Source: Candidatus Poribacteria bacterium
GTDB lineage: Bacteria; Poribacteria; WGA-4E; JAJDTR01
DNA: 64,000 nt
Direction: 5' to 3'
Assembly (NCBI GenBank): GCA_965222225.1
Contig: CBDCTK010000002.1
Location: 5,024,001-5,088,000 of the forward strand
Shown here: positions 1 through 64,000 of the stretch, one piece after another
Layout: each line of letters begins with the position of its first letter
Position numbering within the stretch: the stretch's first letter is position 1
The notes under the pieces: generated by a model
What the model was told of the DNA's origin: nothing
Database searches by the model: none
The model's input: only the letters and a program-made list of their open reading frames with translations
Program-made: the position numbers and the translations under genes

Positions 1-2368
1 GGCGGTTGGGTATGCTGAGGTCAATCACCTGTAGACCGCGATTTCCGTCAGCGATGTACCCGAACGTTTCATTCACATCGGATTTGAATAGGTCCAATCC
101 CATTGCGTCTCCCGATGTTGGCTGAATCGCAACAGTTTGCGGCTGTTGACGATTTCGAACGTCGACCACATAAAGACCCGATTGGATGTCGGTGAGATAC
201 AGGTACCCGTCTAGAAATTTAATAGCTGTTGCAATTCCTGGCGTTTGAATGCTTGAGATTGCTTTCGGTTTAAGGCGATTTCGCACGTCAACAATCTGCA
301 TATTACCCGAAGCGACGTATGCGTATCCATCTACAACTTCGAAATCAAGGGCAAGTATATCAACAATGCCTGCAAATGCCGGGATGTTAATAAATTCAAA
401 GTCGAGAATCTGGAATCCCTGGTTATCATCGCTAAAATAAACCGTGTCGCCGTCCACCACGATATCCAGAGCAAATCCGCTTGTTTGGAAGGTACCAATT
501 GGCTGTGGGTTTGTCTGATTGTGCATTTCGTTAAGGTCATAGATTTGGAGTCCTTTGTTGATGTCTACTACGTATGCCTTCTCATTAGCAATCTTGATTC
601 GGCGGACACTCTCGAAATTTCCGATGGTCCTAACCAATCTTGGATTATCGGGGCGCCGCACGTCAATGAGCGTTGCACCTGCAGCGCCATCCGCAACGTA
701 AATCGTTTCTCTATCGATTGCGACACCTTGCGCATTTCCTGGCGTTGCGATCTGGCCAACCAATCGCGGGTGGCTTGGAGTCTCCAAATCGAAAACCTCT
801 AATCCCCAGTCGCTTACTGCATAAACCAGTCCTTCACCGACAACTAAATCTTGATAGTAACTTGATAAATGTATTTGTGATACCGGCTCCAGTTTGAAGT
901 CTACATAGGTCCGTTTGTGGCTTGGTTGAGATTGATTGCCGATTGCATGGGTAGTTGCTTTTGGGAGCGCAATTGATGAATCCATCTGGCGAGGGGGGCC
1001 AACAACGATACCAGACGTACCATCTGTAGTAGCGGCGTAACGGAACGATTGAGCAGCGGTAGAGGTCACCATGAGAACAACTCGGTCACTCGGGTTCAGG
1101 CTTTTCAACTCGATTCGTCCATTGTTGCCCTCATCAAAATTGATTGAATGAACGGAAGCGGTGCCGTTGCTGGGTAAAAGGGCAAGCTGGGCATGTAGGC
1201 TGCCATCGCCGGTGCCATCCAAAGCGATTTCAATCCGGTTCGGTAAATTACGAAACACGACGTATCGCACGCCCCAGTTCTCTACGTCGCCGGAGCGGAC
1301 AATCGGATAACTCGATACCTGCTGGACAGGAGCAACTACCCGTCGATTCTGTAGGTTTCTGTAACCTAACGATTTTCCGCGCGAGATATTGTTAACAAAA
1401 TTCGCAAGCGCCCAATTTTGAAAAACATCGGCGAAACGCTCCGGTCGACCCAATGATGTTAAAGTTGCGTCAATACCACGTATGCCGAGGAAATCTTGCC
1501 GAGCGAACTCACGAATAAACTTTTCGCCGCCATGCTGTTCAAACAGATATAACAGGAGTATAAATGATGCGCCATAGTATGTTTCAAACGTATTCCCCGA
1601 GGTCAGGGAGATTCCCGGGTCTTCAAAGTAGCCGTCAATGAAGATGCCGTGGACATTTCTGTAAATTGCCCATTCGACGAACGACGCGATTCCTTCCTCT
1701 ATCCAGCGTTCATCTGACGTTCCACCGTTCTGATACCAGTTGACAAGATGTGCGAATTCATGGGCTAAACTGTTATAAAATGTGAATCGCGATCGTTCTC
1801 TAAACTGGAAAATGTCCATGTAGACTATTTCCTTGCGGTTGCTGTTAAGCGCAGTGGGATCTTGATCTGTGGACGAAAAGTATCCGCCGAATTCCTTGCC
1901 TGAGTTATTTGCACCAACATCGTGCATTAGCAAAGTTATTCTCGTATCAAGATCCAATCCTGGCCGCCATTCGAATCCAACCCAACGATGAACTTGCGGA
2001 TAAATTCGAGAATCAAACTCAGCGACAATCTCGCGCGCCTCGGCGGCGGTCATCATGTCTAAGAAGGGATTCTCAACATAGAGATAAATGTTCTCACTGA
2101 TGGCGAGACAGGTGGCTTCGACCAACTGTTCCGGGATGTGCGTGAAGAATCGTTCGATATTTCCTACGTGGACTTCGGGGGGAGGGGCAGCGGGGAGGTG
2201 CGGCAACTGCGGGGCTCCGGCAACAGGTGGTCGCGAGGTTTCCTCACGCCAGAGCATAGGAGTACCACAACCCCAGTGAGCACCGGCAGCTGAATCTTCT
2301 TCATCAAGTGCAGCCTGGGTTAGGTTGGCGATGGCATAAAGTAAGCAGAGCAGCAGATTACGGTACAC
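1..2368 (-). CDS. Secreted zinc metallopeptidase (M30/hyicolysin-like) with C-terminal LVIVD repeats; runs off the left edge
   Basis: Absent from the ORF track because no stop lies in the window. Manual translation: GGAGG RBS, GTG at 2368, signal-like MYRNLLLCLLYAIANLTQA, zincin motif LAHEFAHLVN...WIEEG, then repeats such as DFEVVDGYAYVASGNMQIVDVRN and GLQVIDLS. The frame is consistent at both ends. Confidence 0.8.
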   Translation of the reverse strand, partial: MYRNLLLCLLYAIANLTQAALDEEDSAAGAHWGCGTPMLWREETSRPPVAGAPQLPHLPAAPPPEVHVGNIERFFTHIPEQLVEATCLAISENIYLYVENPFLDMMTAAEAREIVAEFDSRIYPQVHRWVGFEWRPGLDLDTRITLLMHDVGANNSGKEFGGYFSSTDQDPTALNSNRKEIVYMDIFQFRERSRFTFYNSLAHEFAHLVNWYQNGGTSDERWIEEGIASFVEWAIYRNVHGIFIDGYFEDPGISLTSGNTFETYYGASFILLLYLFEQHGGEKFIREFARQDFLGIRGIDATLTSLGRPERFADVFQNWALANFVNNISRGKSLGYRNLQNRRVVAPVQQVSSYPIVRSGDVENWGVRYVVFRNLPNRIEIALDGTGDGSLHAQLALLPSNGTASVHSINFDEGNNGRIELKSLNPSDRVVLMVTSTAAQSFRYAATTDGTSGIVVGPPRQMDSSIALPKATTHAIGNQSQPSHKRTYVDFKLEPVSQIHLSSYYQDLVVGEGLVYAVSDWGLEVFDLETPSHPRLVGQIATPGNAQGVAIDRETIYVADGAAGATLIDVRRPDNPRLVRTIGNFESVRRIKIANEKAYVVDINKGLQIYDLNEMHNQTNPQPIGTFQTSGFALDIVVDGDTVYFSDDNQGFQILDFEFINIPAFAGIVDILALDFEVVDGYAYVASGNMQIVDVRNRLKPKAISSIQTPGIATAIKFLDGYLYLTDIQSGLYVVDVRNRQQPQTVAIQPTSGDAMGLDLFKSDVNETFGYIADGNRGLQVIDLSIPNR

Positions 2369-2904
2369 TAATATATTGACCTCCACGCCTACAACATTAA
2401 CAAGATCTTGGTCGTTGAAGAAGGTAAGTGTTTTCAGACCGTTTCAAGGTACATGGCGGTGCAGTTTCTACAGAGTAAAAGCGAAGATTTCATGTTATTA
2501 CGTCAGGATGAATCCGTTCTAGGCCGTATTTGGTTGTCTCTCGTGATTTGGGATTTTACTACAACACTACACAGATGTCAATTTTAGACGTGTTTAATAG
2601 CGTACTGAGAACCGAAATGTTCCACGGTTCAATGGTGTTATCAACAATTGGGAGTAGAATGAACGGGGCACCCGTTTTAAGGAGACAGACTCTTATTTAA
2701 CATGTGGGATAGAGAAAGAATTTGATCTTTGCCAAAAAATCGAATATACTTGATATCCAACTTCAAGACGCCGAGTTTAGGATTCATTCGACATAAACGA
2801 CAATATACACATTTTTGTTTGCAGACGGGTTACGAATAATTTAATGACAGGTTACCTCATATCATTACTGAAGTATAGCTCGTCGGGATTCCACTAAGAA
2901 CTTG

Positions 2905-5900
2905 ATGAACCAACAGAAACTCAAACGCACGCTTGCCTTTGTGCTGTTCACGATTTCACTTTGCTACATCTCCGATTCGTCGGCAGCCCCGCCCCTTCCA
3001 CATACGTATTACGGCAAAGACTACCCAGACAATTCCGAATTTATCTCATTTCTCCAGAAGTTTCCGAGTTACGCCAAGTCGCTTTGGAAAGGCAACTATC
3101 GTGGGGATTCGCAGATTGGGTACTTCGGCAGCGGTGGACACGACCACAACCAAATGCGATCTCACGCGAACTTTATTTTTGTGTGTGCGCTTCTCAAAGC
3201 AGACGCGAATTACGATTCGTCCGTCTCTGGAATAGACCGAGATTGGCTTCTTACCCAAGCACGAGCTGCCCTTCGCTATCTTACGGAGACTCATGTCACC
3301 GGGAATAATGTCTGCGTTGATGGACGGAAATGGGGCAAACAACCGAATCAGTGGATAGCACCATGGGTGATTTCCAAAGCGGTAGCGGGGGCACGCCTTA
3401 TTTGGGAGGATTTGACCCGGGACGAACAGAATGCTATTCGGCGCGTCGTGGTTCATGAAGCGAACTACCAACTAAAGCAGCGCGCTGCATCCCGAGCGTA
3501 TGGAGATACGCATGCTGAATTCAATGCCTTGAACGCCGAGGTGCTTGCTTGGGCAGCCAGTCTATATCCAACTCATCCGAACGCGAGACACTGGTTGCTT
3601 AAGGCACAAGAGATGTTCATGAACACGTTTTCAGTGGCTCAGGACAAAAGAGACATAACTATTGTTGATCGTAGACGCGTCAATGAATGGGTCTATACAG
3701 CTAATGCCCATCCAGATTTCACGCTTGAGGGACACGGTGGTTACCACTTCGATTATATTGCTGTTCCTTTGCATTCTCTTGCTTGGGCGTATTACGCGTT
3801 TGTTAGCAATGGACAGCCCGTACCCCAGTCTCTATTTCATCATGTGTTAGATGTTTGGAATAGTCTGAAGAAAACCCATCTCTACTCGGGGCGTTTTGCT
3901 TACCTACAAGGAAAAGATTGGGCTCGACATGTCTATGGACCTTACTTTATCGTGCCCATGTTGGCGTTGCTTCAAAATGAATTTGGCGATGCGGACGCTC
4001 GATTTATTGAGCAACTTCGATTCGGGGCACTTCAATGGGAACAACAGCAGAACAGCAGAGGAAGCGTTTTCGATAGAAGATTCGGGTATCAGCGTACGGG
4101 CTGGCCAGTGATATATGAAACCGATTGTTATGCGAATCTAGGACTTGCATACCTGCTTCATCAATTCGCACCATCAATTCATGCGGAAAGCGCTTATGAC
4201 TTTCAAGAAAAGGTTGAAGGCAACTTTTACAGCAGATATTGCGATTTTCTTTATGCTCGCAATAAAGATGTGTTTGCATCATTCAGTTGGAAACATCTAT
4301 CCAGAAGGTATCCGATGGCTTTGTTTGTACCGGGAGACGATTATATGGTGGAGTGGGCAGACGGCAATCTGATGGGGACTCTAAGTGTTGAAAACACTGA
4401 TATGGCTCGAACGACCATACGCCATAACAACCGTTTGCTCAAGGATGGCTTCGTTACCACTGGACACATTCAAGAAGGAAAATCGAAGGGCGGTTTCGGA
4501 ATCGATCACTACATTAGTTTTACTGCGTTGCCAAAAAACAAAATGGCTGTAATGATGGAACTCTTGGTGGCAAAGACGCCGATACATGTAGCAGGCCAGT
4601 CAGGATTATCGTATTATTTGCCAAACGATATTTTTAACAATGGTGTAAGACAGGTACATTGGGAGGCAGGCAACGCTCGCTTACGAGGCGCTAGGGGGGT
4701 GATCGCAAATCCCATAACCATAGATTCCAAATGGGTCAATATAGACAATAAACTGGGAATTATCAGCGTACCGGATAACGGTCAATTTCAGATCTTACCC
4801 GGAAGTAGGAATCTTTGGAATGGGCAGATTAGCGAACGAATTGACTACGTGACCGGATCGAGACGGCGGCAATATAAACAGAATGATGTTATCCGATCGC
4901 AGGGCTATTTTCTTACCAATACTGATATTCAATCGACGCGAAAGATTGCGGAGACTGAAGTTCACTGGCTGAAGGCAGACGACGATTTCGTTAAGGCGGT
5001 CACATTCAGGGACGGCGGTTCAAATCGTATAATCGTCGCAAATTTCAGACATACTCCAATAGATACCACGATTCAATTGCATACCGGTGAAAGGGTGGAG
5101 GTGCGACTTCAGAGGCTTAATACTGTGATATTAGGAGAGGTCGCCGGTGCCGAAGTCACGCACTCGAAGGATAATGGAAAGATGGTGCTGGTGCCAGCAG
5201 GAGAGTTCATCATGGGAACAAGCCAAGCACAACTTCAGAGAATCGTGCAGGGACGAAGGGATGCCGACGCCCTCAGGGAAGTCTTTGCACATGAACAGCC
5301 GCAGCACCGTGTTTATATCGACTCGTTTTACATCGACAAATACGAGGTCACAAATAAGCAATTCAAGAAATTCGTTGATTCCACCGGATATGTCACAGAT
5401 GCCGAGAAACAGGGCTGGGGATATCTGTGGGAAGGATCGAATGAATGGCCTCGCCCAGAAGGCGCGTCCTGGCGCGCCCCTCATGGCCATGGCAGCTCAA
5501 TTCGGCGTAAGGACAACTATCCTGTCGTGCAAGTTAGCTACAATGACGCATTGGCGTACCTAGAATGGGCAGAGAAACGATTACCGACTGAAGCAGAGTG
5601 GGAAAAGGCTGCCAGAGGCATAGATGATCGCCTGTATCCGTGGGGCAATCAATGGGACCCAACCCGCCTGAACTCATGGGAGGCAGGACCACACAAAACA
5701 ACACCCGTTGGAAGTTATCCCAAGGGAGTCAGCCCATATGGCGCATACGACATGGTGGGAAATGTGTGGGAGTGGGTATTCGACTGGTATCACCCGAAAT
5801 ACTACCGTACTTCGCAGGAATGGTCAAATCCCACAGGACCAGCAGAAGGAAAACATCGTGTACTGCGGGGGGCTTGTTGGTTGAATGAAAAGCATGTTAC

Positions 5901-6642
5901 ACGGTGTGCTCATCGCGACAATTATGTAACTGTTCCCGATTTTCGAATCCACCTAGGCGGGTTTCGAGGTGTGGTGTCCGCAAACCGATTTGAGGGCGAA
6001 TCAAGATTTCGGAATCTTGAAGATGTGAATTCGGATGGTGCAGTTGATGTTCTTGATTTTATTATCGTGGCTAGTGAATTTGGTCAAACCTTGCCTAGTC
6101 AATCCGCTGCAGATGTCAACTTTGATGGGCTAGTGGACGTTTCGGATCTGACTCTTGTTGCTTCGCACCTTGACGAAGGCACCGCATCGTCAGCTGCACC
6201 TAGTATCGCGCAGCGTTTTTCTCAACAGCAACTTTCTAACATGCGCGAGGCGCTTAATAGTTTGGAAGTCCTTGCCAATCCGCCGTCGGGGGTAGAGATT
6301 GCGCGACAGTTTCTAAGGAGGTGGTTGCGACATGTGCCCACAATTGTCGAGGAGACGAAACTGTTGCCCAACTACCCTAATCCCTTTAATCCGGAAACTT
6401 GGATTCCCTATCAGCTTGCAGTTGATACCGAGGTTAAGATTTCGATCTATGATATTGCGGGGACTCTCGTGCGGCACTTGGATTTAGGACATCAGAAAGC
6501 AGGGATTTATGAACTGAAATCCACGGCGGCGTATTGGGATGGAAAGTCGGCTAACGGAGAACCGGTTTCGAGTGGTCTGTACTTTTATCAACTCCGGGCG
6601 GGCAACTTCACCTCGGTAAAGCGTATGGCAGTTATCAAGTAA
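2905..6642 (+). CDS. Secreted multidomain protein: polysaccharide lyase-like helical/beta region + FGE/SUMF1-like domain + dockerin-like + FlgD/T9SS-like C-terminal domain
   Basis: Signal peptide; FGE-like motifs (IDKYEVTN, RLPTEAEWEKAARG, DMVGNVWEW); DVNSDGAVDVLD dockerin-like repeat; LLPNYPNPFNPETWIPYQL tail. The lyase-like call for the N-terminus is weaker. Confidence 0.75.
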   Translation: MNQQKLKRTLAFVLFTISLCYISDSSAAPPLPHTYYGKDYPDNSEFISFLQKFPSYAKSLWKGNYRGDSQIGYFGSGGHDHNQMRSHANFIFVCALLKADANYDSSVSGIDRDWLLTQARAALRYLTETHVTGNNVCVDGRKWGKQPNQWIAPWVISKAVAGARLIWEDLTRDEQNAIRRVVVHEANYQLKQRAASRAYGDTHAEFNALNAEVLAWAASLYPTHPNARHWLLKAQEMFMNTFSVAQDKRDITIVDRRRVNEWVYTANAHPDFTLEGHGGYHFDYIAVPLHSLAWAYYAFVSNGQPVPQSLFHHVLDVWNSLKKTHLYSGRFAYLQGKDWARHVYGPYFIVPMLALLQNEFGDADARFIEQLRFGALQWEQQQNSRGSVFDRRFGYQRTGWPVIYETDCYANLGLAYLLHQFAPSIHAESAYDFQEKVEGNFYSRYCDFLYARNKDVFASFSWKHLSRRYPMALFVPGDDYMVEWADGNLMGTLSVENTDMARTTIRHNNRLLKDGFVTTGHIQEGKSKGGFGIDHYISFTALPKNKMAVMMELLVAKTPIHVAGQSGLSYYLPNDIFNNGVRQVHWEAGNARLRGARGVIANPITIDSKWVNIDNKLGIISVPDNGQFQILPGSRNLWNGQISERIDYVTGSRRRQYKQNDVIRSQGYFLTNTDIQSTRKIAETEVHWLKADDDFVKAVTFRDGGSNRIIVANFRHTPIDTTIQLHTGERVEVRLQRLNTVILGEVAGAEVTHSKDNGKMVLVPAGEFIMGTSQAQLQRIVQGRRDADALREVFAHEQPQHRVYIDSFYIDKYEVTNKQFKKFVDSTGYVTDAEKQGWGYLWEGSNEWPRPEGASWRAPHGHGSSIRRKDNYPVVQVSYNDALAYLEWAEKRLPTEAEWEKAARGIDDRLYPWGNQWDPTRLNSWEAGPHKTTPVGSYPKGVSPYGAYDMVGNVWEWVFDWYHPKYYRTSQEWSNPTGPAEGKHRVLRGACWLNEKHVTRCAHRDNYVTVPDFRIHLGGFRGVVSANRFEGESRFRNLEDVNSDGAVDVLDFIIVASEFGQTLPSQSAADVNFDGLVDVSDLTLVASHLDEGTASSAAPSIAQRFSQQQLSNMREALNSLEVLANPPSGVEIARQFLRRWLRHVPTIVEETKLLPNYPNPFNPETWIPYQLAVDTEVKISIYDIAGTLVRHLDLGHQKAGIYELKSTAAYWDGKSANGEPVSSGLYFYQLRAGNFTSVKRMAVIK

Positions 6643-7072
6643 ACTGAGACACCAAGCGGGCATCTGCTATAGTAAAAAAATCGGAAACATGCGAAACCAA
6701 ATTCAGCCAAATTCATCGCTGCGCTTAGGAAGGTTTGATTTCACAACCTTCAGTCTATGGAATTCACCGATAGATGAGAAGTTAATCGGGATGATTTAAA
6801 GGGAGCATCTTTAACTGTGGATTTGCATGGCACACAAATTAGCTGGCTTGCTAAGATTGATGTGTGTGCATTGATAATGTTAAATGAAGCGCCAAGTAAG
6901 ATGACCTATATGATGCTCTTCTTCCGTGATGATATTTATTCTGATTAACTGTGCCGGTACATTCGCTGTCTCATTCACCTTTTCTATCATCGTGAGAAGT
7001 TGAGTCAGTGATACTGTTACGCTCGAAATACGATAAAATAGGGTGCGTCCAGTGTACAACTCGCAGGAGTCC

Positions 7073-10000
7073 ATGTTCAGGTCGCTTCGCGTCCAACTCA
7101 CAATATTTCGCTTACTCTATCCATTAATATTCCTCCTCTGTTTTAACGTACCAACTTGGGCGGAGCCGATCGTCCGCACAGTCTACGCGGACTCGGTGAG
7201 CCTCGTCGTTGAATTCAAGCTGCCCGAGCTACGGTTTAGCGACGAGAATAGTGGCGGGCAAACCTACTCTCTAATATCCTTTAATGGCGCCCAACACACG
7301 CTGGAAGCTGGATATCCTAAACTTCCTACTTATTCACAGTTAATTGGCATACCGGTCCGTGAGATTCCTCACGCCACTATTATCAATTCCCGATTTGAGA
7401 TTCGCCCTACCAAGAAAGTCCTGCCTGTTCAGTCCGATTTTGTCCGCCAATCTGAGGATTCGCCTGTCCCGTCCACGGTTCGGTATGAGACAAACACAGA
7501 TTTCTATCGCCAAAACCGTTTTTATCCGACACATTTGGCCGAGGTTGTACCGGTCGGATTTATCCGAGATCAACGTGTCGCGCAACTCAAGATTCATCCT
7601 ATTCAATATAATCCCCGGTTGTCGAAACTCAAAATTTATCGAGAATTACAGATCCGAATAGATTTCAATCAACCAGCTTCCTCCGTATCTCAAGCGTTTA
7701 CCACCTACCAGCCATCAAGACCGTTTGAGGAATTGTTCCAAACGAGGCTGCTCAATTACAACCAAGCCAAGGCATGGCGGTTGGTACGACAGTCTCAAGC
7801 TCAACTTGCCTCTGCGTTTGCAGAAGGAAACATGGAGCAAAGATACAAACTCACGATTACGCGTACAGGTATGTATCGAGTTACCTACAGTAGGCTTGAG
7901 CGGACCGGTGCAGACGCATCGAAAATCGATTTAAATACATTAAAGATGGAAACTGAGGGGCGTTTAGTCGGCGTGTACGTCATTGATAAAGCCGAAGACG
8001 GAAAATTCGATCGTGATGACTCTATTGTCTTCTATGGACAAGAACTTGTTGGGAACAAATTTACCGATACAAATGTATACTGGCTCTCTTGGAATAGCCC
8101 TGGAAGTTCGCGCGTAGGGGTTGTAGACGCCCAACAAAAAACACGCAGTGCACGTATTCCGGTTGCATTCCTGAAGACTGAACGCTTTGAAAGAGACATC
8201 TTTCATAATTCTTTAGAGGCGGATGATGTCCGTTCAGAACTTGCAGATCACTACTTTTGGGCTAGTTTTAAAGGAGGCGACAGCAAGCCGTTTCCGATCA
8301 ACATCCCGGGCGCCATCCCTCGCCAATTGATAAATCGTCTTGCAACAATTCGTGTCAAACTTCAAGGTGCCTCCCTGTATACTCATAAAGCGCGGTTTCT
8401 CCTCAACAACAAGTCGATCGGCAGAACTCAGGACTGGAGAAGACAAGCCGATATTTTGACGATTCATGAATTTCAACAGCGGCAGTTTCTCCTCCATGAT
8501 GCGACCAATGAATTAACTGTGATTGCTGAAGATAACGCTCGTTTGTCTTCAGACAAGGCAGAGTTTTACGTTGATTGGTTTGAAGTCGATTATTGGCATA
8601 GTTTTAAGGCCTTATCTGGAGCGCTAGAGTTTAACTCCACTACCGAACCTGAATCTAATGGAATAGTGCGATATCGTGTCGACAATTTACGTGCCAGCGA
8701 AGTGGATGTCTATAAGATTGACAACGGCAGCATCGTCGCAAAACTGGTTAACGGCAGAATTGATGGTAGTTCCAGCCCAAATTTTCGGATTACGTTTGAG
8801 GATATGGTCACGCAACCATTAAGTTATTTTGTGCTCGATGACCGTGCTTACCATAGTGTCACTAGAATCGTGCCAGCGAAACCTCCGACACTCAGAGACC
8901 CTGCCAATCAAGCCGATTACATTGTAATCAGCCACAAAGATTTCATCAATAGCATACAACCTTTGGTCAAGTTTCGACGTTCTCAGGGGTATTCTGTCAT
9001 TGTTGTAGACATTGACGATGTGTATGAGCAGTTCAATCACGGCGTCTTCAGCCCGTTTGCAATCCAACAGTTCTTACGCTACGCATACACAAGTTGGCAA
9101 CAACCGGCTCCTTCTTATGTCCTGCTCGTTGGTGATGCGCATTACGATTATAAGAGGGCAACTGTCGCACTCTATCGACTGGACAACAGGACCTTTAATC
9201 TTTATCCGATTTATGTCCCCACAATTCACGGATGGGCACCGGTAAGTGGTGAAACGGCAATGGATCATCGATTTGTCACCGTCAGCGGGGAGGATACACT
9301 GCCAGACATGTTCATTGGACGATTATCCGTTCAATACGCACATGAGCTAGACGCTATGGTGAAGAAGCTGATTGATTATGAGCAGAATCCAAAGTTTGGG
9401 GTATGGCAACGTACACTCGCCCAAGTTGCAGATGACGAAAAGAGTAACAGCATTGACTGGATTTTTGAAGAAAGTCGCGATCGCCTCATTAAGGAATTTA
9501 TTCCAGTTGCCTACGATACGCGTGAAATCTACCTTAGAAAAATAGAGAGCCCTGACCGGACAAACGGGCTAATTTTTAAAGCTATTGAAGAGGGTTCGCT
9601 GATACTTGAGTACTCAGGGCACGGTGGGTCCGACACATGGGCAGATGAAGGTATCTTCCGCATTGAAAATATCAAACGATTAAGAAACCAACGCCTTCCT
9701 TTTGTTGTGACGACAACCTGTCTCAATGGTCAATTTGACAAGCCTCTCCAGTTTGGCCAGCGCTGTTTGAGTGAAGAATTCATGATGGGAAGATATGGAG
9801 CACTTGGAACGTTGAGTGCCACACGCCTGACCTTTGCTACTGCCAATGCAGTGTTTGATGAAGATCTGTTTAACTCCATTTTCAACGTGAAACCATCAAC
9901 CCTTGGCGCTATAACTGCCGATGCGAAAATCAAGTTTATTGGAAGCGCAGTAAGCAATAACAGGCTGAGTTGGATTCCCGGAGCCGAACAGTACACCTTA

Positions 10001-13000
10001 TTCGGAGATCCGGCGACACGATTGGCACTACCAGATCTGGAAATTAAGGTCGAATTGGATGACTTTTCGTTGAATTCTAGAAAGCAACTAGTTGTTAAGC
10101 AGAATGTAATTGGACATAATGGGATTGTCCTAACAACGGGTAAGAGTAGATTCCTAAAAGCCACTGACTTCAGTACAGATCGGTTGTCGGCGGCAGTGCT
10201 ATTCGCAAATAATTTTGACGAAGATCCAAACAACGATCTATCCAGGCGGCAGGACGATCTCGATGTTTGGAAAGGCGACTTTGGCACCATTCGCTTTGAC
10301 GTGCCGCTTGGCGTGACAGCGGGGCGCGGGATTGTCCGACTCTTCGCTAGCGATGGCGAGCACACGGCTATAGGTGGCACGGAATTTTGGACGGAACAGC
10401 CGATTATTCATGACGTGCGAGAAGAATTGGGCACAGAAGCAGCCAATGCTCTAAATCTCCATGTGCAGATTGTGGATGATGCGGGGCAGGCTGGTATCAA
10501 GTCCGTTGATGTGGTCTGGAACGATACCGTTGAGTACAAAACGCGTACGACACCGATGGTACCCGATCCGCAATTCGCGATTCCCGTAATCAACGGAGGA
10601 CAGTGGTGGCGACTACAAACCCCAATTCCACTACCGCAGGATGAGCGGTCCGTCATCTACCAGATTCTCGCAACCGACCAAGACAAAAATATTGTTTTTT
10701 ACCCGTCGGAAACAGAGCGAAAAACTGTCAAGGTAGCGGCGAATGCCAATCTCGCCATTGCTCCGAATCCACCTGACGCTACTTCTATTCGCTATGTACG
10801 TTTGGAGGACGGCAACGTACCGGTCTTGATGGTCGATCTAATTAACGATGGAGGTAATGACGTTCCAGTAGATGTTGAGGTCTGGTTCACGGAGGGAAAT
10901 CCTGACCGAAATGTGGATTACCAAATTGACCGGGACGCAAAGGTAATCGGGAAAGTAGTGGTCAATACAAATGACTGGGAGCCAGGAGACACAGCCCATC
11001 AGAAAGTAACAGCTGTTTCAACTTTGAAGGAACCACTATCACGAGGGCACCACGAAATACATGTTTTTGTCGATCCTACACCGCCCGATCGCAATCCGGA
11101 GAATGGGGTTTTTGGAGCCCTTGATGAAACGCGTTCTGCGGACAACAGGGGGTCTCTTTCCTTTGATGTTAACGAGTTTACTTTGCAACCGGCGAGTGAA
11201 CTCACATGCGCCAGTTTAGACCGAGTATTTGAAGCTTTTTTCACAGTTGGTTCATTAAAGCCTACAACTCTCTCTGTTGATTCACTAGAGGCACCAATCT
11301 CCTCTCAGCCAGGCCTCAGATTTGTGGCTATTCCCCAGCCGGCCGGTGTGCAAGACATACTCATACGTCAAGGGGCCGGTGCCTCCCAGGCTTATGAAAT
11401 CAGCCTGCCGTCAACCGTTATGCAACTTGATCTGCCTATTGAAGTTAGATTTCGATTCGAAAGCGATTACCTTCATGACCAACTTAGCTTGCAACCCGAC
11501 GATGCCAACAACCAAGACGAGGTCATAAGCAAAATGGGAATCTATGCTTGGAAGGAACAGACAAAGACTTGGAAGCGCTTGCCATCAAAAACCCACTATC
11601 AGGAGAACGGGAATCTATTGAAGGAGAGATTTCTGACGCCAGCGCAAAAAAGAAACAGAAATCTTTACGAATTGCAGGTTACACAGATTCGGATCGATTC
11701 GCAGCGTACTCCCTTAGGGAAGTGGATCATACTCTTTATAGATTCGGATAGTTACATGGTTCTGCTACGTCAAACGGGTAGCACGAACATCAATCAGGTA
11801 GGTACGTTAGGGAAACCGGGTCAAATCTTCGTTAATAGCGACTTCGGTATTCAGCTAGAAATCAAAAGGGTGGAGGCGATTGAAAATAGTAGACAGTTTG
11901 AATTTGGGGATGTGCTAACTTTTGAAACCAAACTAGATCGGTTTGATCGTCTGATTGCGTCCGAAACAAGGAATAGCAATCGCGGTAATGGGTTTCCAGA
12001 ATTAAATTTAACGATTGAATCTGAGGATAATTTTCGATCCGGGAATTGGCTGATTCTTTTTAGAGACAACCAAACGTTTGAGATTCATGATAGCTCAACC
12101 CTTTCTGATGGCAAGCTTAGCGAGAACGTCGTACTCGGATCAATCAATGAGCCACTTTTCATGAGCGATCCTGGCATTGAGGCACTGATTACCCCCGGTG
12201 ACGAACCGTTTGCGCTTGGAGACAAATTCAAGTTCAGCACTAAAACGGTCAGCATAGTATCCACCGAGGTATCCGATCTCAATCCGTTCGCGCTTATGGC
12301 AAGTTCGGACACACGTTCACCCAGACTTAAGTTGTGGGTTGATGGCGAATCGTTGCATTCAGGTAGTGTTATTTCATCTCGGCCACAAATCTCCATGATT
12401 CTTGAAGATTTGAACGGGATTGATATGGACGCTTTCCGGTTTGTAGTTAGCAAGAATGGGGGACCATTTAAGGAAATCACCGAATTCACAATAACTAACC
12501 CGAAGCAAGCCACGGCAGTTACGATTTTCTATGCACCTGTTCTTTCTGTAGGTCGCTATCTCTATCGAATCTGGGCAAAGGATTTGAACGGGAATGAGCT
12601 TGGAAACGACGGCGGATATAGTGAGTTCCTTCTCTTTGTGGAGGAGCCACCCGATATAGAACCGCCAGAGGTTGAAATCCGCTTAAATCAAGAAATCTTA
12701 ACGGATGGGATGATTGTGCAAGAACAGCCCGAGATTGAGGTTCGATTTGCCGATAATTACGGAATAGATTCTACCACCATACAATTCTCGTTTGGCAAGG
12801 TGGGCGACGAACTTGTCTCGCTTCCGCGTGAGGCGTACGACTTGGTGTTTGATGAAGCACAGCCCGAGCACGGCACCATTGTCTATACACCAAGTCTGGC
12901 TAACGGCGAGTACCAGATTCAAATCTTCGCCAGTGACACGAGTGAAAATACCCACGAAGGAGAGGTAATCCGCTTTCAGCTAAACGAAGCCGTAGAGATT

Positions 13001-13285
13001 GAAGAGGTACGGAATGTTCCCAATCCAATACGTACCAATACCTTCTTTACCTACAATTTCGTGCAGAGACCGGAGCATGTTACCATCAAGATATACTCTG
13101 TCGCCGGCAAACTAGTTCGCACGATTGCAGACGCGTCGGCAAGACGGGGTTACAATGAGATGTACTGGGATGGGCGTGATGAAGATGGTAGGCGCTTGGC
13201 AAACGGCACCTATTTTTACAAGGTTACCGTTGGGGCGGAAAACCGGGAAATCGAAAGGATCGGCAGGCTCGCAATCTTGCGCTGA
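7073..13285 (+). CDS. Giant peptidase C25 (gingipain-family) protein with propeptide, Ig-like domains and FlgD-like C-terminus
   Basis: ADYIVIS, YVLLVGD, IGRL, catalytic YSGHG and TTCLNG, YTLFGDP; C-terminal NVPNP...WDGRDEDGRRLANGTYFYK; AGGAG RBS before ATG 7073. Confidence 0.88.
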   Translation: MFRSLRVQLTIFRLLYPLIFLLCFNVPTWAEPIVRTVYADSVSLVVEFKLPELRFSDENSGGQTYSLISFNGAQHTLEAGYPKLPTYSQLIGIPVREIPHATIINSRFEIRPTKKVLPVQSDFVRQSEDSPVPSTVRYETNTDFYRQNRFYPTHLAEVVPVGFIRDQRVAQLKIHPIQYNPRLSKLKIYRELQIRIDFNQPASSVSQAFTTYQPSRPFEELFQTRLLNYNQAKAWRLVRQSQAQLASAFAEGNMEQRYKLTITRTGMYRVTYSRLERTGADASKIDLNTLKMETEGRLVGVYVIDKAEDGKFDRDDSIVFYGQELVGNKFTDTNVYWLSWNSPGSSRVGVVDAQQKTRSARIPVAFLKTERFERDIFHNSLEADDVRSELADHYFWASFKGGDSKPFPINIPGAIPRQLINRLATIRVKLQGASLYTHKARFLLNNKSIGRTQDWRRQADILTIHEFQQRQFLLHDATNELTVIAEDNARLSSDKAEFYVDWFEVDYWHSFKALSGALEFNSTTEPESNGIVRYRVDNLRASEVDVYKIDNGSIVAKLVNGRIDGSSSPNFRITFEDMVTQPLSYFVLDDRAYHSVTRIVPAKPPTLRDPANQADYIVISHKDFINSIQPLVKFRRSQGYSVIVVDIDDVYEQFNHGVFSPFAIQQFLRYAYTSWQQPAPSYVLLVGDAHYDYKRATVALYRLDNRTFNLYPIYVPTIHGWAPVSGETAMDHRFVTVSGEDTLPDMFIGRLSVQYAHELDAMVKKLIDYEQNPKFGVWQRTLAQVADDEKSNSIDWIFEESRDRLIKEFIPVAYDTREIYLRKIESPDRTNGLIFKAIEEGSLILEYSGHGGSDTWADEGIFRIENIKRLRNQRLPFVVTTTCLNGQFDKPLQFGQRCLSEEFMMGRYGALGTLSATRLTFATANAVFDEDLFNSIFNVKPSTLGAITADAKIKFIGSAVSNNRLSWIPGAEQYTLFGDPATRLALPDLEIKVELDDFSLNSRKQLVVKQNVIGHNGIVLTTGKSRFLKATDFSTDRLSAAVLFANNFDEDPNNDLSRRQDDLDVWKGDFGTIRFDVPLGVTAGRGIVRLFASDGEHTAIGGTEFWTEQPIIHDVREELGTEAANALNLHVQIVDDAGQAGIKSVDVVWNDTVEYKTRTTPMVPDPQFAIPVINGGQWWRLQTPIPLPQDERSVIYQILATDQDKNIVFYPSETERKTVKVAANANLAIAPNPPDATSIRYVRLEDGNVPVLMVDLINDGGNDVPVDVEVWFTEGNPDRNVDYQIDRDAKVIGKVVVNTNDWEPGDTAHQKVTAVSTLKEPLSRGHHEIHVFVDPTPPDRNPENGVFGALDETRSADNRGSLSFDVNEFTLQPASELTCASLDRVFEAFFTVGSLKPTTLSVDSLEAPISSQPGLRFVAIPQPAGVQDILIRQGAGASQAYEISLPSTVMQLDLPIEVRFRFESDYLHDQLSLQPDDANNQDEVISKMGIYAWKEQTKTWKRLPSKTHYQENGNLLKERFLTPAQKRNRNLYELQVTQIRIDSQRTPLGKWIILFIDSDSYMVLLRQTGSTNINQVGTLGKPGQIFVNSDFGIQLEIKRVEAIENSRQFEFGDVLTFETKLDRFDRLIASETRNSNRGNGFPELNLTIESEDNFRSGNWLILFRDNQTFEIHDSSTLSDGKLSENVVLGSINEPLFMSDPGIEALITPGDEPFALGDKFKFSTKTVSIVSTEVSDLNPFALMASSDTRSPRLKLWVDGESLHSGSVISSRPQISMILEDLNGIDMDAFRFVVSKNGGPFKEITEFTITNPKQATAVTIFYAPVLSVGRYLYRIWAKDLNGNELGNDGGYSEFLLFVEEPPDIEPPEVEIRLNQEILTDGMIVQEQPEIEVRFADNYGIDSTTIQFSFGKVGDELVSLPREAYDLVFDEAQPEHGTIVYTPSLANGEYQIQIFASDTSENTHEGEVIRFQLNEAVEIEEVRNVPNPIRTNTFFTYNFVQRPEHVTIKIYSVAGKLVRTIADASARRGYNEMYWDGRDEDGRRLANGTYFYKVTVGAENREIERIGRLAILR

Positions 13286-13349
13286 GAAATTGTCAATTAG
13301 AAAGTGTACACTAGATATTAATCGAATTATCCCTATTGGTTTTCCACAC

Positions 13350-14042
13350 ATGTCAAACCAAAACCATAAACCCCATGTCTTCTTGAACATGGCGATGAGT
13401 CTTGATGGAAAGATTTCGACGCGCGATGACACGGGCCCTCGCTTTACGAGCAGTGCCGACAAAGTTCGACTAAGAGAAATCCGAACTCGATCGGATGCCA
13501 TCCTTGTGGGTGCAAGAACGATTGTTGTCGACAATCCAACATTCACGGAACATGGAATCTACAAGGATGAACGTGTCCAACGTGGCATTTCACCCCAGCC
13601 AATCAAAGTGGTAGTTAGCGGTACCGGGAGTGTGCCGGAATCTGCTCGTATGTTCCAGCCAAATGGCGCGCCAGCGCTCGTCTTTACTACGAAACGCACC
13701 GTCTCAAATCGCCTAAAAATCTTGGGCAGTGTGGCAGATGCAGTACATATTGTAGGGGACGAGGAAGTTGATTTCCTACAAATCGTTGATATTCTGGCCC
13801 GGACATACGGCGTGAAGAAATTGCTGATTGAAGGGGGCGGGCAAGTCAACTTCGCTATGTTTCGCGCACAACTCATCAACGAAGTCTATCTCACCCTTTC
13901 TCCGCGAGTAATCGGTGGACGTAATGTTCCAACGCCTGTTGGGGGGGCAGGATTCAACTTTATCAACTTAGTCGAGCTTGAACTGTTGGACCATCAAGTT
14001 GTCAACAACGAGATTTTTCTCCATTATCGTGTTCGTTCATAA
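13350..14042 (+). CDS. RibD C-terminal (pyrimidine reductase/DHFR-like) family protein
   Basis: MAMSLDGKI, DAILVGART, LLIEGGG motifs. Confidence 0.88.
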   Translation: MSNQNHKPHVFLNMAMSLDGKISTRDDTGPRFTSSADKVRLREIRTRSDAILVGARTIVVDNPTFTEHGIYKDERVQRGISPQPIKVVVSGTGSVPESARMFQPNGAPALVFTTKRTVSNRLKILGSVADAVHIVGDEEVDFLQIVDILARTYGVKKLLIEGGGQVNFAMFRAQLINEVYLTLSPRVIGGRNVPTPVGGAGFNFINLVELELLDHQVVNNEIFLHYRVRS

Positions 14043-14113
14043 CAATCGAGAAAACGCCTAAAGTTGTGTGTACTAGGGTGAACGCTTCGTTTAGGATTCA
14101 ATTTCTGCATCAC

Positions 14114-14689
14114 CTACAGGTACCGCTGAATCTGATGAAAACTGTTGGGATCCAGTTTCCGATAGTCCGGGAGATCATAACGATTTCCTCGAACATCCGT
14201 TACGAGAATCCGTGCTGGCGGGACCTGTTTGATATTTTGGTGCAGCCCTCGGACAGAAAAGGTGGTTTTCCCCCGTGAAGTCTCCGTCTCCCATGCATGG
14301 ACGCCAAATCGCTCTTTAACTCGGTGAATCTTGGTTATGACGGGCGTGAAATATCGCTTATCCAGCTCCTCACGAACAATTTTGCGGCTTTCGAAATTTA
14401 GCTCTGAGGGGTCCACGACGATACCAATTTCCATTTCGTCTCCGACGCCAAACGAAATATAATGTTCAGGGTCACTGAGTGGGAGAATTCGCCGGAACGC
14501 TACACGCGGATAGCATACCTCGTCCCGAATTTCAAGGCGCGGCGATCCCATCGGTGAACGAAACAACAGTATTTTATCAGGGTTTAAGTATTTCGGCGTG
14601 AAGTCGTCGTCATCAAAATCAGGCACGAGCACCGATTTTGAGTCTCCGCTGGGAATGGCCCTTTGCTTGTCCTGTTTTTCACTGTCCAT
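14114..14689 (-). CDS. DUF1854 domain protein
   Basis: RILPLSDPEHYIS, RYFTPVI, WETETSRG, DVRGNRY; lies next to the ABC transporter, the usual pairing for this family. Confidence 0.8.
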   Translation of the reverse strand: MDSEKQDKQRAIPSGDSKSVLVPDFDDDDFTPKYLNPDKILLFRSPMGSPRLEIRDEVCYPRVAFRRILPLSDPEHYISFGVGDEMEIGIVVDPSELNFESRKIVREELDKRYFTPVITKIHRVKERFGVHAWETETSRGKTTFSVRGLHQNIKQVPPARILVTDVRGNRYDLPDYRKLDPNSFHQIQRYL

Positions 14690-14813
14690 AGATTACTCCC
14701 AAATCTATTCAATCATCGGCGGGCGATTTCGGACACTGAGGCAGTAATTGGTGGCGGTGGCGGAAAAATGTTATCGCCACTGTCATCAGTCGTTGCTTCG
14801 AATGCCATACCGG

Positions 14814-17135
14814 TTACCGCTCGACTAACTGTGCCTCCGAGCGGATTTCAGAAGCCTGTCGTTGCGTTTCGACAAGCTTAAAATATATCCCTTTCTTTTC
14901 CATTAGCTCTTCGTGCGAACCACATTCAGCGCCTCGCCCCTTTTCGATGACAAAGAGACGGTCGGCGCTACGCAAAGTCGAGAGGCGATGGGCAATTGCG
15001 AAAGTGGTTCGGTTTTGAACGAGCCGGTCGATTGCTTGTTGAATCTTCTTCTCCGTCTGTACATCAACTGATGAAGTTGCCTCGTCCAGAATCAGGATGC
15101 GCGGATTGTGCAGGATCGCCCGCGCAATGGAGATGCGCTGGCGTTCGCCTCCCGAAAGTTGTCCTCCCCGCTCGCCGACTTCTGCATCGTAGCCGTCGGG
15201 AAATTTCACGATGAATTCGTGTGCATTTGCAGCCTTCGACGCCGAGATGATTTCCTCCATCGTCGCGTCCGGTTTTGCGTAGGCAATGTTTTCTGCTATC
15301 GTGCCGCTGAAGAGAAACGGTTCCTGAAGGACAACTCCGATCTGGCGCCGCAAATCTTCAAGCCGAATCTTCGTAACATCGTCTCCATCAATGTAGATTC
15401 TGCCAGAATCGGGTGTATAAAACCGGCAGATTAGATTGATCATTGTTGACTTGCCTGCACCAGAATGTCCAACCAATCCGATCATTTCACCGCTCTTCAC
15501 ATGGAGGTTGATGTTCCGGAGTACGGGGTTATGTGAATCGTAGCCAAAGGTCATGTTTCGAAATTCGACTTCGCCTTTAAGTTCGGGCAAAGTGATGAGC
15601 GTACCATCGTCGACTTGCTCCGGTTCGGAGTCGATGACTTCAAAGACGCGTTCCGCTGCGGTCATTGACCGTGATGCCCAATTGATTATCGGGCTAATAT
15701 GTCGCAGCGGGCCGTAAAACATTGCCAAATATGAGTTAAATGCGAAGAGTGTACCTAGGGTCATATCACCTGCAATCACCTGAAGTCCGCCAGCGAACCA
15801 AGCGATAAGTGAACCCAGATGCACGACAAATGCCAGAGGAGGGTAATATGTCGCCCAAACGGTCTCCGCGTAGGTGTCGTAACTCCGGGCGTCTTCATTC
15901 GCGACCGAGAACCGCCCAATCTCGCCCGTCTGCCGACCAAATGCGCGAACAACACGAATCCCGGAAATGGAGTCGTTCACAATGTCATACAACTTGGATC
16001 TCCGGCGCCAAGCCCGGTGCCACAGATGGTGTACCTTCTTCCAGAACCAGCGCGCGCCGATGACAATCAGCGGGATTGGTATGAGGATAAAACATGAGAG
16101 CCGCCAGTTCATCCAGAAGAGCATAACGCCAATCCCAAAAATCATCAAGAGATCGACAGCCACGAACTGAAGAAATTCTAACAGAAACCATTGGAGGCGC
16201 TGACTATCTTCAGTGATGTGGGAGATCACAGTCCCAGTCTTACGCTTGTCGAAGAATCGAATGGCGAGACTCTGAAGTCGAGTATATATTTGGCTTCGAA
16301 TGTCTGCTGTCATGCGTAGCGTAAGCCACGCACTCAAGCGTCCCAGCAGAATCTCAAAGAGGGAATTGATAATGTGGACTATCATGAGACACCCGACAGC
16401 GACTGCGAGGGCGATCGAAGCTGTTCGTATCTGGCGGAAAACCTGGCCTAGCCAAGTTTCCGAAACCCCCTGCGCCGCTGTTGCCGGATTATTCAATGCA
16501 AGCACATCATCAACGAGGATGCGTTGTAATTGGGGCGGCACAAGCTGAAGGGTCATTGAACCAAGCACACACACAATTACCACCGTCGCTGGCAACTTGT
16601 ACGGCTTCAAATAACTTAGTATGCGCAGCAGCACGCGATGCTTCTTCGTGCATGCGGGGCAAGGTGAAAACTCATCGCGTAGTGGCAAGCCACATGATTG
16701 GCAGAATTTCTTTTCTTCTTTATAGTTCCAAACTGGAGCTTCGTCTCGTTTCCCTTGGCGATATTCGATTTCTTCACTCAGGAATTGTGCGATGTATCCC
16801 AGCTTAGGCGCAAGTCCGTTGGAATATCGGAGGAAATCAACAGCGTCCGCCTCCTTCTCCAGAACAAGGATACCCCCATCAACAACCGCTTCTGCCCGTA
16901 TTCCGGTTACCTCTTTATACGGGACACGATGCAGGATATTTCCTGTTGCGTCGAGTGCTAACACGTCCATCCCAGTCAGTACAAACCAGCTTTCACCAAA
17001 GGATCCGCCCGGTTCAAGGTCGCTCCTTGCGGCAAAGCGCACGGTTTCGATGCCAATGCCTTTGTCCGGAAGAGCTTTCTCAATTACGTCGGGTAAGGTG
17101 TCTAACGTCGGCGTTCCATTTTCTGTTGTTGACAT
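14814..17135 (-). CDS. ABC transporter, fused permease/ATP-binding protein
   Basis: TM domain, Walker A GHSGAGKS, LSGGERQR, ILILDEATS; N-terminal extension with CxxC..CxxC. Confidence 0.93.
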   Translation of the reverse strand: MSTTENGTPTLDTLPDVIEKALPDKGIGIETVRFAARSDLEPGGSFGESWFVLTGMDVLALDATGNILHRVPYKEVTGIRAEAVVDGGILVLEKEADAVDFLRYSNGLAPKLGYIAQFLSEEIEYRQGKRDEAPVWNYKEEKKFCQSCGLPLRDEFSPCPACTKKHRVLLRILSYLKPYKLPATVVIVCVLGSMTLQLVPPQLQRILVDDVLALNNPATAAQGVSETWLGQVFRQIRTASIALAVAVGCLMIVHIINSLFEILLGRLSAWLTLRMTADIRSQIYTRLQSLAIRFFDKRKTGTVISHITEDSQRLQWFLLEFLQFVAVDLLMIFGIGVMLFWMNWRLSCFILIPIPLIVIGARWFWKKVHHLWHRAWRRRSKLYDIVNDSISGIRVVRAFGRQTGEIGRFSVANEDARSYDTYAETVWATYYPPLAFVVHLGSLIAWFAGGLQVIAGDMTLGTLFAFNSYLAMFYGPLRHISPIINWASRSMTAAERVFEVIDSEPEQVDDGTLITLPELKGEVEFRNMTFGYDSHNPVLRNINLHVKSGEMIGLVGHSGAGKSTMINLICRFYTPDSGRIYIDGDDVTKIRLEDLRRQIGVVLQEPFLFSGTIAENIAYAKPDATMEEIISASKAANAHEFIVKFPDGYDAEVGERGGQLSGGERQRISIARAILHNPRILILDEATSSVDVQTEKKIQQAIDRLVQNRTTFAIAHRLSTLRSADRLFVIEKGRGAECGSHEELMEKKGIYFKLVETQRQASEIRSEAQLVER

Positions 17136-17359
17136 TAAAATTTCCTACAGTAAAAGATACTTGGAGATAGGAGGTCAAATTACTAGCCTCGTTCTTGGGA
17201 TGGAGATGCTTGTGATTGGTCGTCCCAATGCCTTCCCTTGTTTTTTCCGAAAAAGTGTAGTATTATCCTGTCGGAATTATGGTCAATACCAGCCGGGCTG
17301 TGGCCAATGTACCTCCGTAATAAACAGGTCCAAGCTACCAATCATTGAAAGACATCAAA

Positions 17360-17884
17360 ATGGTTGATGCCGTTGAAAATGACAGAAATCAGATTGTCGA
17401 AAACCTGAGAGTTTTTGGCATCTGTTACCTAGCTTCAGATGAAATAATACAGGGAACTAGAGATCGCATTCCTGTGCAAGTCTTAATCAAGCGAATCGCA
17501 GAAAGCTCTGACCCGCGCCTTCGGCTAGCTCTTATCGCTTTGTTTATTCGGCATCCAAGAAAGTCTTCAGTTGTGCCAGACGTTGAAGAACTGCTAGACG
17601 AACCGGCGTGTACAGAGCTGAAAACGTCCTATATGGCGGCAGTATGCCTACAGCGGTTTTTGATCCCTCGATTAAAACTCTACATGAAAGACTTTCCTCT
17701 CCTACCGGACCTGTATTCCAAGGAACTTTCCCTTCCTGAACCTGAAGACCGACACGGCAAGAACGATCTATATGCACTCACAGATTGGCATGCGAGCCGA
17801 TCGTCGTATCACTTCAACTGGCGTGCCTCTTGTCTCAAAGTGATGGACTTGCTATTTGCCCAGTTAAGAATAGGAGGAAAGTAA
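17360..17884 (+). CDS. Hypothetical protein, probable partner (antitoxin-like) of the downstream nucleotidyltransferase
   Basis: Stop overlaps the next start (TAATG); contains PRLRLALIALF. Function inferred from context only. Confidence 0.55.
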   Translation: MVDAVENDRNQIVENLRVFGICYLASDEIIQGTRDRIPVQVLIKRIAESSDPRLRLALIALFIRHPRKSSVVPDVEELLDEPACTELKTSYMAAVCLQRFLIPRLKLYMKDFPLLPDLYSKELSLPEPEDRHGKNDLYALTDWHASRSSYHFNWRASCLKVMDLLFAQLRIGGK

Positions 17885-18402
17885 TGAGTTTTCGCGACTC
17901 GGTGGATCGCCACCGGGTTGAGGAGTTCCTCAACCAACTTGGAAAGCGTTTTAGGGGTGCAGGGCAAGTTATCTCGTTGGCGGGACAACGATGGTTTATG
18001 AAGGATTCTCAAAACAGATACTGGACATTGAGTAAACTTTTGATTTGCATCCTGCAGACCACTCTGATTTTATCCGGATCTGCGCGAACTCAAGGAGGAG
18101 TTACATGTGAATGTAGAGGAAGCGTCACCAGATCGCTTTATCTCACTGCCGTCCGGCTACGAGACGCGTTGCCAGCTCCTGGCCCAGTATGGCAAACTTG
18201 AGGTTTTCCATTTCGATCCCTACAGCATGGCGCTCACCAAATTGAACGTGCTACTGCAGAAGATTTCTCAGACGTGTTGGCACTCCTCGAACATAATTGG
18301 ATAAAGATTGAGATGCTTGAAGAAACCTTCCGAGAGATTGTTCCGCGTTATGCCACTGAGAGTTTAAGGGGCGATTCTCGTGAGTTTGAGCGGAAGTTCT
18401 AA
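17884..18402 (+). pseudogene. Frameshifted DUF6036/AbiEii-like nucleotidyltransferase
   Basis: Fragments in different frames: MSFRDSVDRHRVEEFLNQLG, VGGTTMVYEGF..ILDI, NVEEASPDRFISLPSG, FHFDPYSMALTK, FERKF. Confidence 0.6.
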
Positions 18403-18477
18403 GCGCTGGAAAAATGTGGGGCACTGAATAGTCCGTTGGCTATTTGCCCGGGCCTCGCAGTTTCGCTCAAAATCTAT

Positions 18478-20319
18478 CTAGTTGTCATCCTCACGCTCAC
18501 TGAGCAACTCACCGCGCGCTAGTCGCTCCGCGTTCTCTGTTGACCACAGAATACCCTTCATCAGTTTTTGCGCTGTGATGTATCGGGTAGCTGCCATAAG
18601 GTGCATTCGTTTTTCTATCGGGTCATCTGACAAGTCGTAGTGTCTAAACGCAACTTCTAGCACTTGGAACATGTGAAGTTCGGCATCTTCACGAAGCAGG
18701 ATGTGCGCCAGTGTGCGTCGGAGTTTACGTATATCGTGCCCCTCTTCAAGATACTGGCTAACTAAAATCTCGGCTTCATAGACCTTCTGAAAATCCGCGA
18801 ACTCTTGGAGGCGTTCCAGCATTTTATCCACAGAGGCGAATTCTTCATCGAGTCGTTGTCCCAGCCTTGGAATACGGGCAGCAGGCATGTTTAACCAGCG
18901 GACGTACGCAAGGAAGACCGCACCGTGAAAGATACCTCGCAACAGTTCTTTGCTTGGCGCATAGTGGAAGGCACAGTAGAGCGCGTGGGCGTATGAATAA
19001 ATATTCGCGACATCGTGCCAATCACCCTCGTTCTTCAGGTGGAAACGCGCAGTGCGGATAGCAGATGCGTAGGTCATTGCGCGGCAAATCTCAACCGGAT
19101 TTACGCCCGCACGTAATGTTCGCTCGATTTCCTCGACAATTGGCACGAAATCGCTGGCAAGCATCGTCTGCGCAAACTCTGAAGTGTCAAGGGAAGCGTG
19201 GCTGGACTGATTCTCGGTCCATATATCATCTAGTCGCTCGAAAATTGGTTCCAAGACGGGCACTGCGTCCGCCCAACGCGATGTCTCCTCATGCCGTGTC
19301 CGACTGGCGAGATCAACGACGATTGGACGCAGCATTTCGTGGGCGCCCTCCCATTCGATATAATCCAACGCCTCGAACATTTTGTTAGCGAAATCAAGTG
19401 CGTGGCCATCGCCTGTGAAGTAGAAGTCCGTTGCCGCTGTAAACACAAAATCGGCAATCACTGATTTGTCATAGCCACGATCTCGGAGTGTCAACAGAAT
19501 GCGTTCTGCCGCCCCGGCATGGCGCTTATCGACAAAATACCGGAACCACCGCTTCAAAGTGCCGAGATCGTGTTTCTCGTCCGTGCGTGGGAACGGTGCG
19601 CGATAGGGACGTGAACTTCCCGTTGTTCGATTACTAATCTGAGTCAGCCCATGTACCAAAAATAGGTTGTGATCCTTGTCGTTTACCTCATCCCAAAGGT
19701 TTGCTGCAAGTGTCAATATTGTGACGCCAGACGACCAGCCCTCGCTGCTCTTGTTCGCCCCGTAGTATAGACCTTGTTGAATAATCTCTTGTGGAGTTGC
19801 TTCTGCATCGTTAAGCGCTGTGACCGCCTTCGCAATAAAGAACGAACTTCGATCTTTAAGCCCACGCTCAAGTGCACGTTTGCCTCGGTCTATCACGCGA
19901 CGTTTTGCCGCCTCTTTCTCCCACCCCGCTAATCCGACGTACACATTGCCGTCGTCTCGCAACTCAACGGGAAATGCTTTCAAGTCGTCACCGGACGCCA
20001 AAAAACATCCGCCAGATTTCAGATCAAATTCCCAGTGGTGCCAGTGACAGATTAGTACGCCGTCTCTGATACTGCCTTCCGACATGGGATAGCCCATGTG
20101 CGGACAACGGTTGTCAACAGCATAAAATTTGCTTCCATATCGGAAAACAGCAAGATGTGTACCGTTCACATGAAACGGTTTACCTTCGCCCTGTTCAAAC
20201 GATTGGGCGGCGCATAGTTTGTGATACACGAGATTGGTTTGGTCTACATAGTCAATTGACGGATCCTCAATATGGATTGAACCAGCAACGGTCTCTTGTG
20301 GTACGACAGTTGAAGCCAT
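18478..20319 (-). CDS. Rieske [2Fe-2S] domain protein with a long His-rich helical C-terminal region
   Basis: NRCPHMG...CHWHHWEFD Rieske motif; AAGGAGG RBS before ATG 20319. Confidence 0.85.
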   Translation of the reverse strand: MASTVVPQETVAGSIHIEDPSIDYVDQTNLVYHKLCAAQSFEQGEGKPFHVNGTHLAVFRYGSKFYAVDNRCPHMGYPMSEGSIRDGVLICHWHHWEFDLKSGGCFLASGDDLKAFPVELRDDGNVYVGLAGWEKEAAKRRVIDRGKRALERGLKDRSSFFIAKAVTALNDAEATPQEIIQQGLYYGANKSSEGWSSGVTILTLAANLWDEVNDKDHNLFLVHGLTQISNRTTGSSRPYRAPFPRTDEKHDLGTLKRWFRYFVDKRHAGAAERILLTLRDRGYDKSVIADFVFTAATDFYFTGDGHALDFANKMFEALDYIEWEGAHEMLRPIVVDLASRTRHEETSRWADAVPVLEPIFERLDDIWTENQSSHASLDTSEFAQTMLASDFVPIVEEIERTLRAGVNPVEICRAMTYASAIRTARFHLKNEGDWHDVANIYSYAHALYCAFHYAPSKELLRGIFHGAVFLAYVRWLNMPAARIPRLGQRLDEEFASVDKMLERLQEFADFQKVYEAEILVSQYLEEGHDIRKLRRTLAHILLREDAELHMFQVLEVAFRHYDLSDDPIEKRMHLMAATRYITAQKLMKGILWSTENAERLARGELLSEREDDN

Positions 20320-20494
20320 GACGCAACCTCCTTGTCGTGCAGCGGTTGACAACTTTTTCACAGGCACCACTCCGTGCAATCAGGAGTATAGAAAAGAGTC
20401 GTATTGATTGCCAAGGTTTCTGACTTGTATAAGTACGGCAGTTGATGTTTAAACGGAGTTTGTCCTTAAAACAGAACTGCCAGGTAAACGAGTG

Positions 20495-20830
20495 TCATGT
20501 TTCTACCTTCGCGTATACAGGCGAGTTGATATCAACTAGAATATTATCTCCTTCTACTTTCACGGGATAAGTTGCGATGCATGTTTGCCCAGGCCAAACG
20601 CATTTCCCGGTTTTTACATCAAACTCCCACATGTGGAGTGGGCAGGTAATTACACTATCACTCAGGAACCCATAACTTAAAACTCCTCCGAAATGCGGGC
20701 AAATGTTGTTCATCGCATGATATTCACCGGAGACGTTGTAGATGCCGACAAAAACACCCTCAACCTTGACACCAATGCAGCGGCCCGCCTGAATTTCATC
20801 AGTTTTCGCTGCTATCACAAATTGACCCAT
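20495..20830 (-). CDS. Rieske-type ferredoxin
   Basis: CPHFGG...CPLHMWEFD, 111 aa. Confidence 0.9.
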   Translation of the reverse strand: MGQFVIAAKTDEIQAGRCIGVKVEGVFVGIYNVSGEYHAMNNICPHFGGVLSYGFLSDSVITCPLHMWEFDVKTGKCVWPGQTCIATYPVKVEGDNILVDINSPVYAKVET

Positions 20831-21146
20831 TCCACGGTTTCCTTTCCGTTAGTGCCTATGTCTTACCCTTGATGATTGTATCACGTCTTTCTCGCATACC
20901 TCAACCAAATTCCAGATTTTTTCCGTATGATTCTAGTCGTCGCGTGTACAAAAATGTTCAACACATTCACTATCCATGCGTACACTGCGAGAATGTTGTA
21001 TAAGTCACCCAAGGCAATTACCGGGCCGTTGTGCATGCACCTGTCCTGCACTAGAGGAGCCTACCATTTAAGTGAGTTTCGAGGAGTGAAGCTGTTATTA
21101 TAGTCATTGCAACTAAGATTATACATTTGGGACTTACGCAATTCAG

Positions 21147-21234
21147 TTTGTAGTAGCGATCAAGGGAGCGAATAGCGACTGCGATAGAGATCCCTTTACT
21201 GCGCGTCTTCTGTAGGAGCGAGCTTTGCTCGTGA
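21147..21234 (+). repeat. GTAG-type REP composite carrying one 36-bp GATC element (21158-21193)
   Basis: TTTGTAGTAGC-[GATCAAGGGAGCGAATAGCGACTGCGATAGAGATCC]-...TGTAGGAGCGAGCTTTGCTCG; inverted homolog at 47865-47981. Confidence 0.8.
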
Positions 21235-21660
21235 GAGGAAATCTCGATCTGGAGATTGGATCTCTATTGTACTTGTTGCCCCCTCGATTAATCTCCTACA
21301 GTAGGTTTGTCGCAACAATCTCCAATTGTCAAATCGAGCAATATATAATTCATATCTGTGTAAATATGAATGTAAATAACTGTAGCAGGGAGTCGCCGGC
21401 TGACTGCAAAAGAGCGAGTGGTGTGCCGATTAGGATGAGGTCACAGAACATTATTGAAGCATGACCGTGAAATAGGGGCGTTGGGCCTGAAACTTCTCCT
21501 CGCTGCGTGTTCATTGGAGGTAGTATTGGCACGCAACCGGATATTCAGCGGGTTCGAGATTATCGATTGGGGTATTGAAAATTAAGGACAAATCTTCAGA
21601 AAGATGTGGAGATTGACCTGCGAAAGTACGCAAAGGGAAAGGATTTGCATCCCGAATGGT

Positions 21661-22908
21661 TTAAACAGATTCCTGAAGTTTCGGATGATTGCCTAGTACC
21701 TTGATTAAAGTACGCGCAAGTTTTTCGGGGTCATGACGAATCACATTCAGTTGCACCCCATTCTCAACAACGACTGTATCGCGAATGAGATCCGCTTCGA
21801 CAACATGGCCTTCCTCGAAATTATCATGCTCTAGATCGTATAGGACCTGCACCTTGGAAGTGTCAGCCATCTGTTCCCGAGTTTCATCGGATAGTTGAGA
21901 AATATAATTCGTCAAACTCATGACCAAATCTGTTGGACGTACCTTATTATCTTCGAGCAGTGAGAGCCCTTCTTCGGCACGTGATTGAATCCTTGTCAGG
22001 AGTTCTGATAGTTCTTTCTGGACGTACCTTTTTATTAGGTCGTCGGGCGCCGGTTGATTGTTAACTACAATATAGTCTAGTGGAACATCCGCGTGATCGT
22101 AGATTGCCTGGACGTGGTCAGTCACGGAATACCCGTCCGTCTCTCCAGGTTGAGTCATGACGTTGCAGATGTAGATTTTCATTGCATTTGATCCCTGAAT
22201 TGCATCTACAATGCCTTTGACAACAAGGTTCGGCATAATACTGGTGTATAAGCTCCCGGGGCCGATGATTATCACATCGGCATTTACGATGGTTTCGATA
22301 GCCTCCTGATGGGCGACACATTGATAGGAATCTGTTGACGAGTGTTGATGGGTCTTGCCATTATCGCGCGGTGCGAGGAATACTCGTCGAATCGGTTCAC
22401 GGTTCCGACGGTTTGGAATCTGTGATTCCCCGCTAACCACTTCGCCGTCCGCCAGTTCCGCGCATAGCATTGTATAATCTAGGCTCACGGGAATGATTCT
22501 TCCACGTACGGCGAGGAGTTCTGAGGCCGCCTGAATCGCTTTCGGAAAACTGCCTTCACTCAGTTCGGTTAATGCAATCAAGAGCAGATTTCCGACTGTA
22601 TGTCCGCCCAAGTCGCCGTTGCTGGAAAAACGGTACTCAAATAACCGTGCGAGCAATTCGTCCGCGTCAGAAAGCGCATATAGTAACTTGCGGGTATCTC
22701 CTGGCGGAAGTACATCAAATTCTTCAATCAGTCTTCCGGTACTACCGCCGTCATCAAAGACAGAAACAATAGCGGCTAATTTGTTCATGTCAATAATCTC
22801 TGACCAATCGTGTTTTGCGCTTGTATATTTCTTAATGCCGCTTAGCAAAGACGACAAACCAGTTCCGCCGCCGATACAAGCGAGTTTCAAGGCACTTTTT
22901 TCCGTCAT
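21661..22908 (-). CDS. yvcK: YvcK/UPF0052 family (UDP-GlcNAc-binding, CofD-like) protein
   Basis: IGGGTGLS, DDGGSTG, PPGD, GPGSLYTS, NVMTQPGET, RHDPEKLA; adjacent to glmM. Confidence 0.9.
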   Translation of the reverse strand: MTEKSALKLACIGGGTGLSSLLSGIKKYTSAKHDWSEIIDMNKLAAIVSVFDDGGSTGRLIEEFDVLPPGDTRKLLYALSDADELLARLFEYRFSSNGDLGGHTVGNLLLIALTELSEGSFPKAIQAASELLAVRGRIIPVSLDYTMLCAELADGEVVSGESQIPNRRNREPIRRVFLAPRDNGKTHQHSSTDSYQCVAHQEAIETIVNADVIIIGPGSLYTSIMPNLVVKGIVDAIQGSNAMKIYICNVMTQPGETDGYSVTDHVQAIYDHADVPLDYIVVNNQPAPDDLIKRYVQKELSELLTRIQSRAEEGLSLLEDNKVRPTDLVMSLTNYISQLSDETREQMADTSKVQVLYDLEHDNFEEGHVVEADLIRDTVVVENGVQLNVIRHDPEKLARTLIKVLGNHPKLQESV

Positions 22909-23078
22909 GAATTTCTCCGCAAATTATCAATGCCAAAAGGAACTTAGCGCAAACTCGAAGTCCTGTGATGATGACTTCAGTTGTCGCGATAAATCTGGAA
23001 GAGGATTTAATTTACACGAGTCACTTGTAGATTTCAAACGCATCTAAATAGTGGCAATCTTTGAGGTTATGTTCTTGT

Positions 23079-24515
23079 TCAGCTTTCGTATGTCATTAGT
23101 TGCTTTAAGGTTTCAACTGTTTCATTACAGAGTATTTCAGCTCGGTCAGAAGTTCGAGCCTCACTGAACACCCGAATTACCGGCTCAGTGCCTGACTTTC
23201 GAATGTTGACCCAGCTATCTCTCCAGACGCGCTTCACACCGTCTGTTAAGTCGAGTGACACTTCCTCCGCCAATTTCCCTTTTTCCGCGTAAATCTCCGC
23301 GGCACGTTGCACTACTGCTTCAGAAACCGACTGCGAAGGGCTCTCCAGCTTTTTCTGAAACATTGCATAACTCGGTATTGAGTTAACCAACGCTGAAATT
23401 GTCGTGTTAGATTCAGCGAGTTGATGAACGATGGCGGCGATAGATGCGAGACCGTCTGTTGTATATTGAATTTCAGGGAAAACCACTCCTCCAGTGCCCT
23501 CGCCACCGATAACTGCGTTAGTTTTTCGCATTTTTTCAACAACATAGCCTACGCCAACCGGCGTACGGTGCACTTGAGCGCGATGTCGAGCAGCAATATC
23601 GTCAATCATGAGACTCGTAGAGACCGTGCTAACCACATCGCCCTTTCTTCTGTTAAGGATAAAATCGGCAGAAAGTGCAATTGTGTACTCGCTACTCAGT
23701 GGGGCACCGTCTTCAGAGACAACAACAAGTCGATCCGCGTCTCCGTCATGTGCAAACCCGACATCCGCACTGTTCGCAAGGACAGCTTTGCAAAGTTGGT
23801 TTAGCGCGTCCGGGGTTGGCTCTGCCGAGCGTGGAAAATGGCCGTCCGGAACACAGTTTACTTCAACTACTTGACATCCGAGTTGCCTAAGCAAGTGTGG
23901 ACTTGCGATGCTACCTGCGCCGTTGCCACAATCGATTGCAACTCTAAGAGCGCGTTCGCGCAGCAACTCAAGGTTTACCCAGTCGCAATCTAGGATCTTT
24001 TCTATATGTCGCTTGATGGCGCCTTCATAGATTTCAACCGACCCTTGTTGATTCCACTTGGCGAGGTGAAAATCCTTGGATTGGTAGATTTCCATGAATT
24101 GTTCTCGCTCTTGCCGATTTAACAGTCGTCCTGATTCAAGCGCAAATTCCAAGCCATTCCACTCCACGGGGTTGTGGCTTGCGGTGATGGCGATGCTGCC
24201 GCTCGCATTTAATTCTTTCGTCATCAACAGAATCGTTGGCGTTGGACACATACCGACATCAATCACTCTGCAACCGGTCGAAATGAGTCCAGCTAGAATC
24301 GCATGGCGGGCCATCTCACCCGATACGCGCGAATCTCTACCAACCACCACAGTTTTGGAAGGATTCGAATTATTCTGTTCGCCATAGTGACGTTGACGCT
24401 TCGCCGTGTTCACCATAATGCCAAAAGCGGTTGCAAACTGTGTCAACATAGCCGCATTCAGAGAATTGCCGACGATACCACGGATACCTGACACACTGAC
24501 GATGGGAGTGTCCAT
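23079..24515 (-). CDS. glmM: Phosphoglucosamine mutase / phosphohexomutase
   Basis: SVSGIRG, GRDSR, TASHNP, DGDADR, GGEGTGG, RKSGTEPVIRV. Confidence 0.85.
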   Translation of the reverse strand: MDTPIVSVSGIRGIVGNSLNAAMLTQFATAFGIMVNTAKRQRHYGEQNNSNPSKTVVVGRDSRVSGEMARHAILAGLISTGCRVIDVGMCPTPTILLMTKELNASGSIAITASHNPVEWNGLEFALESGRLLNRQEREQFMEIYQSKDFHLAKWNQQGSVEIYEGAIKRHIEKILDCDWVNLELLRERALRVAIDCGNGAGSIASPHLLRQLGCQVVEVNCVPDGHFPRSAEPTPDALNQLCKAVLANSADVGFAHDGDADRLVVVSEDGAPLSSEYTIALSADFILNRRKGDVVSTVSTSLMIDDIAARHRAQVHRTPVGVGYVVEKMRKTNAVIGGEGTGGVVFPEIQYTTDGLASIAAIVHQLAESNTTISALVNSIPSYAMFQKKLESPSQSVSEAVVQRAAEIYAEKGKLAEEVSLDLTDGVKRVWRDSWVNIRKSGTEPVIRVFSEARTSDRAEILCNETVETLKQLMTYES

Positions 24516-24520
24516 AAATT

Positions 24521-25390
24521 CTAAGCCTTGTCGTGGTGAAAATCCTTGATAAAACCAAGCCTCGATACCATAAAGAGACAGCAAAGCCCGACCAAAACTT
24601 GAAAACCGCACACGGCATACCATTTTGGATAAACAAACAGGTAAGACGGGAGCGGGGTCAGTTCGTACAAGTGTGGTGCTCTGAATATATCAATTTCAAG
24701 TAGCTGACACACAGCGATTAGTGGATTCATAAAAAGGAACACCGGTATAATTGAAAACTGGTCAGCAATCAATAAAGTTCCGATGTAGCGATTCAGCGGT
24801 GAAAGAAGAAAAACTCCACCAATCAACAACAGTGATGCGGCATATGCAAACTGGACAGCATGAATCTCATGGCAAAAAATCCGCCAGCCCAACATTCCGA
24901 TAAATGCACTCGAAAAAACAGTAGCAAGAAGCACCAAGTGATAGGAAAATAGCGTTGCATACGACACATCGTGGCTCGATTCATTGACAAGCACAAAGGC
25001 CGACGCCGACAAGACAGCAAAACAGACAAGTGGGACTTGGCTGCTAATCGCAATGGCACCAAGAGTGCTCCCGGGGCGTATCCGGCTTAGTACCAGAAGT
25101 TTATCTGATGTAGCTTCACGGAATTGATTGGCGAGTGCGCGACTTGAAAAGCAAGGAGATACAATCAGGACCAAGAAGATCTCTGATAGGAATTTTGTGC
25201 CCAAACTGTGGGTAAGCCTAAGATGCGATAGGAGCTGATTAACCGCCAACAGAAGAAGACCGAGTATAGTAATCGTGATAAGGATTCGCCTCATTGTCCA
25301 TTGACCCATCAGTAGGCTCAATCTGTCCGCATAGTAACGCCTATCCTCTAACATACTGAAGCGTATCAATCCATTCATCTCAAGAATCAC
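24521..25390 (-). CDS. Multi-pass membrane protein (ABC-2 permease-like); start uncertain
   Basis: About six hydrophobic segments; FLFMNPL; co-oriented with glmM. Confidence 0.6.
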   Translation of the reverse strand: MILEMNGLIRFSMLEDRRYYADRLSLLMGQWTMRRILITITILGLLLLAVNQLLSHLRLTHSLGTKFLSEIFLVLIVSPCFSSRALANQFREATSDKLLVLSRIRPGSTLGAIAISSQVPLVCFAVLSASAFVLVNESSHDVSYATLFSYHLVLLATVFSSAFIGMLGWRIFCHEIHAVQFAYAASLLLIGGVFLLSPLNRYIGTLLIADQFSIIPVFLFMNPLIAVCQLLEIDIFRAPHLYELTPLPSYLFVYPKWYAVCGFQVLVGLCCLFMVSRLGFIKDFHHDKA

Positions 25391-25413
25391 ATGTGAACCA
25401 AGACGACTTGAAT

Positions 25414-26079
25414 CTATTCTTCTCCGAAATGCTGCTGCAACATACTTTGAATCTCTAGGATAATACGCTCAATTGCGTAGAGGTTCGGATTAATTTCCAA
25501 AGCTCGCTGAAAAGCGTCCATTGCTGCCGCAAGGTCGCCAAGTTTCAAGTAGCACTGTCCCATTCCCGCGAGCGCGCCAAAATGAAAGGGATTGAGTTCA
25601 ACTGTCTTCTTGCAATCTTCGATCGATTTACTCAACTCGTCGCTCATGAAATATGCGATTGCGCGTTGATTGTATCCCTCTGCAAAGTTAGCGGCTATCC
25701 GTATGACCTCTGAGAACACTTGAATCGCCTCTCCGTATTGTTGCTTTTTTATGTGATTTGTGCCTTTTTGCATCATGGCGCTAACCGATTCATCGTCAGA
25801 CCGAAACCAGATCGACCACAATGCCTGTTCAGCATTGGCGCGCGTCCCCGGATCTTCATGCGTGAGCGCTGCAACCAAAGATGGGATGGCGTCTTCGTTA
25901 GCAATCTCACCCAGCGCATACGCCGCAGCCCGGCATGTGAGCGGTTTCCGGTTTTCTAAGGATTCTATGAGCGTTTCCTGTGAATATTTCTCCTCCAAGG
26001 CACGCTTTAGCGCATGCTTCTGATTCGGATGCTGATGCATTAACCTAGCTAGTTCGGAGAATCCATTTTGCTCTGGCAT
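25414..26079 (-). CDS. HEAT-repeat + TPR protein
   Basis: AAAYALGEI, AEQALWSIW, FAEGYNQRA, LNPFHFGALAGMG. Confidence 0.85.
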   Translation of the reverse strand: MPEQNGFSELARLMHQHPNQKHALKRALEEKYSQETLIESLENRKPLTCRAAAYALGEIANEDAIPSLVAALTHEDPGTRANAEQALWSIWFRSDDESVSAMMQKGTNHIKKQQYGEAIQVFSEVIRIAANFAEGYNQRAIAYFMSDELSKSIEDCKKTVELNPFHFGALAGMGQCYLKLGDLAAAMDAFQRALEINPNLYAIERIILEIQSMLQQHFGEE

Positions 26080-26605
26080 ATATAATTCCTTGAATTTTCA
26101 GGTCAACTACGCATGACTAGTGTTGACCTAACACTTATAATTTATCAATCCGAAATCACGATTGAATCATATCACACCTTGACAATCTGCTCAAGAGAAA
26201 AGTATGAGACGTGTTTGAGAACTCTAGACACAACTTGAAAAACGGCACTTGGGAATCTTGGGAACTTTCATACTTTTCATACCAAATGAGGGATTCCAGT
26301 AGAGACAGAAAACCGTAAGAACTCTTGCTATCACTGGATTCTAGGTAGTTTCAACATTCGAACTTCCAAGGGTTGGTATGAAACAGCGGGAGCTACCCAA
26401 AACATTTTCAAATCTCGGATTGACGTTCTGTCGTAGAAGAAGATTGTTTTTCAAAAATTTCTTAACCCGACTTTGTACATTTAAGCGGGATAACAGACGG
26501 TGTCAATCAAGCGTTGAAGAAAAGCGGGGAAGATTTTAACCATTTGGTCTTTTTGGTTGACCATTGAAAAAGTCGTCAGCGGTTTCTGATATTGTGCAAC
26601 CTGTC

Positions 26606-26893
26606 GGGATCTCTATCGCACTCACTATAGGATTTACTATCGCCTTCGTTATCCACTCAGTTGATCGTTCGTTTGATCTCGCGCTGGGGGGCTGATGTAA
26701 ATAACTCGCTGGCGCTATACACCTGAAGATCTCTATCGCACGGGATTGTCTATCACCCTCCCTATCCGGTCGGTTGATCGTCGCTGGCGCTTTCAAAGGC
26801 TGGTAGGATCTCTATGGGATTTCTATCGCACTCGTTATCCACTCGTTTGATCGCTCATTATTCATTCGCTTGATCGCAGTGCGCACCCTACAA
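26606..26893 (-). repeat. Mosaic of REP-like hairpins and nested 36-38-bp GATC elements
   Basis: Full copies at 26630-26666, 26742-26779 and 26816-26852, each with adjacent partial copies; ends in the REP half GCAGTGCGCACCCTACAA. Confidence 0.8.
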
Positions 26894-27272
26894 GATGGCA
26901 ATTCAGAATTGTACTTTTGTACAAAGTCGAGCCTAAGTCAGGCATTTGCACTTCAAGTCTCTGACGTGGGTAGCGGAGATTGGGAAGGATGCAGTCAAAT
27001 TACCACAGTGAATAGTGCACACAAGCATAGGAGACGTTGGGTGCGCAATGCCGGCAGCGCGTTCGGGGATGATGGACCTTTGCCACCCTGAAAGAACTAG
27101 ATGTACTTGCAGAACGCCCAAGTGTCAGATATAATGCTTGCAGTCGGGTGGATTAAGGAGTCATGTGAAGAACCACACCTGCTAGGATAACCACAGAATC
27201 TGTAATGTAGGAGTCCGAGGCCTATCGGGTGGATTGTGTGTTACGATCGAAGGACTACAGCAACTGTTAAAA

Positions 27273-27427
27273 AACCCAAGTTGCCACCTTTGTCCGACAG
27301 GGGCACAGAAACCGAGTTTTTTCCGACGTGGAAACACGAGATTGACGATAATCAGACCAATTTACCTATAATTTAGCGAACGTGAACCAAAAAATCGGGT
27401 TCTCTTTTATAGGTAGCAACTTGGGTT
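27273..27427. repeat. Long-spaced inverted repeat element (MITE/REP-like)
   Basis: AACCCAAGTTGCCACC ... GGTAGCAACTTGGGTT (15/16 inverted match), with inner AAACCGAGTTTTTT / AAAAAATCGGGTT inverted pair. Confidence 0.6.
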
Positions 27428-27437
27428 AAAAATAAGC

Positions 27438-28478
27438 ATGTATATATTTGAACCGTTGAATTGTCAGTGTGAGGACTCGTGGGATGAGGTTCTAAAACAG
27501 TGTCCGGGTAGCAATGCATTTCACTCAACCGCATGGAGAGTCGCCCTTGACCAAGCGTTTGCTCAACTGTCGCCAATGTACTACCTAATTAAAGAGAATT
27601 GTACGTTGGTTGGCGGGTTTCCTGCATTCGTTTTCAAGCCAATTCCCGGTATCAAGATGTTACATTCGATGCCGTGGCATCTATTCGGAGGTATCCAACT
27701 CGTCACTGATGCAGAGGTGGATATCAAGGCGTTACTTGAATTGACGGAAAAACACCTTTCAAATGCGGCACACAATCAGAATATTTGCGAGGCTATTTTT
27801 ACCCTTTCTCCTGCCCAAACCGCGGAATATGGTCATAGGTTTACCGAAATCGGTTATCAGAAACATAAGACGCTTTCCACCCATCTTCTCAGAACGTCAG
27901 AGGACTATGACGTGCTATGGAAAGCGTATAACAAGCGTGTTCGAGGTGCGGTGCGGAAGGCAGCAAAAGCAGGTGTGAGGGTTTCCGACGCGCATACCGA
28001 CGGTGATTTGGAAGCGTTCTATAGTATCTATCTAGCAACGGTCAAACGCTTGGGTGGCACGCCCAAGCCGCGAGCCCTGATTCAATCTCTTTACCGAAGT
28101 CGAATCGGAAAACTGGCAATCGCAAAGCGTGATGGGATTGTAATTGCCGGATTGTTGTATCTTTATTTCAATCGAACTGTAACGCTATGGTGTGAAGCGT
28201 CCGACCCGCAATATTTAGAATATCGTCCGAACAATGCCATCTTCCACCACATCATTCAGTGGGCTTGCGCAAGGGGATATGAGTGGGTAGATTTTGGTGC
28301 CTCTCCGCCCGAACATCACGGCTTAATTGCTCACAAAGAGCAGTATAAGGCACAGAGGTTTAACTTCTGCAGTTACATAAAGATTCATTCGCCATTGAGA
28401 CGGGAAGTTTGGCAGATAGCAGAACCTTCGCTTCGTAAATTATACACGTGGATTCAACACGCTCGCAGCCGAGATTAG
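27438..28478 (+). CDS. FemAB-like GNAT-fold protein
   Basis: FHSTAW, RGAVRKAAKAGV, YRPNNAIF, WVDFGAS. Confidence 0.85.
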   Translation: MYIFEPLNCQCEDSWDEVLKQCPGSNAFHSTAWRVALDQAFAQLSPMYYLIKENCTLVGGFPAFVFKPIPGIKMLHSMPWHLFGGIQLVTDAEVDIKALLELTEKHLSNAAHNQNICEAIFTLSPAQTAEYGHRFTEIGYQKHKTLSTHLLRTSEDYDVLWKAYNKRVRGAVRKAAKAGVRVSDAHTDGDLEAFYSIYLATVKRLGGTPKPRALIQSLYRSRIGKLAIAKRDGIVIAGLLYLYFNRTVTLWCEASDPQYLEYRPNNAIFHHIIQWACARGYEWVDFGASPPEHHGLIAHKEQYKAQRFNFCSYIKIHSPLRREVWQIAEPSLRKLYTWIQHARSRD

Positions 28479-28576
28479 CTTGGACAAGCATGAGATTTAC
28501 CAACTTTTATTCGACAATCAATTCCCGGGTTGTACAATAGAGGGCGCTCAAAATTCCCACAGCGCGAATTTGTCTA

Positions 28577-29488
28577 TCATCCTGCGGGCACAAGTACCGT
28601 AAGTCCGCGTTCGACGAGTTCTACCGTAGCAGGGGTATAGCCCACTTTCTCGCCATCCGCGTAAAGAAGGGTTGGTGGATCTGTGTGAATAGTCAGCGAT
28701 TTTGTGCGTTGGATACTGACTGCGGGATGGGCTGTATGTCCGCCCCAAAACAACTTTACAAGCATACTCAATACTGTTAGGCGAGACACGGGCTTGATGA
28801 TGCAAACATCAAATAGGCCGTCGTTCATAACAGCGTTCGGCACGATTTTGAAACCGCCGCCATAATGAGGGGTAATACCGGTTGCCGCCAAGAGAATATC
28901 CCCCTCATACACGCCGAAATCACCTTCAAGCCGCACTGCAGGGGTGTTGTAAGAAAAAAGTGTTGTAATTGCCGTATATACGTAGGTTGCCGTGCCGGAG
29001 AAGGGGACATTCGCCTCCGAAGCCCGTCGACTAACTTCGGCATCGTACCCACACGTGACTATCGTGTCAAAATAAAAATCTCCAATTCTGCCAACGTCAA
29101 CTTCAAAAGGTTTGCCGCTCAATAGTACCTGGATAGCCTGATCCGGGTCTTTCGGAATCTTGAGCGCCCTAGCGAAGTCGTTTCCCCTTCCACAAGGTAT
29201 TAGTCCCAATACTATATGTGGTCTTGCTGCGATCGCGTTAACAATTTCGTGGATTGTGCCATCCCCGCCACATGCAATCAGCCACCGACATCCATTCTGA
29301 ATGGCTTCTTGTGCCAGACGACGTGCGTCGCCTCGCCGGGTTGTCAGTGCGAGTCTACCCCTTCGTCCGTTGCTTGTGAGTCGCTTAAGAGCTCTCTCGG
29401 CAATTACCTTGCTCTTGCCTTTTCCGGAGATTGGGTTCGCAATTATTAGAAAATCTTCGGAGATTGATGTTTCAATCCGGTTTTGCAT
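28577..29488 (-). CDS. Diacylglycerol/lipid kinase family (YegS/BmrU)
   Basis: NPISGKG, GGDGTIHE, PCGRGNDFA, YGGGF, ADGE. Confidence 0.92.
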   Translation of the reverse strand: MQNRIETSISEDFLIIANPISGKGKSKVIAERALKRLTSNGRRGRLALTTRRGDARRLAQEAIQNGCRWLIACGGDGTIHEIVNAIAARPHIVLGLIPCGRGNDFARALKIPKDPDQAIQVLLSGKPFEVDVGRIGDFYFDTIVTCGYDAEVSRRASEANVPFSGTATYVYTAITTLFSYNTPAVRLEGDFGVYEGDILLAATGITPHYGGGFKIVPNAVMNDGLFDVCIIKPVSRLTVLSMLVKLFWGGHTAHPAVSIQRTKSLTIHTDPPTLLYADGEKVGYTPATVELVERGLTVLVPAG

Positions 29489-29685
29489 GATAACTTTGAC
29501 GTGGTTGGTGATTGAGGATTGATGGTTGGTAAATGGTGGGCTGTAACTGTCGAGAAAAGATAATAGCAGACTTACTCAAATGCGTCAATCCGAAATAATA
29601 TGTCAACACTTGAATCTTGACAGTGAAGTGTCAGACACGTATAATTCGCAGAGGTTTACAGCGAGAGTCCTCAAGGAGGATTGAT

Positions 29686-30687
29686 ATGTATAGCGCTTCA
29701 TTAAACGCAGTTGTCCTAACTTTAGCTACGTTCGTGTTACTTACTGTGCATGCATATTCGGAGGAGGAGTTTATGAAGGAATTCAAATCAATGCAGGTTG
29801 GCATGGTAGCACCAGACTTCACGCTAATGGATGACGATGGTGTTGAACGCAACCTGTCCGATTATCTCGGTAGCAAGAACGTCATATTGGCGTTTTATCC
29901 CAAGGATTTTACCGGTGGCTGAACAACGGAGTTGCGCTCGCTCCGGGATGAGTTGAGCCGCATTGAAGCTACTGACACCGTGGTGTTTGGCATTAGCGTT
30001 GATGGCGTACAATCGCATAAAAAATTCCAAAAGGCTGAGAAGTTTGGTTTTTCGCTGCTTGCAGACACTGAATTTGCGGTCAGCAAAATTTATAGTGGGA
30101 TAATGGAACGATTCAACGCCTCTAATCGCGTTACGTTCATTATCGACAAAGCCGGATATATCAGAGTCATCGATGAGAACGTAGACGTTGCGAATCATGG
30201 CGTAAATGTCGTCAAGTTCATTGAGGAAAATGTGTCTAGCGAACTGGAGATCGGGCACCCTTCACCAGACTTTATCGCCGCCGACCAAGATGGCGCAATA
30301 CATCAACTCAGTCAGTTCAAAGGGAAACAGAGCGTGGTGTTAGCGTTTTATCCGAAGGATTTTACCGGCGGCTGAACGGCAGAGGTTTGCTCGCTCCGGG
30401 ATGAGTCGAGCGTTTTTACTGTGCATGATGCCCAGATTTTCGGTATCAGTGTCCAGGATGCCGAGTCGCACAAGAAATTCGTGCAAGAGCATAGCCTGAA
30501 TTTCCCACTACTTGTGGACACGGGGCGTAACCTGAGCTTGCTTTTCGGCGCTGCCGATAGTCCAAGCGACCTGAGCAAGCGCATTACGATTGTTGTTGAC
30601 AAAGCAGGAAAGATTTCCAAGATTGACACCAATGTCAATGCGAGAACGCACGGAAAGGATCTGGGTGATTTCTTCGGGGGAATGTAG
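29686..30687 (+). CDS. Secreted tandem two-domain peroxiredoxin (BCP/AhpC-TSA), probable selenoprotein with two Sec codons
   Basis: Track ORFs 29617, 29932 and 30421 share one frame. TGA at 29920-29922 and 30373-30375 each fall at the peroxidatic Cys position (FYPKDFTGG*T). AAGGAGG RBS and signal peptide. Confidence 0.85.
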
Positions 30688-30765
30688 CACTTGCCTAAAG
30701 GTAAATGTGGGAGATAGGATTACTTGCCGTTGACTTCGCTTTGATCTCTAAAACGGAAGGTTTTG

Positions 30766-30876
30766 ATGACAGCCGCAAGCACGAGATTCCAACGGGCATC
30801 AGCCGGGACAATAGCGTTAATTATCTTTGTTATCATGTTGGTGGCACTAATGTTCGGGAGCGGTTTCGCAAATTGA
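30766..30876 (+). CDS. 36-aa hydrophobic peptide (MTAASTRFQRASAGTIALIIFVIMLVALMFGSGFAN)
   Basis: GGAAGG RBS, one TM-like stretch; the stop lies inside the start of the duplicated leader. Confidence 0.5.
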   Translation: MTAASTRFQRASAGTIALIIFVIMLVALMFGSGFAN

Positions 30877-31003
30877 GTTTCTGCGGAAAACCCCCCTCTA
30901 TTTGCGAAAGAATTGCCTGAAATGGGAGTTGAAACGAGACAAATGAAGGTATTCTGTTTCAGAGTCAAATCACGGAATGTAGATGCCAAGCGATCTTAGA
31001 TCG
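30862..31003 (+). promoter_or_regulatory. CRISPR leader-like sequence, copy 1 (142 bp)
   Basis: Near-identical to 34685-34826; distal inverted repeat TTTCGCAAAT(30864)...ATTTGCGAAA(30900); abuts the 37-bp repeat. Confidence 0.7.
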
Positions 31004-31040
31004 GTTGCAGCCTATGCCCCGATGAAAAGGGGACTGAAAG
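31004..31040 (+). CRISPR. Solitary 37-bp CRISPR-type repeat, variant A
   Basis: GTTGCAGCCTATGCCCCGATGAAAAGGGGACTGAAAG: GTT start, GAAAG end, CCCC/GGGG stem; no second repeat at spacer distance. Confidence 0.75.
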
Positions 31041-31150
31041 TCTATCACCAACAGGGCAAACCCCAGTTGCCTGTTCATTTGAGTGCCACGGTCGATTGTC
31101 AATTCTTCTGCGGAAGGTATAATGAATCAACTTTTTCTATGGAGGGAATA

Positions 31151-31426
31151 ATGAACGAACATAAAGTGGTGTGTCGACAATTGATAATTGAAGATGAGAA
31201 TGGCGAAGGAAAGATTTTCATGTCAACGGACAATGCCAAAAATCCCACATTTCAAATGTCGGGAGATTCTGGTAATGTTCATATAAACTTCACGACAGAC
31301 GGAGTGACTCTTAGCCTATCAGACAAGCAAGGACAAGAAAAAGCCACCCTTTATGTAAAGGATGGCGAGGGATGGTGTAGGTTTCTTAGGTCAGATGGAA
31401 GTGAAATACAATGGTGGACAGTTTAG
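31151..31426 (+). CDS. Hypothetical beta-rich protein
   Basis: TATAAT and GGAGG upstream; 91 aa. Confidence 0.65.
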   Translation: MNEHKVVCRQLIIEDENGEGKIFMSTDNAKNPTFQMSGDSGNVHINFTTDGVTLSLSDKQGQEKATLYVKDGEGWCRFLRSDGSEIQWWTV

Positions 31427-31541
31427 GAGACTTTCTGGCTTTCATCTCAGCATGACGCTTGTCTATCTGCTTCTGCACATGGCCCTTTTCTCTTAACTCA
31501 ATCACAGCCTACAGTATACTGAACACCATTGGAGGTCTATC

Positions 31542-31997
31542 ATGGCTGACGTACTCACCCGGCTATTCCAACAGGTAGAACCGGAACACACCGAACCGAA
31601 ACAGATAGTGGAACAAATAGCACAACTCGAAACATCTGAACTCGCTGATGCCTTCCTAATCGCCCTGCAACACTGCGAGGGAATCTATCCTTCCCAGATT
31701 ATAAACGCCGAAGCCGTACTATTGGAACTCGGCTACGACTCTCGCACGTATCCCTCCTCTCCGTCTCCAATAAGCGATTCCGATGGCGACACACTTCTCA
31801 TCGCGCTAATGGCGGCGTGGCAGTGGCTCATACGCGAGATTTACCTTGTTCCACGCCCCGATCATCTTTTTAGCGGCACACTGGCGGGCCCGGGCGAAAA
31901 ACCTCACTTCATCACCCAACGCGGCCGCAACCGCATCGCCGAGCTTGTCAAGATGAGTGTATCCTCAGATTATCACAACCTGATTAAAGAGAGGTGA
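31542..31997 (+). CDS. Hypothetical protein resembling the N-terminal domain of TIGR02391-family proteins
   Basis: GGAGG RBS; ALMAAWQWL...P.P...FITQRGR pattern; family call from memory. Confidence 0.6.
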   Translation: MADVLTRLFQQVEPEHTEPKQIVEQIAQLETSELADAFLIALQHCEGIYPSQIINAEAVLLELGYDSRTYPSSPSPISDSDGDTLLIALMAAWQWLIREIYLVPRPDHLFSGTLAGPGEKPHFITQRGRNRIAELVKMSVSSDYHNLIKER

Positions 31998-32006
31998 GAT
32001 TTACTC

Positions 32007-32396
32007 ATGGAAGAATGGATTAAGGTTATCGCTCCGCTGATTGGTATTGCCGGTCTGTGGTGGAAACTTACTACTTCAATGGCGACGAAAGCTGAATTGA
32101 ATGCTATGAGGTCGGACATGTCGGACATGAAAAGCGAACTCCGGGCTGAAATAGCTGAGGTTAAGGCAGACCTCAAACAAGATATAGCCGAGGTGAAATC
32201 GGACATGGCAGCCCTGAAAACGGAGTTGAAATCTGAAATAGCCGAGGTAAAATCAGACATAACGGACCTGAAAGCAGACCTCAAAGTGGAAAACACTGAG
32301 CTCCGAGCGGACATCAGGGAGATTCGGCAACTGCTCTACAAGAATGTTGTCGATACGGGAAGCAAGGGTGATAACAAAGACGTGGACAGGAATTGA
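32007..32396 (+). CDS. Membrane-anchored coiled-coil repeat protein
   Basis: GAGGTG RBS; N-terminal TM; ATKAEL followed by repeats of E/DIAEVKS/AD; ends IRQLLYKNV. Confidence 0.75.
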   Translation: MEEWIKVIAPLIGIAGLWWKLTTSMATKAELNAMRSDMSDMKSELRAEIAEVKADLKQDIAEVKSDMAALKTELKSEIAEVKSDITDLKADLKVENTELRADIREIRQLLYKNVVDTGSKGDNKDVDRN

Positions 32397-32574
32397 AGTC
32401 CAGCCGATTAAACATCATATAGCCACACGGGATGTTGCGGTCAAGTTTTACTCGATGGAGGATAGTGGCGAGGTGGGTTGTGACACTGAGACCCTGGAGT
32501 ACCACAACTGGTTGGAATCAGAATGTGTGCGTTTGGCGCAGAGGTACATAGACTCGATGAAAAGCGGGCCGTAA
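32368..32574 (+). CDS. Small hypothetical protein (68 aa), paralog of 34489-34699
   Basis: WTGIEVQPIKHHIATRDV...NWLESECVRLAQRY is conserved at protein level with the second copy; the stop lies inside a half repeat. Confidence 0.6.
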   Translation: MITKTWTGIEVQPIKHHIATRDVAVKFYSMEDSGEVGCDTETLEYHNWLESECVRLAQRYIDSMKSGP

Positions 32575-32575
32575 G
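32551..32575 (+). CRISPR. Degenerate 3' part of the repeat, variant B
   Basis: GACTCGATGAAAAGCGGGCCGTAAG matches 21/25 of the 3' end of the variant B consensus (GACGCGATGAAAAGCGGACTGAAAG). Confidence 0.55.
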
Positions 32576-32891
32576 AGAAAGGCCTTCGCAGTGTGGAAAA
32601 GGATCGTGGCAAGGCATAACACATGGCGTCTACAATTCCTGCGCCGATATGCCCAGTCGGATACCGTCTTTACGGTTTGTAGCCATAGCCTTAATGGGCG
32701 GCTTCCTGTGGTGGATAAGCTACGACCTTGAGGATTGATACTAGGAAGGTACGGTTAGCGAACAATCAGGTAGTTAGTCCGACACGATTTTGAAAGAGGC
32801 GATTAGAGAGCTGCTAGGTCGCCAAAATGAATACAAGTTGCGAGTTGGTGAATAACAAAAAAAGATGAGATGAAGGGAAAGGGCAAGAGAA

Positions 32892-33677
32892 ATGCGTAAC
32901 CGATACGGATACGGTGCATTTTGTACGTGGGAAAGGAATCACATCGGGGCAGTTAGAGAAGCTTTGTATAGCATAGCAGATGCTATAGAACAACATCATA
33001 GGAAGCAGCATGGTGAAGTATGTATTCCTATAATCATGTTCAAAGATGAACTAATAAGACGGGCAATAATTCACGATGCTGACAAATTCGCCAACTTAGA
33101 TATGTTTTCCGGATATGTAAATAGTTCGAAAAGATGGGAGGAATTAGGAGGCCCCGATCTTAAATACGGTGCGAAGGAGTGGAAGCCCCGTAATGAAAGA
33201 GCAAACAGAGGTTTGAATACATCAAGAAGGCATTTGCATTCAAACGACCATCACCGCGAATACTTCAATGAAGAAACTGAAATGACAATTCTTCCATTGA
33301 TAGAAATGGTATGTGATTGGTATGGTGTTTCGGCGCGTTATAACGATGGAATCCCCGATATGGCGAAGTTTGAGGAAAGTTATGAAACGAATAAGTGCAA
33401 CTTTCCTAATTGCTATCAAAGATTCGTAATTGACAAGGTTTATAGGTTTTTGGCTAAGCGGGAATATGAAATTATAAATCGGATTAGCGAAGTCTGTAAA
33501 TGCTATGACAAAGATGAATCTGATTTGCCAGCATCTTCCCCTGAATTAAGTCATCTTGATTGCGACATTAAACAATTCCTAACTGCTAGAAAACAACTGT
33601 ATGATAGCACGTTGGAAGCCTCGACTATGTTAGCAGCTAGAGTTCCAAAGCAAATGGATTTCTCAAAGAGCGAATAG
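32892..33677 (+). CDS. HD-like (DUF5662-like) protein
   Basis: RAIIHDADKF, HLHSNDHHREYF, LIEMVCDW motifs; AT-richer than its surroundings. Confidence 0.7.
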   Translation: MRNRYGYGAFCTWERNHIGAVREALYSIADAIEQHHRKQHGEVCIPIIMFKDELIRRAIIHDADKFANLDMFSGYVNSSKRWEELGGPDLKYGAKEWKPRNERANRGLNTSRRHLHSNDHHREYFNEETEMTILPLIEMVCDWYGVSARYNDGIPDMAKFEESYETNKCNFPNCYQRFVIDKVYRFLAKREYEIINRISEVCKCYDKDESDLPASSPELSHLDCDIKQFLTARKQLYDSTLEASTMLAARVPKQMDFSKSE

Positions 33678-33726
33678 ATTCACTAGTGCAAGCTAAAGCT
33701 AATCAATCTAAGGCGTGGAGAACACT

Positions 33727-34229
33727 ATGACTGAGAATGAGAGACGACACCTAATTGAGGGATACAAATCACTAACTCAGTACGGGTGTCAGATGTCTCA
33801 AGATCATATAAGTACCGATCGAGTAATGATCCCTCTATCACTTGCTCCGGCTTTGTGGGTATTAGCCCCACCGAACGGACCAATTGACGGCAAGTTAGCC
33901 GAAACATTGATATTGTTGGGGGCACCGTTTTTATAGTGTTTTGGATGTTGCGTAATTGGCGAAGTGGAAAACGATTACATGCAATATGGGACATATTACG
34001 TTTAATCGAGGTAAAACTTGGGTTCGAAACCTACCTCATATTAGACCGATTTGTGGACGACTCGCTATTCATCAAGGGACGACCGAAGGGACAATCCAAG
34101 ATAACGCCGCCGCGAGACTTTACATTGAAGAAATGGTTCGGATGGTCCGCATTAGCATTCTATGGCCTAGTGTTTGTATTTGACGTCATGGTTGACTTCT
34201 GGCGAGCATGGTTGTGTGTCAACTGCTGA
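33727..34229 (+). pseudogene. Membrane protein apparently split by a frameshift near 33930
   Basis: Two abutting hydrophobic ORFs (33715-33936 and 33936-34229) break within a TM segment at a T-run. Confidence 0.5.
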
Positions 34230-34488
34230 AAACGTCCGATAATTGCAGATTATCGGACAAAAAGAAGGCTCATCGGAGTCCATCTCCCCGATGAGCCTAA
34301 ATTGAAATGCCAAATCCTTATGCCGAGCATGGCGTAAAAAGCCGATGAGGGCTTTTGGTCTGATTGTCTTCCATCGCGCCTTAGTCCGGTGAATAAGCGA
34401 TAAAGCGAGATCCACGTTTACAACCGAATACTTTATTCATTTGAATCGGCGGTGCGCTCATGCCGAGTAGCTGGACGTGCATAGCCCC

Positions 34489-34699
34489 ATGACCAACCGC
34501 GTGGACAGAAATTGAAGTCCAGCCGATTGACCACCATATAGCGACGCGGGATGTTGTGGTTAGGCTTTACTCGATGGACGATAGCGGGGAAGTGTGTTGC
34601 GACGTTAAGACCTTGGAATGCCGGAACTGGTTGGAATCGGAATGCGTTCGTTTGGCACAAAGGTACGTAAACGAGGAATTGAAAGGTTTCGCAAATTGA
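34489..34699 (+). pseudogene. Second copy of the small 32368-32574 gene; start codon out of frame by 1 nt
   Basis: WTEIEVQPIDHHIATRDVVVRLYSMDDSGEV...NWLESECVRLAQRYVNEELKGFAN*; ends inside leader copy 2. Confidence 0.55.
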
Positions 34700-34826
34700 T
34701 GTTTTGCGGAAAACCCCCCTCTATTTGCGAAAGAATTGCCTGAAATGGGAGTTGAAACGAGACAAATGAAGGTATTCTGTTTCAGAGTCAAATCACGGAA
34801 TGTAGATGCCAGGCGATCTTAGGTCG
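34685..34826 (+). promoter_or_regulatory. CRISPR leader-like sequence, copy 2 (142 bp)
   Basis: Direct repeat of 30862-31003 with few differences. Confidence 0.7.
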
Positions 34827-34863
34827 GTTGCAGTCTATGCCCCGATGAAAAGGGGACTGAAAG
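34827..34863 (+). CRISPR. 37-bp CRISPR-type repeat, variant A
   Basis: GTTGCAGTCTATGCCCCGATGAAAAGGGGACTGAAAG. Confidence 0.78.
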
Positions 34864-34968
34864 TCGAGGCAGGAATGTCGATAAAGCCACCGAATCCACA
34901 ATATTCGGCTGGTACGTGCGCGATATTACTAAGTTAGTATCTAAACCACAGAAAAGGAAGGAGTTACC

Positions 34969-35511
34969 ATGAATAAAGGAATCAGACTCCAGAACGTGCT
35001 TCGACGCCTGCTCGTGGTAATACTCGGATTGCTCGTATGGGTTCTCGGAGTGGTTGTGGCGATCTGTGTTTTGATGCTCATTGGAAAGTATGCCTTCATG
35101 CCGATCTATACCGCAGTGAGCCAGCGCGTCACCCCACCGAATTATCAAGAAGAATGGTCTGGTCGGTGGACGGTAGGCATCAACAAACTCACAACATGGC
35201 ACTTCCGCCGTGATGGGACATGGACAGTCTCACCTACGAACCCCTTCATCATATCTGAAGAAGGCACGTATTCAGTCACCGACACCTCCTTCGTGCTTAC
35301 CGCTGGCGTCGGCAGTTCGAATGTTGTTAGAGGAACTTGGAACACAATTGCGGACAAACTTGTCCTGTACATAGAGTCTACCTCGTCTTTCCCTTTTAAT
35401 CGAGAAGCTCTTGTGTTCGACAAATATATTGAATCAATCGAAGAAAGAAAACAGCGGATAGGGCAGGAAGGCGGGGTAATGTCGCCGCCGCCGAAGCTAG
35501 GTTCTCAATGA
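34969..35511 (+). CDS. Membrane-anchored hypothetical protein (beta-barrel/lipocalin-like) between repeats
   Basis: AAGGAG RBS; N-terminal TM; WSGRW, GTYSV and GTW motifs; TGA stop lies within a half repeat. Confidence 0.7.
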   Translation: MNKGIRLQNVLRRLLVVILGLLVWVLGVVVAICVLMLIGKYAFMPIYTAVSQRVTPPNYQEEWSGRWTVGINKLTTWHFRRDGTWTVSPTNPFIISEEGTYSVTDTSFVLTAGVGSSNVVRGTWNTIADKLVLYIESTSSFPFNREALVFDKYIESIEERKQRIGQEGGVMSPPPKLGSQ

Positions 35512-35565
35512 AAAGCGGACTGAAATGCGTTGCAGTCTATGCCCCGATGAAAAGGGGACTAAAAG
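35508..35565 (+). CRISPR. Half repeat (variant B, 35508-35525) followed after 3 nt by a full repeat (variant A, 35529-35565)
   Basis: ATGAAAAGCGGACTGAAA-TGC-GTTGCAGTCTATGCCCCGATGAAAAGGGGACTAAAAG. Confidence 0.75.
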
Positions 35566-35566
35566 A

Positions 35567-35797
35567 ATGAAAGCCCCCACCCGCGAACGCATCAAAACCG
35601 GATTCAAGGTACTGGCAGTAGCCGTCGCCGTCTATGTCGTCATGGTCTGCGCCGGATACATCGCGCTGCTCAGAGCACCCATGCTCGCCGTCGCCAGCGT
35701 GTGGATTATATCCTTCATCACCGGATACATCGTTGAACATCAGAGTTGCATTCACTGGCGCGATGAAAAGGGGACTGATCGGACGGTTGGTATATGA
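35567..35797 (+). CDS. Small two-TM membrane protein between repeats
   Basis: ATG 1 nt after the repeat; two hydrophobic helices; the 3' end reads through the next repeat. Confidence 0.55.
   Translation: MKAPTRERIKTGFKVLAVAVAVYVVMVCAGYIALLRAPMLAVASVWIISFITGYIVEHQSCIHWRDEKGTDRTVGI
35745..35781 (+). CRISPR. Degenerate terminal repeat
   Basis: GTTGCATTCACTGGCGCGATGAAAAGGGGACTGATCG. Confidence 0.65.
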
Positions 35798-35862
35798 CGG
35801 TGCTTTAGCCCTAAAGTGTGTTTCGGCAAGAGGCAGTTTTCAAATCGAAAGGAGAAGTTTTT

Positions 35863-38800
35863 TTGAATGGGAAGATTTTTTCGACACCTATTGCGCTAGC
35901 ACTCTGTACAGCCCTAATATGTGTTCCTATGGCATATGCCGAAGAGAAGGAAAAACAACGGGTTCAACTGAGAGCAGGAGCGGCCTTGCACCGAATCAAA
36001 TCCTATTCAGAAACCCCTGTCCGTGCACGATGGCATCGGCACCGGGGGACAGTCCGCAGTCTTTACAATTTGGCCCTGCCTGTCCCGATAGGAACACTAG
36101 AAACATCAATGCGTCAATGCCTTGACGACTACCGTGACCTTTTTGCGATGACCGATCCGAGCATTGAACTGCGTGTCACGGATATCCAAAGCAGCTTAAC
36201 GGGCAGACATGTTCGATTCCATCAATACTACAACGGTATCGAAGTTTATGGTGCGACAATCTCCCTCCATACCAACCGTTCTGGGCAGATACGGGTCATC
36301 CACAGCAACTACTTCCCACAAATCAATATCAGTACAGTGGCATCGCTCACCCCGGAACAGGCGATCGGCATTGCTATTGCCGATGCCCGTGCATTTGATT
36401 TGCGCAAGCCGTCGCTTGCCAGCTTGGTAATTTTCCCGAATCGTGATGTGGGACAGATAGGTGACTATGCCGATGTGTATCGCCTCGCTTACCGCGTAAA
36501 TTTACATTCCCGTCAACCTCTGGCAAGTTGGGAGTATATCATTGATGCCAACGCGGGTGAACCGTTGCACCGACGGAACCTACTTAGGTCTGCTGACGGA
36601 CGGGGGCGTGTTTTTAACCCGAATCCCGTGGTAGCCCTTAAAGATTTTATGCTCGTGGATCAGGACGATTCTGCCGACGCAATACCAGAAGCAGCGTACA
36701 CGGATGTGATTCTGTCTGAGTTGGACGGGAGTGGTTTTCTTGATGGACCTTACGTGAGTACAAAATTGACCGAAAATCGTGCCAACGAGCCGACGCTGGT
36801 GTTCAACTACTTCCGAGATGACCCCCGATTTGAGGAGGTGATGGTTTATTATCACGTAGATACAGTCGGGCGTTATGTGAAAGGGCTCGGTTTCGATTTC
36901 GTGGACAATTGGCAGATTCCTGCGAATGTACATTTTGGTATGACAAGGGCTGGTTTCTACGACGATAGCGACGGCTCGATTAATTTCGGAGATGCCGGTG
37001 TCGATGTTGCCGAAGATGCCGAAGTGATTGTCCACGAATATGGCCACGCGATCCTTGATCGACAAGTTCCTGACATTAACAAAGGAGAAGGTGGTGCGAT
37101 ACATGAAGGGTTTAGTGATTTTCTCGCAGCCAGTTTTTTCAGCGCCGTAAGCGATGGTTTTAGTGACACGCTCGTTTTTGAATGGACTGGTTCAGAAGAC
37201 CCTGAGGTTGCCACTCGTCCCGTAAATGGTAACAAACGCTATCCCGAAGACATTGTAGGTGACCCACACGCCGATGGGGAGATTTGGTCGGCAGCACTAT
37301 GGGAGATTTTTGAGGCGATTGGACGCGATGCGTCGGTCCGTTTGGTTGTCGAGAGCCATTTCTTCCTCTCGCCCGACGCGGAATTCGTCGATGGGGCATC
37401 GGCAATTCTTATGGCGGACCAAGAACTGAATGGCGGCGTAAATTTGGACCTCATCTTGGGGATTATGGAGAACCGGGGATTCTTTACACGCCCCAAATTG
37501 GCACTTGATGCCTTTGAGGAGAACGATACAGCGGAGACCGCAGCCATGGTCAAACTCCCGTATGTCAACGAAGAACTGTCGGTCCATACAGCGGACAATG
37601 ATGATTACTATAAATTCCGTTTAGATGAGACAATGCAGGTCGGGTTTGGACTTGATTTTCAACCCATCTACGGGGAGTTGATGCTAACATTGACGGGCCC
37701 CAATAGTATCAAGCTTGTTACCTTTGAAACGAAGGATGTCACATCGCTTGAATTAGTGCCGGGCGATTATCTCGTTACGGTTTCTGGCATTAATGGTGCA
37801 ACCAACGATTATAAACTAGCACTCATCATGGACAATCACGGCGATACGCCTGACACAGCGACACCTGTGTCGATCGGCGACACGATAGAGAGTTTCATTG
37901 ACTTCAACGGAGATACGGATTTCTTCGTATTTGAAGGAGAGAATGGGCAGCGCATCGACATCACTGTTACGACTAAGAACTCCGACCTTGACTCTCTGCT
38001 CGTTATCTATGGCCCAGATGGCGATCTCTTTGCTAAAAGTGACGATGTCTTGCCGACCACCGGTCCGGAGCCTGAACTTAATCCGCGTGGTATTGATTCC
38101 CGTGTGAATGAAGAGTTACCAGCCGATGGAACGTACCTGCTCGCTGTCAGCAACATTGCACTTCCCAATCTTAATGTTCCCTTCGGCGGTCTGAACTACT
38201 CTTACACGCTGACAATCGGTGGGAAAACCGATGACCATGCAGCCTGCGGTAGTGGTGAGGAAACGCCGTTGACTTTCGATGAACCTGTAACAGGTGCCAT
38301 TACTCTTACCGGCGATCCTGCATCTCGTGATCCTCATGACTCGGACGGTTTCCGCTTTGAAGCGTCAGAGGGCACTGTCATTGCCCTGCGCGTTGAGGTA
38401 GAAATGCCTAAACGAGAGGTAATATTCATGGTGACCCAACTTAGTCTTTTGGATGCGTCTGGGGAAACGTTGGTATCTATTCAGGGCACTCCCAATGGCT
38501 TAGAGGTGCGGATTGATGGATTTCTCATCCCTGCCGATGGTGTGTATTGTGTTGATGTTGCCGGTTTCATAGGAGGCGCGGTCGGTTCCACTTATACCTA
38601 TGCGCTGACGTTATCCGAGGGCGAACTTCCCGAAGATGACCACGAGGGCTTAAGAGGGAATCCGACTCCGTTAACGGTGGGGGAACCTGTCGAGGGAGCC
38701 ATCAGTTTTGCCGGAGATGCCGATGCGTTCCAGTTTACTGCTACAGCAGGACAGATCATTACGTTAAAGGTGGGCGGGCAACCCGCCAATCCGTTCTTCA

Positions 38801-39864
38801 ATTTAATTTTGAGTCTGTATAATAGCGATTTGCAGCTTGTAGCAGAGACTCCGCTCTTTGTACCAGGTTTTGATTCAATGCTAGAAGGGATTGAAATTCC
38901 TGTGGACGGACCTTACTATGCCGAAATTAGAGATACTGCCGGGGGACGTGGGGTGGATTTTATCTACACACTGACCCTAACAATCGAAGCAGGAGACGGT
39001 ACGGGTAAATTTCCCCCTTATGATGTCAACCAAGATGGCAAGGTGGACATATTTGATCTCGTGCTTGTCGGTCAACATTTCGGCGAAGAATTTATAAACG
39101 CCGCGCCAACCGCGGATTTTGGGCGATACCGCTCGGCATCGCCCGAAGCGGAGCTGAGTCTCCTCATGACCCCAAGTGTGACGGATACACGCCAATTGAC
39201 CGTCTCAATCCACACCACAGCGGTTGACGACCTTTACGGTTACCATTTCTCGATCCAGTACGATCCGGCGTTATTAGAACTCCTTACTGCCTTTCCAAGC
39301 CCCGTTTTAGATGCTGCACTACACCAAAGTTACTGGCATGTCTCCCAGCAAGGGACACAACTGGAACTCACACAGACGCGCCAGGGAACGCTGGGAGGTG
39401 TGGCGATAGAGGGGGCACTAGCTACACTCGTTTTTCATGTTAAAAAGACGGGCCCCCCAGCATCACAACTTCCTATCCAACTCGTTGACCTCCAACTGGC
39501 GGATTCGCTGACTAGAGCTATTCCGGTGAAAATGGTTGATGAGCAAGTTTCAATGACAGAGCTATTCCCTGAACAACCGATGCTGTTGCAAAATTATCCG
39601 AACCCGTTTAACCCAGAAACATGGATTCCGTATCAACTCTCTACTGATTCAGAGGTGATGATCTCAATTTACGATACAAACGGTGCGCGTGTCCGTCGGT
39701 TCAACCTCGGTTATCAGCACGTTGGGACATACACTACTCGCGGTAGGGCGGTCTACTGGGATGGGGAAGACATGTATGGTGAGCCGATTGCAAGCGGCTT
39801 ATATTTCTATCAGATTCGGGCGGGGGATTATGCTCAAGTGCGACGGATGGTAATCCTTAAATAG
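35863..39864 (+). CDS. Secreted M36/M4-type metallopeptidase with FTP propeptide, PPC domains, dockerin/cohesin-like and FlgD/T9SS-like C-terminus
   Basis: HVRFHQYYNGIEVYG, VIVHEYGH, AIHEGFSD, PHADGEIW; repeated PPC domains; DVNQDGKVDIFD; NYPNPFNPETWIPYQL. Start placed at the TTG after a GGAG RBS. Confidence 0.88.
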   Translation: MNGKIFSTPIALALCTALICVPMAYAEEKEKQRVQLRAGAALHRIKSYSETPVRARWHRHRGTVRSLYNLALPVPIGTLETSMRQCLDDYRDLFAMTDPSIELRVTDIQSSLTGRHVRFHQYYNGIEVYGATISLHTNRSGQIRVIHSNYFPQINISTVASLTPEQAIGIAIADARAFDLRKPSLASLVIFPNRDVGQIGDYADVYRLAYRVNLHSRQPLASWEYIIDANAGEPLHRRNLLRSADGRGRVFNPNPVVALKDFMLVDQDDSADAIPEAAYTDVILSELDGSGFLDGPYVSTKLTENRANEPTLVFNYFRDDPRFEEVMVYYHVDTVGRYVKGLGFDFVDNWQIPANVHFGMTRAGFYDDSDGSINFGDAGVDVAEDAEVIVHEYGHAILDRQVPDINKGEGGAIHEGFSDFLAASFFSAVSDGFSDTLVFEWTGSEDPEVATRPVNGNKRYPEDIVGDPHADGEIWSAALWEIFEAIGRDASVRLVVESHFFLSPDAEFVDGASAILMADQELNGGVNLDLILGIMENRGFFTRPKLALDAFEENDTAETAAMVKLPYVNEELSVHTADNDDYYKFRLDETMQVGFGLDFQPIYGELMLTLTGPNSIKLVTFETKDVTSLELVPGDYLVTVSGINGATNDYKLALIMDNHGDTPDTATPVSIGDTIESFIDFNGDTDFFVFEGENGQRIDITVTTKNSDLDSLLVIYGPDGDLFAKSDDVLPTTGPEPELNPRGIDSRVNEELPADGTYLLAVSNIALPNLNVPFGGLNYSYTLTIGGKTDDHAACGSGEETPLTFDEPVTGAITLTGDPASRDPHDSDGFRFEASEGTVIALRVEVEMPKREVIFMVTQLSLLDASGETLVSIQGTPNGLEVRIDGFLIPADGVYCVDVAGFIGGAVGSTYTYALTLSEGELPEDDHEGLRGNPTPLTVGEPVEGAISFAGDADAFQFTATAGQIITLKVGGQPANPFFNLILSLYNSDLQLVAETPLFVPGFDSMLEGIEIPVDGPYYAEIRDTAGGRGVDFIYTLTLTIEAGDGTGKFPPYDVNQDGKVDIFDLVLVGQHFGEEFINAAPTADFGRYRSASPEAELSLLMTPSVTDTRQLTVSIHTTAVDDLYGYHFSIQYDPALLELLTAFPSPVLDAALHQSYWHVSQQGTQLELTQTRQGTLGGVAIEGALATLVFHVKKTGPPASQLPIQLVDLQLADSLTRAIPVKMVDEQVSMTELFPEQPMLLQNYPNPFNPETWIPYQLSTDSEVMISIYDTNGARVRRFNLGYQHVGTYTTRGRAVYWDGEDMYGEPIASGLYFYQIRAGDYAQVRRMVILK

Positions 39865-39873
39865 TATCAAATA

Positions 39874-40835
39874 CAGAACTTACGCAGAGCAAATAGACAT
39901 GGGCAGTAAAAAGCAGTAAAATACCGAACAAAGAGGCAAGTATGGCGAAACCAACCCGACCTGTTTACTGTCGGTATCTGCTGAGCAACCCTATAAATTA
40001 TACCATAACACATTCAGGTTCAAACTGAACGAGGATATGTTATCTTTGATGATACGGTTTTGGACAACGCCACGCGCGGAACGTAGTTACCTGTGTTTAT
40101 GTTAATCCAATCTTAGACCGGTTTTGGATAATAGACCATCGGATTTTCGACTCCAGTGGGAGATGGGAAGACCAAGTTGAATCACGTCAAAGAGATGTTA
40201 GCTCTACTAGCGCACGAAAAACACCTCCTCTTTCAAGCGGTGTTGATGGACAGTTGGTATGCTTCCAAGTCGGTGATGCTGCACATTGAGAAACTGCGAA
40301 AAGACTACTACTGTCCCCTGTAAACCAATCGTTTGGTTGATGATTAAAACGGCACCAAACACTACTTACGGATTAGCGACTTAGCTTAGATCCTCACTGA
40401 ACTTAATGAATGCAAAAGCATCAAAATCAAAGGGTTTCCTAGAGACCACAAAGTGAAATTATTTCGGGTTGTGTCTTCTACCAGACGTACGGATTATGTC
40501 GTTACTAACAATCTTGATCATCAAATCAAGATGGAATCCCCTTGTCTCAAAACAACACTTCAGTTGCACAACAAGTGTGTAACTGGTGCTGGAGGATTGA
40601 GCAATTTCACCGGAAAGCCAAGCAACTAACAGGACTTCAGCCGTGTCAATGCCGAAAGCGAAAACGAACTGTTCGCAACCATATCAGATGCGTATTGTTA
40701 ACTTGGGTTCGACTCAAGGTTGTCGCTGACCAAACAGGGCAACCCATTTATCAGGTTAAACGCGGGATGTTAAGGGAGTTTTTACGGCTACAGCTAAATC
40801 TCCTGCTACCAGAATGGAGTTTGCGTAAGCCCTAT
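39874..40835 (+). mobile_element. Decayed IS701-like insertion sequence
   Basis: Ends CAGAACTTACGCA / TGCGTAAGCCCTAT; transposase fragments MAKPTRPVYCRYLLSNPINYT, VIFDDTVLD, VLMDSWYAS, WRIEQFHRKAKQLTG with stops and deletions. Confidence 0.78.
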
Positions 40836-41078
40836 GGATGAAGAAACACAAGAATTGACGGTTCAGTCAAATCAGCTCCGCGCATTTTGTGGCACGCTTT
40901 ATCAGAAAGCAGGATTCTCCTCAGAACATACAATGGTGATGACAGAACTACAGGTCGAAAGGGATACGGATTGGCGTTGATTATGAGCATCCTGGCGGGA
41001 TCTCTCGTTGCCGGTCAATGGGGCGCATCGGGCGGGCGGTCCGTCCGAACACTTTTTCATGGCGCGAAACGTTGCTAG
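40834..41078 (+). pseudogene. Internally deleted Ldh_2-family (malate/lactate/ureidoglycolate dehydrogenase) remnant
   Basis: N-terminus MDEETQELTVQSNQLRAFCGTLYQKAG followed out of frame by KGYGLALIMSILAGSL. Confidence 0.55.
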
Positions 41079-41201
41079 AAAACTGGTGATTGAACTTTTT
41101 GGAAGCGTGAAGAATCTAATTCGTAAGAAGGACTGATTGATTGTCGGTATCCCATGTGCCTGTAGGTGCTCGGTTATCAATTGGATTCCGGAGGAGAAGA
41201 A

Positions 41202-42053
41202 ATGGAAAATCAGAATTTTGAGCTAACCGAACAACAGATGTGTTTCTTTCGTACTTTTGGCTATCTCAGTTTCCCCGGACTGATGACTGACCGAATCGAA
41301 GAGATTGAGTGCGAGTTCGAGGCTATTTGGACAGCGCACGGGGGCGGACATAACGGCAAACCGCACGATGGTAAGGCTCGTTCGTGTATCGTTCCGTTTA
41401 TTGACCAAAGCGAGGTGCTGTGTTCTCTGTTGGACGACCCACGTATACTTGGCATTGCATCTTCAATCTTGGGCGATGACTTTAATTATACTGGTAGCGA
41501 CGGCAACTTCTACGTAGGAGAGACCGGATGGCATTCCGATGGGGCGCGAAAGCCGGAAGATCCGATGCACATCAAAATCGCGTTTTACCTCGATCCTATA
41601 ACTCGTGACACCGGAGCGCTGCGTGTCATTCCGGGTAGCCATCTCTTTGGTGATGGATATGCAGACACGTTAAGCGAGCAGATTAGGAACAGTCAAGATC
41701 TATGGGGATTACACGGGCGAAATATACCGGCGGCTGTCTTAGAGACGCAACCCGGCGACCTTGTCTTATTCAATCATAACACAAAACACGCGGCGTTTAG
41801 CGGGGGCACCCGGCGACGCATGTTCACCATGAATTTGAGTCAGCGCTATCCGGAGAATCGGTTGGACGACCTTCGTAAACAGATGGAGAATGCCGCCCGA
41901 TTTTGGATTGATCGCAAATATGGGGAGAAAATGGTGCGCACAGCCGGTCCGGAACGTATGCGACATCTGGAGCAGAACATGGCGAACGATGGGCATTTGG
42001 CAGAACTTTCTCGTCAAGCACGGGAGCGTATGAGCGAGCCGTCACGCGGATGA
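41202..42053 (+). CDS. Phytanoyl-CoA dioxygenase (PhyH) family Fe/2OG oxygenase
   Basis: FFRTFGYL, WHSD, GALRVIPGSH, PGDLVLFNHNTKH. Confidence 0.9.
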   Translation: MENQNFELTEQQMCFFRTFGYLSFPGLMTDRIEEIECEFEAIWTAHGGGHNGKPHDGKARSCIVPFIDQSEVLCSLLDDPRILGIASSILGDDFNYTGSDGNFYVGETGWHSDGARKPEDPMHIKIAFYLDPITRDTGALRVIPGSHLFGDGYADTLSEQIRNSQDLWGLHGRNIPAAVLETQPGDLVLFNHNTKHAAFSGGTRRRMFTMNLSQRYPENRLDDLRKQMENAARFWIDRKYGEKMVRTAGPERMRHLEQNMANDGHLAELSRQARERMSEPSRG

Positions 42054-42166
42054 TCGCCTCGGCTTATTCTGTAGGGAGATTACCGCCCACTATGATAATC
42101 AGGGAAATCCCCTAAATGAATTGGGAAACCCGTAGACGTGCATTGGACTCTAATGGAGGACTATTC

Positions 42167-42500
42167 GAGCCTGTCTGAAAAATGGTGGCAAAGCTATTTT
42201 CGATCGTTTTAGTGCCATGTATCTGTGGGATCCCTATCGCACGGGATTTTCTATCGCGCGCGCTATTCGCTTGCTTGATCGTTATCCACTCGTTTAATCC
42301 CCGCTGGAGCTTTGATTTTGTGGTGAATCCCAGTTACTATACACCTAGCGCTCCGCTGAGGCCTAGGCGTGCAGGGGTTCGGTGCTTCTATACATCTTTG
42401 AAGATTCCATGTGCCATTTGAGGATTACCAAGGGATTTCTACTGCGCTCACTAGAAGATCCCTATCGTGGTCGCTATTCGCTTCCTTGATCTTTCGCTTG
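42167..42500 (-). repeat. MITE-like end + REP mosaic with nested GATC elements
   Basis: GAGCCTGTCTGAAAA end; full elements at 42243-42280 and 42457-42491, each flanked by the two halves of another copy. Confidence 0.75.
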
Positions 42501-42635
42501 ATTCCTGAGAATCAGGTACGGCTGCCATGCTCTAGCACCTGTTTTGTATTGACAAAACCGGATGGGGAAGCTATACTAAATTTATTGAACGTAGATGAAA
42601 TCTGATAAAGAAATTAGCGACTGAAAGGTAACTTC

Positions 42636-43721
42636 ATGGCAACGGCAAATGGGAAGCCGGGCTTCATTCAGGCGGGTTGGCCTGTGATTGATTGTGACCT
42701 CCACAACCGATTACCGTCACTCGAAATGCTCTACCCGTACCTGCCAGACTACTGGGTAGATCATTGCAGGGATTCGGGCTTCTATGGGCCTGATGCAAAT
42801 GATTATCCGCTTGGCGCACCGACCTCAACGCGACCCGGAATTACGGAGCCTTCAGAAGACCGCCCCGCATCAGATTTGGCTCTCCTACGCGAACATGCCC
42901 TAGACGCCTGGGACGTAGATTGTGGCATACTTACCTGCGCATATCGCGTACAGAGCGTACACAATGAAGACCTCGCAGCAGCGCTTGCCTCTGCGGTCAA
43001 TGATTGGCAGATTGAACATTGGCTAAATCCTGAGCCGCGGCTCAAGGCTTCTCTGATTGTACCGAGCCAGAATCCGGAGCTGGCAGCGCGAGAAATCGAT
43101 CGGTTGGGCAATCACCCGGGCTTTGTGCAGGTGATGCTGCCGGTGCGCTCGCAGGCGCCCTACGGCAACAGACGTTACCATCCTATTTATGCCGCCGCTT
43201 GTAGGCATGACCTTGTGGTCGGCATCCATTACGGCGGCGCACCCGGTTTGCCTCCAACCTCCGTTGGTTGGCCCTCAACCTATCTGGAAGAATATGTGGG
43301 CATGTCACAGGTGTTTCAAGCGCAGGTGCTCAGTTTGGTGTCGGAGGGAGCTTTTGACCAGTTCCCCGATTTGCGCGTGGCGTTGATTGAGGGAGGCTTC
43401 ACATGGATGCCGTCGCTAATGTGGCGGTTTGACAAGGACTGGCGCGGCTTGCGACGGTTGACGCCGTGGGTCAAACGACTGCCATCCGAATATATCCGTG
43501 AACACATCCGCCTGACACTCCAGCCAATTGATTCGCCTCCAACCGCGGAACAGTTGCTTCAGATTATCGGGCAGCTCGATTCGGAGGACCTATTGATGTT
43601 CTCGACAGACTACCCTCATTGGCACTTTGACGCTCCTGAAGAGGCCTTTCCGTCGAAGATACCCAAGACATTGGCTCGCAAGATTCTATCTGAAAATGCG
43701 AGGGAATTTTACCGGCTTTGA
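42636..43721 (+). CDS. Amidohydrolase_2-fold protein (possible dinuclear oxygenase subunit)
   Basis: IDCDLH, AVNDWQIEHWL, GIH, IEGGF, FSTDYPHW. Confidence 0.88.
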   Translation: MATANGKPGFIQAGWPVIDCDLHNRLPSLEMLYPYLPDYWVDHCRDSGFYGPDANDYPLGAPTSTRPGITEPSEDRPASDLALLREHALDAWDVDCGILTCAYRVQSVHNEDLAAALASAVNDWQIEHWLNPEPRLKASLIVPSQNPELAAREIDRLGNHPGFVQVMLPVRSQAPYGNRRYHPIYAAACRHDLVVGIHYGGAPGLPPTSVGWPSTYLEEYVGMSQVFQAQVLSLVSEGAFDQFPDLRVALIEGGFTWMPSLMWRFDKDWRGLRRLTPWVKRLPSEYIREHIRLTLQPIDSPPTAEQLLQIIGQLDSEDLLMFSTDYPHWHFDAPEEAFPSKIPKTLARKILSENAREFYRL

Positions 43722-43832
43722 AAGCACTAAAGAGAAGTGACGCCGTTGCGGTTGTTAAGGTGAATCTGGTTAAGCATCTCAAATTAGGGTTTTTGTGGTT
43801 TGTTGATTTTTTTGCTGGGCAGGTATGTGGTT

Positions 43833-44578
43833 ATGAATCAGGAATTTGAAAAGAGTCCGAAACTTCAGAAGTGGCTGCATTGGATGGAGACGATTCGTAA
43901 CGAGATTTCGGGGCTCCTTCGCGACGAAAGCATGTTTTTGGAAATCCAGGACATTATCCGTGAGAATCCACGGATGCGCAAACCTAATGTTTTCTATGGC
44001 TATCTTCGAAGGACATACCTTTCTCATGCACTAGCAGGATTACGTCGGCAAATCAAACCGCATAAAGATAGCATATCCTTAGTGGGACTGCTTGAGGAGT
44101 TTGCAAAGAACCCCGAAGAATTGTCTTTTAGGTATTATTGCTCCATCCTGTCTGAACCTGCTGCCGGCCAAGGGAGTCTATGACCAAAGAAGATTTCAAA
44201 CAGTATGCAGACCCTAATGAACAGCATGTATGTCCAAAGATGATTGAGGCCGATTTGGGGAGTTTCAAATTTGCAATAGGAGTTGCTGAGGAGTATGTTG
44301 ATAAACGTATTGCGCATTGGGATAAGAGCGAGCCAGAACTCGTACCAACTTCCAGCGAAACCAGCCAGTGCTTTTATTTGCTCGAAATGGCGTACGTTAA
44401 ATACCATCTACTGTTTTATGCGAAAAGGCTCGACACGTTGACGCCAATCTATCAACACAACTGGAAGGATATTTTCCTTGAACCGTGGATAAAAACTGGA
44501 TTTGGGAGTGCAAAAGGACGCATTCATGTAGCTGAAGATTTTGACGCTGAATTACCTGAGTTCAGTGAGGACATATAA
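43833..44578 (+). pseudogene. AbiU2/HEPN-like protein split into two overlapping ORFs
   Basis: ORFs 43833-44183 and 44180-44578; LRRQ..KDSISL in the first half and YVDKRIAH in the second. Confidence 0.5.
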
Positions 44579-44599
44579 CGACTAACAACTGCTGAGAAA

Positions 44600-45691
44600 A
44601 TGGACACTGATGCCGTACAATTGAATACAACGCCAAAACGACGAAAGTTGCCAATCATCGATTGCGATGTACATAACACCCTAGCGTCAGATAAGGTGCT
44701 GTATCCCTATTTGTCAAAGCGGTGGCTTAGACATCACGAAATGCTGGAGACGCCCGATAAAGTCGGGGGATATATTGCTCGCGGTATGCCGTACGGCGCC
44801 CGGAACGACGCATGGCCGCCCTCCGGGGAACGTCCGGGCTCCGACTTAAACTTTCTTCGGGAACAGTTGCTAGACCTCTGGGATATTGAGGTCGGAATCC
44901 TGAATTGTCTTACCGCCGTGCCCGACATGCCCAATCTGGAGTACGCCGCAGCGTTCGCACGGGCGGTGAATGACTGGCAGATTGATAAGTGGCTGGAACC
45001 CGAACCGCGCCTGAGGGCGTCGATTACTGTTGTCTGCGATGATGGTGAATTGGCGGCTGAGGAAATCAACCGACTAGGCGATAACCCCGGCTTTGTGCAG
45101 GTGTTGGTACTTGCGCGTACAATGGAGCCCTTGGGGCGCCGGAAATACTGGAAGATGTATGAGGCTGCGGGAGGTCACAATCTTCCGATTGGCATCCATT
45201 TCACCGGCGTTGGAGCGGGGCCAATCACTGCTGTCGGCAGTCCTTCACACTACATCGAAGACCATACGGGGATGACGCAGGCGTTTCAGACGCAGGTCAC
45301 GAGTTTGGTGTGCGAGGGCGTTTTCGAGCACTTCCCAACGCTCAAGATTGTTTTGATTGAAGCTGGCTTTGGTTGGTTGCCGCCACTGATGTGGCGACTT
45401 GACCGCGCCTGGAAGAAGTTGAGTGATGAAGTGCCATATTTAAGGCGGTTGCCATCGGAGTATATTCATGACCATTTCTGGATGACAACGCAGCCAGTGG
45501 AGGAACCGTCCAAACAGGAGTATTTTCAGCAGTTGATCGCTAACATCAATGCAGATGAAAAACTGATGTTTGCTACTGACTACCCGCATTGGGATTTTGA
45601 TTCACCGGAGTATGCCATTCCCAAGAACCTATCGCCGGATCTAAGATGGAAAATCATGGCGGAGAATGCTCGAAACTTCTATCGCTTTTGA
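44600..45691 (+). CDS. Amidohydrolase_2-fold protein (possible dinuclear oxygenase subunit)
   Basis: IDCDVH, HYIEDH, FATDYPHWDFD. Confidence 0.88.
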   Translation: MDTDAVQLNTTPKRRKLPIIDCDVHNTLASDKVLYPYLSKRWLRHHEMLETPDKVGGYIARGMPYGARNDAWPPSGERPGSDLNFLREQLLDLWDIEVGILNCLTAVPDMPNLEYAAAFARAVNDWQIDKWLEPEPRLRASITVVCDDGELAAEEINRLGDNPGFVQVLVLARTMEPLGRRKYWKMYEAAGGHNLPIGIHFTGVGAGPITAVGSPSHYIEDHTGMTQAFQTQVTSLVCEGVFEHFPTLKIVLIEAGFGWLPPLMWRLDRAWKKLSDEVPYLRRLPSEYIHDHFWMTTQPVEEPSKQEYFQQLIANINADEKLMFATDYPHWDFDSPEYAIPKNLSPDLRWKIMAENARNFYRF

Positions 45692-45827
45692 TGACAATTA
45701 TTTCCCATAATATCAGTACATCGCTCAACATGAATTGGCACACAGAGACCAGATTAATGAGTTACTCGGCAGAAACTTTTCTCGTTTAAGTAGGTTGATT
45801 GAAGGTTGAACCAAGGAGGACAGAAAG

Positions 45828-46916
45828 ATGGCGGCAACTGAGACACACACGAATCCATCGGCAACCCGACGGAAAATGCCCGTAATTGATTGTGACATTC
45901 ACAATGCCGTACCTTCGCACAAGGCGCTGCACCCGTATATGTCAGAGCGTTGGCGAAGGCATCTTGAAATGGTGGGGACCCCCGCTCGAAATGGCTCTTA
46001 TATCCCGCGTGGCGTGCCATACGCGGCTAGAAAGGATGCCTGGCCCCCTTCCGGCAAAGCGCCCGGTTCGGACCTGAAGTTCATGCAAGATCAGCTGCTT
46101 GACCACTGGAACATCGAATATGGGGTTCTAAACTGTTTAATCTTCCAAGATATGCGCAGCGTGGAATTCAATGCCGCGCTGTCGCGCGCAGTTAACGACT
46201 GGCAAATCGAGGAATGGATCAAGCCCGACCCAAGGCTGAGAGCGTCAATCTTGGTTCCGTTTGAAGATGGCGACCTGGCCGCGGATGAAATTGATCGGCT
46301 TGGAGCTCACCCGGGGTTTGTGCAAGTCCTACTCGTCGCTCGCACGATGGAACCCCTTGGAAGGCGCCGCTATTGGAAGATTTACGAGGCGGCGGTGCGA
46401 CATGACCTTACGATTGGGATTCACTTCGGCGGCCTCGGTGTTGGTTCAATCACCTCTGCAGGCAAACCTTCACACTACATTGAAGACCATGCGGGGATGT
46501 GCCAAGTGTTTCAGACGCAAGTGACCAGTTTAGTGTGCGAGGGGGTCTTCGAACACTTTCCTACGCTTAAGGTGGTGCTAATCGAAGGAGGATTTGCTTG
46601 GTTGCCACCACTGATGTGGCGGCTTGAGCGCTCTTGGAAAATGCTGAGGGAGGAAGTTCCGTATTTGAAACGCTCCCCGTCAGAATATATTCGTGAGCAT
46701 TTCTGGCTAAGCACGCAGCCGATGGAAGAACCACCCAAGCAGGAATATTTTCAGCAGTTGCTTGAGCATATCAACGCCGATGAAAAATTGATGTTCGCAA
46801 CAGACTATCCACACTGGGACTTTGATTCGCCGGGCCATGCGCTTCCCAAGAACCTAAACCCCAATTTGAGGCGGCGAATCATGGCTGAGAATGCTCGTGC
46901 CCTGTACCAATTCTAA
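45828..46916 (+). CDS. Amidohydrolase_2-fold protein, close paralog of 44600-45691
   Basis: IDCDIH, HYIEDH, FATDYPHWDFD; AAGGAGG RBS. Confidence 0.88.
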   Translation: MAATETHTNPSATRRKMPVIDCDIHNAVPSHKALHPYMSERWRRHLEMVGTPARNGSYIPRGVPYAARKDAWPPSGKAPGSDLKFMQDQLLDHWNIEYGVLNCLIFQDMRSVEFNAALSRAVNDWQIEEWIKPDPRLRASILVPFEDGDLAADEIDRLGAHPGFVQVLLVARTMEPLGRRRYWKIYEAAVRHDLTIGIHFGGLGVGSITSAGKPSHYIEDHAGMCQVFQTQVTSLVCEGVFEHFPTLKVVLIEGGFAWLPPLMWRLERSWKMLREEVPYLKRSPSEYIREHFWLSTQPMEEPPKQEYFQQLLEHINADEKLMFATDYPHWDFDSPGHALPKNLNPNLRRRIMAENARALYQF

Positions 46917-47038
46917 ATAAATCGATGCACCAGCCCTGAATGAAAAGTGTATATATGCCGATCTGGCACGTTGATTGTCGTTATCATGGCTGAGTCGCAA
47001 AATACTAAGCTCACTGGATTACACTAATAAACGCGCTT

Positions 47039-47491
47039 ATGGCAAAGCATGTAGTTGCAACCGTTGACGAAATCCCGCCGGGTGAACGGAAGATTGTGGA
47101 GATTGACGGGAGAGTCGTCGGCGTTTTCAACATTGACGGCGAGTTTTATGCACTTCGCAATAATTGTCCACATACCGGAGGGCCTCTCTGTGAGGGGCAT
47201 CTCACTGGATTCCTGAAGTCTGACGTGCCGGGAGAATACGAATATGTTCGAAAAGGCGAAATCTTGCGGTGTCCTTGGCATGGCTGGGAATTTGATGTCA
47301 AAACGGGGCAATCCTGGTGGAGCCCGGCGAGAAGACGTGCGCGAAAATACAAGGTCAGTGTTGAATCAGGACCGCCCCCTTGTAGCGAGGGTGCAGATAG
47401 TGAGGGTATAACACTTGAAAAGGGGCCATACGCGGCTGAAACCTATTCCGCCTCGGTTGACGAGAAGTATGTGGTGGTAGAGATCCCCTAA
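47039..47491 (+). CDS. Rieske [2Fe-2S] ferredoxin
   Basis: CPHTGGPLC...CPWHGWEFD. Confidence 0.9.
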   Translation: MAKHVVATVDEIPPGERKIVEIDGRVVGVFNIDGEFYALRNNCPHTGGPLCEGHLTGFLKSDVPGEYEYVRKGEILRCPWHGWEFDVKTGQSWWSPARRRARKYKVSVESGPPPCSEGADSEGITLEKGPYAAETYSASVDEKYVVVEIP

Positions 47492-47800
47492 ACAGCGGAG
47501 CGCACCATTATGCGCTCAGCGCAGTTTCGTTCGCTCTTTGATGGGGTGATAGTCGAAAAGCCAACACCTACCCCAGCGGAAAGAGATTATCAGACAGGCA
47601 CCGGAGCGCAATAATCGGCGCACGCTCCGATTGTTCGGTGTTGATGATTTGCTTTTCAGTGTTTCCTACTTGTCTATAGTCATTTACATTCATATTTACA
47701 CATATTGCGGTATACAGGCAAGTGAACGGCTAGTCGGACGCGAGATGAAAAGAACGGAAATGTTCGATTTGACGACAGAAGATTGTTACAACAAACCCAC

Positions 47801-47981
47801 TGTAGGAGATCAAGCGAACGAATAGTGAGTGCGATAGAGATCTTCTCGAGGTCGCGACTTCTTATCGCGAGCAGAGCTCGCTCCTACAGGAGACGCACAA
47901 TAAAGGGATTTCTATCGTCCTCGCTGTTCGCTCGGTTAATCTATTCGCTCCATTGATCGTTCGGTTGATCGCTACTACAAA
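47801..47981. repeat. Inverted REP pair with GATC elements (47808-47843 on +; 47905-47970 on -, stuttered)
   Basis: TGTAGGA-[GATCAAGCGAACGAATAGTGAGTGCGATAGAGATC]; GCGAGCAGAGCTCGCTCCTACA; homologous to 21147-21234. Confidence 0.8.
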
Positions 47982-48220
47982 CCGCACAACGTATGTCCCG
48001 ATTGTATAATTCTTAGTTGCAATGACTATAATTCGTAAAAAGAGATACCGATGTAGGAAGCAATACATATGTAGGAAATTACGATTGTCATTCCCTACGA
48101 GAGCCCCAATCATAAGGTTATCCCAGAGAATTGTCACTTCTGCTTTTTGCGCAGGTCTTGTTGTAAATGCAAGGGCAGATGTCGTCTTTATACCATTGAA
48201 CAGTGAGTAGGTTAGAGTCT

Positions 48221-49309
48221 ATGAAAGCTGCCGTGTTGTATGATGTCCACACACCTTTGAAAATTGAGGAGTTTGATGCGCCTGAGGTGACTCAAGGTAT
48301 GGTCGGGGTAAGATTGTGCGCTAGCGGTGTGTGTCATTCCGATTGGCATGTCGTCAAGGGTGATTGGCCATTTATCCAGCTTCCGGTTATTCTCGGTCAC
48401 GAGGGAGCGGGCATCGTTGAAGAGGTCGGCAACGGCGTGACGGGTGTCGCTGAAGGAGACCATGTTATTCTGGCTTGGAAACGGAGCTGCGGCTACTGCG
48501 AAATGTGCCAAGAGGGTTTTTCAAATCTCTGCAGCGTTGATCCGGATAATAGCCGCCGTCCACAGTTTAAAGGGCGCGACGAAACCGTGAGCAAGTTGGC
48601 GGGATTAGGCACGTTTAGCACTTACACTGTCGTGCCTCAGGATGTGGTTGTTCCCATAGCTAAAGATTGCCCTCTAGCACAGGCAGCATTGATTGGTTGC
48701 GGCGTTATGACGGGTGTCGGCGCTGTTATCAATACGGCTAAGGTACCACCGGGAAAATCAGTAGCCATCTTCGGCTGCGGAGGAGTGGGATTAAATTGCA
48801 TTCAAGGCGCTGTCTTGGCGAATGCGGAGCCAATCATCGCTGTCGACATTCTCGACAACAAGCTGACGATGGCAAAAGAGTTTGGAGCGACCCACACCAT
48901 AAATTCGTCCAGAGAAAATCCCGTTGAGCGTATCAAGGAAATCACAGGTGGTCCCGGTGCCCACTATGCGTTCGAGGCAATCGGTCTGACAGGCAAACCG
49001 TTCTTGCAGACAATTCAGTGTACTCGACGCCGTGGTGTAACCGTCTTTATCGGACATGCCCCTGTGGACACTCCAGTTGAGATTGATGCGCGCATATTGA
49101 TGTTTGAGAAGTCCGTGATTGGCTCCTACTACGGTACAGCACGCACCCATGTGGACTTTAATCGGCTGCTTAGCTTGTACCGAGCAGGGAAACTCAAACT
49201 GGATGAACTGGTCACGCGAACCTATCCGCTGGAGGGGATTAACGACGCTTTTGATGCCCTCGAAAAGGGAGAGGTGGCACGGAGTGTGTTAGATTTGTCG
49301 CAGGCATAA
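48221..49309 (+). CDS. Zn-dependent alcohol dehydrogenase (class III-like)
   Basis: GVCHSD, GHEGAG, CGYCEMC...C, GCGGVG. Confidence 0.92.
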   Translation: MKAAVLYDVHTPLKIEEFDAPEVTQGMVGVRLCASGVCHSDWHVVKGDWPFIQLPVILGHEGAGIVEEVGNGVTGVAEGDHVILAWKRSCGYCEMCQEGFSNLCSVDPDNSRRPQFKGRDETVSKLAGLGTFSTYTVVPQDVVVPIAKDCPLAQAALIGCGVMTGVGAVINTAKVPPGKSVAIFGCGGVGLNCIQGAVLANAEPIIAVDILDNKLTMAKEFGATHTINSSRENPVERIKEITGGPGAHYAFEAIGLTGKPFLQTIQCTRRRGVTVFIGHAPVDTPVEIDARILMFEKSVIGSYYGTARTHVDFNRLLSLYRAGKLKLDELVTRTYPLEGINDAFDALEKGEVARSVLDLSQA

Positions 49310-49559
49310 GGTTAAACGTTAAGTTGAATCTATTGTAGAGCTTCAGATAAACGTAGTCAATAAATTCTCCGAATGGCTTGAATCCGTGCACTATGTGGGT
49401 TCAAGCCGTTTTTCTTTGCGTCAGATTTCATCAATGCTTCCGTGGGAGCATGCAAAGATTATCAGTCAATAAAAGGGTTAAAAACGCTGTCACCCCTGTG
49501 ACATTGCCATATCCCTTGGTTAGTTTTCGAAGGTTTTCCGGCACATTGAGAACCTGTAA

Positions 49560-49805
49560 GAACCTGTTTGAATAATCGATAGGAAAGCCATTTTTGGTCA
49601 TTTGTGGGAAGTTCTTCCATGTCTTAATTGTTGCCTGCTACGTACCTGTCGCCCCGCTGGGGCTTAGGTGCACGGGGTTTTGGCGTTTCTATACACCTTC
49701 ATGGATCTCTATCGCAGTCGCTATTCGCTCCCTTGATCCCACTCTGGGGCTTTTAGAGGCTGGTGCGCAGTGCGCACCCTACAAATGTACTTTTCAAACA
49801 GGCTC
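49560..49805. mobile_element. MITE-like element (246 bp) carrying REP hairpins and one GATC element (49703-49738)
   Basis: TIRs GAACCTGTTTGAA / TTCAAACAGGCTC, flanked by TAA on both sides (possible 3-bp target duplication). Confidence 0.65.
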
Positions 49806-49843
49806 TAAACCTATTTTGAATTGGTGCATTACGAAGGGTATTT

Positions 49844-50995
49844 ATGCGTTATTGGAACCGTGATTTTCGTCTGTTGGCTTGTGGTGTCTTTGGCGTAGGC
49901 GCATTTTTCGGAATCCTAAATCCACTCTTTAACAACTTCATCGTAGACCAGATTGGAATCCAGCCTCATGAATTGGGCTACATGGAATCGTTGCGAGAGG
50001 TGCCCGGATTTCTCAACGCTCTCTTCACCGCTATAATCATCTACCTGGCGCCGCCCATTGTTGGCGGTTTGGCTCTGATTGTGATGGGGATTGGCATGGC
50101 AGCCTATTCTCAAGTCAACAGTTTTTCCGGAATCGTTGTTTTATCGTTCGTATGGAGCATCGGATTTCATGCGTGGTTGCCGTTGCGGTCAGCCATGACG
50201 CTCGACTATTCAACCGGCGAAGAGAAAGGAAAATGGTTTGGGCAGTTGCGGAGTGTGGAAAGTTTTGCTACGTTGGCGATGATTGGATTGTGTTTGTTCG
50301 CAACAGATCTGTTTGAATTTGGAGGGTTCTTCCAGATAGGAGGTGATATCGTTGCTGTCGGAGGCATCGCACTGCTTTTCGCGTCTCGGCGGTTACAGAC
50401 CGAGCGCGAAAACAGATTTGTACTCCGAAAAAAGTATTGGCTTTACTACCTGCTTTCCTTACTGGATGGAAGTCGGCGACAGATTTTTACGACGTTCGCA
50501 ATTTTTGCACTCGTCAAGGTGTTCGGTACCGATCGAGGCGTCATTATCAAACTCGTTCTAATCAATCAAGTGGTCGTTCTGCTCTTCTCGCCCACAATCG
50601 GCAGACTGGTGGACAAGTTGGGTGAGCGAACCATATTGAGCATTAGCTATGTGGGATTATTCTTCGTGTTCATCGGTTACGCAACACTTAGAAACGTTAC
50701 GCATCTGTATGTGCTCTACTGCATCGATAATTTCCTGTTTGTTGGTCGGATTGCTTTTATGACCTACTTGAATAAGATTACGCCGCCGCAAGATCTCAAG
50801 CCAACGCTCGCCATGGGCGTGACCATGAATCACGTCGCGGCGGTGAGTGTTCCGCTCATCGGAGGTCTGGCGTGGGAGTCATTTGGCTATCAAATTATCT
50901 TCATTGGCGGCGCCGTTTTTACTTTGATTTCGCTAATTTGTACGCAGTGGATGCGGGCAGGAGGAGGGCCTAGGAAGTTGGATCGGTCTAAGTAA
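49844..50995 (+). CDS. MFS transporter
   Basis: About 12 TM segments; GRLVDKLGER motif A. Confidence 0.88.
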   Translation: MRYWNRDFRLLACGVFGVGAFFGILNPLFNNFIVDQIGIQPHELGYMESLREVPGFLNALFTAIIIYLAPPIVGGLALIVMGIGMAAYSQVNSFSGIVVLSFVWSIGFHAWLPLRSAMTLDYSTGEEKGKWFGQLRSVESFATLAMIGLCLFATDLFEFGGFFQIGGDIVAVGGIALLFASRRLQTERENRFVLRKKYWLYYLLSLLDGSRRQIFTTFAIFALVKVFGTDRGVIIKLVLINQVVVLLFSPTIGRLVDKLGERTILSISYVGLFFVFIGYATLRNVTHLYVLYCIDNFLFVGRIAFMTYLNKITPPQDLKPTLAMGVTMNHVAAVSVPLIGGLAWESFGYQIIFIGGAVFTLISLICTQWMRAGGGPRKLDRSK

Positions 50996-51013
50996 CCCAA
51001 TCGGTTTGTTGTC

Positions 51014-52402
51014 TCAGAATCTCCACATGTAAACATCTCCCTGATCATCTCGCACATCTGTCCATACCACGCTGAGAACCCCGGATTCGGATCTTAGTAC
51101 GAACGGCGGATACTGTTCTCCCGGAGCCGTGCAGATTGGTACGCCATCTGCCTTCCAAGCCACCTTTCCTCCCAGATAGAACTGCTGTGCGTAAATCGCA
51201 TCGCTGCTCGCATCGCCATAGTCTTCGCGGTAGTCCAACCACGCAACCAAGAACTGATTGTCGACAGACGGCACGATGAACGGACTATCCTGATGACCGC
51301 CGGCAGTACAGATAGGTACGCCGTTGTCCTTCCACCGAACCGTCCCGAAGGCGCCGACGCGTTGCGCGTAGAGATCCGAGTAAACATCGCGTTCATCACT
51401 CCATACGGCGATGATCCCTCCGTTACCGTCGCCGGTAATTGACGCGTTTTTCTGAATTTCAGGCGCATTACAAATTCGGACGCCCTCGTCTGCCCAAAGT
51501 TTTTTGCCGTCTGGACCAATCCGTTGTGCGTACAGGTTGTCGTTGATGAAATTCTCGTAGATTTGCCATGCGACGATGAATCCGCCATCATAATCACTTA
51601 TGACGAGGGGTATTCCTTGCATACCTTCCAGCGGCGAAACAACAACCGGGGCGTCCCAAACAGGAGATCCGTTCATATTAAGCCGAAACGCCATGATGTG
51701 CCACGACTCGTACCCTATTACATCCCACCAGATGAGATAGAATCCGTTCGCGCCATCAGCGAGGAGTATGGGATCGCTCTGAAGAGAGTCGGACGGGAAA
51801 ACCGGAATTCCATTTGTTTTCCACATCGGTTGACCGCTCGAATCGAGTCGTTGAATGTACAAGTCTTGGTGTTCTGCACTCCGTCGCGCGTCCTCCCACA
51901 CAAAGATTGCACCACCGGCGCCATCACTCAGTATCGCCTGTGTGGATTGATCGGCGGTATCCGTGCAAACCGGCACGCCGTCTGTCTGCCACAGTACTTT
52001 TCCTGACAAATCAATTGCCTGGGCGTAGATATCCCAATTACTCCGGTCCCGTCGATCGTTCCAAACCGCAATCACTTGATCACGGGAGCGCACCATTCTT
52101 AGCCTGCGTTGATTCCACCCGGCAAGACAGATTGGAACCCCATCCGCTTCCCATATTAATCTGCCTGTTGCGTCTACCCGTTGCGCGTAGATATCCCAAT
52201 CCGTTCCCGTGCGGTAATCCTCCCAAGCAACGATGGCACCTCCTCTTCCGTCGCTGACCGTGCGAGGCATGAATTGTCCGTCCGGCGCAGTGCTCACCGG
52301 AATCTCTACCGCGCTTGCGGTGTGAGAAATGCCAAATAGTAGCAATATACACAGGAAGTGTGATTTGGGATAGTTGGGCAAGTTGATTGAAAGTGACTGC
52401 AT
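51014..52402 (-). CDS. Secreted repeat (beta-propeller-like) protein
   Basis: Signal peptide; about seven ~60-aa repeats of SDGxGGAIVxWEDxR...DIYAQR...G..W..dGVPIC. Confidence 0.8.
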   Translation of the reverse strand: MQSLSINLPNYPKSHFLCILLLFGISHTASAVEIPVSTAPDGQFMPRTVSDGRGGAIVAWEDYRTGTDWDIYAQRVDATGRLIWEADGVPICLAGWNQRRLRMVRSRDQVIAVWNDRRDRSNWDIYAQAIDLSGKVLWQTDGVPVCTDTADQSTQAILSDGAGGAIFVWEDARRSAEHQDLYIQRLDSSGQPMWKTNGIPVFPSDSLQSDPILLADGANGFYLIWWDVIGYESWHIMAFRLNMNGSPVWDAPVVVSPLEGMQGIPLVISDYDGGFIVAWQIYENFINDNLYAQRIGPDGKKLWADEGVRICNAPEIQKNASITGDGNGGIIAVWSDERDVYSDLYAQRVGAFGTVRWKDNGVPICTAGGHQDSPFIVPSVDNQFLVAWLDYREDYGDASSDAIYAQQFYLGGKVAWKADGVPICTAPGEQYPPFVLRSESGVLSVVWTDVRDDQGDVYMWRF

Positions 52403-52476
52403 AAATGATAATTAGTGATTTCCCTTTTGATAACACTTCCCCTTCGACATGATTTTAATATTGAACTGAGAGGTAT

Positions 52477-52965
52477 TCATAACAAATCTCGCGGATACCA
52501 CACATGCTCTAGCTTACCCACGGTTGCCCCGTCTAATTCACTCCATTGGTCAATGGGCAACGAAAAACTAGCAAGCGCAGCCGTAGGCATCGCGCAACTC
52601 CGCCCCAGCCTCGCGGCGAGGTCTTCCATACCGGGATTGTGTCCTACCACCATCACTCGCCAATAATCATCTGAAATATGGTTTAAGACTTCGATATATA
52701 TTCCAGCGGGGGCGTGGTAGAATTGTGGAGTGAACCGTATTTCACCTGCGTAGCCACACGCTTTGGCAACCCTTTTCGCCGTACTTCTCGCACGTTTCGC
52801 AGTTGAGCTGACAATCAAGTCCGGGACTAACCCTTGTTGTAGGATAAGCCTACCGACACGGGGGACATCCTGTTTGCCGCGCTTGTTGAGCGGTCGGTCA
52901 TGGTCTAGCCAACTTGCGTCCTTCCAGCTAGACTTGGCATGACGCAGAATTAGCAATGTTTTCAT
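52477..52965 (-). CDS. sixA: Phosphohistidine phosphatase SixA
   Basis: LRHAKSSW, DRPLNKRG, SSTAKRA, VGHNPG. Confidence 0.88.
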   Translation of the reverse strand: MKTLLILRHAKSSWKDASWLDHDRPLNKRGKQDVPRVGRLILQQGLVPDLIVSSTAKRARSTAKRVAKACGYAGEIRFTPQFYHAPAGIYIEVLNHISDDYWRVMVVGHNPGMEDLAARLGRSCAMPTAALASFSLPIDQWSELDGATVGKLEHVWYPRDLL

Positions 52966-53018
52966 CCGATTCCCTTCTTTGAACGACTTGAGAATTGACG
53001 GTATTCCGGCTTTAAATC

Positions 53019-56000
53019 TTACGACAACTCTTTTAGCAGTATTTCCGCTTCCTTCAAATCCGTGGCATCGAATCCCTCTGTGAACCAACTATAAACATGG
53101 GCGAGAATTTCGCTAGCTTCTGAGGTTTTTACCTTGTGCTGATGCAATCTGCCTAGACTGACTGCTGCTCGTAACTCCAGGATTTTTGCTTCCTGCCGAT
53201 GCGCGACCTGGATTGCCCGCCGAAAACAGTCTTCAGCATCGGTTTCGGGGCTGCCGTCCATCAACAGCAGTTCTCCTTTGAGCCGGTATAATTCCGCTTC
53301 GTATAGACGCTCGTCGTTTTGGGCAACGGTATCTAATGCTGCATCCAACGTCTTCAAACCTTCCGCAATTTGCCCTGCCCTTGCATACGCCTGCGCCAAG
53401 ACACCAAGATAGAACGGAAGGAATATCGCCGCACCCGTCGAACGCCATGCGTCCAATCCGCCGCATATCTCCTCAATTCCTTCCGTAAACTGTCCGTGCT
53501 TGGACAATGCCCATCCCCGCAAGATTACCCCTGCGGCACGCCACATTGGGAATCCGTGCTCCGTTGAAAGCGAGATTAATTTCTCTGCCTGTGCTTGGGC
53601 TGAGTCCGCCTCACGATGGCACTGATAGTGTAGGAAGGTTGCGAAGAATAGCGTAACCACTTGGCTGAAAGCATGCGGCAGCTCCTCAGAGATTATCTGA
53701 GCTTCCGCACTATAACGCAACGCGCGTTCCGGATATCCCAAGAACCAAAGGGTTGTAGCCGCATAACATAGACAGGTCATTCCCGGCTCTGCCATGTAGT
53801 GAAGGAAAGCATGTGATCGATGATACTGTGGCTGGTACTGGGCAATCCCTTCTTCAAGGTAAGCGTGCGCCATGGCAAGTTCCCCAAGATAGAATAACGT
53901 CGCTCCCATTGCCCGATGTGCTTCAAGCATCAGCGCCACGTCCTGTTGCTGTCTAGCAAGTGCAATACAGCGTTCACCTAGTTCGCGCGCTGAGTCCAAT
54001 TCCGCGCGCACCAAATAACTCAGCCAAAGTCCAAACAGCAACGGAAATCTTAGCAATTTCAGTTCTTCGGACGTGGTTTCGCCGATGCGCTCGGCGAGTT
54101 CTTGGGCTCTAATGTAGATTGCCGCTACCTCTGGTGCGCCATACCCTTTCGTAGCAACCATAGCAGGCCCTAGTGTGATTTGCAATACGAATTCTTGGTG
54201 CATTCGCTCTGGGGTTTCAGGCAGTGCCTTAATCAGCTCTAGCCCCTTAATTAGGTGATTTATCCCTTCCAAGTTTGCCGACCTCTCAATTGCGCGCTGT
54301 CCCGCTTGTTGCCAGTAAGAAATCGCTTGTTCGCTTTTGGCTTCCGTGAAGTGGTGTGCCAATAATTCGGGCTGTGTTTCAGCGAATTCGGGGAACTGTT
54401 CAACCAACGTTGTGGCGATTTGAAGATGATGCCACTCCCTTTTATCCTTAAGCAAGGACTGATAGGCAGTTTCTTGAATTAGGGCGTGTCTAAATCTATA
54501 TGTTACCCCGATTTGAGAAGCACCGGCTCGATCAAGAAGCTGTGCTTCCAGCAGCCGAGTTATTTCGCGTTGCAGTAGGGGTTCGCTTTGCCGCGAGATT
54601 GCCTTTAGCAGTTCATAATCTACTTCGCGTCCAAGCGTAGCTGCCAGTTGCGCAATCTCTTTCGCCGTGCCCAAGCGATCCAACCGTGCCATTAGTGAGT
54701 CGTGCAATGTGGCAGGGATGGCAAGTTGTGGCAACGAACGCGTCAACTCATAGTGGCCGTCAACCTCTTTCATCCAAGCTGACTCTAGCACCATTTTGGT
54801 CAACTCTTGAGCGAAAAGCGGAATTCCGTCAGTCTTTGACACGATTTGCTCAGTGACGGACGCAGGCAATTCCTTTCCATCTGCAACCTCAACAACCATA
54901 TCTGTCACCTGCCGCTGGGTAAGTCGATTTAGCGAAATCGACGTAAGGTGCGGTGGAACGACCCACTCCGGGGTGAAGAGCGAACGATACGCCAACAATA
55001 TAAAAACGCGGGAAGATGCGGCTCTCTCGATCAATAGAGAGATTAGTTCTAGGGTAGATGGATCAACCCAATGTAAATCTTCAACCAAAAATAGTACCGG
55101 GCGCTGGGCTGCCTTCTTCAATATAACCCTGAGTAACCCCTCCAAGGTTTTCTGCCTTTGTTGCTCCGGAGGCAGATCGGATGGCGTATAGCTATCGCCG
55201 AGTTGTAAGGAGAAAAGACGGGCGAAGAGCGGTACCATTTCATCAAGAGGCAGGCTGTATTTCGCCAAGAAATGCTCCAACTTACCTAAGTTTACCTTCG
55301 CGGAGTTCGCACGATCGAACTGCAATTCCTCTCTTTGAAAGAGTTCAACAATCGGATAAAATGGACTGTTTTGGTAATAGGATGTACAAAAACATTCCAT
55401 CAGCGTTGCGTCTGAGCGGCTCACAACATGTTGCTTCAACTCCTGAACCACACGAGATTTGCCTATTCCCGGTTCACCAGTTAAGGTAACCGCTTGTCCC
55501 TCCCCGGACGCCGCCTGTGCCCAACGTTCGATTAGAAGTTCAATCTCCTGCTCTCGGCCAACAATCGGGGCTAGTCCGGCATCGACCGTCATACGAGGGC
55601 GCCCCGTTAAGAGCGTTTCACCCAGAACTTGATACAGACGCATTGACTCGGAAATGCCTCTTAGTGACTGAACGCCCAGATCTCGGCATCCAAAGGAATC
55701 GAGCACCAATCGGTGTGTGGTAGGTCCTATTACTACGGTATTCGGCTCGGCAATCTCTTGCATTCGTGCCGCGACGTTCGGCATTTGCCCAACGACCGCC
55801 ATTGATTCCAATTCGCCGCCCTTGCTCATGTCGCCAGCAACGACCATGCCGGTGTGAATGCTTAAGCGAACGTCAAGCGTGACCTCCATTGTTTGTTGAA
55901 TACGTGTTTCAAGCTTTTCAATCGCATCTACGATTTCAAGCGCGGCGTGTACTGCACGGTGAGCGGCATCTTCGTGCGCAACCGGATATCCGAAATAGAT

Positions 56001-56309
56001 TAGAAGTCCATCTCCAAAATACCGCGCGATGTGCCCCTCAAAATGGCGCACCGCCCTTGCGCAAACTGCCTGATACTGCTGCAGTAGTCCACGAAGCTCT
56101 TCGGGATCCAATCGTTCCGCGAGTATGGTCGAACCTACAAGATCGCAGAAGAGCACGGTCAATTGACGCCGTTCTGCGTCAATCTCTTTCGATTGTTCAT
56201 CGGTCTGGTTGAGTTCAAAAGCGCTCGTCGGTGAAGCTAGAGACGAACCGCATTGTCCGCAGAACTTGAACTGTGCGGGATTCTCAAATCTGCAATTGGC
56301 GCATATCAT
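53019..56309 (-). CDS. Class III adenylate/guanylate cyclase + STAND/AAA ATPase + TPR-like repeats
   Basis: Zn ribbon, ERRQLTVLFCDLVGST, GDG, GEPGIGKSR, LVEDLHW, LMARLDRL. Confidence 0.92.
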   Translation of the reverse strand: MICANCRFENPAQFKFCGQCGSSLASPTSAFELNQTDEQSKEIDAERRQLTVLFCDLVGSTILAERLDPEELRGLLQQYQAVCARAVRHFEGHIARYFGDGLLIYFGYPVAHEDAAHRAVHAALEIVDAIEKLETRIQQTMEVTLDVRLSIHTGMVVAGDMSKGGELESMAVVGQMPNVAARMQEIAEPNTVVIGPTTHRLVLDSFGCRDLGVQSLRGISESMRLYQVLGETLLTGRPRMTVDAGLAPIVGREQEIELLIERWAQAASGEGQAVTLTGEPGIGKSRVVQELKQHVVSRSDATLMECFCTSYYQNSPFYPIVELFQREELQFDRANSAKVNLGKLEHFLAKYSLPLDEMVPLFARLFSLQLGDSYTPSDLPPEQQRQKTLEGLLRVILKKAAQRPVLFLVEDLHWVDPSTLELISLLIERAASSRVFILLAYRSLFTPEWVVPPHLTSISLNRLTQRQVTDMVVEVADGKELPASVTEQIVSKTDGIPLFAQELTKMVLESAWMKEVDGHYELTRSLPQLAIPATLHDSLMARLDRLGTAKEIAQLAATLGREVDYELLKAISRQSEPLLQREITRLLEAQLLDRAGASQIGVTYRFRHALIQETAYQSLLKDKREWHHLQIATTLVEQFPEFAETQPELLAHHFTEAKSEQAISYWQQAGQRAIERSANLEGINHLIKGLELIKALPETPERMHQEFVLQITLGPAMVATKGYGAPEVAAIYIRAQELAERIGETTSEELKLLRFPLLFGLWLSYLVRAELDSARELGERCIALARQQQDVALMLEAHRAMGATLFYLGELAMAHAYLEEGIAQYQPQYHRSHAFLHYMAEPGMTCLCYAATTLWFLGYPERALRYSAEAQIISEELPHAFSQVVTLFFATFLHYQCHREADSAQAQAEKLISLSTEHGFPMWRAAGVILRGWALSKHGQFTEGIEEICGGLDAWRSTGAAIFLPFYLGVLAQAYARAGQIAEGLKTLDAALDTVAQNDERLYEAELYRLKGELLLMDGSPETDAEDCFRRAIQVAHRQEAKILELRAAVSLGRLHQHKVKTSEASEILAHVYSWFTEGFDATDLKEAEILLKELS

Positions 56310-56435
56310 AAGTAGAATGTCGGGCTTATTTTCCAGTAAGTTTGATGGGAACAAAGACATAAACGGAGGACAGCATTATGCACCACCTTCATAGTGAACT
56401 CAGCATGCACTTGGCAGCACCGAGTTATTTCGCGC

Positions 56436-58081
56436 TCAAAATGTCTGAGGCCTAAGAATCTTTCCATTGATGTGCGTCCACTTACCCTCATCAACATGAT
56501 ACACTGCAACCTCGTTTTCAAAATCGTCATAGAATCGCACGTAAATGCCATTGGCAGAATTACTCCAGTTGGCTTGATTAGCGAAATCCTTGACTGAAAA
56601 ACCATCCGCAGGGCGCAGAATATACCACGTCTTCGATTCATCGTCCCAATCGTATCCCTCAGTTTTAAGTAATTCTTTGACTGCTGTCGTGGGTCTAGAG
56701 CCATGTCCGTATTGGTTGCCTACCCGGATGAGAATTTTCGAGGCGCACGCCGGAGGGGGATAATCCGACCATTTTAGCTTGGAGAGTTCCATGTTTTCTT
56801 CCAAATCCTCAAGAAATGGCGAAGGGTTGCCGCCCTTAGTCAAAATATACAGTTCCTCGACAGCGCGGGTCAACGCTACATAAAAAAGACGGCGTTCTTC
56901 ATCAATAATGAGACGTTCACTGTCTCCAAAAACGCGATTAAAAAACCAATTGGGGTGCACTAACGGATAGCGTCTAATGTTTGCATCAAGCACGATTACT
57001 GCATCCTTCTGAAGTCCTTTGAATTTATGAACCGTCGAGATTTTGACTTTTTTCGCATGATCACTGGACAGCCTACTGCATAACACTGCAAGAAAGCGAT
57101 CGAGTCCGCGTTTACCTGACAACATTCCCCAGTTTTCATAATTAATGCTCCAAGGCTCACTATTTATTCGGCTGAGTAGGACGACATTCTTGCCATCGTC
57201 TATAATTTTTCTCACCAGACACAATAAAGCATGGGTAGAGTAGTCTCCGAGGTTTGGGTAATTTTCATGGAGAATTCGAGCTAAAGGAAAAGTGTCAAGA
57301 TCGGCAATCACAACTTTTCCCTTAACCGTTTTGTGGGCCAGAGCAGACTTACCCCGGCCTTGCATCAATGCGTTCCCGACATCCACAACCTCCCCAACCG
57401 ATCGGTAATTTCTAATCACATGAAGTTTGCGAGAATTCTGAAACGCCTGGCAGAAATTCTTGAAAAAGTGGAGATCAGAACCAGCAAAGCTGTTTATTGC
57501 TTGCCAGTCGTCACCAACGCAGAAAAAGCGTGCATGCGTATTCTTCTCACGAATTGCTTTTGTCAGCCGATAAAAGAGTTCCGAGAAATCTTGATATTCA
57601 TCAATGAACACATATCGAACATGCTTCAGGTTACAAGTGCGAGGTCGGTGTGGAGCTATCTTTTCCTTATAGTGAAATTCCGTTTCCCCATTCTTAATGA
57701 TTTCCACAGCTCGCTGCACCAGCCCATCAAAATCTTCTTCTTCTGGTCGTTGTAAACCGTAGGCATCAAAACGTTCCAAATACGATCTGTAGAAATCTTG
57801 AACAAGATTCAAGAAATGCTCCTCGACATCGTTGATACAATTGTGGTCCTGTATTTTTTTTGAAAGTTCCGTTAAGGTTAGAGAGAGTTTTCGGCATCGT
57901 TGTATAAATCCTCTAACAACCTCTGTAAAGTCGACTATAGCGCCGCCTTTTATCTGATGCCATATCTGATTATCGCTGAGTCGAACGCACGAGATTCCCA
58001 GAGCTTCAAGGTCCTGCTTCAACAAAGCACAAAAATCGTCCTCTCCTCTTCTTACATCATGTGGAGAATAATCAAGGGGAC
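56436..58081 (-). pseudogene. UvrD/helicase IV-like helicase, N-terminus missing
   Basis: IDEYQD, VGDDWQAI, NYRS, STVHKFKGL, EERRLFYVALTRA present but no Walker A; the frame stays open up to the IS boundary at ~58082. Confidence 0.78.
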
Positions 58082-59320
58082 TTAGTAGTTAACTGCTTTT
58101 TGGTCGATTTGCTTGCTTTTCTCTTCTTAATGTACAATCATTTTAGACAGTGTTCGGAATCTTGATTCACACTAAAATACATCTCTATAAGAGAGAAATG
58201 GAGGCATATCATGTTGACCAAGCGTTTGTACATGCTCGCGGGAGCATTGCGGGTTATCTGCGGGATTTTAATTTCCAACACTATGGGATTTTCAGCACAC
58301 CATGATGTTGTCGTTGACAGAATATACCGATAGCCAAACAATTCATGTGGCTCAGGTGAAGCATTCATCAAAAAATCTTATGAAAATCTCATCATCTTTT
58401 CTGCGATTATATTTCCAGCAAGACTCCATGATATACAGTGGCAGCCACTTCTTGCTGTAGTGATGATGCGTTCCGTAGAATGACCTCTTGACACAAGCCC
58501 AAAACGACTCGATGGTGTTGGTGTGAGTTACGCCGTCCTCAGAAACATATCTCTCTTGGTGATGGATAACATGTCTTTCGATATCTTCGTCCAGACTATT
58601 GTAAGAGCGAAATTCATCAGTCATAAGAATAGACTCATCGGGTGAGACATTGCTAAGGATGAATTCTCTGATATTTTCACCAGATAGAACCTTCATGAAT
58701 TTAGCAACCACCCGACCGCCTCTCTCGACTACGCCGATGACGGGAGATTTATTTGTGCCTCTACCTCTCTTAGATTTTGCTCTGGGTTTGCCGCCGACAT
58801 AGGTTTCGTCCGCTTCAACTATCCCTTTCAGCAATTCATCACTATCACTCATTTTCTCACGGAGGCGCATTGCCATATACCAAGCGGACTTTTGATTCAT
58901 GTCCAAGTCACGAGCAAGCTGACAACTCGATATGCTTTTCTTGGCATTGGAAAGAATTGAGATAGCCAAAAACCATTTCTGGAGAGGTATCTTGGTACCA
59001 TGGAAGATGGTTCCTGCTGTAGCCGAAAAGCTAGATTCACAATCGTAGCAATTCCAACCAGTAGTAATGTCGTTTTTGTTCTTGCGTCCAACTTTTTCAC
59101 TGCCACAGTGGATACAGCAAACACCGTCCTTCCAACGTTTTTCCTCTATAAATCTGAGACAAGATTCTTGATTTGGAAACTCTTTCATAAGATTCAAAAT
59201 GTCCATAGCAAACTCCTACGAGAAGAATAGTCACTATGGACATCTACGTGTGACGAAAAGATTTACGACAGGGTACCAAGTTTTATGTTTGTCGTCAGTC
59301 TAAAAGCTACAAGCTACTAA
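58082..59320 (-). mobile_element. IS1595-family insertion sequence
   Basis: Imperfect inverted ends TTAGTAGTTAACTGCTTTT / AAAAGCTACAAGCTACTAA (14/19); both neighbouring genes are cut at these ends. Confidence 0.65.
58352..59206 (-). CDS. IS1595-family (ISXO2-like) transposase
   Basis: Zn finger, GTIFHGTK, VEADETYVGG, MTDE, HTNTIESFW. Confidence 0.92.
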   Translation of the reverse strand: MDILNLMKEFPNQESCLRFIEEKRWKDGVCCIHCGSEKVGRKNKNDITTGWNCYDCESSFSATAGTIFHGTKIPLQKWFLAISILSNAKKSISSCQLARDLDMNQKSAWYMAMRLREKMSDSDELLKGIVEADETYVGGKPRAKSKRGRGTNKSPVIGVVERGGRVVAKFMKVLSGENIREFILSNVSPDESILMTDEFRSYNSLDEDIERHVIHHQERYVSEDGVTHTNTIESFWACVKRSFYGTHHHYSKKWLPLYIMESCWKYNRRKDDEIFIRFFDECFT

Positions 59321-59838
59321 TTCCGTGCAAGTTTAATCACGACACCGGCTAACTTGAGGCTCGGTAGGGCTATGATTCGCCGGGCAATCTCCAAAGTTTC
59401 GAGTGACGTCTTCGGTCGTTTTTTATTTCCATTATCATCGATTTCCATGAGAATTAACGTTTGCAAACCCATCCGCTCGGAAAGTCGGGAAATTTCATTG
59501 ACGGCAGCTAGTGAATCTGCGGCCAAATGAACCTCAAGATGCTTCGCTAGATTTAGCATGCTTTCTAACTCTCTGACGTTAAGAACACTGCGTGGGATAA
59601 GAATGTCAGTGAAACCCGCATCGGCAAATCCCTGACCCTCGCTCAGCGTCCGGCAGGAGATTCCGCAAGCCCTGACCACTATCTGTTTGCAAGCAATCAT
59701 CGGTATTTTGTGGCAGCCGACATCAACCCGCAGATTAACCTGATGTGCGCGACAGTAATCCGCCATACGTTCTATATTGGCGTTTAAGACGGGCTGCTCA
59801 ATTAGTAGTGCAGGGGTTTCAAGTTCGCCAATCCGCAT
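59317..59838 (-). pseudogene. C-terminally truncated D-threonine aldolase/DSD1-like PLP enzyme (alanine racemase barrel)
   Basis: LETPALLI...NIERM...NLR....HK; only 173 aa; the stop is supplied by the IS end. Confidence 0.72.
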
Positions 59839-59964
59839 AATTCTCGCAATGTTCCTGGATCTAAGCTGTTGCGCGGGGGCTACCTTCGTTATGTGAAATT
59901 TCTATTGCAGGTGTAAGCGTATTGTGATAAAATGGCGCCAAATATAGATGGCGGAGGCATCCCT

Positions 59965-60417
59965 TTGAAAGAGATGACGCATCGACAATCCGGTCTGACA
60001 TCCACACAGATACTCATTGTTCTCGTTGTAATCGGCATCGTGGCGGCGGTAATTCTAGCCCCCAGATTGCTGGGTCAAGCTGGCAAGGCGCAACAAGCCC
60101 AGGCCGTCGAAGAGATCGAAAAAATCGGCATCGCGCTTGACCGCTACGCTAAAGATAACGGGGATTACCCATCAACAGAGCAGGGGTTGGCTGCACTTTG
60201 GGAGAAACCTGAAGAACCACCTCTTCCCATTGATTGGAAGGGTCCCTACCTACAAATCCCAATCACAAAAGACCCGTGGGGAAACGAGTACGTTTACATT
60301 CGACCAGGTATTCATGACAGATACGGATATGATTTGATTTCATTTGGCAGTGACGGGCGAGAAGGCGGGACTGGTGATGCCGAAGAGATTGTAAGTTGGA
60401 TTCGCCCGGACGAATAG
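59965..60417 (+). CDS. gspG: Type II secretion major pseudopilin GspG
   Basis: Hydrophobic N-helix, YPSTEQGLAAL, WKGPYL, DPWGNEY, SFGSDGREGG. Confidence 0.88.
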   Translation: MKEMTHRQSGLTSTQILIVLVVIGIVAAVILAPRLLGQAGKAQQAQAVEEIEKIGIALDRYAKDNGDYPSTEQGLAALWEKPEEPPLPIDWKGPYLQIPITKDPWGNEYVYIRPGIHDRYGYDLISFGSDGREGGTGDAEEIVSWIRPDE

Positions 60418-60487
60418 GGTTGCATTCGAAAGCCAAAACCTTGGCAATTCGGCTGACGTACCTCGCAGAACACTTGCGGATGAGAAT

Positions 60488-61207
60488 TTAATGAGGGCGT
60501 GCGGCGGCGAGTGCCGATTGTAGATCAAGATCTCCGGTATATAACGCTCTGCCAATTATCGCCCCGCTTGCGCCGATAGATTTGAGGGTTTTTAGGTCCT
60601 CGCCTGATGTAATTCCCCCCGAAGCAACAACATCGATCTCGACTGCCTCCACAACCGCCCGCGTAGCCTCCATATTGGGCCCCTTAAGCATACCGTCACT
60701 CTTGATGTCCGTGTAGATAATCGTGAGGACGCCCAGATTCTGCATTTCTTTGGCGAACTCAATCGCCGGTTTGTGCGAGACTTTAAGCCAACCCTCCGTT
60801 GCCACCAATTCATCTTTGGCATCGATTCCTACAGCAATTTGCGCACCGTATTTGCGACACGCACGCTCCACCAACACCGGGTTCTTGAGGGCTGCCGTGC
60901 CTAGAATGGCTCGCGAAACGCCGAGATTCACAACCAGATCCAACCGTTCGAGCGTCCGGATTCCTCCGCCCAGTTGTACGGGAATCTGAATTGCCTCAAC
61001 GATTTCTCTGACTATTTGCAGATTTGCTGACGTACCGTGAAATGCGCCATCAAGATCGACGAGATGGAGATACTCCGCGCCTTCCGCCTCCCAGCGTTTC
61101 GCCATTTCTATCGGCTGATCCGAAAAGATTGTTTCCTCTTCTGCGCGACCCTGAACGAGATTGACGCATTTTCCATTCCGTAAATCGATTGCGGGCAAAA
61201 TGAGCAT
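60488..61207 (-). CDS. hisA: ProFAR isomerase HisA
   Basis: ILPAIDL..GKCV, LHLVDLDGA, GGGIR, TDIKSDGML.GPN, ASGG. Confidence 0.95.
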   Translation of the reverse strand: MLILPAIDLRNGKCVNLVQGRAEEETIFSDQPIEMAKRWEAEGAEYLHLVDLDGAFHGTSANLQIVREIVEAIQIPVQLGGGIRTLERLDLVVNLGVSRAILGTAALKNPVLVERACRKYGAQIAVGIDAKDELVATEGWLKVSHKPAIEFAKEMQNLGVLTIIYTDIKSDGMLKGPNMEATRAVVEAVEIDVVASGGITSGEDLKTLKSIGASGAIIGRALYTGDLDLQSALAAARPH

Positions 61208-61339
61208 GATTGGTGACTTCGCTTTCCTCAATTCGGCTTGACATGCAACCTGCTGGTCGCTAAAATATATCAAACTTACCTGCTTATTACAATAAATAAA
61301 CTACGAAAATCCCGTGGCAACGAGGAGGAAGGGACATAA

Positions 61340-61699
61340 ATGCCCACGTACGATTATCAGTGTCGTGATTGTGGAATAAAGTTCGAGTTATTTCAAAGCA
61401 TGACCGAGGACCCGATTCAGGAATGCCCTCACTGTCATGGCAAGGTCAAGCGGTTGATTGGCGCCGGGGCAGGGTTGATTTTTAAAGGATCGGGTTTCTA
61501 CAGCACGGACTATCGAGGCGATGGCTACAAGGAAGCGGAGAAAAAGGACAAAGCGCCTTCTTCGGGTGAAGGAGGCAAGAGTGACGAGAAGAAAAAGGGA
61601 GGAGACAAAAAGTCTGGCGGGGACGCGAAATCGGACAGCGGGAAAAGTTCAAAAAGTAGTGAATCCAAAAGCAGTTCAGCGGCTAGCAGTGATTCGTAA
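61340..61699 (+). CDS. FmdB-family zinc-ribbon protein
   Basis: MPTYDYQC..C, CPHC, FKGSGFYSTDY, low-complexity tail. Confidence 0.9.
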   Translation: MPTYDYQCRDCGIKFELFQSMTEDPIQECPHCHGKVKRLIGAGAGLIFKGSGFYSTDYRGDGYKEAEKKDKAPSSGEGGKSDEKKKGGDKKSGGDAKSDSGKSSKSSESKSSSAASSDS

Positions 61700-61830
61700 T
61701 CAGGATGAGCAATCGGCGTCGACTTTGGAAAGAATGTGTTAAAGCGTCGCCGCCATGAATCATGTATGCCTTACGCGCCCGATAGTATTGATTCACGAAC
61801 ATAGCCAAACGTATTTAGGGGAGATTCATA

Positions 61831-62577
61831 TTGAGAACGGCTAATCCTGCCCTTAACGAAAATACATTCACGAGAGTTGAACGCACGTATGCGGATTCCG
61901 ATGTAATGTCGATTCAGGGTACGGTAAACAAGATAGGAATCTTGCTTGTGCTGACGATAGCCACTGCAACTTGGACGTGGACATTCGCAGGAGGGGAATC
62001 CCAAGCAGTGTACCCGTTGTTAACCTTCGGTGGAATCGGTGGTTTGATTGTCGCCATCGTTACCGTGTTTAAACAGACGTGGTCCCCTGTCACCGCGCCA
62101 ATTTACTGTTTGCTAAAAGGGCTCGTTCTCGGTGGCATTTCGGCAATCTTCGAAGCGATGTTCCCTGGAATCGTCTTTCAAGCGGTGTGTTTAACCTTCG
62201 GCACACTCTTTTGTCTGCTCATTGCGTACAGAACCGGACTCATCAAAGCGACCGAGAATTTCAAACTAGGCGTGGCTGCCGCGACCGGCGCGATTATGCT
62301 TGTTTATGCGGTGACATTCCTTCTTGGTCTCTTCGGCATCGGTCAACTGGATTTTATCCACGGTTCCGGGCTGATTGGTATCGGTTTTAGTCTGTTCGTC
62401 GTTGTCATCGCGGCGCTGAATCTCGTGCTAGACTTCGATTTCATTGAAAACGGCGCGGCACGCGGTGCACCGAAATATATGGAGTGGTACGCAGCCTTCG
62501 GCTTGATGGTCACTCTGATCTGGCTGTATATTGAGATTTTGCGGCTGTTGGCGAAACTCGCGGCAAATCGGGATTAA
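61831..62577 (+). CDS. Bax inhibitor-1/YccA family membrane protein
   Basis: NLVLDFD, AFGLMVTLIWLYIEILRLL. Confidence 0.9.
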   Translation: MRTANPALNENTFTRVERTYADSDVMSIQGTVNKIGILLVLTIATATWTWTFAGGESQAVYPLLTFGGIGGLIVAIVTVFKQTWSPVTAPIYCLLKGLVLGGISAIFEAMFPGIVFQAVCLTFGTLFCLLIAYRTGLIKATENFKLGVAAATGAIMLVYAVTFLLGLFGIGQLDFIHGSGLIGIGFSLFVVVIAALNLVLDFDFIENGAARGAPKYMEWYAAFGLMVTLIWLYIEILRLLAKLAANRD

Positions 62578-62786
62578 GAGTGGGGAGGTGTTACAATTAC
62601 GACTTGTGCTAGTTGATATAGGCTATGCGAAAACGAAGTCTTTGATTTCGATGAACTGATAGAGCGTTGGGATGACTGGAAGCGTTACAGACATCCCAGT
62701 TTTTTATCGATATTTCCTCTCCCTAATATATAGCACGATTGGAATTTTCCATCTTACAAAAAAAAGACTGAGCATGCCCACTCATT

Positions 62787-62823
62787 GTTGTAGTCTATGA
62801 CGCGATAAAAAACAGACTAAAAA
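62787..62823 (+). CRISPR. Degenerate 37-bp repeat, variant B
   Basis: GTTGTAGTCTATGACGCGATAAAAAACAGACTAAAAA. Confidence 0.65.
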
Positions 62824-62843
62824 TTGGAATAAGGGTAAACATA

Positions 62844-63131
62844 ATGGAAAATACGACAGTAATGCTTGTGGCGATTCTAGTAGCGGTTTGGGGGTTGATA
62901 ATTGGCATCATTGCTCATTAGTGGTATATCACCAAGGCTTTGAACTCAGAGGCATTGAACTCAAAGATAAACCGAGATGACTTGAAACGCCTAAGAGATG
63001 ATTTCAACCGCTTGAGAAATGACATGAGTGTTCGCCAGTTGCTGTTTCAGCATGTGAGTGACCACGAGAAGCACGCCAACGCTGGCCAGGTGCGCAAGCA
63101 TGGACGACGAACTAATGATAGAAAAGGGTGA
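62844..63131 (+). pseudogene. TM + coiled-coil protein with in-frame TAG (62919-62921), similar in build to 32007-32396
   Basis: MENTTVMLVAILVAVWGLIIGIIAH*WYITKALNSEALNSK...VRQLLFQHV. Confidence 0.55.
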
Positions 63132-63194
63132 GATGTACCGATGGAGCATTGTGGGGTAAAAGTTAGTCGCATAGGGTTCTATTTCAACGGGGCG

Positions 63195-63231
63195 GTTGCA
63201 GTCTATGACGCGATGAAAAGCGGACTGAAAA
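63195..63231 (+). CRISPR. 37-bp repeat, variant B
   Basis: GTTGCAGTCTATGACGCGATGAAAAGCGGACTGAAAA. Confidence 0.75.
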
Positions 63232-63243
63232 AAAGGATCCGAT

Positions 63244-63858
63244 ATGTCGTTCAAATCGATGTTGAATGAAATTGGACAGGAGTTGCCAGCACTAAATCTG
63301 ACTGGAGTACTCGTTGTTTTCGGCATTGGTTTTTCAAGGTTAATCTATAAATTAGTGAGATTAGCGGAACATAAATGCTTCGCGAAACGTTTTCTCGCAA
63401 AATATACTCAAATGCTAAATGATGAGCAGACCGCCGCCGAATCGTATGAATGGTTACTTGACCATCTATCCCAGATAAAAAGGGAAATGAGAGCACACGG
63501 AGATAGTAACTATGCTCACATAAGTCACATCATATCAACTTTACATGATCGCCCTCCGGTACTCGCTCCCAATTTGGATGATGTTTGCGTAGATTTAAGG
63601 AAATATATCGGTACACTTTCTTATTCGATCCGAATACAGTGCAAACATGTTTGGCGTTTTCCTTTGTGGCCAATTGTATTGCCAATGCAAGTCGTAGAGC
63701 TGGTTGTGGTTGATATAATACTGCGATTTAGCAAAACCGCTGACTTTAATTCGCACAGTAGCCATCCCGTGATCTGGACAATCAAGATAATATTTGCCGT
63801 GTATACCTTTATCGCTGGCTGGGATGCAGTCGTGAAAAAAATTAAAGAGATTTTCTGA
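63244..63858 (+). CDS. Hypothetical membrane protein between repeats
   Basis: 204 aa, TM segments at both ends; AAGGA RBS right after the repeat. Confidence 0.7.
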   Translation: MSFKSMLNEIGQELPALNLTGVLVVFGIGFSRLIYKLVRLAEHKCFAKRFLAKYTQMLNDEQTAAESYEWLLDHLSQIKREMRAHGDSNYAHISHIISTLHDRPPVLAPNLDDVCVDLRKYIGTLSYSIRIQCKHVWRFPLWPIVLPMQVVELVVVDIILRFSKTADFNSHSSHPVIWTIKIIFAVYTFIAGWDAVVKKIKEIF

Positions 63859-63892
63859 GTTGTAAACCTGTCGTTTCTTGTCGTTTACACTG

Positions 63893-63929
63893 GTTATAGT
63901 CTATGTCTTGATGAAAAGGGGGCGTCGGT
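63893..63929 (+). CRISPR. Degenerate repeat, variant A-like
   Basis: GTTATAGTCTATGTCTTGATGAAAAGGGGGCG; the 3' end is lost. Confidence 0.6.
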
Positions 63930-64000
63930 GCCATCATTCTACCTGCCAAGTTGTACGAACCCGCCATTTTGGATAAACCTCGTTGGCCAATTAGTGACCA

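Follow-up and report, generated by a model that had tools for sequence, protein, structure and literature searches.

The window, that is, the whole 64-kb stretch of DNA analysed here, contains a GTAG-tagged hairpin repeat (REP1) in both an empty and a filled state. The empty hairpin (49757–49784, minus strand) is uninterrupted and reads AGGCTGGTGCGCAGTGCGCACCCTACAA; its minus-strand sequence is TTGTAGGGTGCGCACTGCGCACCAGCCT. The filled hairpin is at 26797–26893. Here, 71 nt (26805–26875) follow AGGCTGGT, and the GC of the empty site is gone. The initial annotation had described the empty and the split site, and its sequences and coordinates are correct.

The 71-nt insert corresponds to two copies of a 36-nt element, one nested inside the other. 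All parts of the arrangement are on the minus strand. The 3' half of the host hairpin on the GTAG strand is at 26797–26804 (AGGCTGGT on the plus strand), and is continuous with 26876–26893 in the empty hairpin at 49757–49784. Next to it is the 3' tail of the outer copy (26805–26815, ATAGAGATCCT on the minus strand), where the nesting is parsed according to the class "host 23 -> 27". The inner full copy (26816–26852) separates the hairpin of the outer copy from its tail, shows no mismatch to the motif at 26817–26852, and scores 65.6 bits (E 1e-11) with a covariance model (CM) of the element, built from 62 distinct copies. The head and the hairpin of the outer copy are at 26853–26875 (GATCAAGCGAATGAATAATGAGC on the minus strand), with the stems GC/AT paired with AT/GC, and the 5' half of REP1 with its GTAG tag is at 26876–26893 (TTGTAGGGTGCGCACTGC on the minus strand). 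The same insertion site of REP1, ..CACTGCG^C ACC.. (^ marks the junction), is reused elsewhere in the genome with other stems.

A second nested pair is found at 26606–26678 on the minus strand. Its outer copy (26606–26629 and 26667–26678) is split at the loop by the inner copy at 26630–26666, which has two mismatches to the motif (26631–26666) and a CM score of 48.8 bits. This pair sits within a GCCCCAGNGGGGCGACAGGTG-type repeat (REP_A), and an uninterrupted form of the arrangement is present elsewhere in the genome (pair e541). At 26728–26779, also on the minus strand, a full copy (26742–26779; two mismatches at 26744–26779; 43.9 bits, E 3e-7) is followed on that strand by a 3' fragment of a host copy (26728–26741).

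The other full copies in the window are at 49703–49738 (minus strand, no mismatch, 61.3 bits), adjoining the empty REP1, and at 21158–21193 (plus strand, no mismatch, 65.7 bits), 42456–42491 (minus strand, two mismatches, 47.2 bits), 47808–47843 (plus strand, one mismatch, 61.3 bits) and 47906–47941 (minus strand, two mismatches, 48.2 bits). A diverged full copy is at 42241–42283 (minus strand, 40.6 bits, E 1.5e-6), and the repeat cluster around it is wholly absent at the orthologous site in four of six aligned congeners. The motif proposed in the initial annotation has eight matches in the window at up to 3 mismatches, against 0.01 expected (100 shuffles). The CM finds nine matches at E <= 1.5e-6, at exactly the nine places where full copies had been listed, and two further weak matches (E 0.1 and 0.51). 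Rfam 15 yields no match at gathering score in the 64-kb window.

The repeat unit and its fold

In the genome containing the window (G000; 5.70 Mb, two contigs), the element has 707 copies at up to 2 mismatches and 924 at up to 3, and the 924 copies represent 769 distinct 36-mers. The consensus is (g)(c/g)GATCAA-NN-GA-NN-GRATA-NN-GA-NN-GCGATAGARATCC(c/t). It is best written as G^ATCAA-NN-GA-NN-GRATA-NN-GA-NN-GCGATAGARATCC(Y)^, with 36 nt net. Information content is high at positions -1 to 37 and drops to about 0 bits within 3 nt beyond either end over the 924 copies. The element is thus not a fixed piece of one larger repeat. The initial annotation had named a single fixed position in a larger repeat as the alternative to its proposal; besides the flanks without information, at least five insertion positions were found. 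Terminal inverted repeats are absent: between the two ends, GATCAA and ATCC, inverted repetition is limited to GATC. Neither a GTAG nor a CGTC tag is present in the consensus, and GTAG is seen only in the host REPs. Each copy holds two GATC sites. Most copies (863/924) are outside crude open reading frames, and they scale with intergenic length in divergent and convergent spacers alike. The remaining 61 are inside crude open reading frames of at least 120 aa, several of them in-frame; the earlier statement that no copy is seen in genes is therefore true of the window and not of the genome.

Only the strand starting with GATCAA forms a mini-hairpin, in which two 2-bp Watson-Crick blocks surround a tandem G.A/A.G pair, closed by a G.A pair above a three-base loop. 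The four variable pairs covary strongly. Watson-Crick combinations are seen in 647 of 924 copies for the pair 7-23 (279 expected if independent), in 841 for 8-22 (350 expected), in 860 for 11-19 (331 expected) and in 771 for 12-18 (450 expected). The pair 7-23 is G.T in a further 224 copies and the pair 12-18 is T.G in 122, while A.C or C.A is scarce, with 7 to 16 copies per pair. This excess of G.T over A.C indicates that selection to fold acts on the GATCAA strand only. The tandem G.A is nearly invariant (G9.A21 in 870/924 and A10.G20 in 892/924 copies), as is G13.A17 (897/924). In total, 218 different stem combinations are present among the 924 copies.

Among the 62 distinct copies, 97.2% of the stem cells pair, against 61.3% after shuffling, and none of 500 shuffles reaches 97.2%. 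Sliding the pairing partners lowers the paired cells to 19–57%. The same pattern holds in 45 copies from a second genus. The bases flanking GA are restricted: A is avoided 5' and T is avoided 3' of the dinucleotide. Such a context favours sheared tandem G.A pairs. Nearest-neighbour DNA energies, calculated with parameters that leave sheared G.A pairs out of account, are weak: the mean is -2.07 kcal/mol on the top and -1.53 on the bottom strand, and the top strand is the more stable one in 695/924 copies. No covariation was detected for an outer pairing of GATC with GATC in the 924 copies. The hairpin is single and central (positions 7–23), not subterminal at both ends. The fold is interpreted as that of single-stranded DNA, and the intermediate would then be single-stranded DNA as well.

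Insertion events and target sites

When the flanking sequences of the 924 copies were matched against the genome, 159 copies proved to have at least one paralogous empty site. Good flanks are available for 103 of the 159, corresponding to 87 distinct combinations of junction and element core, and to 80 distinct junctions without overlap. Many filled sites represent one event copied with the host repeat, so the raw counts overstate the number of independent events; for example, 24 identical 36-mers occupy copies of one REP composite. On the other hand, the same REP1 site with near-identical flanks can contain copies with different stems (e53 versus e56).

The strongest evidence for mobility is a series of zero, one and two copies at one orthologous site across ten congeners. 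The site is in the gene C2:3116353-3117945. Eight congeners are empty and read ..TATGG^CAGCAT.. or a close variant. One genome (G002) has 36 additional nt at the site, which are one copy. In G000 there are 72 additional nt, consisting of the same copy as in G002, interrupted after G20-A21 by a second copy. Another gene is cleanly longer, by 36 nt, than its nearest relatives in G005 and G009. A third gene is longer by 72 nt than in G005, with flanks 98–99% identical, and than in five other congeners. Several genic copies are in-frame insertions in conserved genes, and in one open reading frame a copy stands where the congeners have 133 nt of coding sequence. L148 yielded no orthologue of the insertion site. 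Taken with the empty paralogues, the series identifies the 36-base element as a real mobile element, among the smallest known, and bears out the tiny mobile insertion proposed earlier.

Intergenic repeat clusters of several hundred bases are wholly present or wholly absent between congeners. These facts indicate that the element also travels as a passenger of larger repeats, and single events are unreadable in the intergenic comparison because whole clusters are missing in congeners. Contigs from four public runs (four studies) on window positions 20500–30800 all break at copies. Contig joints skipping 36, 37 and 70 nt exist, whose shorter side is only 20–47 nt. These joints may derive from paralogous empty sites elsewhere and thus do not demonstrate polymorphism at 20500–30800.

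The 80 junctions reveal a simple target rule. Copies insert immediately 3' of a G, typically in SG^CR, and often at the cost of a few target bases on the 3' side. In 63 of the 80 junctions, the last base shared by the empty and the filled site is G; in 13 it is A, as part of a shared GA. The three bases preceding the junction are most commonly GCG (24), GGG (12) and CGA (11), with only about 0.3–0.4 bits of information per upstream target position. The empty site continues with C in 54 junctions. The insert starts most often with ATCAA (46/80), and its modal length is 36 nt (34/80). Zero, one, two, three, four and five target bases are replaced in 9, 13, 28, 16, 7 and 7 cases, respectively. 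Junctions are sharp on the left and ragged on the right, where 0–5 bases are lost, extra pyrimidines occur and the tails vary in length. Target duplication was seen neither at the 80 junctions nor in the orthologous series. The lack of long terminal inverted repeats and of target duplication, noticed at first in the window, extends to these sites.

The preferred targets are hairpin-forming DNA, namely REPs (several GTAG-tagged families and one other) and existing copies of the element. The targets observed include two REP1 sites (both TGCG^CAC), three or more further GTAG REPs (in their loops or arms), the repeat GCCCCAGNGGGG^CGACAGGTG, unique sequence and the element itself. That hairpin repeats are targeted had been suggested from the window, and the genome-wide targets agree with it. 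Self-nesting in the same orientation was counted 126 times, after host positions 12, 17–19 or 23. Nesting in the opposite orientation was counted 20 times, 18 of them at the bottom-strand CTATCG^C of the host copy. At least five positions are used within REPs and within the element.

The sequence shared between target and element is sometimes longer than the G or GA. The junction of pair e615 shares GATC with the first bases of the element. In two intragenic cases, the empty allele shares 7–8 bases with the element: one already contains the left end GGATCAAG, and the other the right end AGACATCC. This identity points to base-pairing between target and element rather than to pure protein recognition.

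Replication strand, phyletic range and candidate enzymes

The orientation of the copies relative to the flanking genes is random (305 co-directional versus 268 anti-directional), and their orientation relative to the GC skew is strongly biased. Here, the skew was averaged over plus- and minus-strand genes within +-25 kb, which corrects for gene orientation. The folding strand is on the C-rich strand in 594 of 834 copies (71%; odds ratio 0.165, p 1e-34). Counted by cluster, the odds ratio is 0.27. By context, the folding strand is on the C-rich strand in 73% of the REP-hosted copies, in 70% of those that adjoin or interrupt another copy, and in 71% of all others. Empty REP1 hairpins are similar, with the GTAG strand on the C-rich strand in 77%.

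The gene dnaA, at 2.61 Mb, lies close to the point where the cumulative skew is lowest (2.50 Mb), and 36 of 47 tRNA genes are on the G-rich strand. On this basis, the G-rich strand is the leading strand, and the folding strand has the sequence of the lagging strand, on the leading-strand template. One check of polarity is contrary: the G-rich strand carries only 45.9% of the coding bases. The patchy profile of the skew is suggestive of numerous rearrangements. A link of the element to the replication fork would account for the strand bias. The bias could also result from preferential loss of copies with the stable strand on the lagging-strand template.

The orientation relative to the host REPs is also not random. 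The GTAG tag is upstream on the strand of the copy itself in 214 cases, against 27 matches to the opposite-strand pattern, of which, by row-by-row reading, only a handful are real. This preference for the GTAG strand holds although the target word of REP1 exists on both strands. Neighbouring copies up to 400 nt apart have the same orientation in 223 cases and opposite orientations in 60, and the inverted arrangements favour no particular spacing.

The phyletic range was surveyed in 61 genomes of the order. All ten genomes of genus g1, to which G000 belongs, and all four of genus g4, which belongs to another family, are carriers, and each of these carriers has at least about 100–140 matches. 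The g4 copies have the same consensus, covariation and REP targets as those in G000. None of the 22 genomes of family f2 and none of the seven of family f4 carries the element, and two of the 16 genomes of genus g6 do. Matches in G059, G043 and G010 are on few contigs or at contig ends, and are probably bin contamination, not a third lineage. The boundary is sharp: two genera are filled and their sister genera are without the element. An exact-pattern scan of one genome per bacterial or archaeal species yielded at least 117 stretches; among the matches listed (80), all are from Candidatus Poribacteria MAGs.

The element has no coding capacity and must be moved in trans. No mobilising enzyme was found in searches for Y1 and RVT_1 domains, topoisomerase IB and multi-copy families. 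The initial annotation had speculated on nicks made by a REP-associated HUH enzyme. The genome contains five Y1_Tnp matches. One of them, Y1-A (C2:3080255-3080728), is flanked by inverted copies of the element in G000, but the constant flanks differ. Inverted GCCCCAGNGGGGCGACAGGTG repeats flank Y1-A in each of the 14 genomes studied, and in seven of these 14 genomes no copy of the element is present within 1.5 kb. Close homologues, 74–82% identical, occur in element-free genomes, and no homologue was found at E <= 1e-10 in G021 and G027, which are rich in the element. Since the GCCCCAGNGGGGCGACAGGTG flanks occur with or without the 36-mer, Y1-A is the RAYT of another repeat in which the 36-mer is a guest, and it lends no support to the proposed use of such nicks. 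Y1-B has relatives only 23–31% identical, in four of five genomes searched, with no pattern. Y1-C, located within REP4 repeats, is a pseudogene of a classical RAYT with one TAG. Both were rejected as the mover.

A reverse transcriptase whose distribution tracks the element, another suggestion of that annotation, was not found either. The sole RVT_1 protein (670 aa) scores 27.5 bits alone and 29.9 bits with its in-frame neighbours (cut-off 29.6), and has no match in five genomes including two of genus g4. Topoisomerase IB, considered since the tail resembles CCCTT, is without a match throughout the 61 genomes. Neither an HUH enzyme nor a reverse transcriptase is among the protein families that the genome encodes in multiple copies; these are DDE transposases of IS1595 and IS4/IS5, an integrase accompanied by two unknown partners, and paralogues that are not mobile. 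Copy-adjacent g4 genes highly similar to genes of G000 turned out to be ordinary.

Possible mechanisms and relation to known systems

The element is probably a non-autonomous single-strand hairpin element of 36 nt net, moved in trans and tied to replication. It would be handled as single-stranded DNA at or near the fork, by a trans activity that may be encoded by the host or by another element and that would recognise the shape rather than the sequence of the stem. Two mechanisms, about equally likely, could be considered within this general statement. In the first, a structure-specific single-strand nuclease and ligase of the RAYT kind would cut both sides of one hairpin. This would explain the defined ends and the kinship with REPs, but not the ragged right junction and the polarity. 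In the second, a stalled nascent lagging strand would copy a free template of about 37 nt, primed by the target. This would explain the sharing of G, GA or more on the left, the losses on the right, the hairpin targets, the polarity, and why no gene tracks the element. Several points stand against the general statement: no enzyme was found, the ragged right junction misfits the exact chemistry of known HUH single-strand transposases, and the polarity of the strand bias is opposite to that published for IS200/IS605. The 7–8 bases shared by element and empty allele in two genes, the weak folding energies, the one contrary check of polarity and the inflated raw counts also weigh against it.

Target-primed copying can also be taken as an explanation by itself, possible though not likely, which differs from the preferred reading by mechanism only. 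A nascent 3' end stopped at a G in a template hairpin would pair with the terminal ...TTGATC-3' of a bottom-strand copy of the element that is free, about 37 nt long and made of either DNA or RNA. The nascent end would be extended to the end of this template and would then re-anneal a few bases downstream on the original template. A polymerase and a source of small templates would suffice, with no dedicated transposase. The left junction, exact and always sharing G, GA or more with the start of the element, is as expected, and so is the right junction with its 0–5 lost bases and extra pyrimidines. One event ends in the native, tail-like AGACATCC. The targets are hairpins, where forks stall, and the new strand would be the lagging-strand sequence in 71% of copies. 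The phyletic range would require only seeding of the element and no tracking gene. Against this, the free 37-nt template is hypothetical and its production unexplained, and the strand selected to fold would be the product, not the template. Moreover, the only reverse transcriptase match in the genome is weak and lacks a homologue in two genomes of the second genus, and ends defined over 924 copies are unusual for template switching.

It can be speculated further that the element spreads without any transposase: a stalled lagging 3' end primes on a discrete single-stranded copy of about 37 nt and runs off, and the G.A mini-hairpin of the product, being unusually stable, forces re-annealing slightly downstream. 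This is doubtful. If true, it would be a new DNA-templated, target-primed mode of transposition, and would also explain the movement of cyanobacterial SDRs.

It is quite unlikely that the copies owe their conservation to the host, which would keep them for a function of the fold, although such a function can coexist with mobility. The fold might be a protein-binding or nucleoid-structuring DNA hairpin, or an RNA stem stabilising or terminating transcripts, a role also suggested for REPs. The covariation, in which 97% of stem cells pair while 769 of 924 copies differ in sequence, would follow from selection acting on the individual copies; the maintenance in two genera of different families and the two GATC sites per copy are also consistent with a function. 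The random orientation relative to flanking genes (305 versus 268) argues against a cis-acting RNA. Also unfavourable are the proportionality of copies to intergenic length in both divergent and convergent spacers, the interruption of genes and of one another by the copies, the lack of an Rfam family at gathering score in the window, and the 22 f2 and seven f4 genomes of the same order that do without the element.

Finally, the element might be immobile by itself, a module of REP/MITE composites that spread as units, as the 24 identical 36-mers in filled REP1 sites and the clusters gained or lost as a whole between congeners indicate, with the empty and filled pairs arising by deletion, recombination or gene conversion, which the conserved ends could support; this is highly improbable, being contradicted by the orthologous series of zero, one and two copies, the flanks without information over 924 copies, the in-frame gains of 36 and 72 nt with unique flanks in conserved single-copy coding sequence, the different stems at the same site, and the at least five nesting positions.

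Literature searches on repeats of Poribacteria found no account of the element; the word "palindromic" was met only in CRISPR contexts. The strand-specific fold, the G^C rule, the series of zero, one and two copies, the replication-strand bias, the range of two genera and the exclusion of the flanking Y1 gene are new here. How units too small to contain binding sites for a transposase at two ends can move has been an open question since the cyanobacterial repeats of 2008. The present element, with about 900 copies, a fold proven by covariation, a simple target rule, a replication-strand signature, and nested and stepwise events in orthologous genes, is an unusually clean system for small-unit mobility, and the boundary between its two genera and their sister genera can be mined for the missing activity. 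The copies also break short-read assemblies and add 12 or 24 codons to proteins. Together with the REPs, they make up much of the intergenic DNA in these sponge symbionts.

Among known mobile sequences, MITEs are characterised by terminal inverted repeats and target-site duplication, both absent from the element. Integron attC sites are recognised through a fold of one strand with little conservation of the stem, and their orientation relative to replication limits folding. They are 57–141 nt long, have R and L boxes, belong to gene cassettes, depend on IntI, and are not dispersed. The GC clusters of yeast mitochondria generate a short target duplication. As characterised in excerpts of PMC4478555, GC clusters resemble the element in being mobile hairpins of a few tens of bases that rank with the smallest mobile DNAs and are often nested or located within other repeats; they are organellar and GC-rich, and have no relation to it in sequence or host.

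IS200/IS605 and their derivatives, as outlined in parts of PMC6006769, have in common with the element the absence of terminal inverted repeats and target duplication, apparently also the insertion 3' of a short target word, a probable dependence on folding of one strand, and a bias in orientation that is linked to replication. Unlike the element, they have hairpins at both ends, a specific target of 4–5 nt and exact junctions (the same parts of PMC6006769). They lie on the lagging-strand template according to that text, whereas the folding strand of the element is on the leading-strand template in 71% of copies. Taken together, the element fails the defining tests of REPs and REPINs, MITEs and IS200/IS605 derivatives.

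A monomeric RAYT acts on substrates like this one, with one hairpin and conserved single-stranded arms. We know of no demonstrated insertion of single REPs, whereas single units of the element do insert here. Within the portions of PMC3116915, PMC3733652 and PMC6006769 that deal with them, REPs, RAYTs and REPINs match the element in short length, high copy number, mostly extragenic location and strand-specific hairpins. The REPs of this genome and the element show the same replication-strand bias. In contrast to a REP, the element has no GTAG or CGTC tag, no inverted doublets of fixed spacing and no cognate flanked RAYT. Its stems are hypervariable with covariation, whereas a REP has one conserved palindrome, and the element is a guest in REPs.

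SDR1-8 of Nostocaceae, 21–27 nt long, were reportedly described by Elhai et al. in 2008 (Genome Res 18:1484), and some of these families are said to have a predicted hairpin with compensatory changes. The SDRs and the Poribacteria element are alike in being very short, dispersed, noncoding and insertion-like, and in residing inside other repeats. The element differs in length (36 nt versus 21–27 nt) and in phylum. In the sections of PMC5861425 concerned with insertion sites, SDR5 of Nostocaceae may use the octamer HIP1, and no SDR-like repeat was detected in HIP1-rich cyanobacteria other than Nostocaceae. HIP1 is not enriched in the present genome (120 copies), so no cyanobacterial link is indicated. 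As far as we can tell, SDRs have not been described with a tandem G.A core, a G^C rule or a bias in replication strand, all of which are described for the present element. The nearest published relatives of the element are thus SDRs in behaviour and REPs in design.

An insertion with deletion, and probable rearrangement and gene exchange, in the G000 genome

A small conserved ORF of the genome under study (G000:C2:2964917-2966352; locus L144) lacks 133 nt that are present in four congeners, and the place of the missing nucleotides is occupied by a lone copy of the 36-mer, the 36-nt hairpin element. As a single 36-mer stands where the congeners keep these 133 nt, the event couples the gain of the element to the loss of coding sequence, an insertion together with a deletion.

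Along the whole of contig C2 of G000, the GC skew flips sign every few hundred kb, not once per replichore. The orientations of REP and of the 36-mer switch along with the sign of the skew. The patchy skew and the repeat orientations that track it suggest that this chromosome, rich in repeats, has undergone many inversions.

Part of a 2419-aa ORF (G000:C2:2920572-2922007) is 98–99% identical to G005:C1:4390786-4392149 of a congener, whereas other genes common to the two species show about 83–90% identity. This difference in sequence identity suggests that the gene was recently transferred or converted.

A recombinase unit, and repeats and paralogues in the window

In G000, a tyrosine recombinase (312 aa) adjoins a 379-aa protein without Pfam match, and the two form a unit present in five copies, one at G000:C2:1313884-1316304 and the others at four further loci. 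Near some of these units lies a four-copy 599-aa protein of no known family. The recombinase/379-aa unit, with the 599-aa protein near some copies, may be an undescribed mobile unit.

The window holds seven copies of a 37-nt repeat that resembles a CRISPR repeat and contains an internal hairpin (GTTGCAG...GGGGACTGAAAG), at 31004-31040, 34827-34863, 35529-35565, 35745-35781, 62787-62823, 63195-63231 and 63885-63921. The spacing is irregular, from 216 nt to 27 kb, and small ORFs without Pfam matches often lie directly downstream. The seven copies do not constitute a CRISPR array. At 42636-46916 of the window lie three paralogues in tandem, each encoding about 360 aa, with 60–70% identity to one another at the DNA level. 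The one that was scanned matches Amidohydro_2, and two extra ORFs separate the first and second paralogues.

Y1 and RAYT genes and the repeats around them

REP4 repeats, GTAGGAGCGATC..GGTCGCGA, surround a classical RAYT gene (G000:C2:3088862-3089350, corresponding to L033:1862-2350) that is broken by one in-frame TAG. In each of the 14 genomes examined, a 157-aa Y1 (IS200-like) protein (G000:C2:3080255-3080728; loci L036-L049) has inverted GCCCCAGNGGGGCGACAGGTG(TATAG) repeats on its two sides. This protein and its repeat are a conserved RAYT-REP pair whose range within the order spans three families or more.

What the first reader, a model, noticed from the sequence alone, without database searches (positions are those of the whole stretch)
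62787..63929. Second repeat-gene-repeat-gene-repeat locus 27 kb away
Seen: repeat (62787) - TM/coiled-coil ORF - repeat (63195) - 204-aa membrane ORF - repeat (63893). Each ORF starts 12-20 nt after a repeat, and the second ends 34 nt before the next repeat. One gene per interval, in the same orientation, at an independent site makes chance decay of a normal array less likely (inference).
Basis: partly seen in the sequence, partly recalled or inferred. Interest (0 to 1): 0.82.

Follow-up and report, generated by a model that had tools for sequence, protein, structure and literature searches.

The report
Stray CRISPR repeats bracketing small genes
Three worn copies of this sponge bacterium's CRISPR repeat bracket one broken and one intact small membrane-protein gene inside a strain-specific island, most likely a recombination relic rather than a new gene-cassette system, though a working role for the middle repeat is not excluded.

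Summary
Three same-strand copies of a 37-nt CRISPR-type repeat sit at 62787, 63195 and 63893 (genome-wide nhmmer E 1e-5, 6e-10, 3e-5). An ORF starts 20 and 12 nt after the first two, and the second ORF ends 34 nt before the third.

Corrections:
- ORF1 carries an in-frame TAG at codon 26.
- Only the middle repeat keeps the hairpin and 3' handle.

The repeat is a true CRISPR repeat. It shares its 3' core with the genome's only cas-adjacent array, and it forms a normal 6-repeat array in relative G002.

The locus is the left end of a 5.7-kb island (62599-68342). The island is absent in 3 of 9 same-genus genomes and absent as a joined form in 4 of 4 public runs.

Across the genome, 9 of 14 stray repeats are followed within 120 nt by a sense ORF, against 28% expected. 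The cargo families, however, mostly occur without repeats, the flanking repeats belong to different subtypes, and no repeat-to-repeat joint was seen.

Best reading (0.5): a decaying mosaic built by recombination at CRISPR repeats within variable defence islands. Cas-dependent RNA processing, or active gene capture, remains possible. Verdict: a new variant of stray or orphan repeats, of moderate interest.

The parts
61831..62577 (+). BaxI_1 / YccA-type membrane protein gene. It is the conserved left flank of the island.
   Evidence: Pfam PF12811, E 2.8e-78. Found at 88-95% protein identity in 9 of 9 same-genus genomes.
62599..64000 (.). Left part of a strain-specific 5.74-kb island. It runs on to window-equivalent 68342, beyond the window's end.

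Contents in order: repeat, ORF1, repeat, ORF2, repeat, an FRG+TPR gene, a 476-aa orphan gene, and an IS remnant.
   Evidence: Conserved flanks stop about 20-110 nt after the yccA stop, depending on the relative, and resume about 5.7 kb later at the NTP_transferase gene. G001, G005 and G006 have the empty site. A joint from L005 598 to 6343 is seen in 4 of 4 runs. Right end and IS.
62787..62823 (+). Repeat 1, a degenerate CRISPR-type repeat. Its hairpin is lost.
   Evidence: nhmmer E 1.3e-5. 86% identical to repeat 2 (family D8). No canonical fold, z -0.8.
62844..63131 (+). ORF1, a membrane-helix plus coiled-coil reading frame broken by an in-frame TAG at 62919-62921. Probably a pseudogene.
   Evidence: Translation. 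Its middle part also occurs at this site in G003 and G004, without a repeat.
63195..63231 (+). Repeat 2, the only well-kept repeat. It retains the hairpin and the 3' handle region.
   Evidence: nhmmer E 5.5e-10. 4 mismatches to the best copy. Fold -8.7 kcal/mol, z -1.8, the same shape as the intact copies.
63244..63858 (+). ORF2, an intact 204-aa all-helical membrane protein of unknown family.
   Evidence: 10 full-length homologues at 41-82% identity. No match above the curated cut-off in Pfam, and none in PADLOC or PHROGs. AlphaFold2 pLDDT 66, seven helices. No PDB match at E <= 0.001.
63893..63929 (+). Repeat 3, a degenerate repeat of a different subtype. Its 3' handle is lost.
   Evidence: nhmmer E 2.7e-5, matching model positions 1-32 only. 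Fold no better than shuffles.
30862..31040 (+). Related locus: a CRISPR leader copy (30862-31003) plus its first repeat (31004-31040), followed by sense ORFs.
   Evidence: 181-nt pair at 97% identity (family D3). 87-90% identical to the leader of the normal array in G002.
34685..34863 (+). Related locus: a second leader copy plus repeat (34827-34863), followed by a 180-aa membrane-anchored ORF (34969-35511).
35502..35781 (+). Related locus, in order: a half repeat (35502-35525), a full repeat (35529-35565), a 76-aa two-helix ORF starting 1 nt after that repeat, and a repeat of another subtype (35745-35781).

Best explanation
The three elements are genuine but diverged copies of the type I CRISPR repeat of this Candidatus Poribacteria lineage. 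They do not form a working array and do not define a dedicated cassette system. They are ectopic repeats left inside a strain-specific accessory island that sits between yccA and a convergent sugar-nucleotidyltransferase gene.

Proposed history (inferred):
- CRISPR arrays and their leader-plus-first-repeat units in this lineage are recombination and insertion hot spots.
- Exchanges between repeats of different arrays use the shared 24-nt 3' core as the patch of homology. They carry along whatever lies beside a repeat.
- The result is mosaics of the form repeat-gene-repeat.
- Recombination between direct repeats keeps orientation, so the genes stay in the sense direction without any selection for it.
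- The pieces then decay. At this locus ORF1 is broken, and repeats 1 and 3 have lost the hairpin or the handle.
- Only repeat 2 and the 204-aa membrane-protein gene are intact.

Whether the repeat 2 transcript is still cut by the Cas endonuclease is open.
For: Shown by tool results:
1. Repeat identity. The genome's only Cas1 locus (Cas3-HD, Cas7/DevR, Cas5-like, Cas1) lies beside an array whose repeat shares positions 14-37 with the window's repeats. The exact window variant forms a normal 6-repeat array with 71-74-nt periods in G002. The repeat family occurs in 17 of 41 related genomes, in arrays of up to about 60 repeats.
2. Island status. The site is empty in G001, G005 and G006, and has other contents in G002, G003, G004, G007 and G009. 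The joined, empty form is present in 4 of 4 runs at depth 20-34, against 2-15 for the island form.
3. Decay. TAG in ORF1. Repeats 1 and 3 do not fold.
4. Mosaic origin.
   - Repeats 1 and 2 share one stem subtype, and repeat 3 is a decayed copy of another.
   - In the sister locus a half repeat of one subtype abuts a full repeat of another, and the next repeat is of a third subtype.
   - Four leader-plus-repeat copies at 95-97% identity are scattered in G000. One shares 244 nt with a copy 3.7 Mb away.
5. Cargo genes are not tied to repeats.
   - The TM/coiled-coil family has 8 tblastn hits in G000, none at a repeat hit.
   - The ORF2 family is in 11 of 151 genomes of the order, and only the G000 copy has a repeat upstream.
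   - Only 2 of 4 members of the 171-aa family have one.
6. A possible intact counterpart. In G002 the normal array is followed in the sense direction by small membrane/secreted ORFs, half repeats and genes similar to those beside G000's eroded locus at 1.20-1.21 Mb. G000 has two similar copies of those genes, so orthology is not settled.
7. The cas-adjacent array itself is full of insertions: MITEs sit inside the repeat loops.
Against: - Sense ORF starts lie close behind stray repeats more often than expected: 9 of 14 within 120 nt against 0.28, and 12 of 14 within 330 nt against 0.48. Recombination with a founder effect can give this, but it is also what a functional 5' element would show.
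- The pattern recurs in three genomes with unrelated small membrane or secreted proteins.
- Two paralogues at only 32-37% identity each have a repeat upstream.
- Repeat 2 is far better kept than its neighbours, beside the only intact gene.
- No recombination intermediate or repeat-to-repeat joint was observed. Contigs drop rare variants, so this is weak either way.
- The recombination mechanism is inferred, not shown.
Confidence: 0.5

Rival explanations
1. Functional repeat-led genes. The CRISPR repeat has been taken over as a 5' RNA element. Transcripts are made from a leader promoter or by read-through. The system's repeat-cutting nuclease cleaves them at each repeat, giving single-gene mRNAs that begin with the 8-nt handle. 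Alternatively, Cascade subunits bind the handle next to the ribosome-binding site and hold translation down until the Cas complex is inhibited, a guard logic like CreTA.
For: - ORF starts lie 1-44 nt after 8 of the stray repeats in G000, G002 and G009.
- Sense starts behind repeats are enriched.
- Four copies carry a complete leader that is 87-90% identical to that of a working-looking array.
- Repeat 2 and the copies at 34827 and 35529 keep the hairpin.
- Many cargo proteins are small membrane proteins.
- Cargo at sister loci includes defence genes: GmrSD and FRG / PDC-S15.
Against: - Distances from repeat to start codon range from 1 to 110 nt, so there is no fixed geometry.
- At the target locus there is no leader, two of three repeats cannot fold, and one gene is broken.
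- The families occur mostly without repeats.
- No PF01881 Cas6-type match was found in the genome. The processing enzyme is therefore only presumed to be the Cas5-like protein.
- The RNA-library contigs cover the island at flank-like depth and cannot show ends or strand.
Confidence: 0.25
2. Active capture. Gene-sized DNA was inserted at leader-proximal repeats by Cas1-Cas2, or by another site-specific activity that recognises the repeat hairpin. The repeats would then work as cassette boundaries in an integron-like way.
For: - The architecture looks like an integron array: short same-strand ORFs, one per interval, each bounded by a recombination-prone hairpin repeat.
- Leader, full repeat, a 665-nt insert, then a full repeat differing at 1 base at 34827/35529 is the footprint that spacer integration would leave.
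- Repeats 1 and 2 of the target are near-duplicates.
- MITEs have entered the same loop position of several repeats with a 12-nt duplication, so the loop is a preferred target for some enzyme.
Against: - Repeats 2 and 3, and 35529 and 35745, are of different subtypes. They are not duplicates made by one integration.
- The target locus has no leader.
- No tyrosine recombinase lies within about 59 kb of the window: 12 PF00589 hits in the genome, the nearest at C2:4964687.
- The repeats lack attC size and structure.
- The island behaves as one unit in 4 of 4 runs.
- The leader-repeat junction occurs in only 2 of 151 genomes of the order.
Confidence: 0.12
3. Mobile-element cargo. The repeats belong to a mobile element and act as decoys or mini-arrays, like RNA anti-CRISPRs or element-borne orphan arrays, that exploit or blunt the host's Cas machinery.
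For: - The island is strain-specific and ends in an IS remnant.
- A sister copy (leader, repeat, one spacer, half repeat) lies about 2.8 to 3.5 kb from a ParB_N gene and a tyrosine integrase.
- Leader-repeat units are 95-97% identical across distant sites.
Against: - No phage or plasmid hallmark gene lies in the target island. PHROGs gives only FRG-domain families of unknown function.
- 0 of 207 sampled spacers from 16 loci match the islands.
- Two of three repeats have lost the structure a decoy would need.
Confidence: 0.08
4. Chance resemblance or assembly artefact.
For: Repeats 1 and 3 are weak on their own.
Against: - Genome-wide E-values are 1e-5 to 6e-10 for three same-strand copies within 1.2 kb.
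- Contigs from other studies cover parts of the locus with few differences. X3 covers 537-1270 of L005 with 0 differences and 1241-5032 with 16. X5 covers 537-2206 with 4 differences.
Confidence: 0.02

Closest known systems
Standalone repeat units and ectopic or orphan CRISPR repeats (Shmakov et al. 2023, PMC10120712; passages read)
   Same: These are repeat-like sequences outside arrays in CRISPR-positive genomes, often partly degraded. That paper attributes them to the recombinogenic nature of repeats and to dynamic gain and loss of ectopic copies.
   Different: That survey scanned intergenic regions of cas loci and their flanks, and defined mini-arrays by 15-60-bp spacing. Here the copies lie 2.4 Mb from the cas genes and are 408-698 nt apart, with a whole ORF in each interval. 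Elsewhere in this genome complete leaders are attached.
CreTA and regulatory mini-arrays (abstracts seen, PMC8501985; discussion in PMC10120712)
   Same: Degenerate CRISPR repeats beside small toxic or cargo genes, with Cas effectors reused for regulation rather than immunity.
   Different: CreA is a repeat, a roughly 30-40-nt pseudo-spacer and a repeat, whose guide represses a promoter. Here there is no spacer-sized interval and no identified target, and the locus is not in a cas locus.
Integron gene-cassette arrays (recalled knowledge; no paper read)
   Same: Short, mostly promoterless ORFs in one orientation. Each is bounded by a hairpin-forming recombination site, in a strain-variable region.
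   Different: No IntI integrase nearby. The 37-nt repeats have a 4-bp stem, unlike 57-141-nt attC sites. No single-cassette variation was seen.
RNA anti-CRISPRs (Racrs) and element-borne mini-arrays (abstract of PMC10651486 seen)
   Same: Solitary repeat units that mimic host repeats, carried on variable DNA.
   Different: Racrs are non-coding units in phage genomes. Here the repeats bracket protein genes in a chromosomal island with no phage genes, and two of three are structurally dead.
Synthetic Cas6/Csy4-insulated operons (recalled; not searched or read)
   Same: CRISPR repeats placed between genes, so that cleavage yields independent mRNAs.
   Different: That is an engineered design. No natural counterpart was found in my three searches, and processing is not shown here.

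Membership tests
Canonical CRISPR array | Three or more direct repeats of 23-50 nt | tested here: met
   Three 37-nt copies on the same strand. Two are degenerate.
Canonical CRISPR array | Regular spacing by unique spacers of about 25-50 nt | tested here: not met
   The intervals are 371 and 661 nt, and each holds an ORF. Normal arrays of this repeat have 71-76-nt periods.
Canonical CRISPR array | Repeat matches that of a cas-linked array of the lineage | tested here: met
   Shares positions 14-37 with the cas-adjacent array. The same variant forms a 6-repeat array in G002.
Canonical CRISPR array | Leader upstream of the first repeat | tested here: not met
   The 142-nt leader found at 4 other G000 sites is absent upstream of 62787.
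Canonical CRISPR array | Repeat RNA folds into the family's hairpin | tested here: inconclusive
   Kept in repeat 2. Lost in repeat 1 and marginal in repeat 3.
Regulatory mini-array / CreA-like | Two repeat-like units 15-60 bp apart | tested here: not met
   Spacing is 408 and 698 nt start to start.
Regulatory mini-array / CreA-like | Spacer partly complementary to a nearby promoter with a PAM | not tested
   There is no spacer-sized unit to test. Array spacers of G000 hit only themselves in the genome.
Regulatory mini-array / CreA-like | Lies in or beside a cas locus | tested here: not met
   The only Cas1 locus is at C2:2.70 Mb and the target is at C2:5.087 Mb.
Integron cassette array | IntI-type tyrosine recombinase with attI beside the array | tested here: not met
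   12 PF00589 hits in the genome. None lies in the window or the island; the nearest is about 59 kb before the window.
Integron cassette array | attC sites: imperfect inverted repeats of about 57-141 nt | tested here: not met
   37-nt units with a 3-4-bp inner stem. The attC definition is recalled, not taken from a tool.
Integron cassette array | One promoterless ORF per interval, all in one orientation | tested here: met
   ORF1 (broken) and ORF2 are both in the sense direction. The promoter scan is no better than shuffles.
Integron cassette array | Cassettes vary singly between strains | tested here: not met
   Only the whole-island joint was seen in 4 of 4 runs. Contigs may hide rare forms.
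RNA anti-CRISPR (Racr) | Solitary host-like repeat carried by a phage or other mobile element | tested here: inconclusive
   The island is strain-specific with an IS remnant but no phage genes.
RNA anti-CRISPR (Racr) | The RNA binds Cas proteins and inhibits immunity | not testable with these tools
   Needs biochemistry.

The most novel reading that the evidence does not exclude
In this Poribacteria lineage CRISPR repeats, with or without their leader, have become portable gene-expression or gene-capture modules. Small membrane-protein and defence genes are slotted behind repeats, transcribed from CRISPR leaders and released or controlled by the Cas RNA-processing machinery. This would be a natural repeat-punctuated operon or integron-like cassette system built from CRISPR parts. 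The target locus would be an ageing example of it.
Probability: 0.2. Interest if true: 0.85.

Novelty: new variant of a known kind. Interest (0 to 1): 0.45.

Why it matters
Stray CRISPR repeats are usually dismissed as debris or studied only as spacer-sized regulatory mini-arrays. Here whole genes occupy the spacer positions at several sites in one genome and in two relatives. The genes are small membrane proteins, a GmrSD restriction enzyme and an FRG-domain defence candidate, and some sites carry complete leaders.

If this is only recombination debris, it documents how CRISPR repeats act as recombination joints that shuffle defence-island content in sponge symbionts. If the repeats are still processed, it would be a natural case of Cas-dependent control of non-CRISPR genes. 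That can be tested directly with end-resolved RNA data.

Tried and rejected
- **Function of ORF2.** Pfam gave only a sub-threshold VPR hit, E 0.014. PADLOC and PHROGs gave nothing. The ESM Atlas listed only unnamed clusters at low recognition. AlphaFold2 reached pLDDT 66. Foldseek against PDB found 0 matches at E <= 0.001 of 472 listed. No function assigned.
- **Rfam.** 0 matches for the whole window at gathering scores, and 0 for 62500-64000 at E <= 1.
- **Promoter and terminator scans.** Counts are no better than shuffles at either locus. Not used.
- **Spacer targeting.** 207 spacers were taken from 16 loci, which are parts of arrays and not whole arrays. None matched the target island or the sister locus.
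- **JGI metagenome contigs.** No relative of ORF2 and no exact repeat match.
- **Genome collection scan.** Only 2 loci, in G005 and G002.
- **Classical Cas6.** PF01881 was not found in a genome that is 94.9% complete. This does not show absence of a processing enzyme.
- **RNA evidence.** Runs X14 and X15 are RNA libraries kept as contigs. They cover the island at depths similar to the flanks and cannot show transcription, ends or strand. I draw no conclusion on expression.
- **Unresolved loose ends.** One contig in X14 ends its fit at L005 1224, inside repeat 2, and runs on unlike the reference. Extra depth in the 1001-1250 bin in all 4 runs may come from other repeat-bearing loci. Alternative sequence precedes L005 599 in X14 and X15.
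- **Translation from within the repeat.** I considered that the ATG inside the repeat might start translation of the cargo. It is in frame only at 31004 and runs into a stop at 34827, 35529 and 63195 (read). Rejected.
- **Repeat-specific MITEs.** I considered that MITEs target only CRISPR repeats. Window copies at about 26.6 kb and 47.8 kb are not flanked by the loop motif. Rejected as a general rule.
- **Literature.** Three full-text searches listed no paper describing protein genes between CRISPR repeats. I saw listings and abstracts only, plus passages of PMC10120712. Supplements are closed and may hold relevant cases.
Full report
**What is there**

The window is G000:C2:5024001-5088000 of a 5.70-Mb, two-contig genome. 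Same-genus relatives carry the record title 'MAG: Candidatus Poribacteria bacterium'.

Three direct copies of a 37-nt element lie at 62787-62823, 63195-63231 and 63893-63929. A profile built from 13 copies, extracted by coordinates, scores them at E = 1.3e-5, 5.5e-10 and 2.7e-5 in a search of the whole genome. That search gave 40 hits with E < 5.

- ORF1 starts at 62844, 20 nt after repeat 1.
- ORF2 starts at 63244, 12 nt after repeat 2, and its stop ends 34 nt before repeat 3.

- ORF1 has an in-frame TAG at codon 26, directly after its membrane helix.
- Only repeat 2 keeps the family's hairpin and 3' end. Repeat 1 has lost the stem and repeat 3 has lost the last 8 or so bases. Fold z-scores are -1.8 for repeat 2 against -0.8 and +0.1 for repeats 1 and 3.

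**The element is a CRISPR repeat**

The genome has one Cas1 locus. It lies with a Cas3 carrying a C-terminal HD domain, an unassigned 597-aa protein, Cas7/DevR and a weak Cas5-like protein. No PF01881 Cas6 was found.

The array beside that locus (C2:2705500-2707957) has a repeat that shares positions 14-37 with the window's copies and differs in the 5' third. The shared part is the hairpin, the loop and the ...ACTGAAAG end.

The repeat family occurs in 17 of 41 related genomes, with arrays of up to about 60 repeats. The window's own variant forms a normal six-repeat array with 71-74-nt periods in G002.

A 142-nt sequence lies directly upstream of four G000 copies: window 31004 and 34827, and C2:1309692 and 1310446 on the minus strand. 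It is 87-90% identical to the leader of the G002 array. This leader-repeat junction was found in 2 of 151 genomes of the order, four times in G000 and twice in G002. The target locus has no leader.

**The setting is a variable island**

Upstream lies a BaxI_1/YccA gene, conserved in 9 of 9 same-genus genomes. Comparison of 15.7 kb around it in those nine genomes gave the following:

| Genomes | Content downstream of yccA |
|---|---|
| G001, G005, G006 | Empty: yccA is followed after about 20 nt by the convergent NTP_transferase gene |
| G003, G004, G007 | 0.5-0.75 kb holding an intact TM/coiled-coil gene and no repeat; G003 and G004 also hold a fragment of ORF1 |
| G002 | Other inserts |
| G009 | Other inserts |
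| G008 | Rearranged |

The G000 island runs from 62599 to window-equivalent 68342. Its contents, in order:
- repeat 1, ORF1, repeat 2, ORF2, repeat 3;
- an FRG+TPR protein (Pfam E 2.2e-14; PADLOC candidate system PDC-S15, E 1e-20);
- a 476-aa orphan gene;
- an IS remnant of high copy number.

Contigs of four public runs from three studies all contain a joint that skips 5744 nt, L005 598 to 6343. Its depth is 20-34, while the island form lies at depth 2-15. No joint between repeats was listed.

The sister locus at 30.8-35.8 kb also sits between conserved flanks, which end at 30797 and resume at 35783. In the other genomes those flanks are either 4.4-4.8 kb apart with other content (G005, G007) or not adjacent.

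**The wider pattern**

Outside the cas-adjacent array, G000 has 14 full or partial stray repeats in five loci.

| Locus | Position | Content |
|---|---|---|
| I | C2:1.204-1.208 Mb | three weak same-strand repeats; an IS1595 transposase, a GmrSD restriction enzyme (Pfam E 1.8e-34 and 4e-23) and a 162-aa ORF lie behind them |
| II | C2:1.3096-1.3106 Mb | leader-repeat, 171-aa ORF, leader-repeat, one spacer, half repeat; about 2.8 kb from a ParB_N gene and about 3.5 kb from a tyrosine integrase |
| III | C2:3228242 | partial leader, repeat, then 31 nt later an ORF with a signal-peptide-like start |
| IV | window 30.8-35.8 kb | two leader-repeat units, a half repeat beside a full repeat, and a repeat of another subtype, with sense ORFs between |
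| V | window 62.8-63.9 kb | the target locus |

I made a crude gene set of 5716 longest non-overlapping ORFs, covering 87% of the contig. Against 20,000 random intergenic sites with random strand:
- 9 of 14 stray repeats have a sense ORF start within 120 nt downstream, against 0.28 (binomial 0.005);
- 12 of 14 have one within 330 nt, against 0.48 (binomial 0.004).

The 14 sites fall in five loci, so these figures overstate the evidence. In this crude set the site at 31004 is scored as a miss, because the called ORF begins upstream of the repeat.

The same arrangement is seen in G002 (repeat, 39 nt, an 85-aa membrane ORF) and G009 (repeat, 36 nt, a membrane ORF). It is also seen at the trailer end of the normal G002 array, which is followed in the sense direction by small membrane/secreted ORFs and half repeats.

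**Are the genes tied to the repeats? Mostly not**

- **ORF2.** It is a real, narrowly distributed family, with 10 full-length homologues at 41-82% identity. In 151 genomes of the order it occurs in 11, counting G000. Only the G000 copy has a repeat upstream. The broken copies in G005 and G002 have a partial or full repeat 135 nt and 2.1 kb downstream instead.
- **TM/coiled-coil family.** This includes 32007-32396, and ORF1 resembles it in architecture. It has eight tblastn hits in G000, none at a repeat hit. It sits at the yccA site of G003, G004 and G007 without a repeat.
- **171-aa family.** It has four members, and only the two in G000 have an upstream repeat.
- **Recurring set.** The same families recur together around stray repeats in islands of G002 and G005 that lie beside a ruvX-like gene. 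These are TM/coiled-coil with its 3' flank, a 157/180-aa lipoprotein-like protein, a 260/262-aa protein and ORF2. In G000 that site is empty.

**Mosaic signatures**

- Repeats 1 and 2 share one stem subtype and repeat 3 is a decayed copy of another. In locus IV, 35529 and 35745 are of different subtypes, and a half repeat of a third kind lies 3 nt before 35529. Serial duplication of one leader-proximal repeat by Cas1-Cas2 would not give this. Recombination among different arrays through the shared 3' core would.
- Leader-repeat units at distant sites are 95-97% identical. One shares 244 nt, including the 3' flank of the 171-aa gene, with the copy at 30799-31042. Exchange within the genome is therefore recent.
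- The cas-adjacent array shows how insertion-prone these repeats are. MITEs, some in tandem, sit in the loop of at least four repeats, each flanked by a 12-nt duplication of the loop region.

**Reading**

The most economical account is that locus V is a decaying mosaic. Ectopic CRISPR repeats mark old recombination joints in a defence-type variable island. Orientation is uniform because exchange between direct repeats preserves it. I give this 0.5.

A functional reading gets 0.25. In it the repeats serve as Cas-processed or Cas-bound 5' elements of small membrane and defence genes. It explains the closeness of start codons, the complete leaders and the better state of repeat 2. It is weakened by the variable distances (1-110 nt), by the dead repeats beside a dead gene here, and by the many repeat-free family members.

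| Reading | Probability |
|---|---|
| Decaying recombination mosaic | 0.50 |
| Functional repeat-led genes | 0.25 |
| Active capture (Cas1-Cas2 or an integron-like activity) | 0.12 |
| Mobile-element decoy or mini-array | 0.08 |
| Chance or artefact | 0.02 |

The available RNA-library data are contigs only and decide nothing.

**Comparison with what is known**

The nearest described thing is the excess of standalone, partly degraded repeat copies in CRISPR-positive genomes, attributed to the recombinogenic nature of repeats (PMC10120712, passages read). That work defined mini-arrays by 15-60-bp spacing and looked in and around cas loci. Gene-sized intervals far from the cas genes, with leaders attached, fall outside it.

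The locus fails the defining tests for a canonical array (spacing, leader), for a CreA-like mini-array (spacing, location) and for an integron (no IntI, no attC).

My three literature searches (listings and abstracts only) showed no description of protein genes in spacer positions. Supplements were closed.

I file it as a new variant of a known kind, stray or orphan CRISPR repeats, with moderate interest. The bolder reading is worth a direct RNA-end test.

Noticed in passing
window 29617-30687 (+): One reading frame with two in-frame TGA codons. Read with TGA=U it gives a 357-residue tandem peroxiredoxin-like protein with the motif FYPKDFTGGU twice. Each TGA lies in an 83-nt duplicated block (29876 and 30329) and is followed by a short GC-rich inverted repeat. 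This is probably a double selenocysteine protein. The peroxiredoxin and SECIS readings are from recall, not from a family search.
   Followed up: partly
L001 9796-11957 (G000:C2:2705795-2707956): The cas-adjacent CRISPR array is interrupted by MITE-like elements of about 200 nt, some in tandem. They are inserted in the loop of at least four repeats, each flanked by a 12-nt duplication of the loop region.
   Followed up: partly
window 21158-21192, 26600-26880, 42229-42500, 47808-47965, 49703-49784: Copies or fragments of the same MITE family, sharing the terminal inverted repeat. Here they are not next to CRISPR-like sequence.
   Followed up: partly
L003 7899-9884 (G000:C2:1205898-1207883): A weak CRISPR-type repeat lies 44 nt upstream of a GmrSD-type restriction endonuclease gene. 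An identical IS1595 transposase gene occurs both here and beside the leader-repeat locus at C2:1.31 Mb.
   Followed up: partly
L002 6596-11448 (G000:C2:1309595-1314447, minus strand): In order: leader-repeat, 171-aa ORF, leader-repeat, one spacer, half repeat. This lies next to a ParB_N-domain gene and a tyrosine integrase, so it may be an integrated element carrying a mini CRISPR array.
   Followed up: partly
window 42636-46916 (+): Three tandem paralogous ORFs of about 362 aa (42636, 44600, 45828), sharing 300-nt blocks at 60-65% identity. They were not examined.
   Followed up: no
window 35818-39864 (+): A 1348-aa protein with a T9SS C-terminal sorting domain and an M36-like N-terminal region starts directly after the last repeat of the sister locus. 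It is the conserved right flank of that island.
   Followed up: partly
L005 2107-2162 (window-equivalent 64107-64162): RNA-library contigs of two runs carry a 54-nt deletion that removes the listed GTG start of the FRG+TPR gene. Its real start is probably the ATG about 66 nt further on.
   Followed up: no
L001 5090-6500 (G000:C2:2701089-2702499): A 262-aa lipoprotein-like gene on the opposite strand sits inside the cas operon between the Cas5-like gene and cas1. It is flanked by MITE fragments and by two similar short blocks. Its 260-aa homologue in G002 lies beside a stray repeat.
   Followed up: partly
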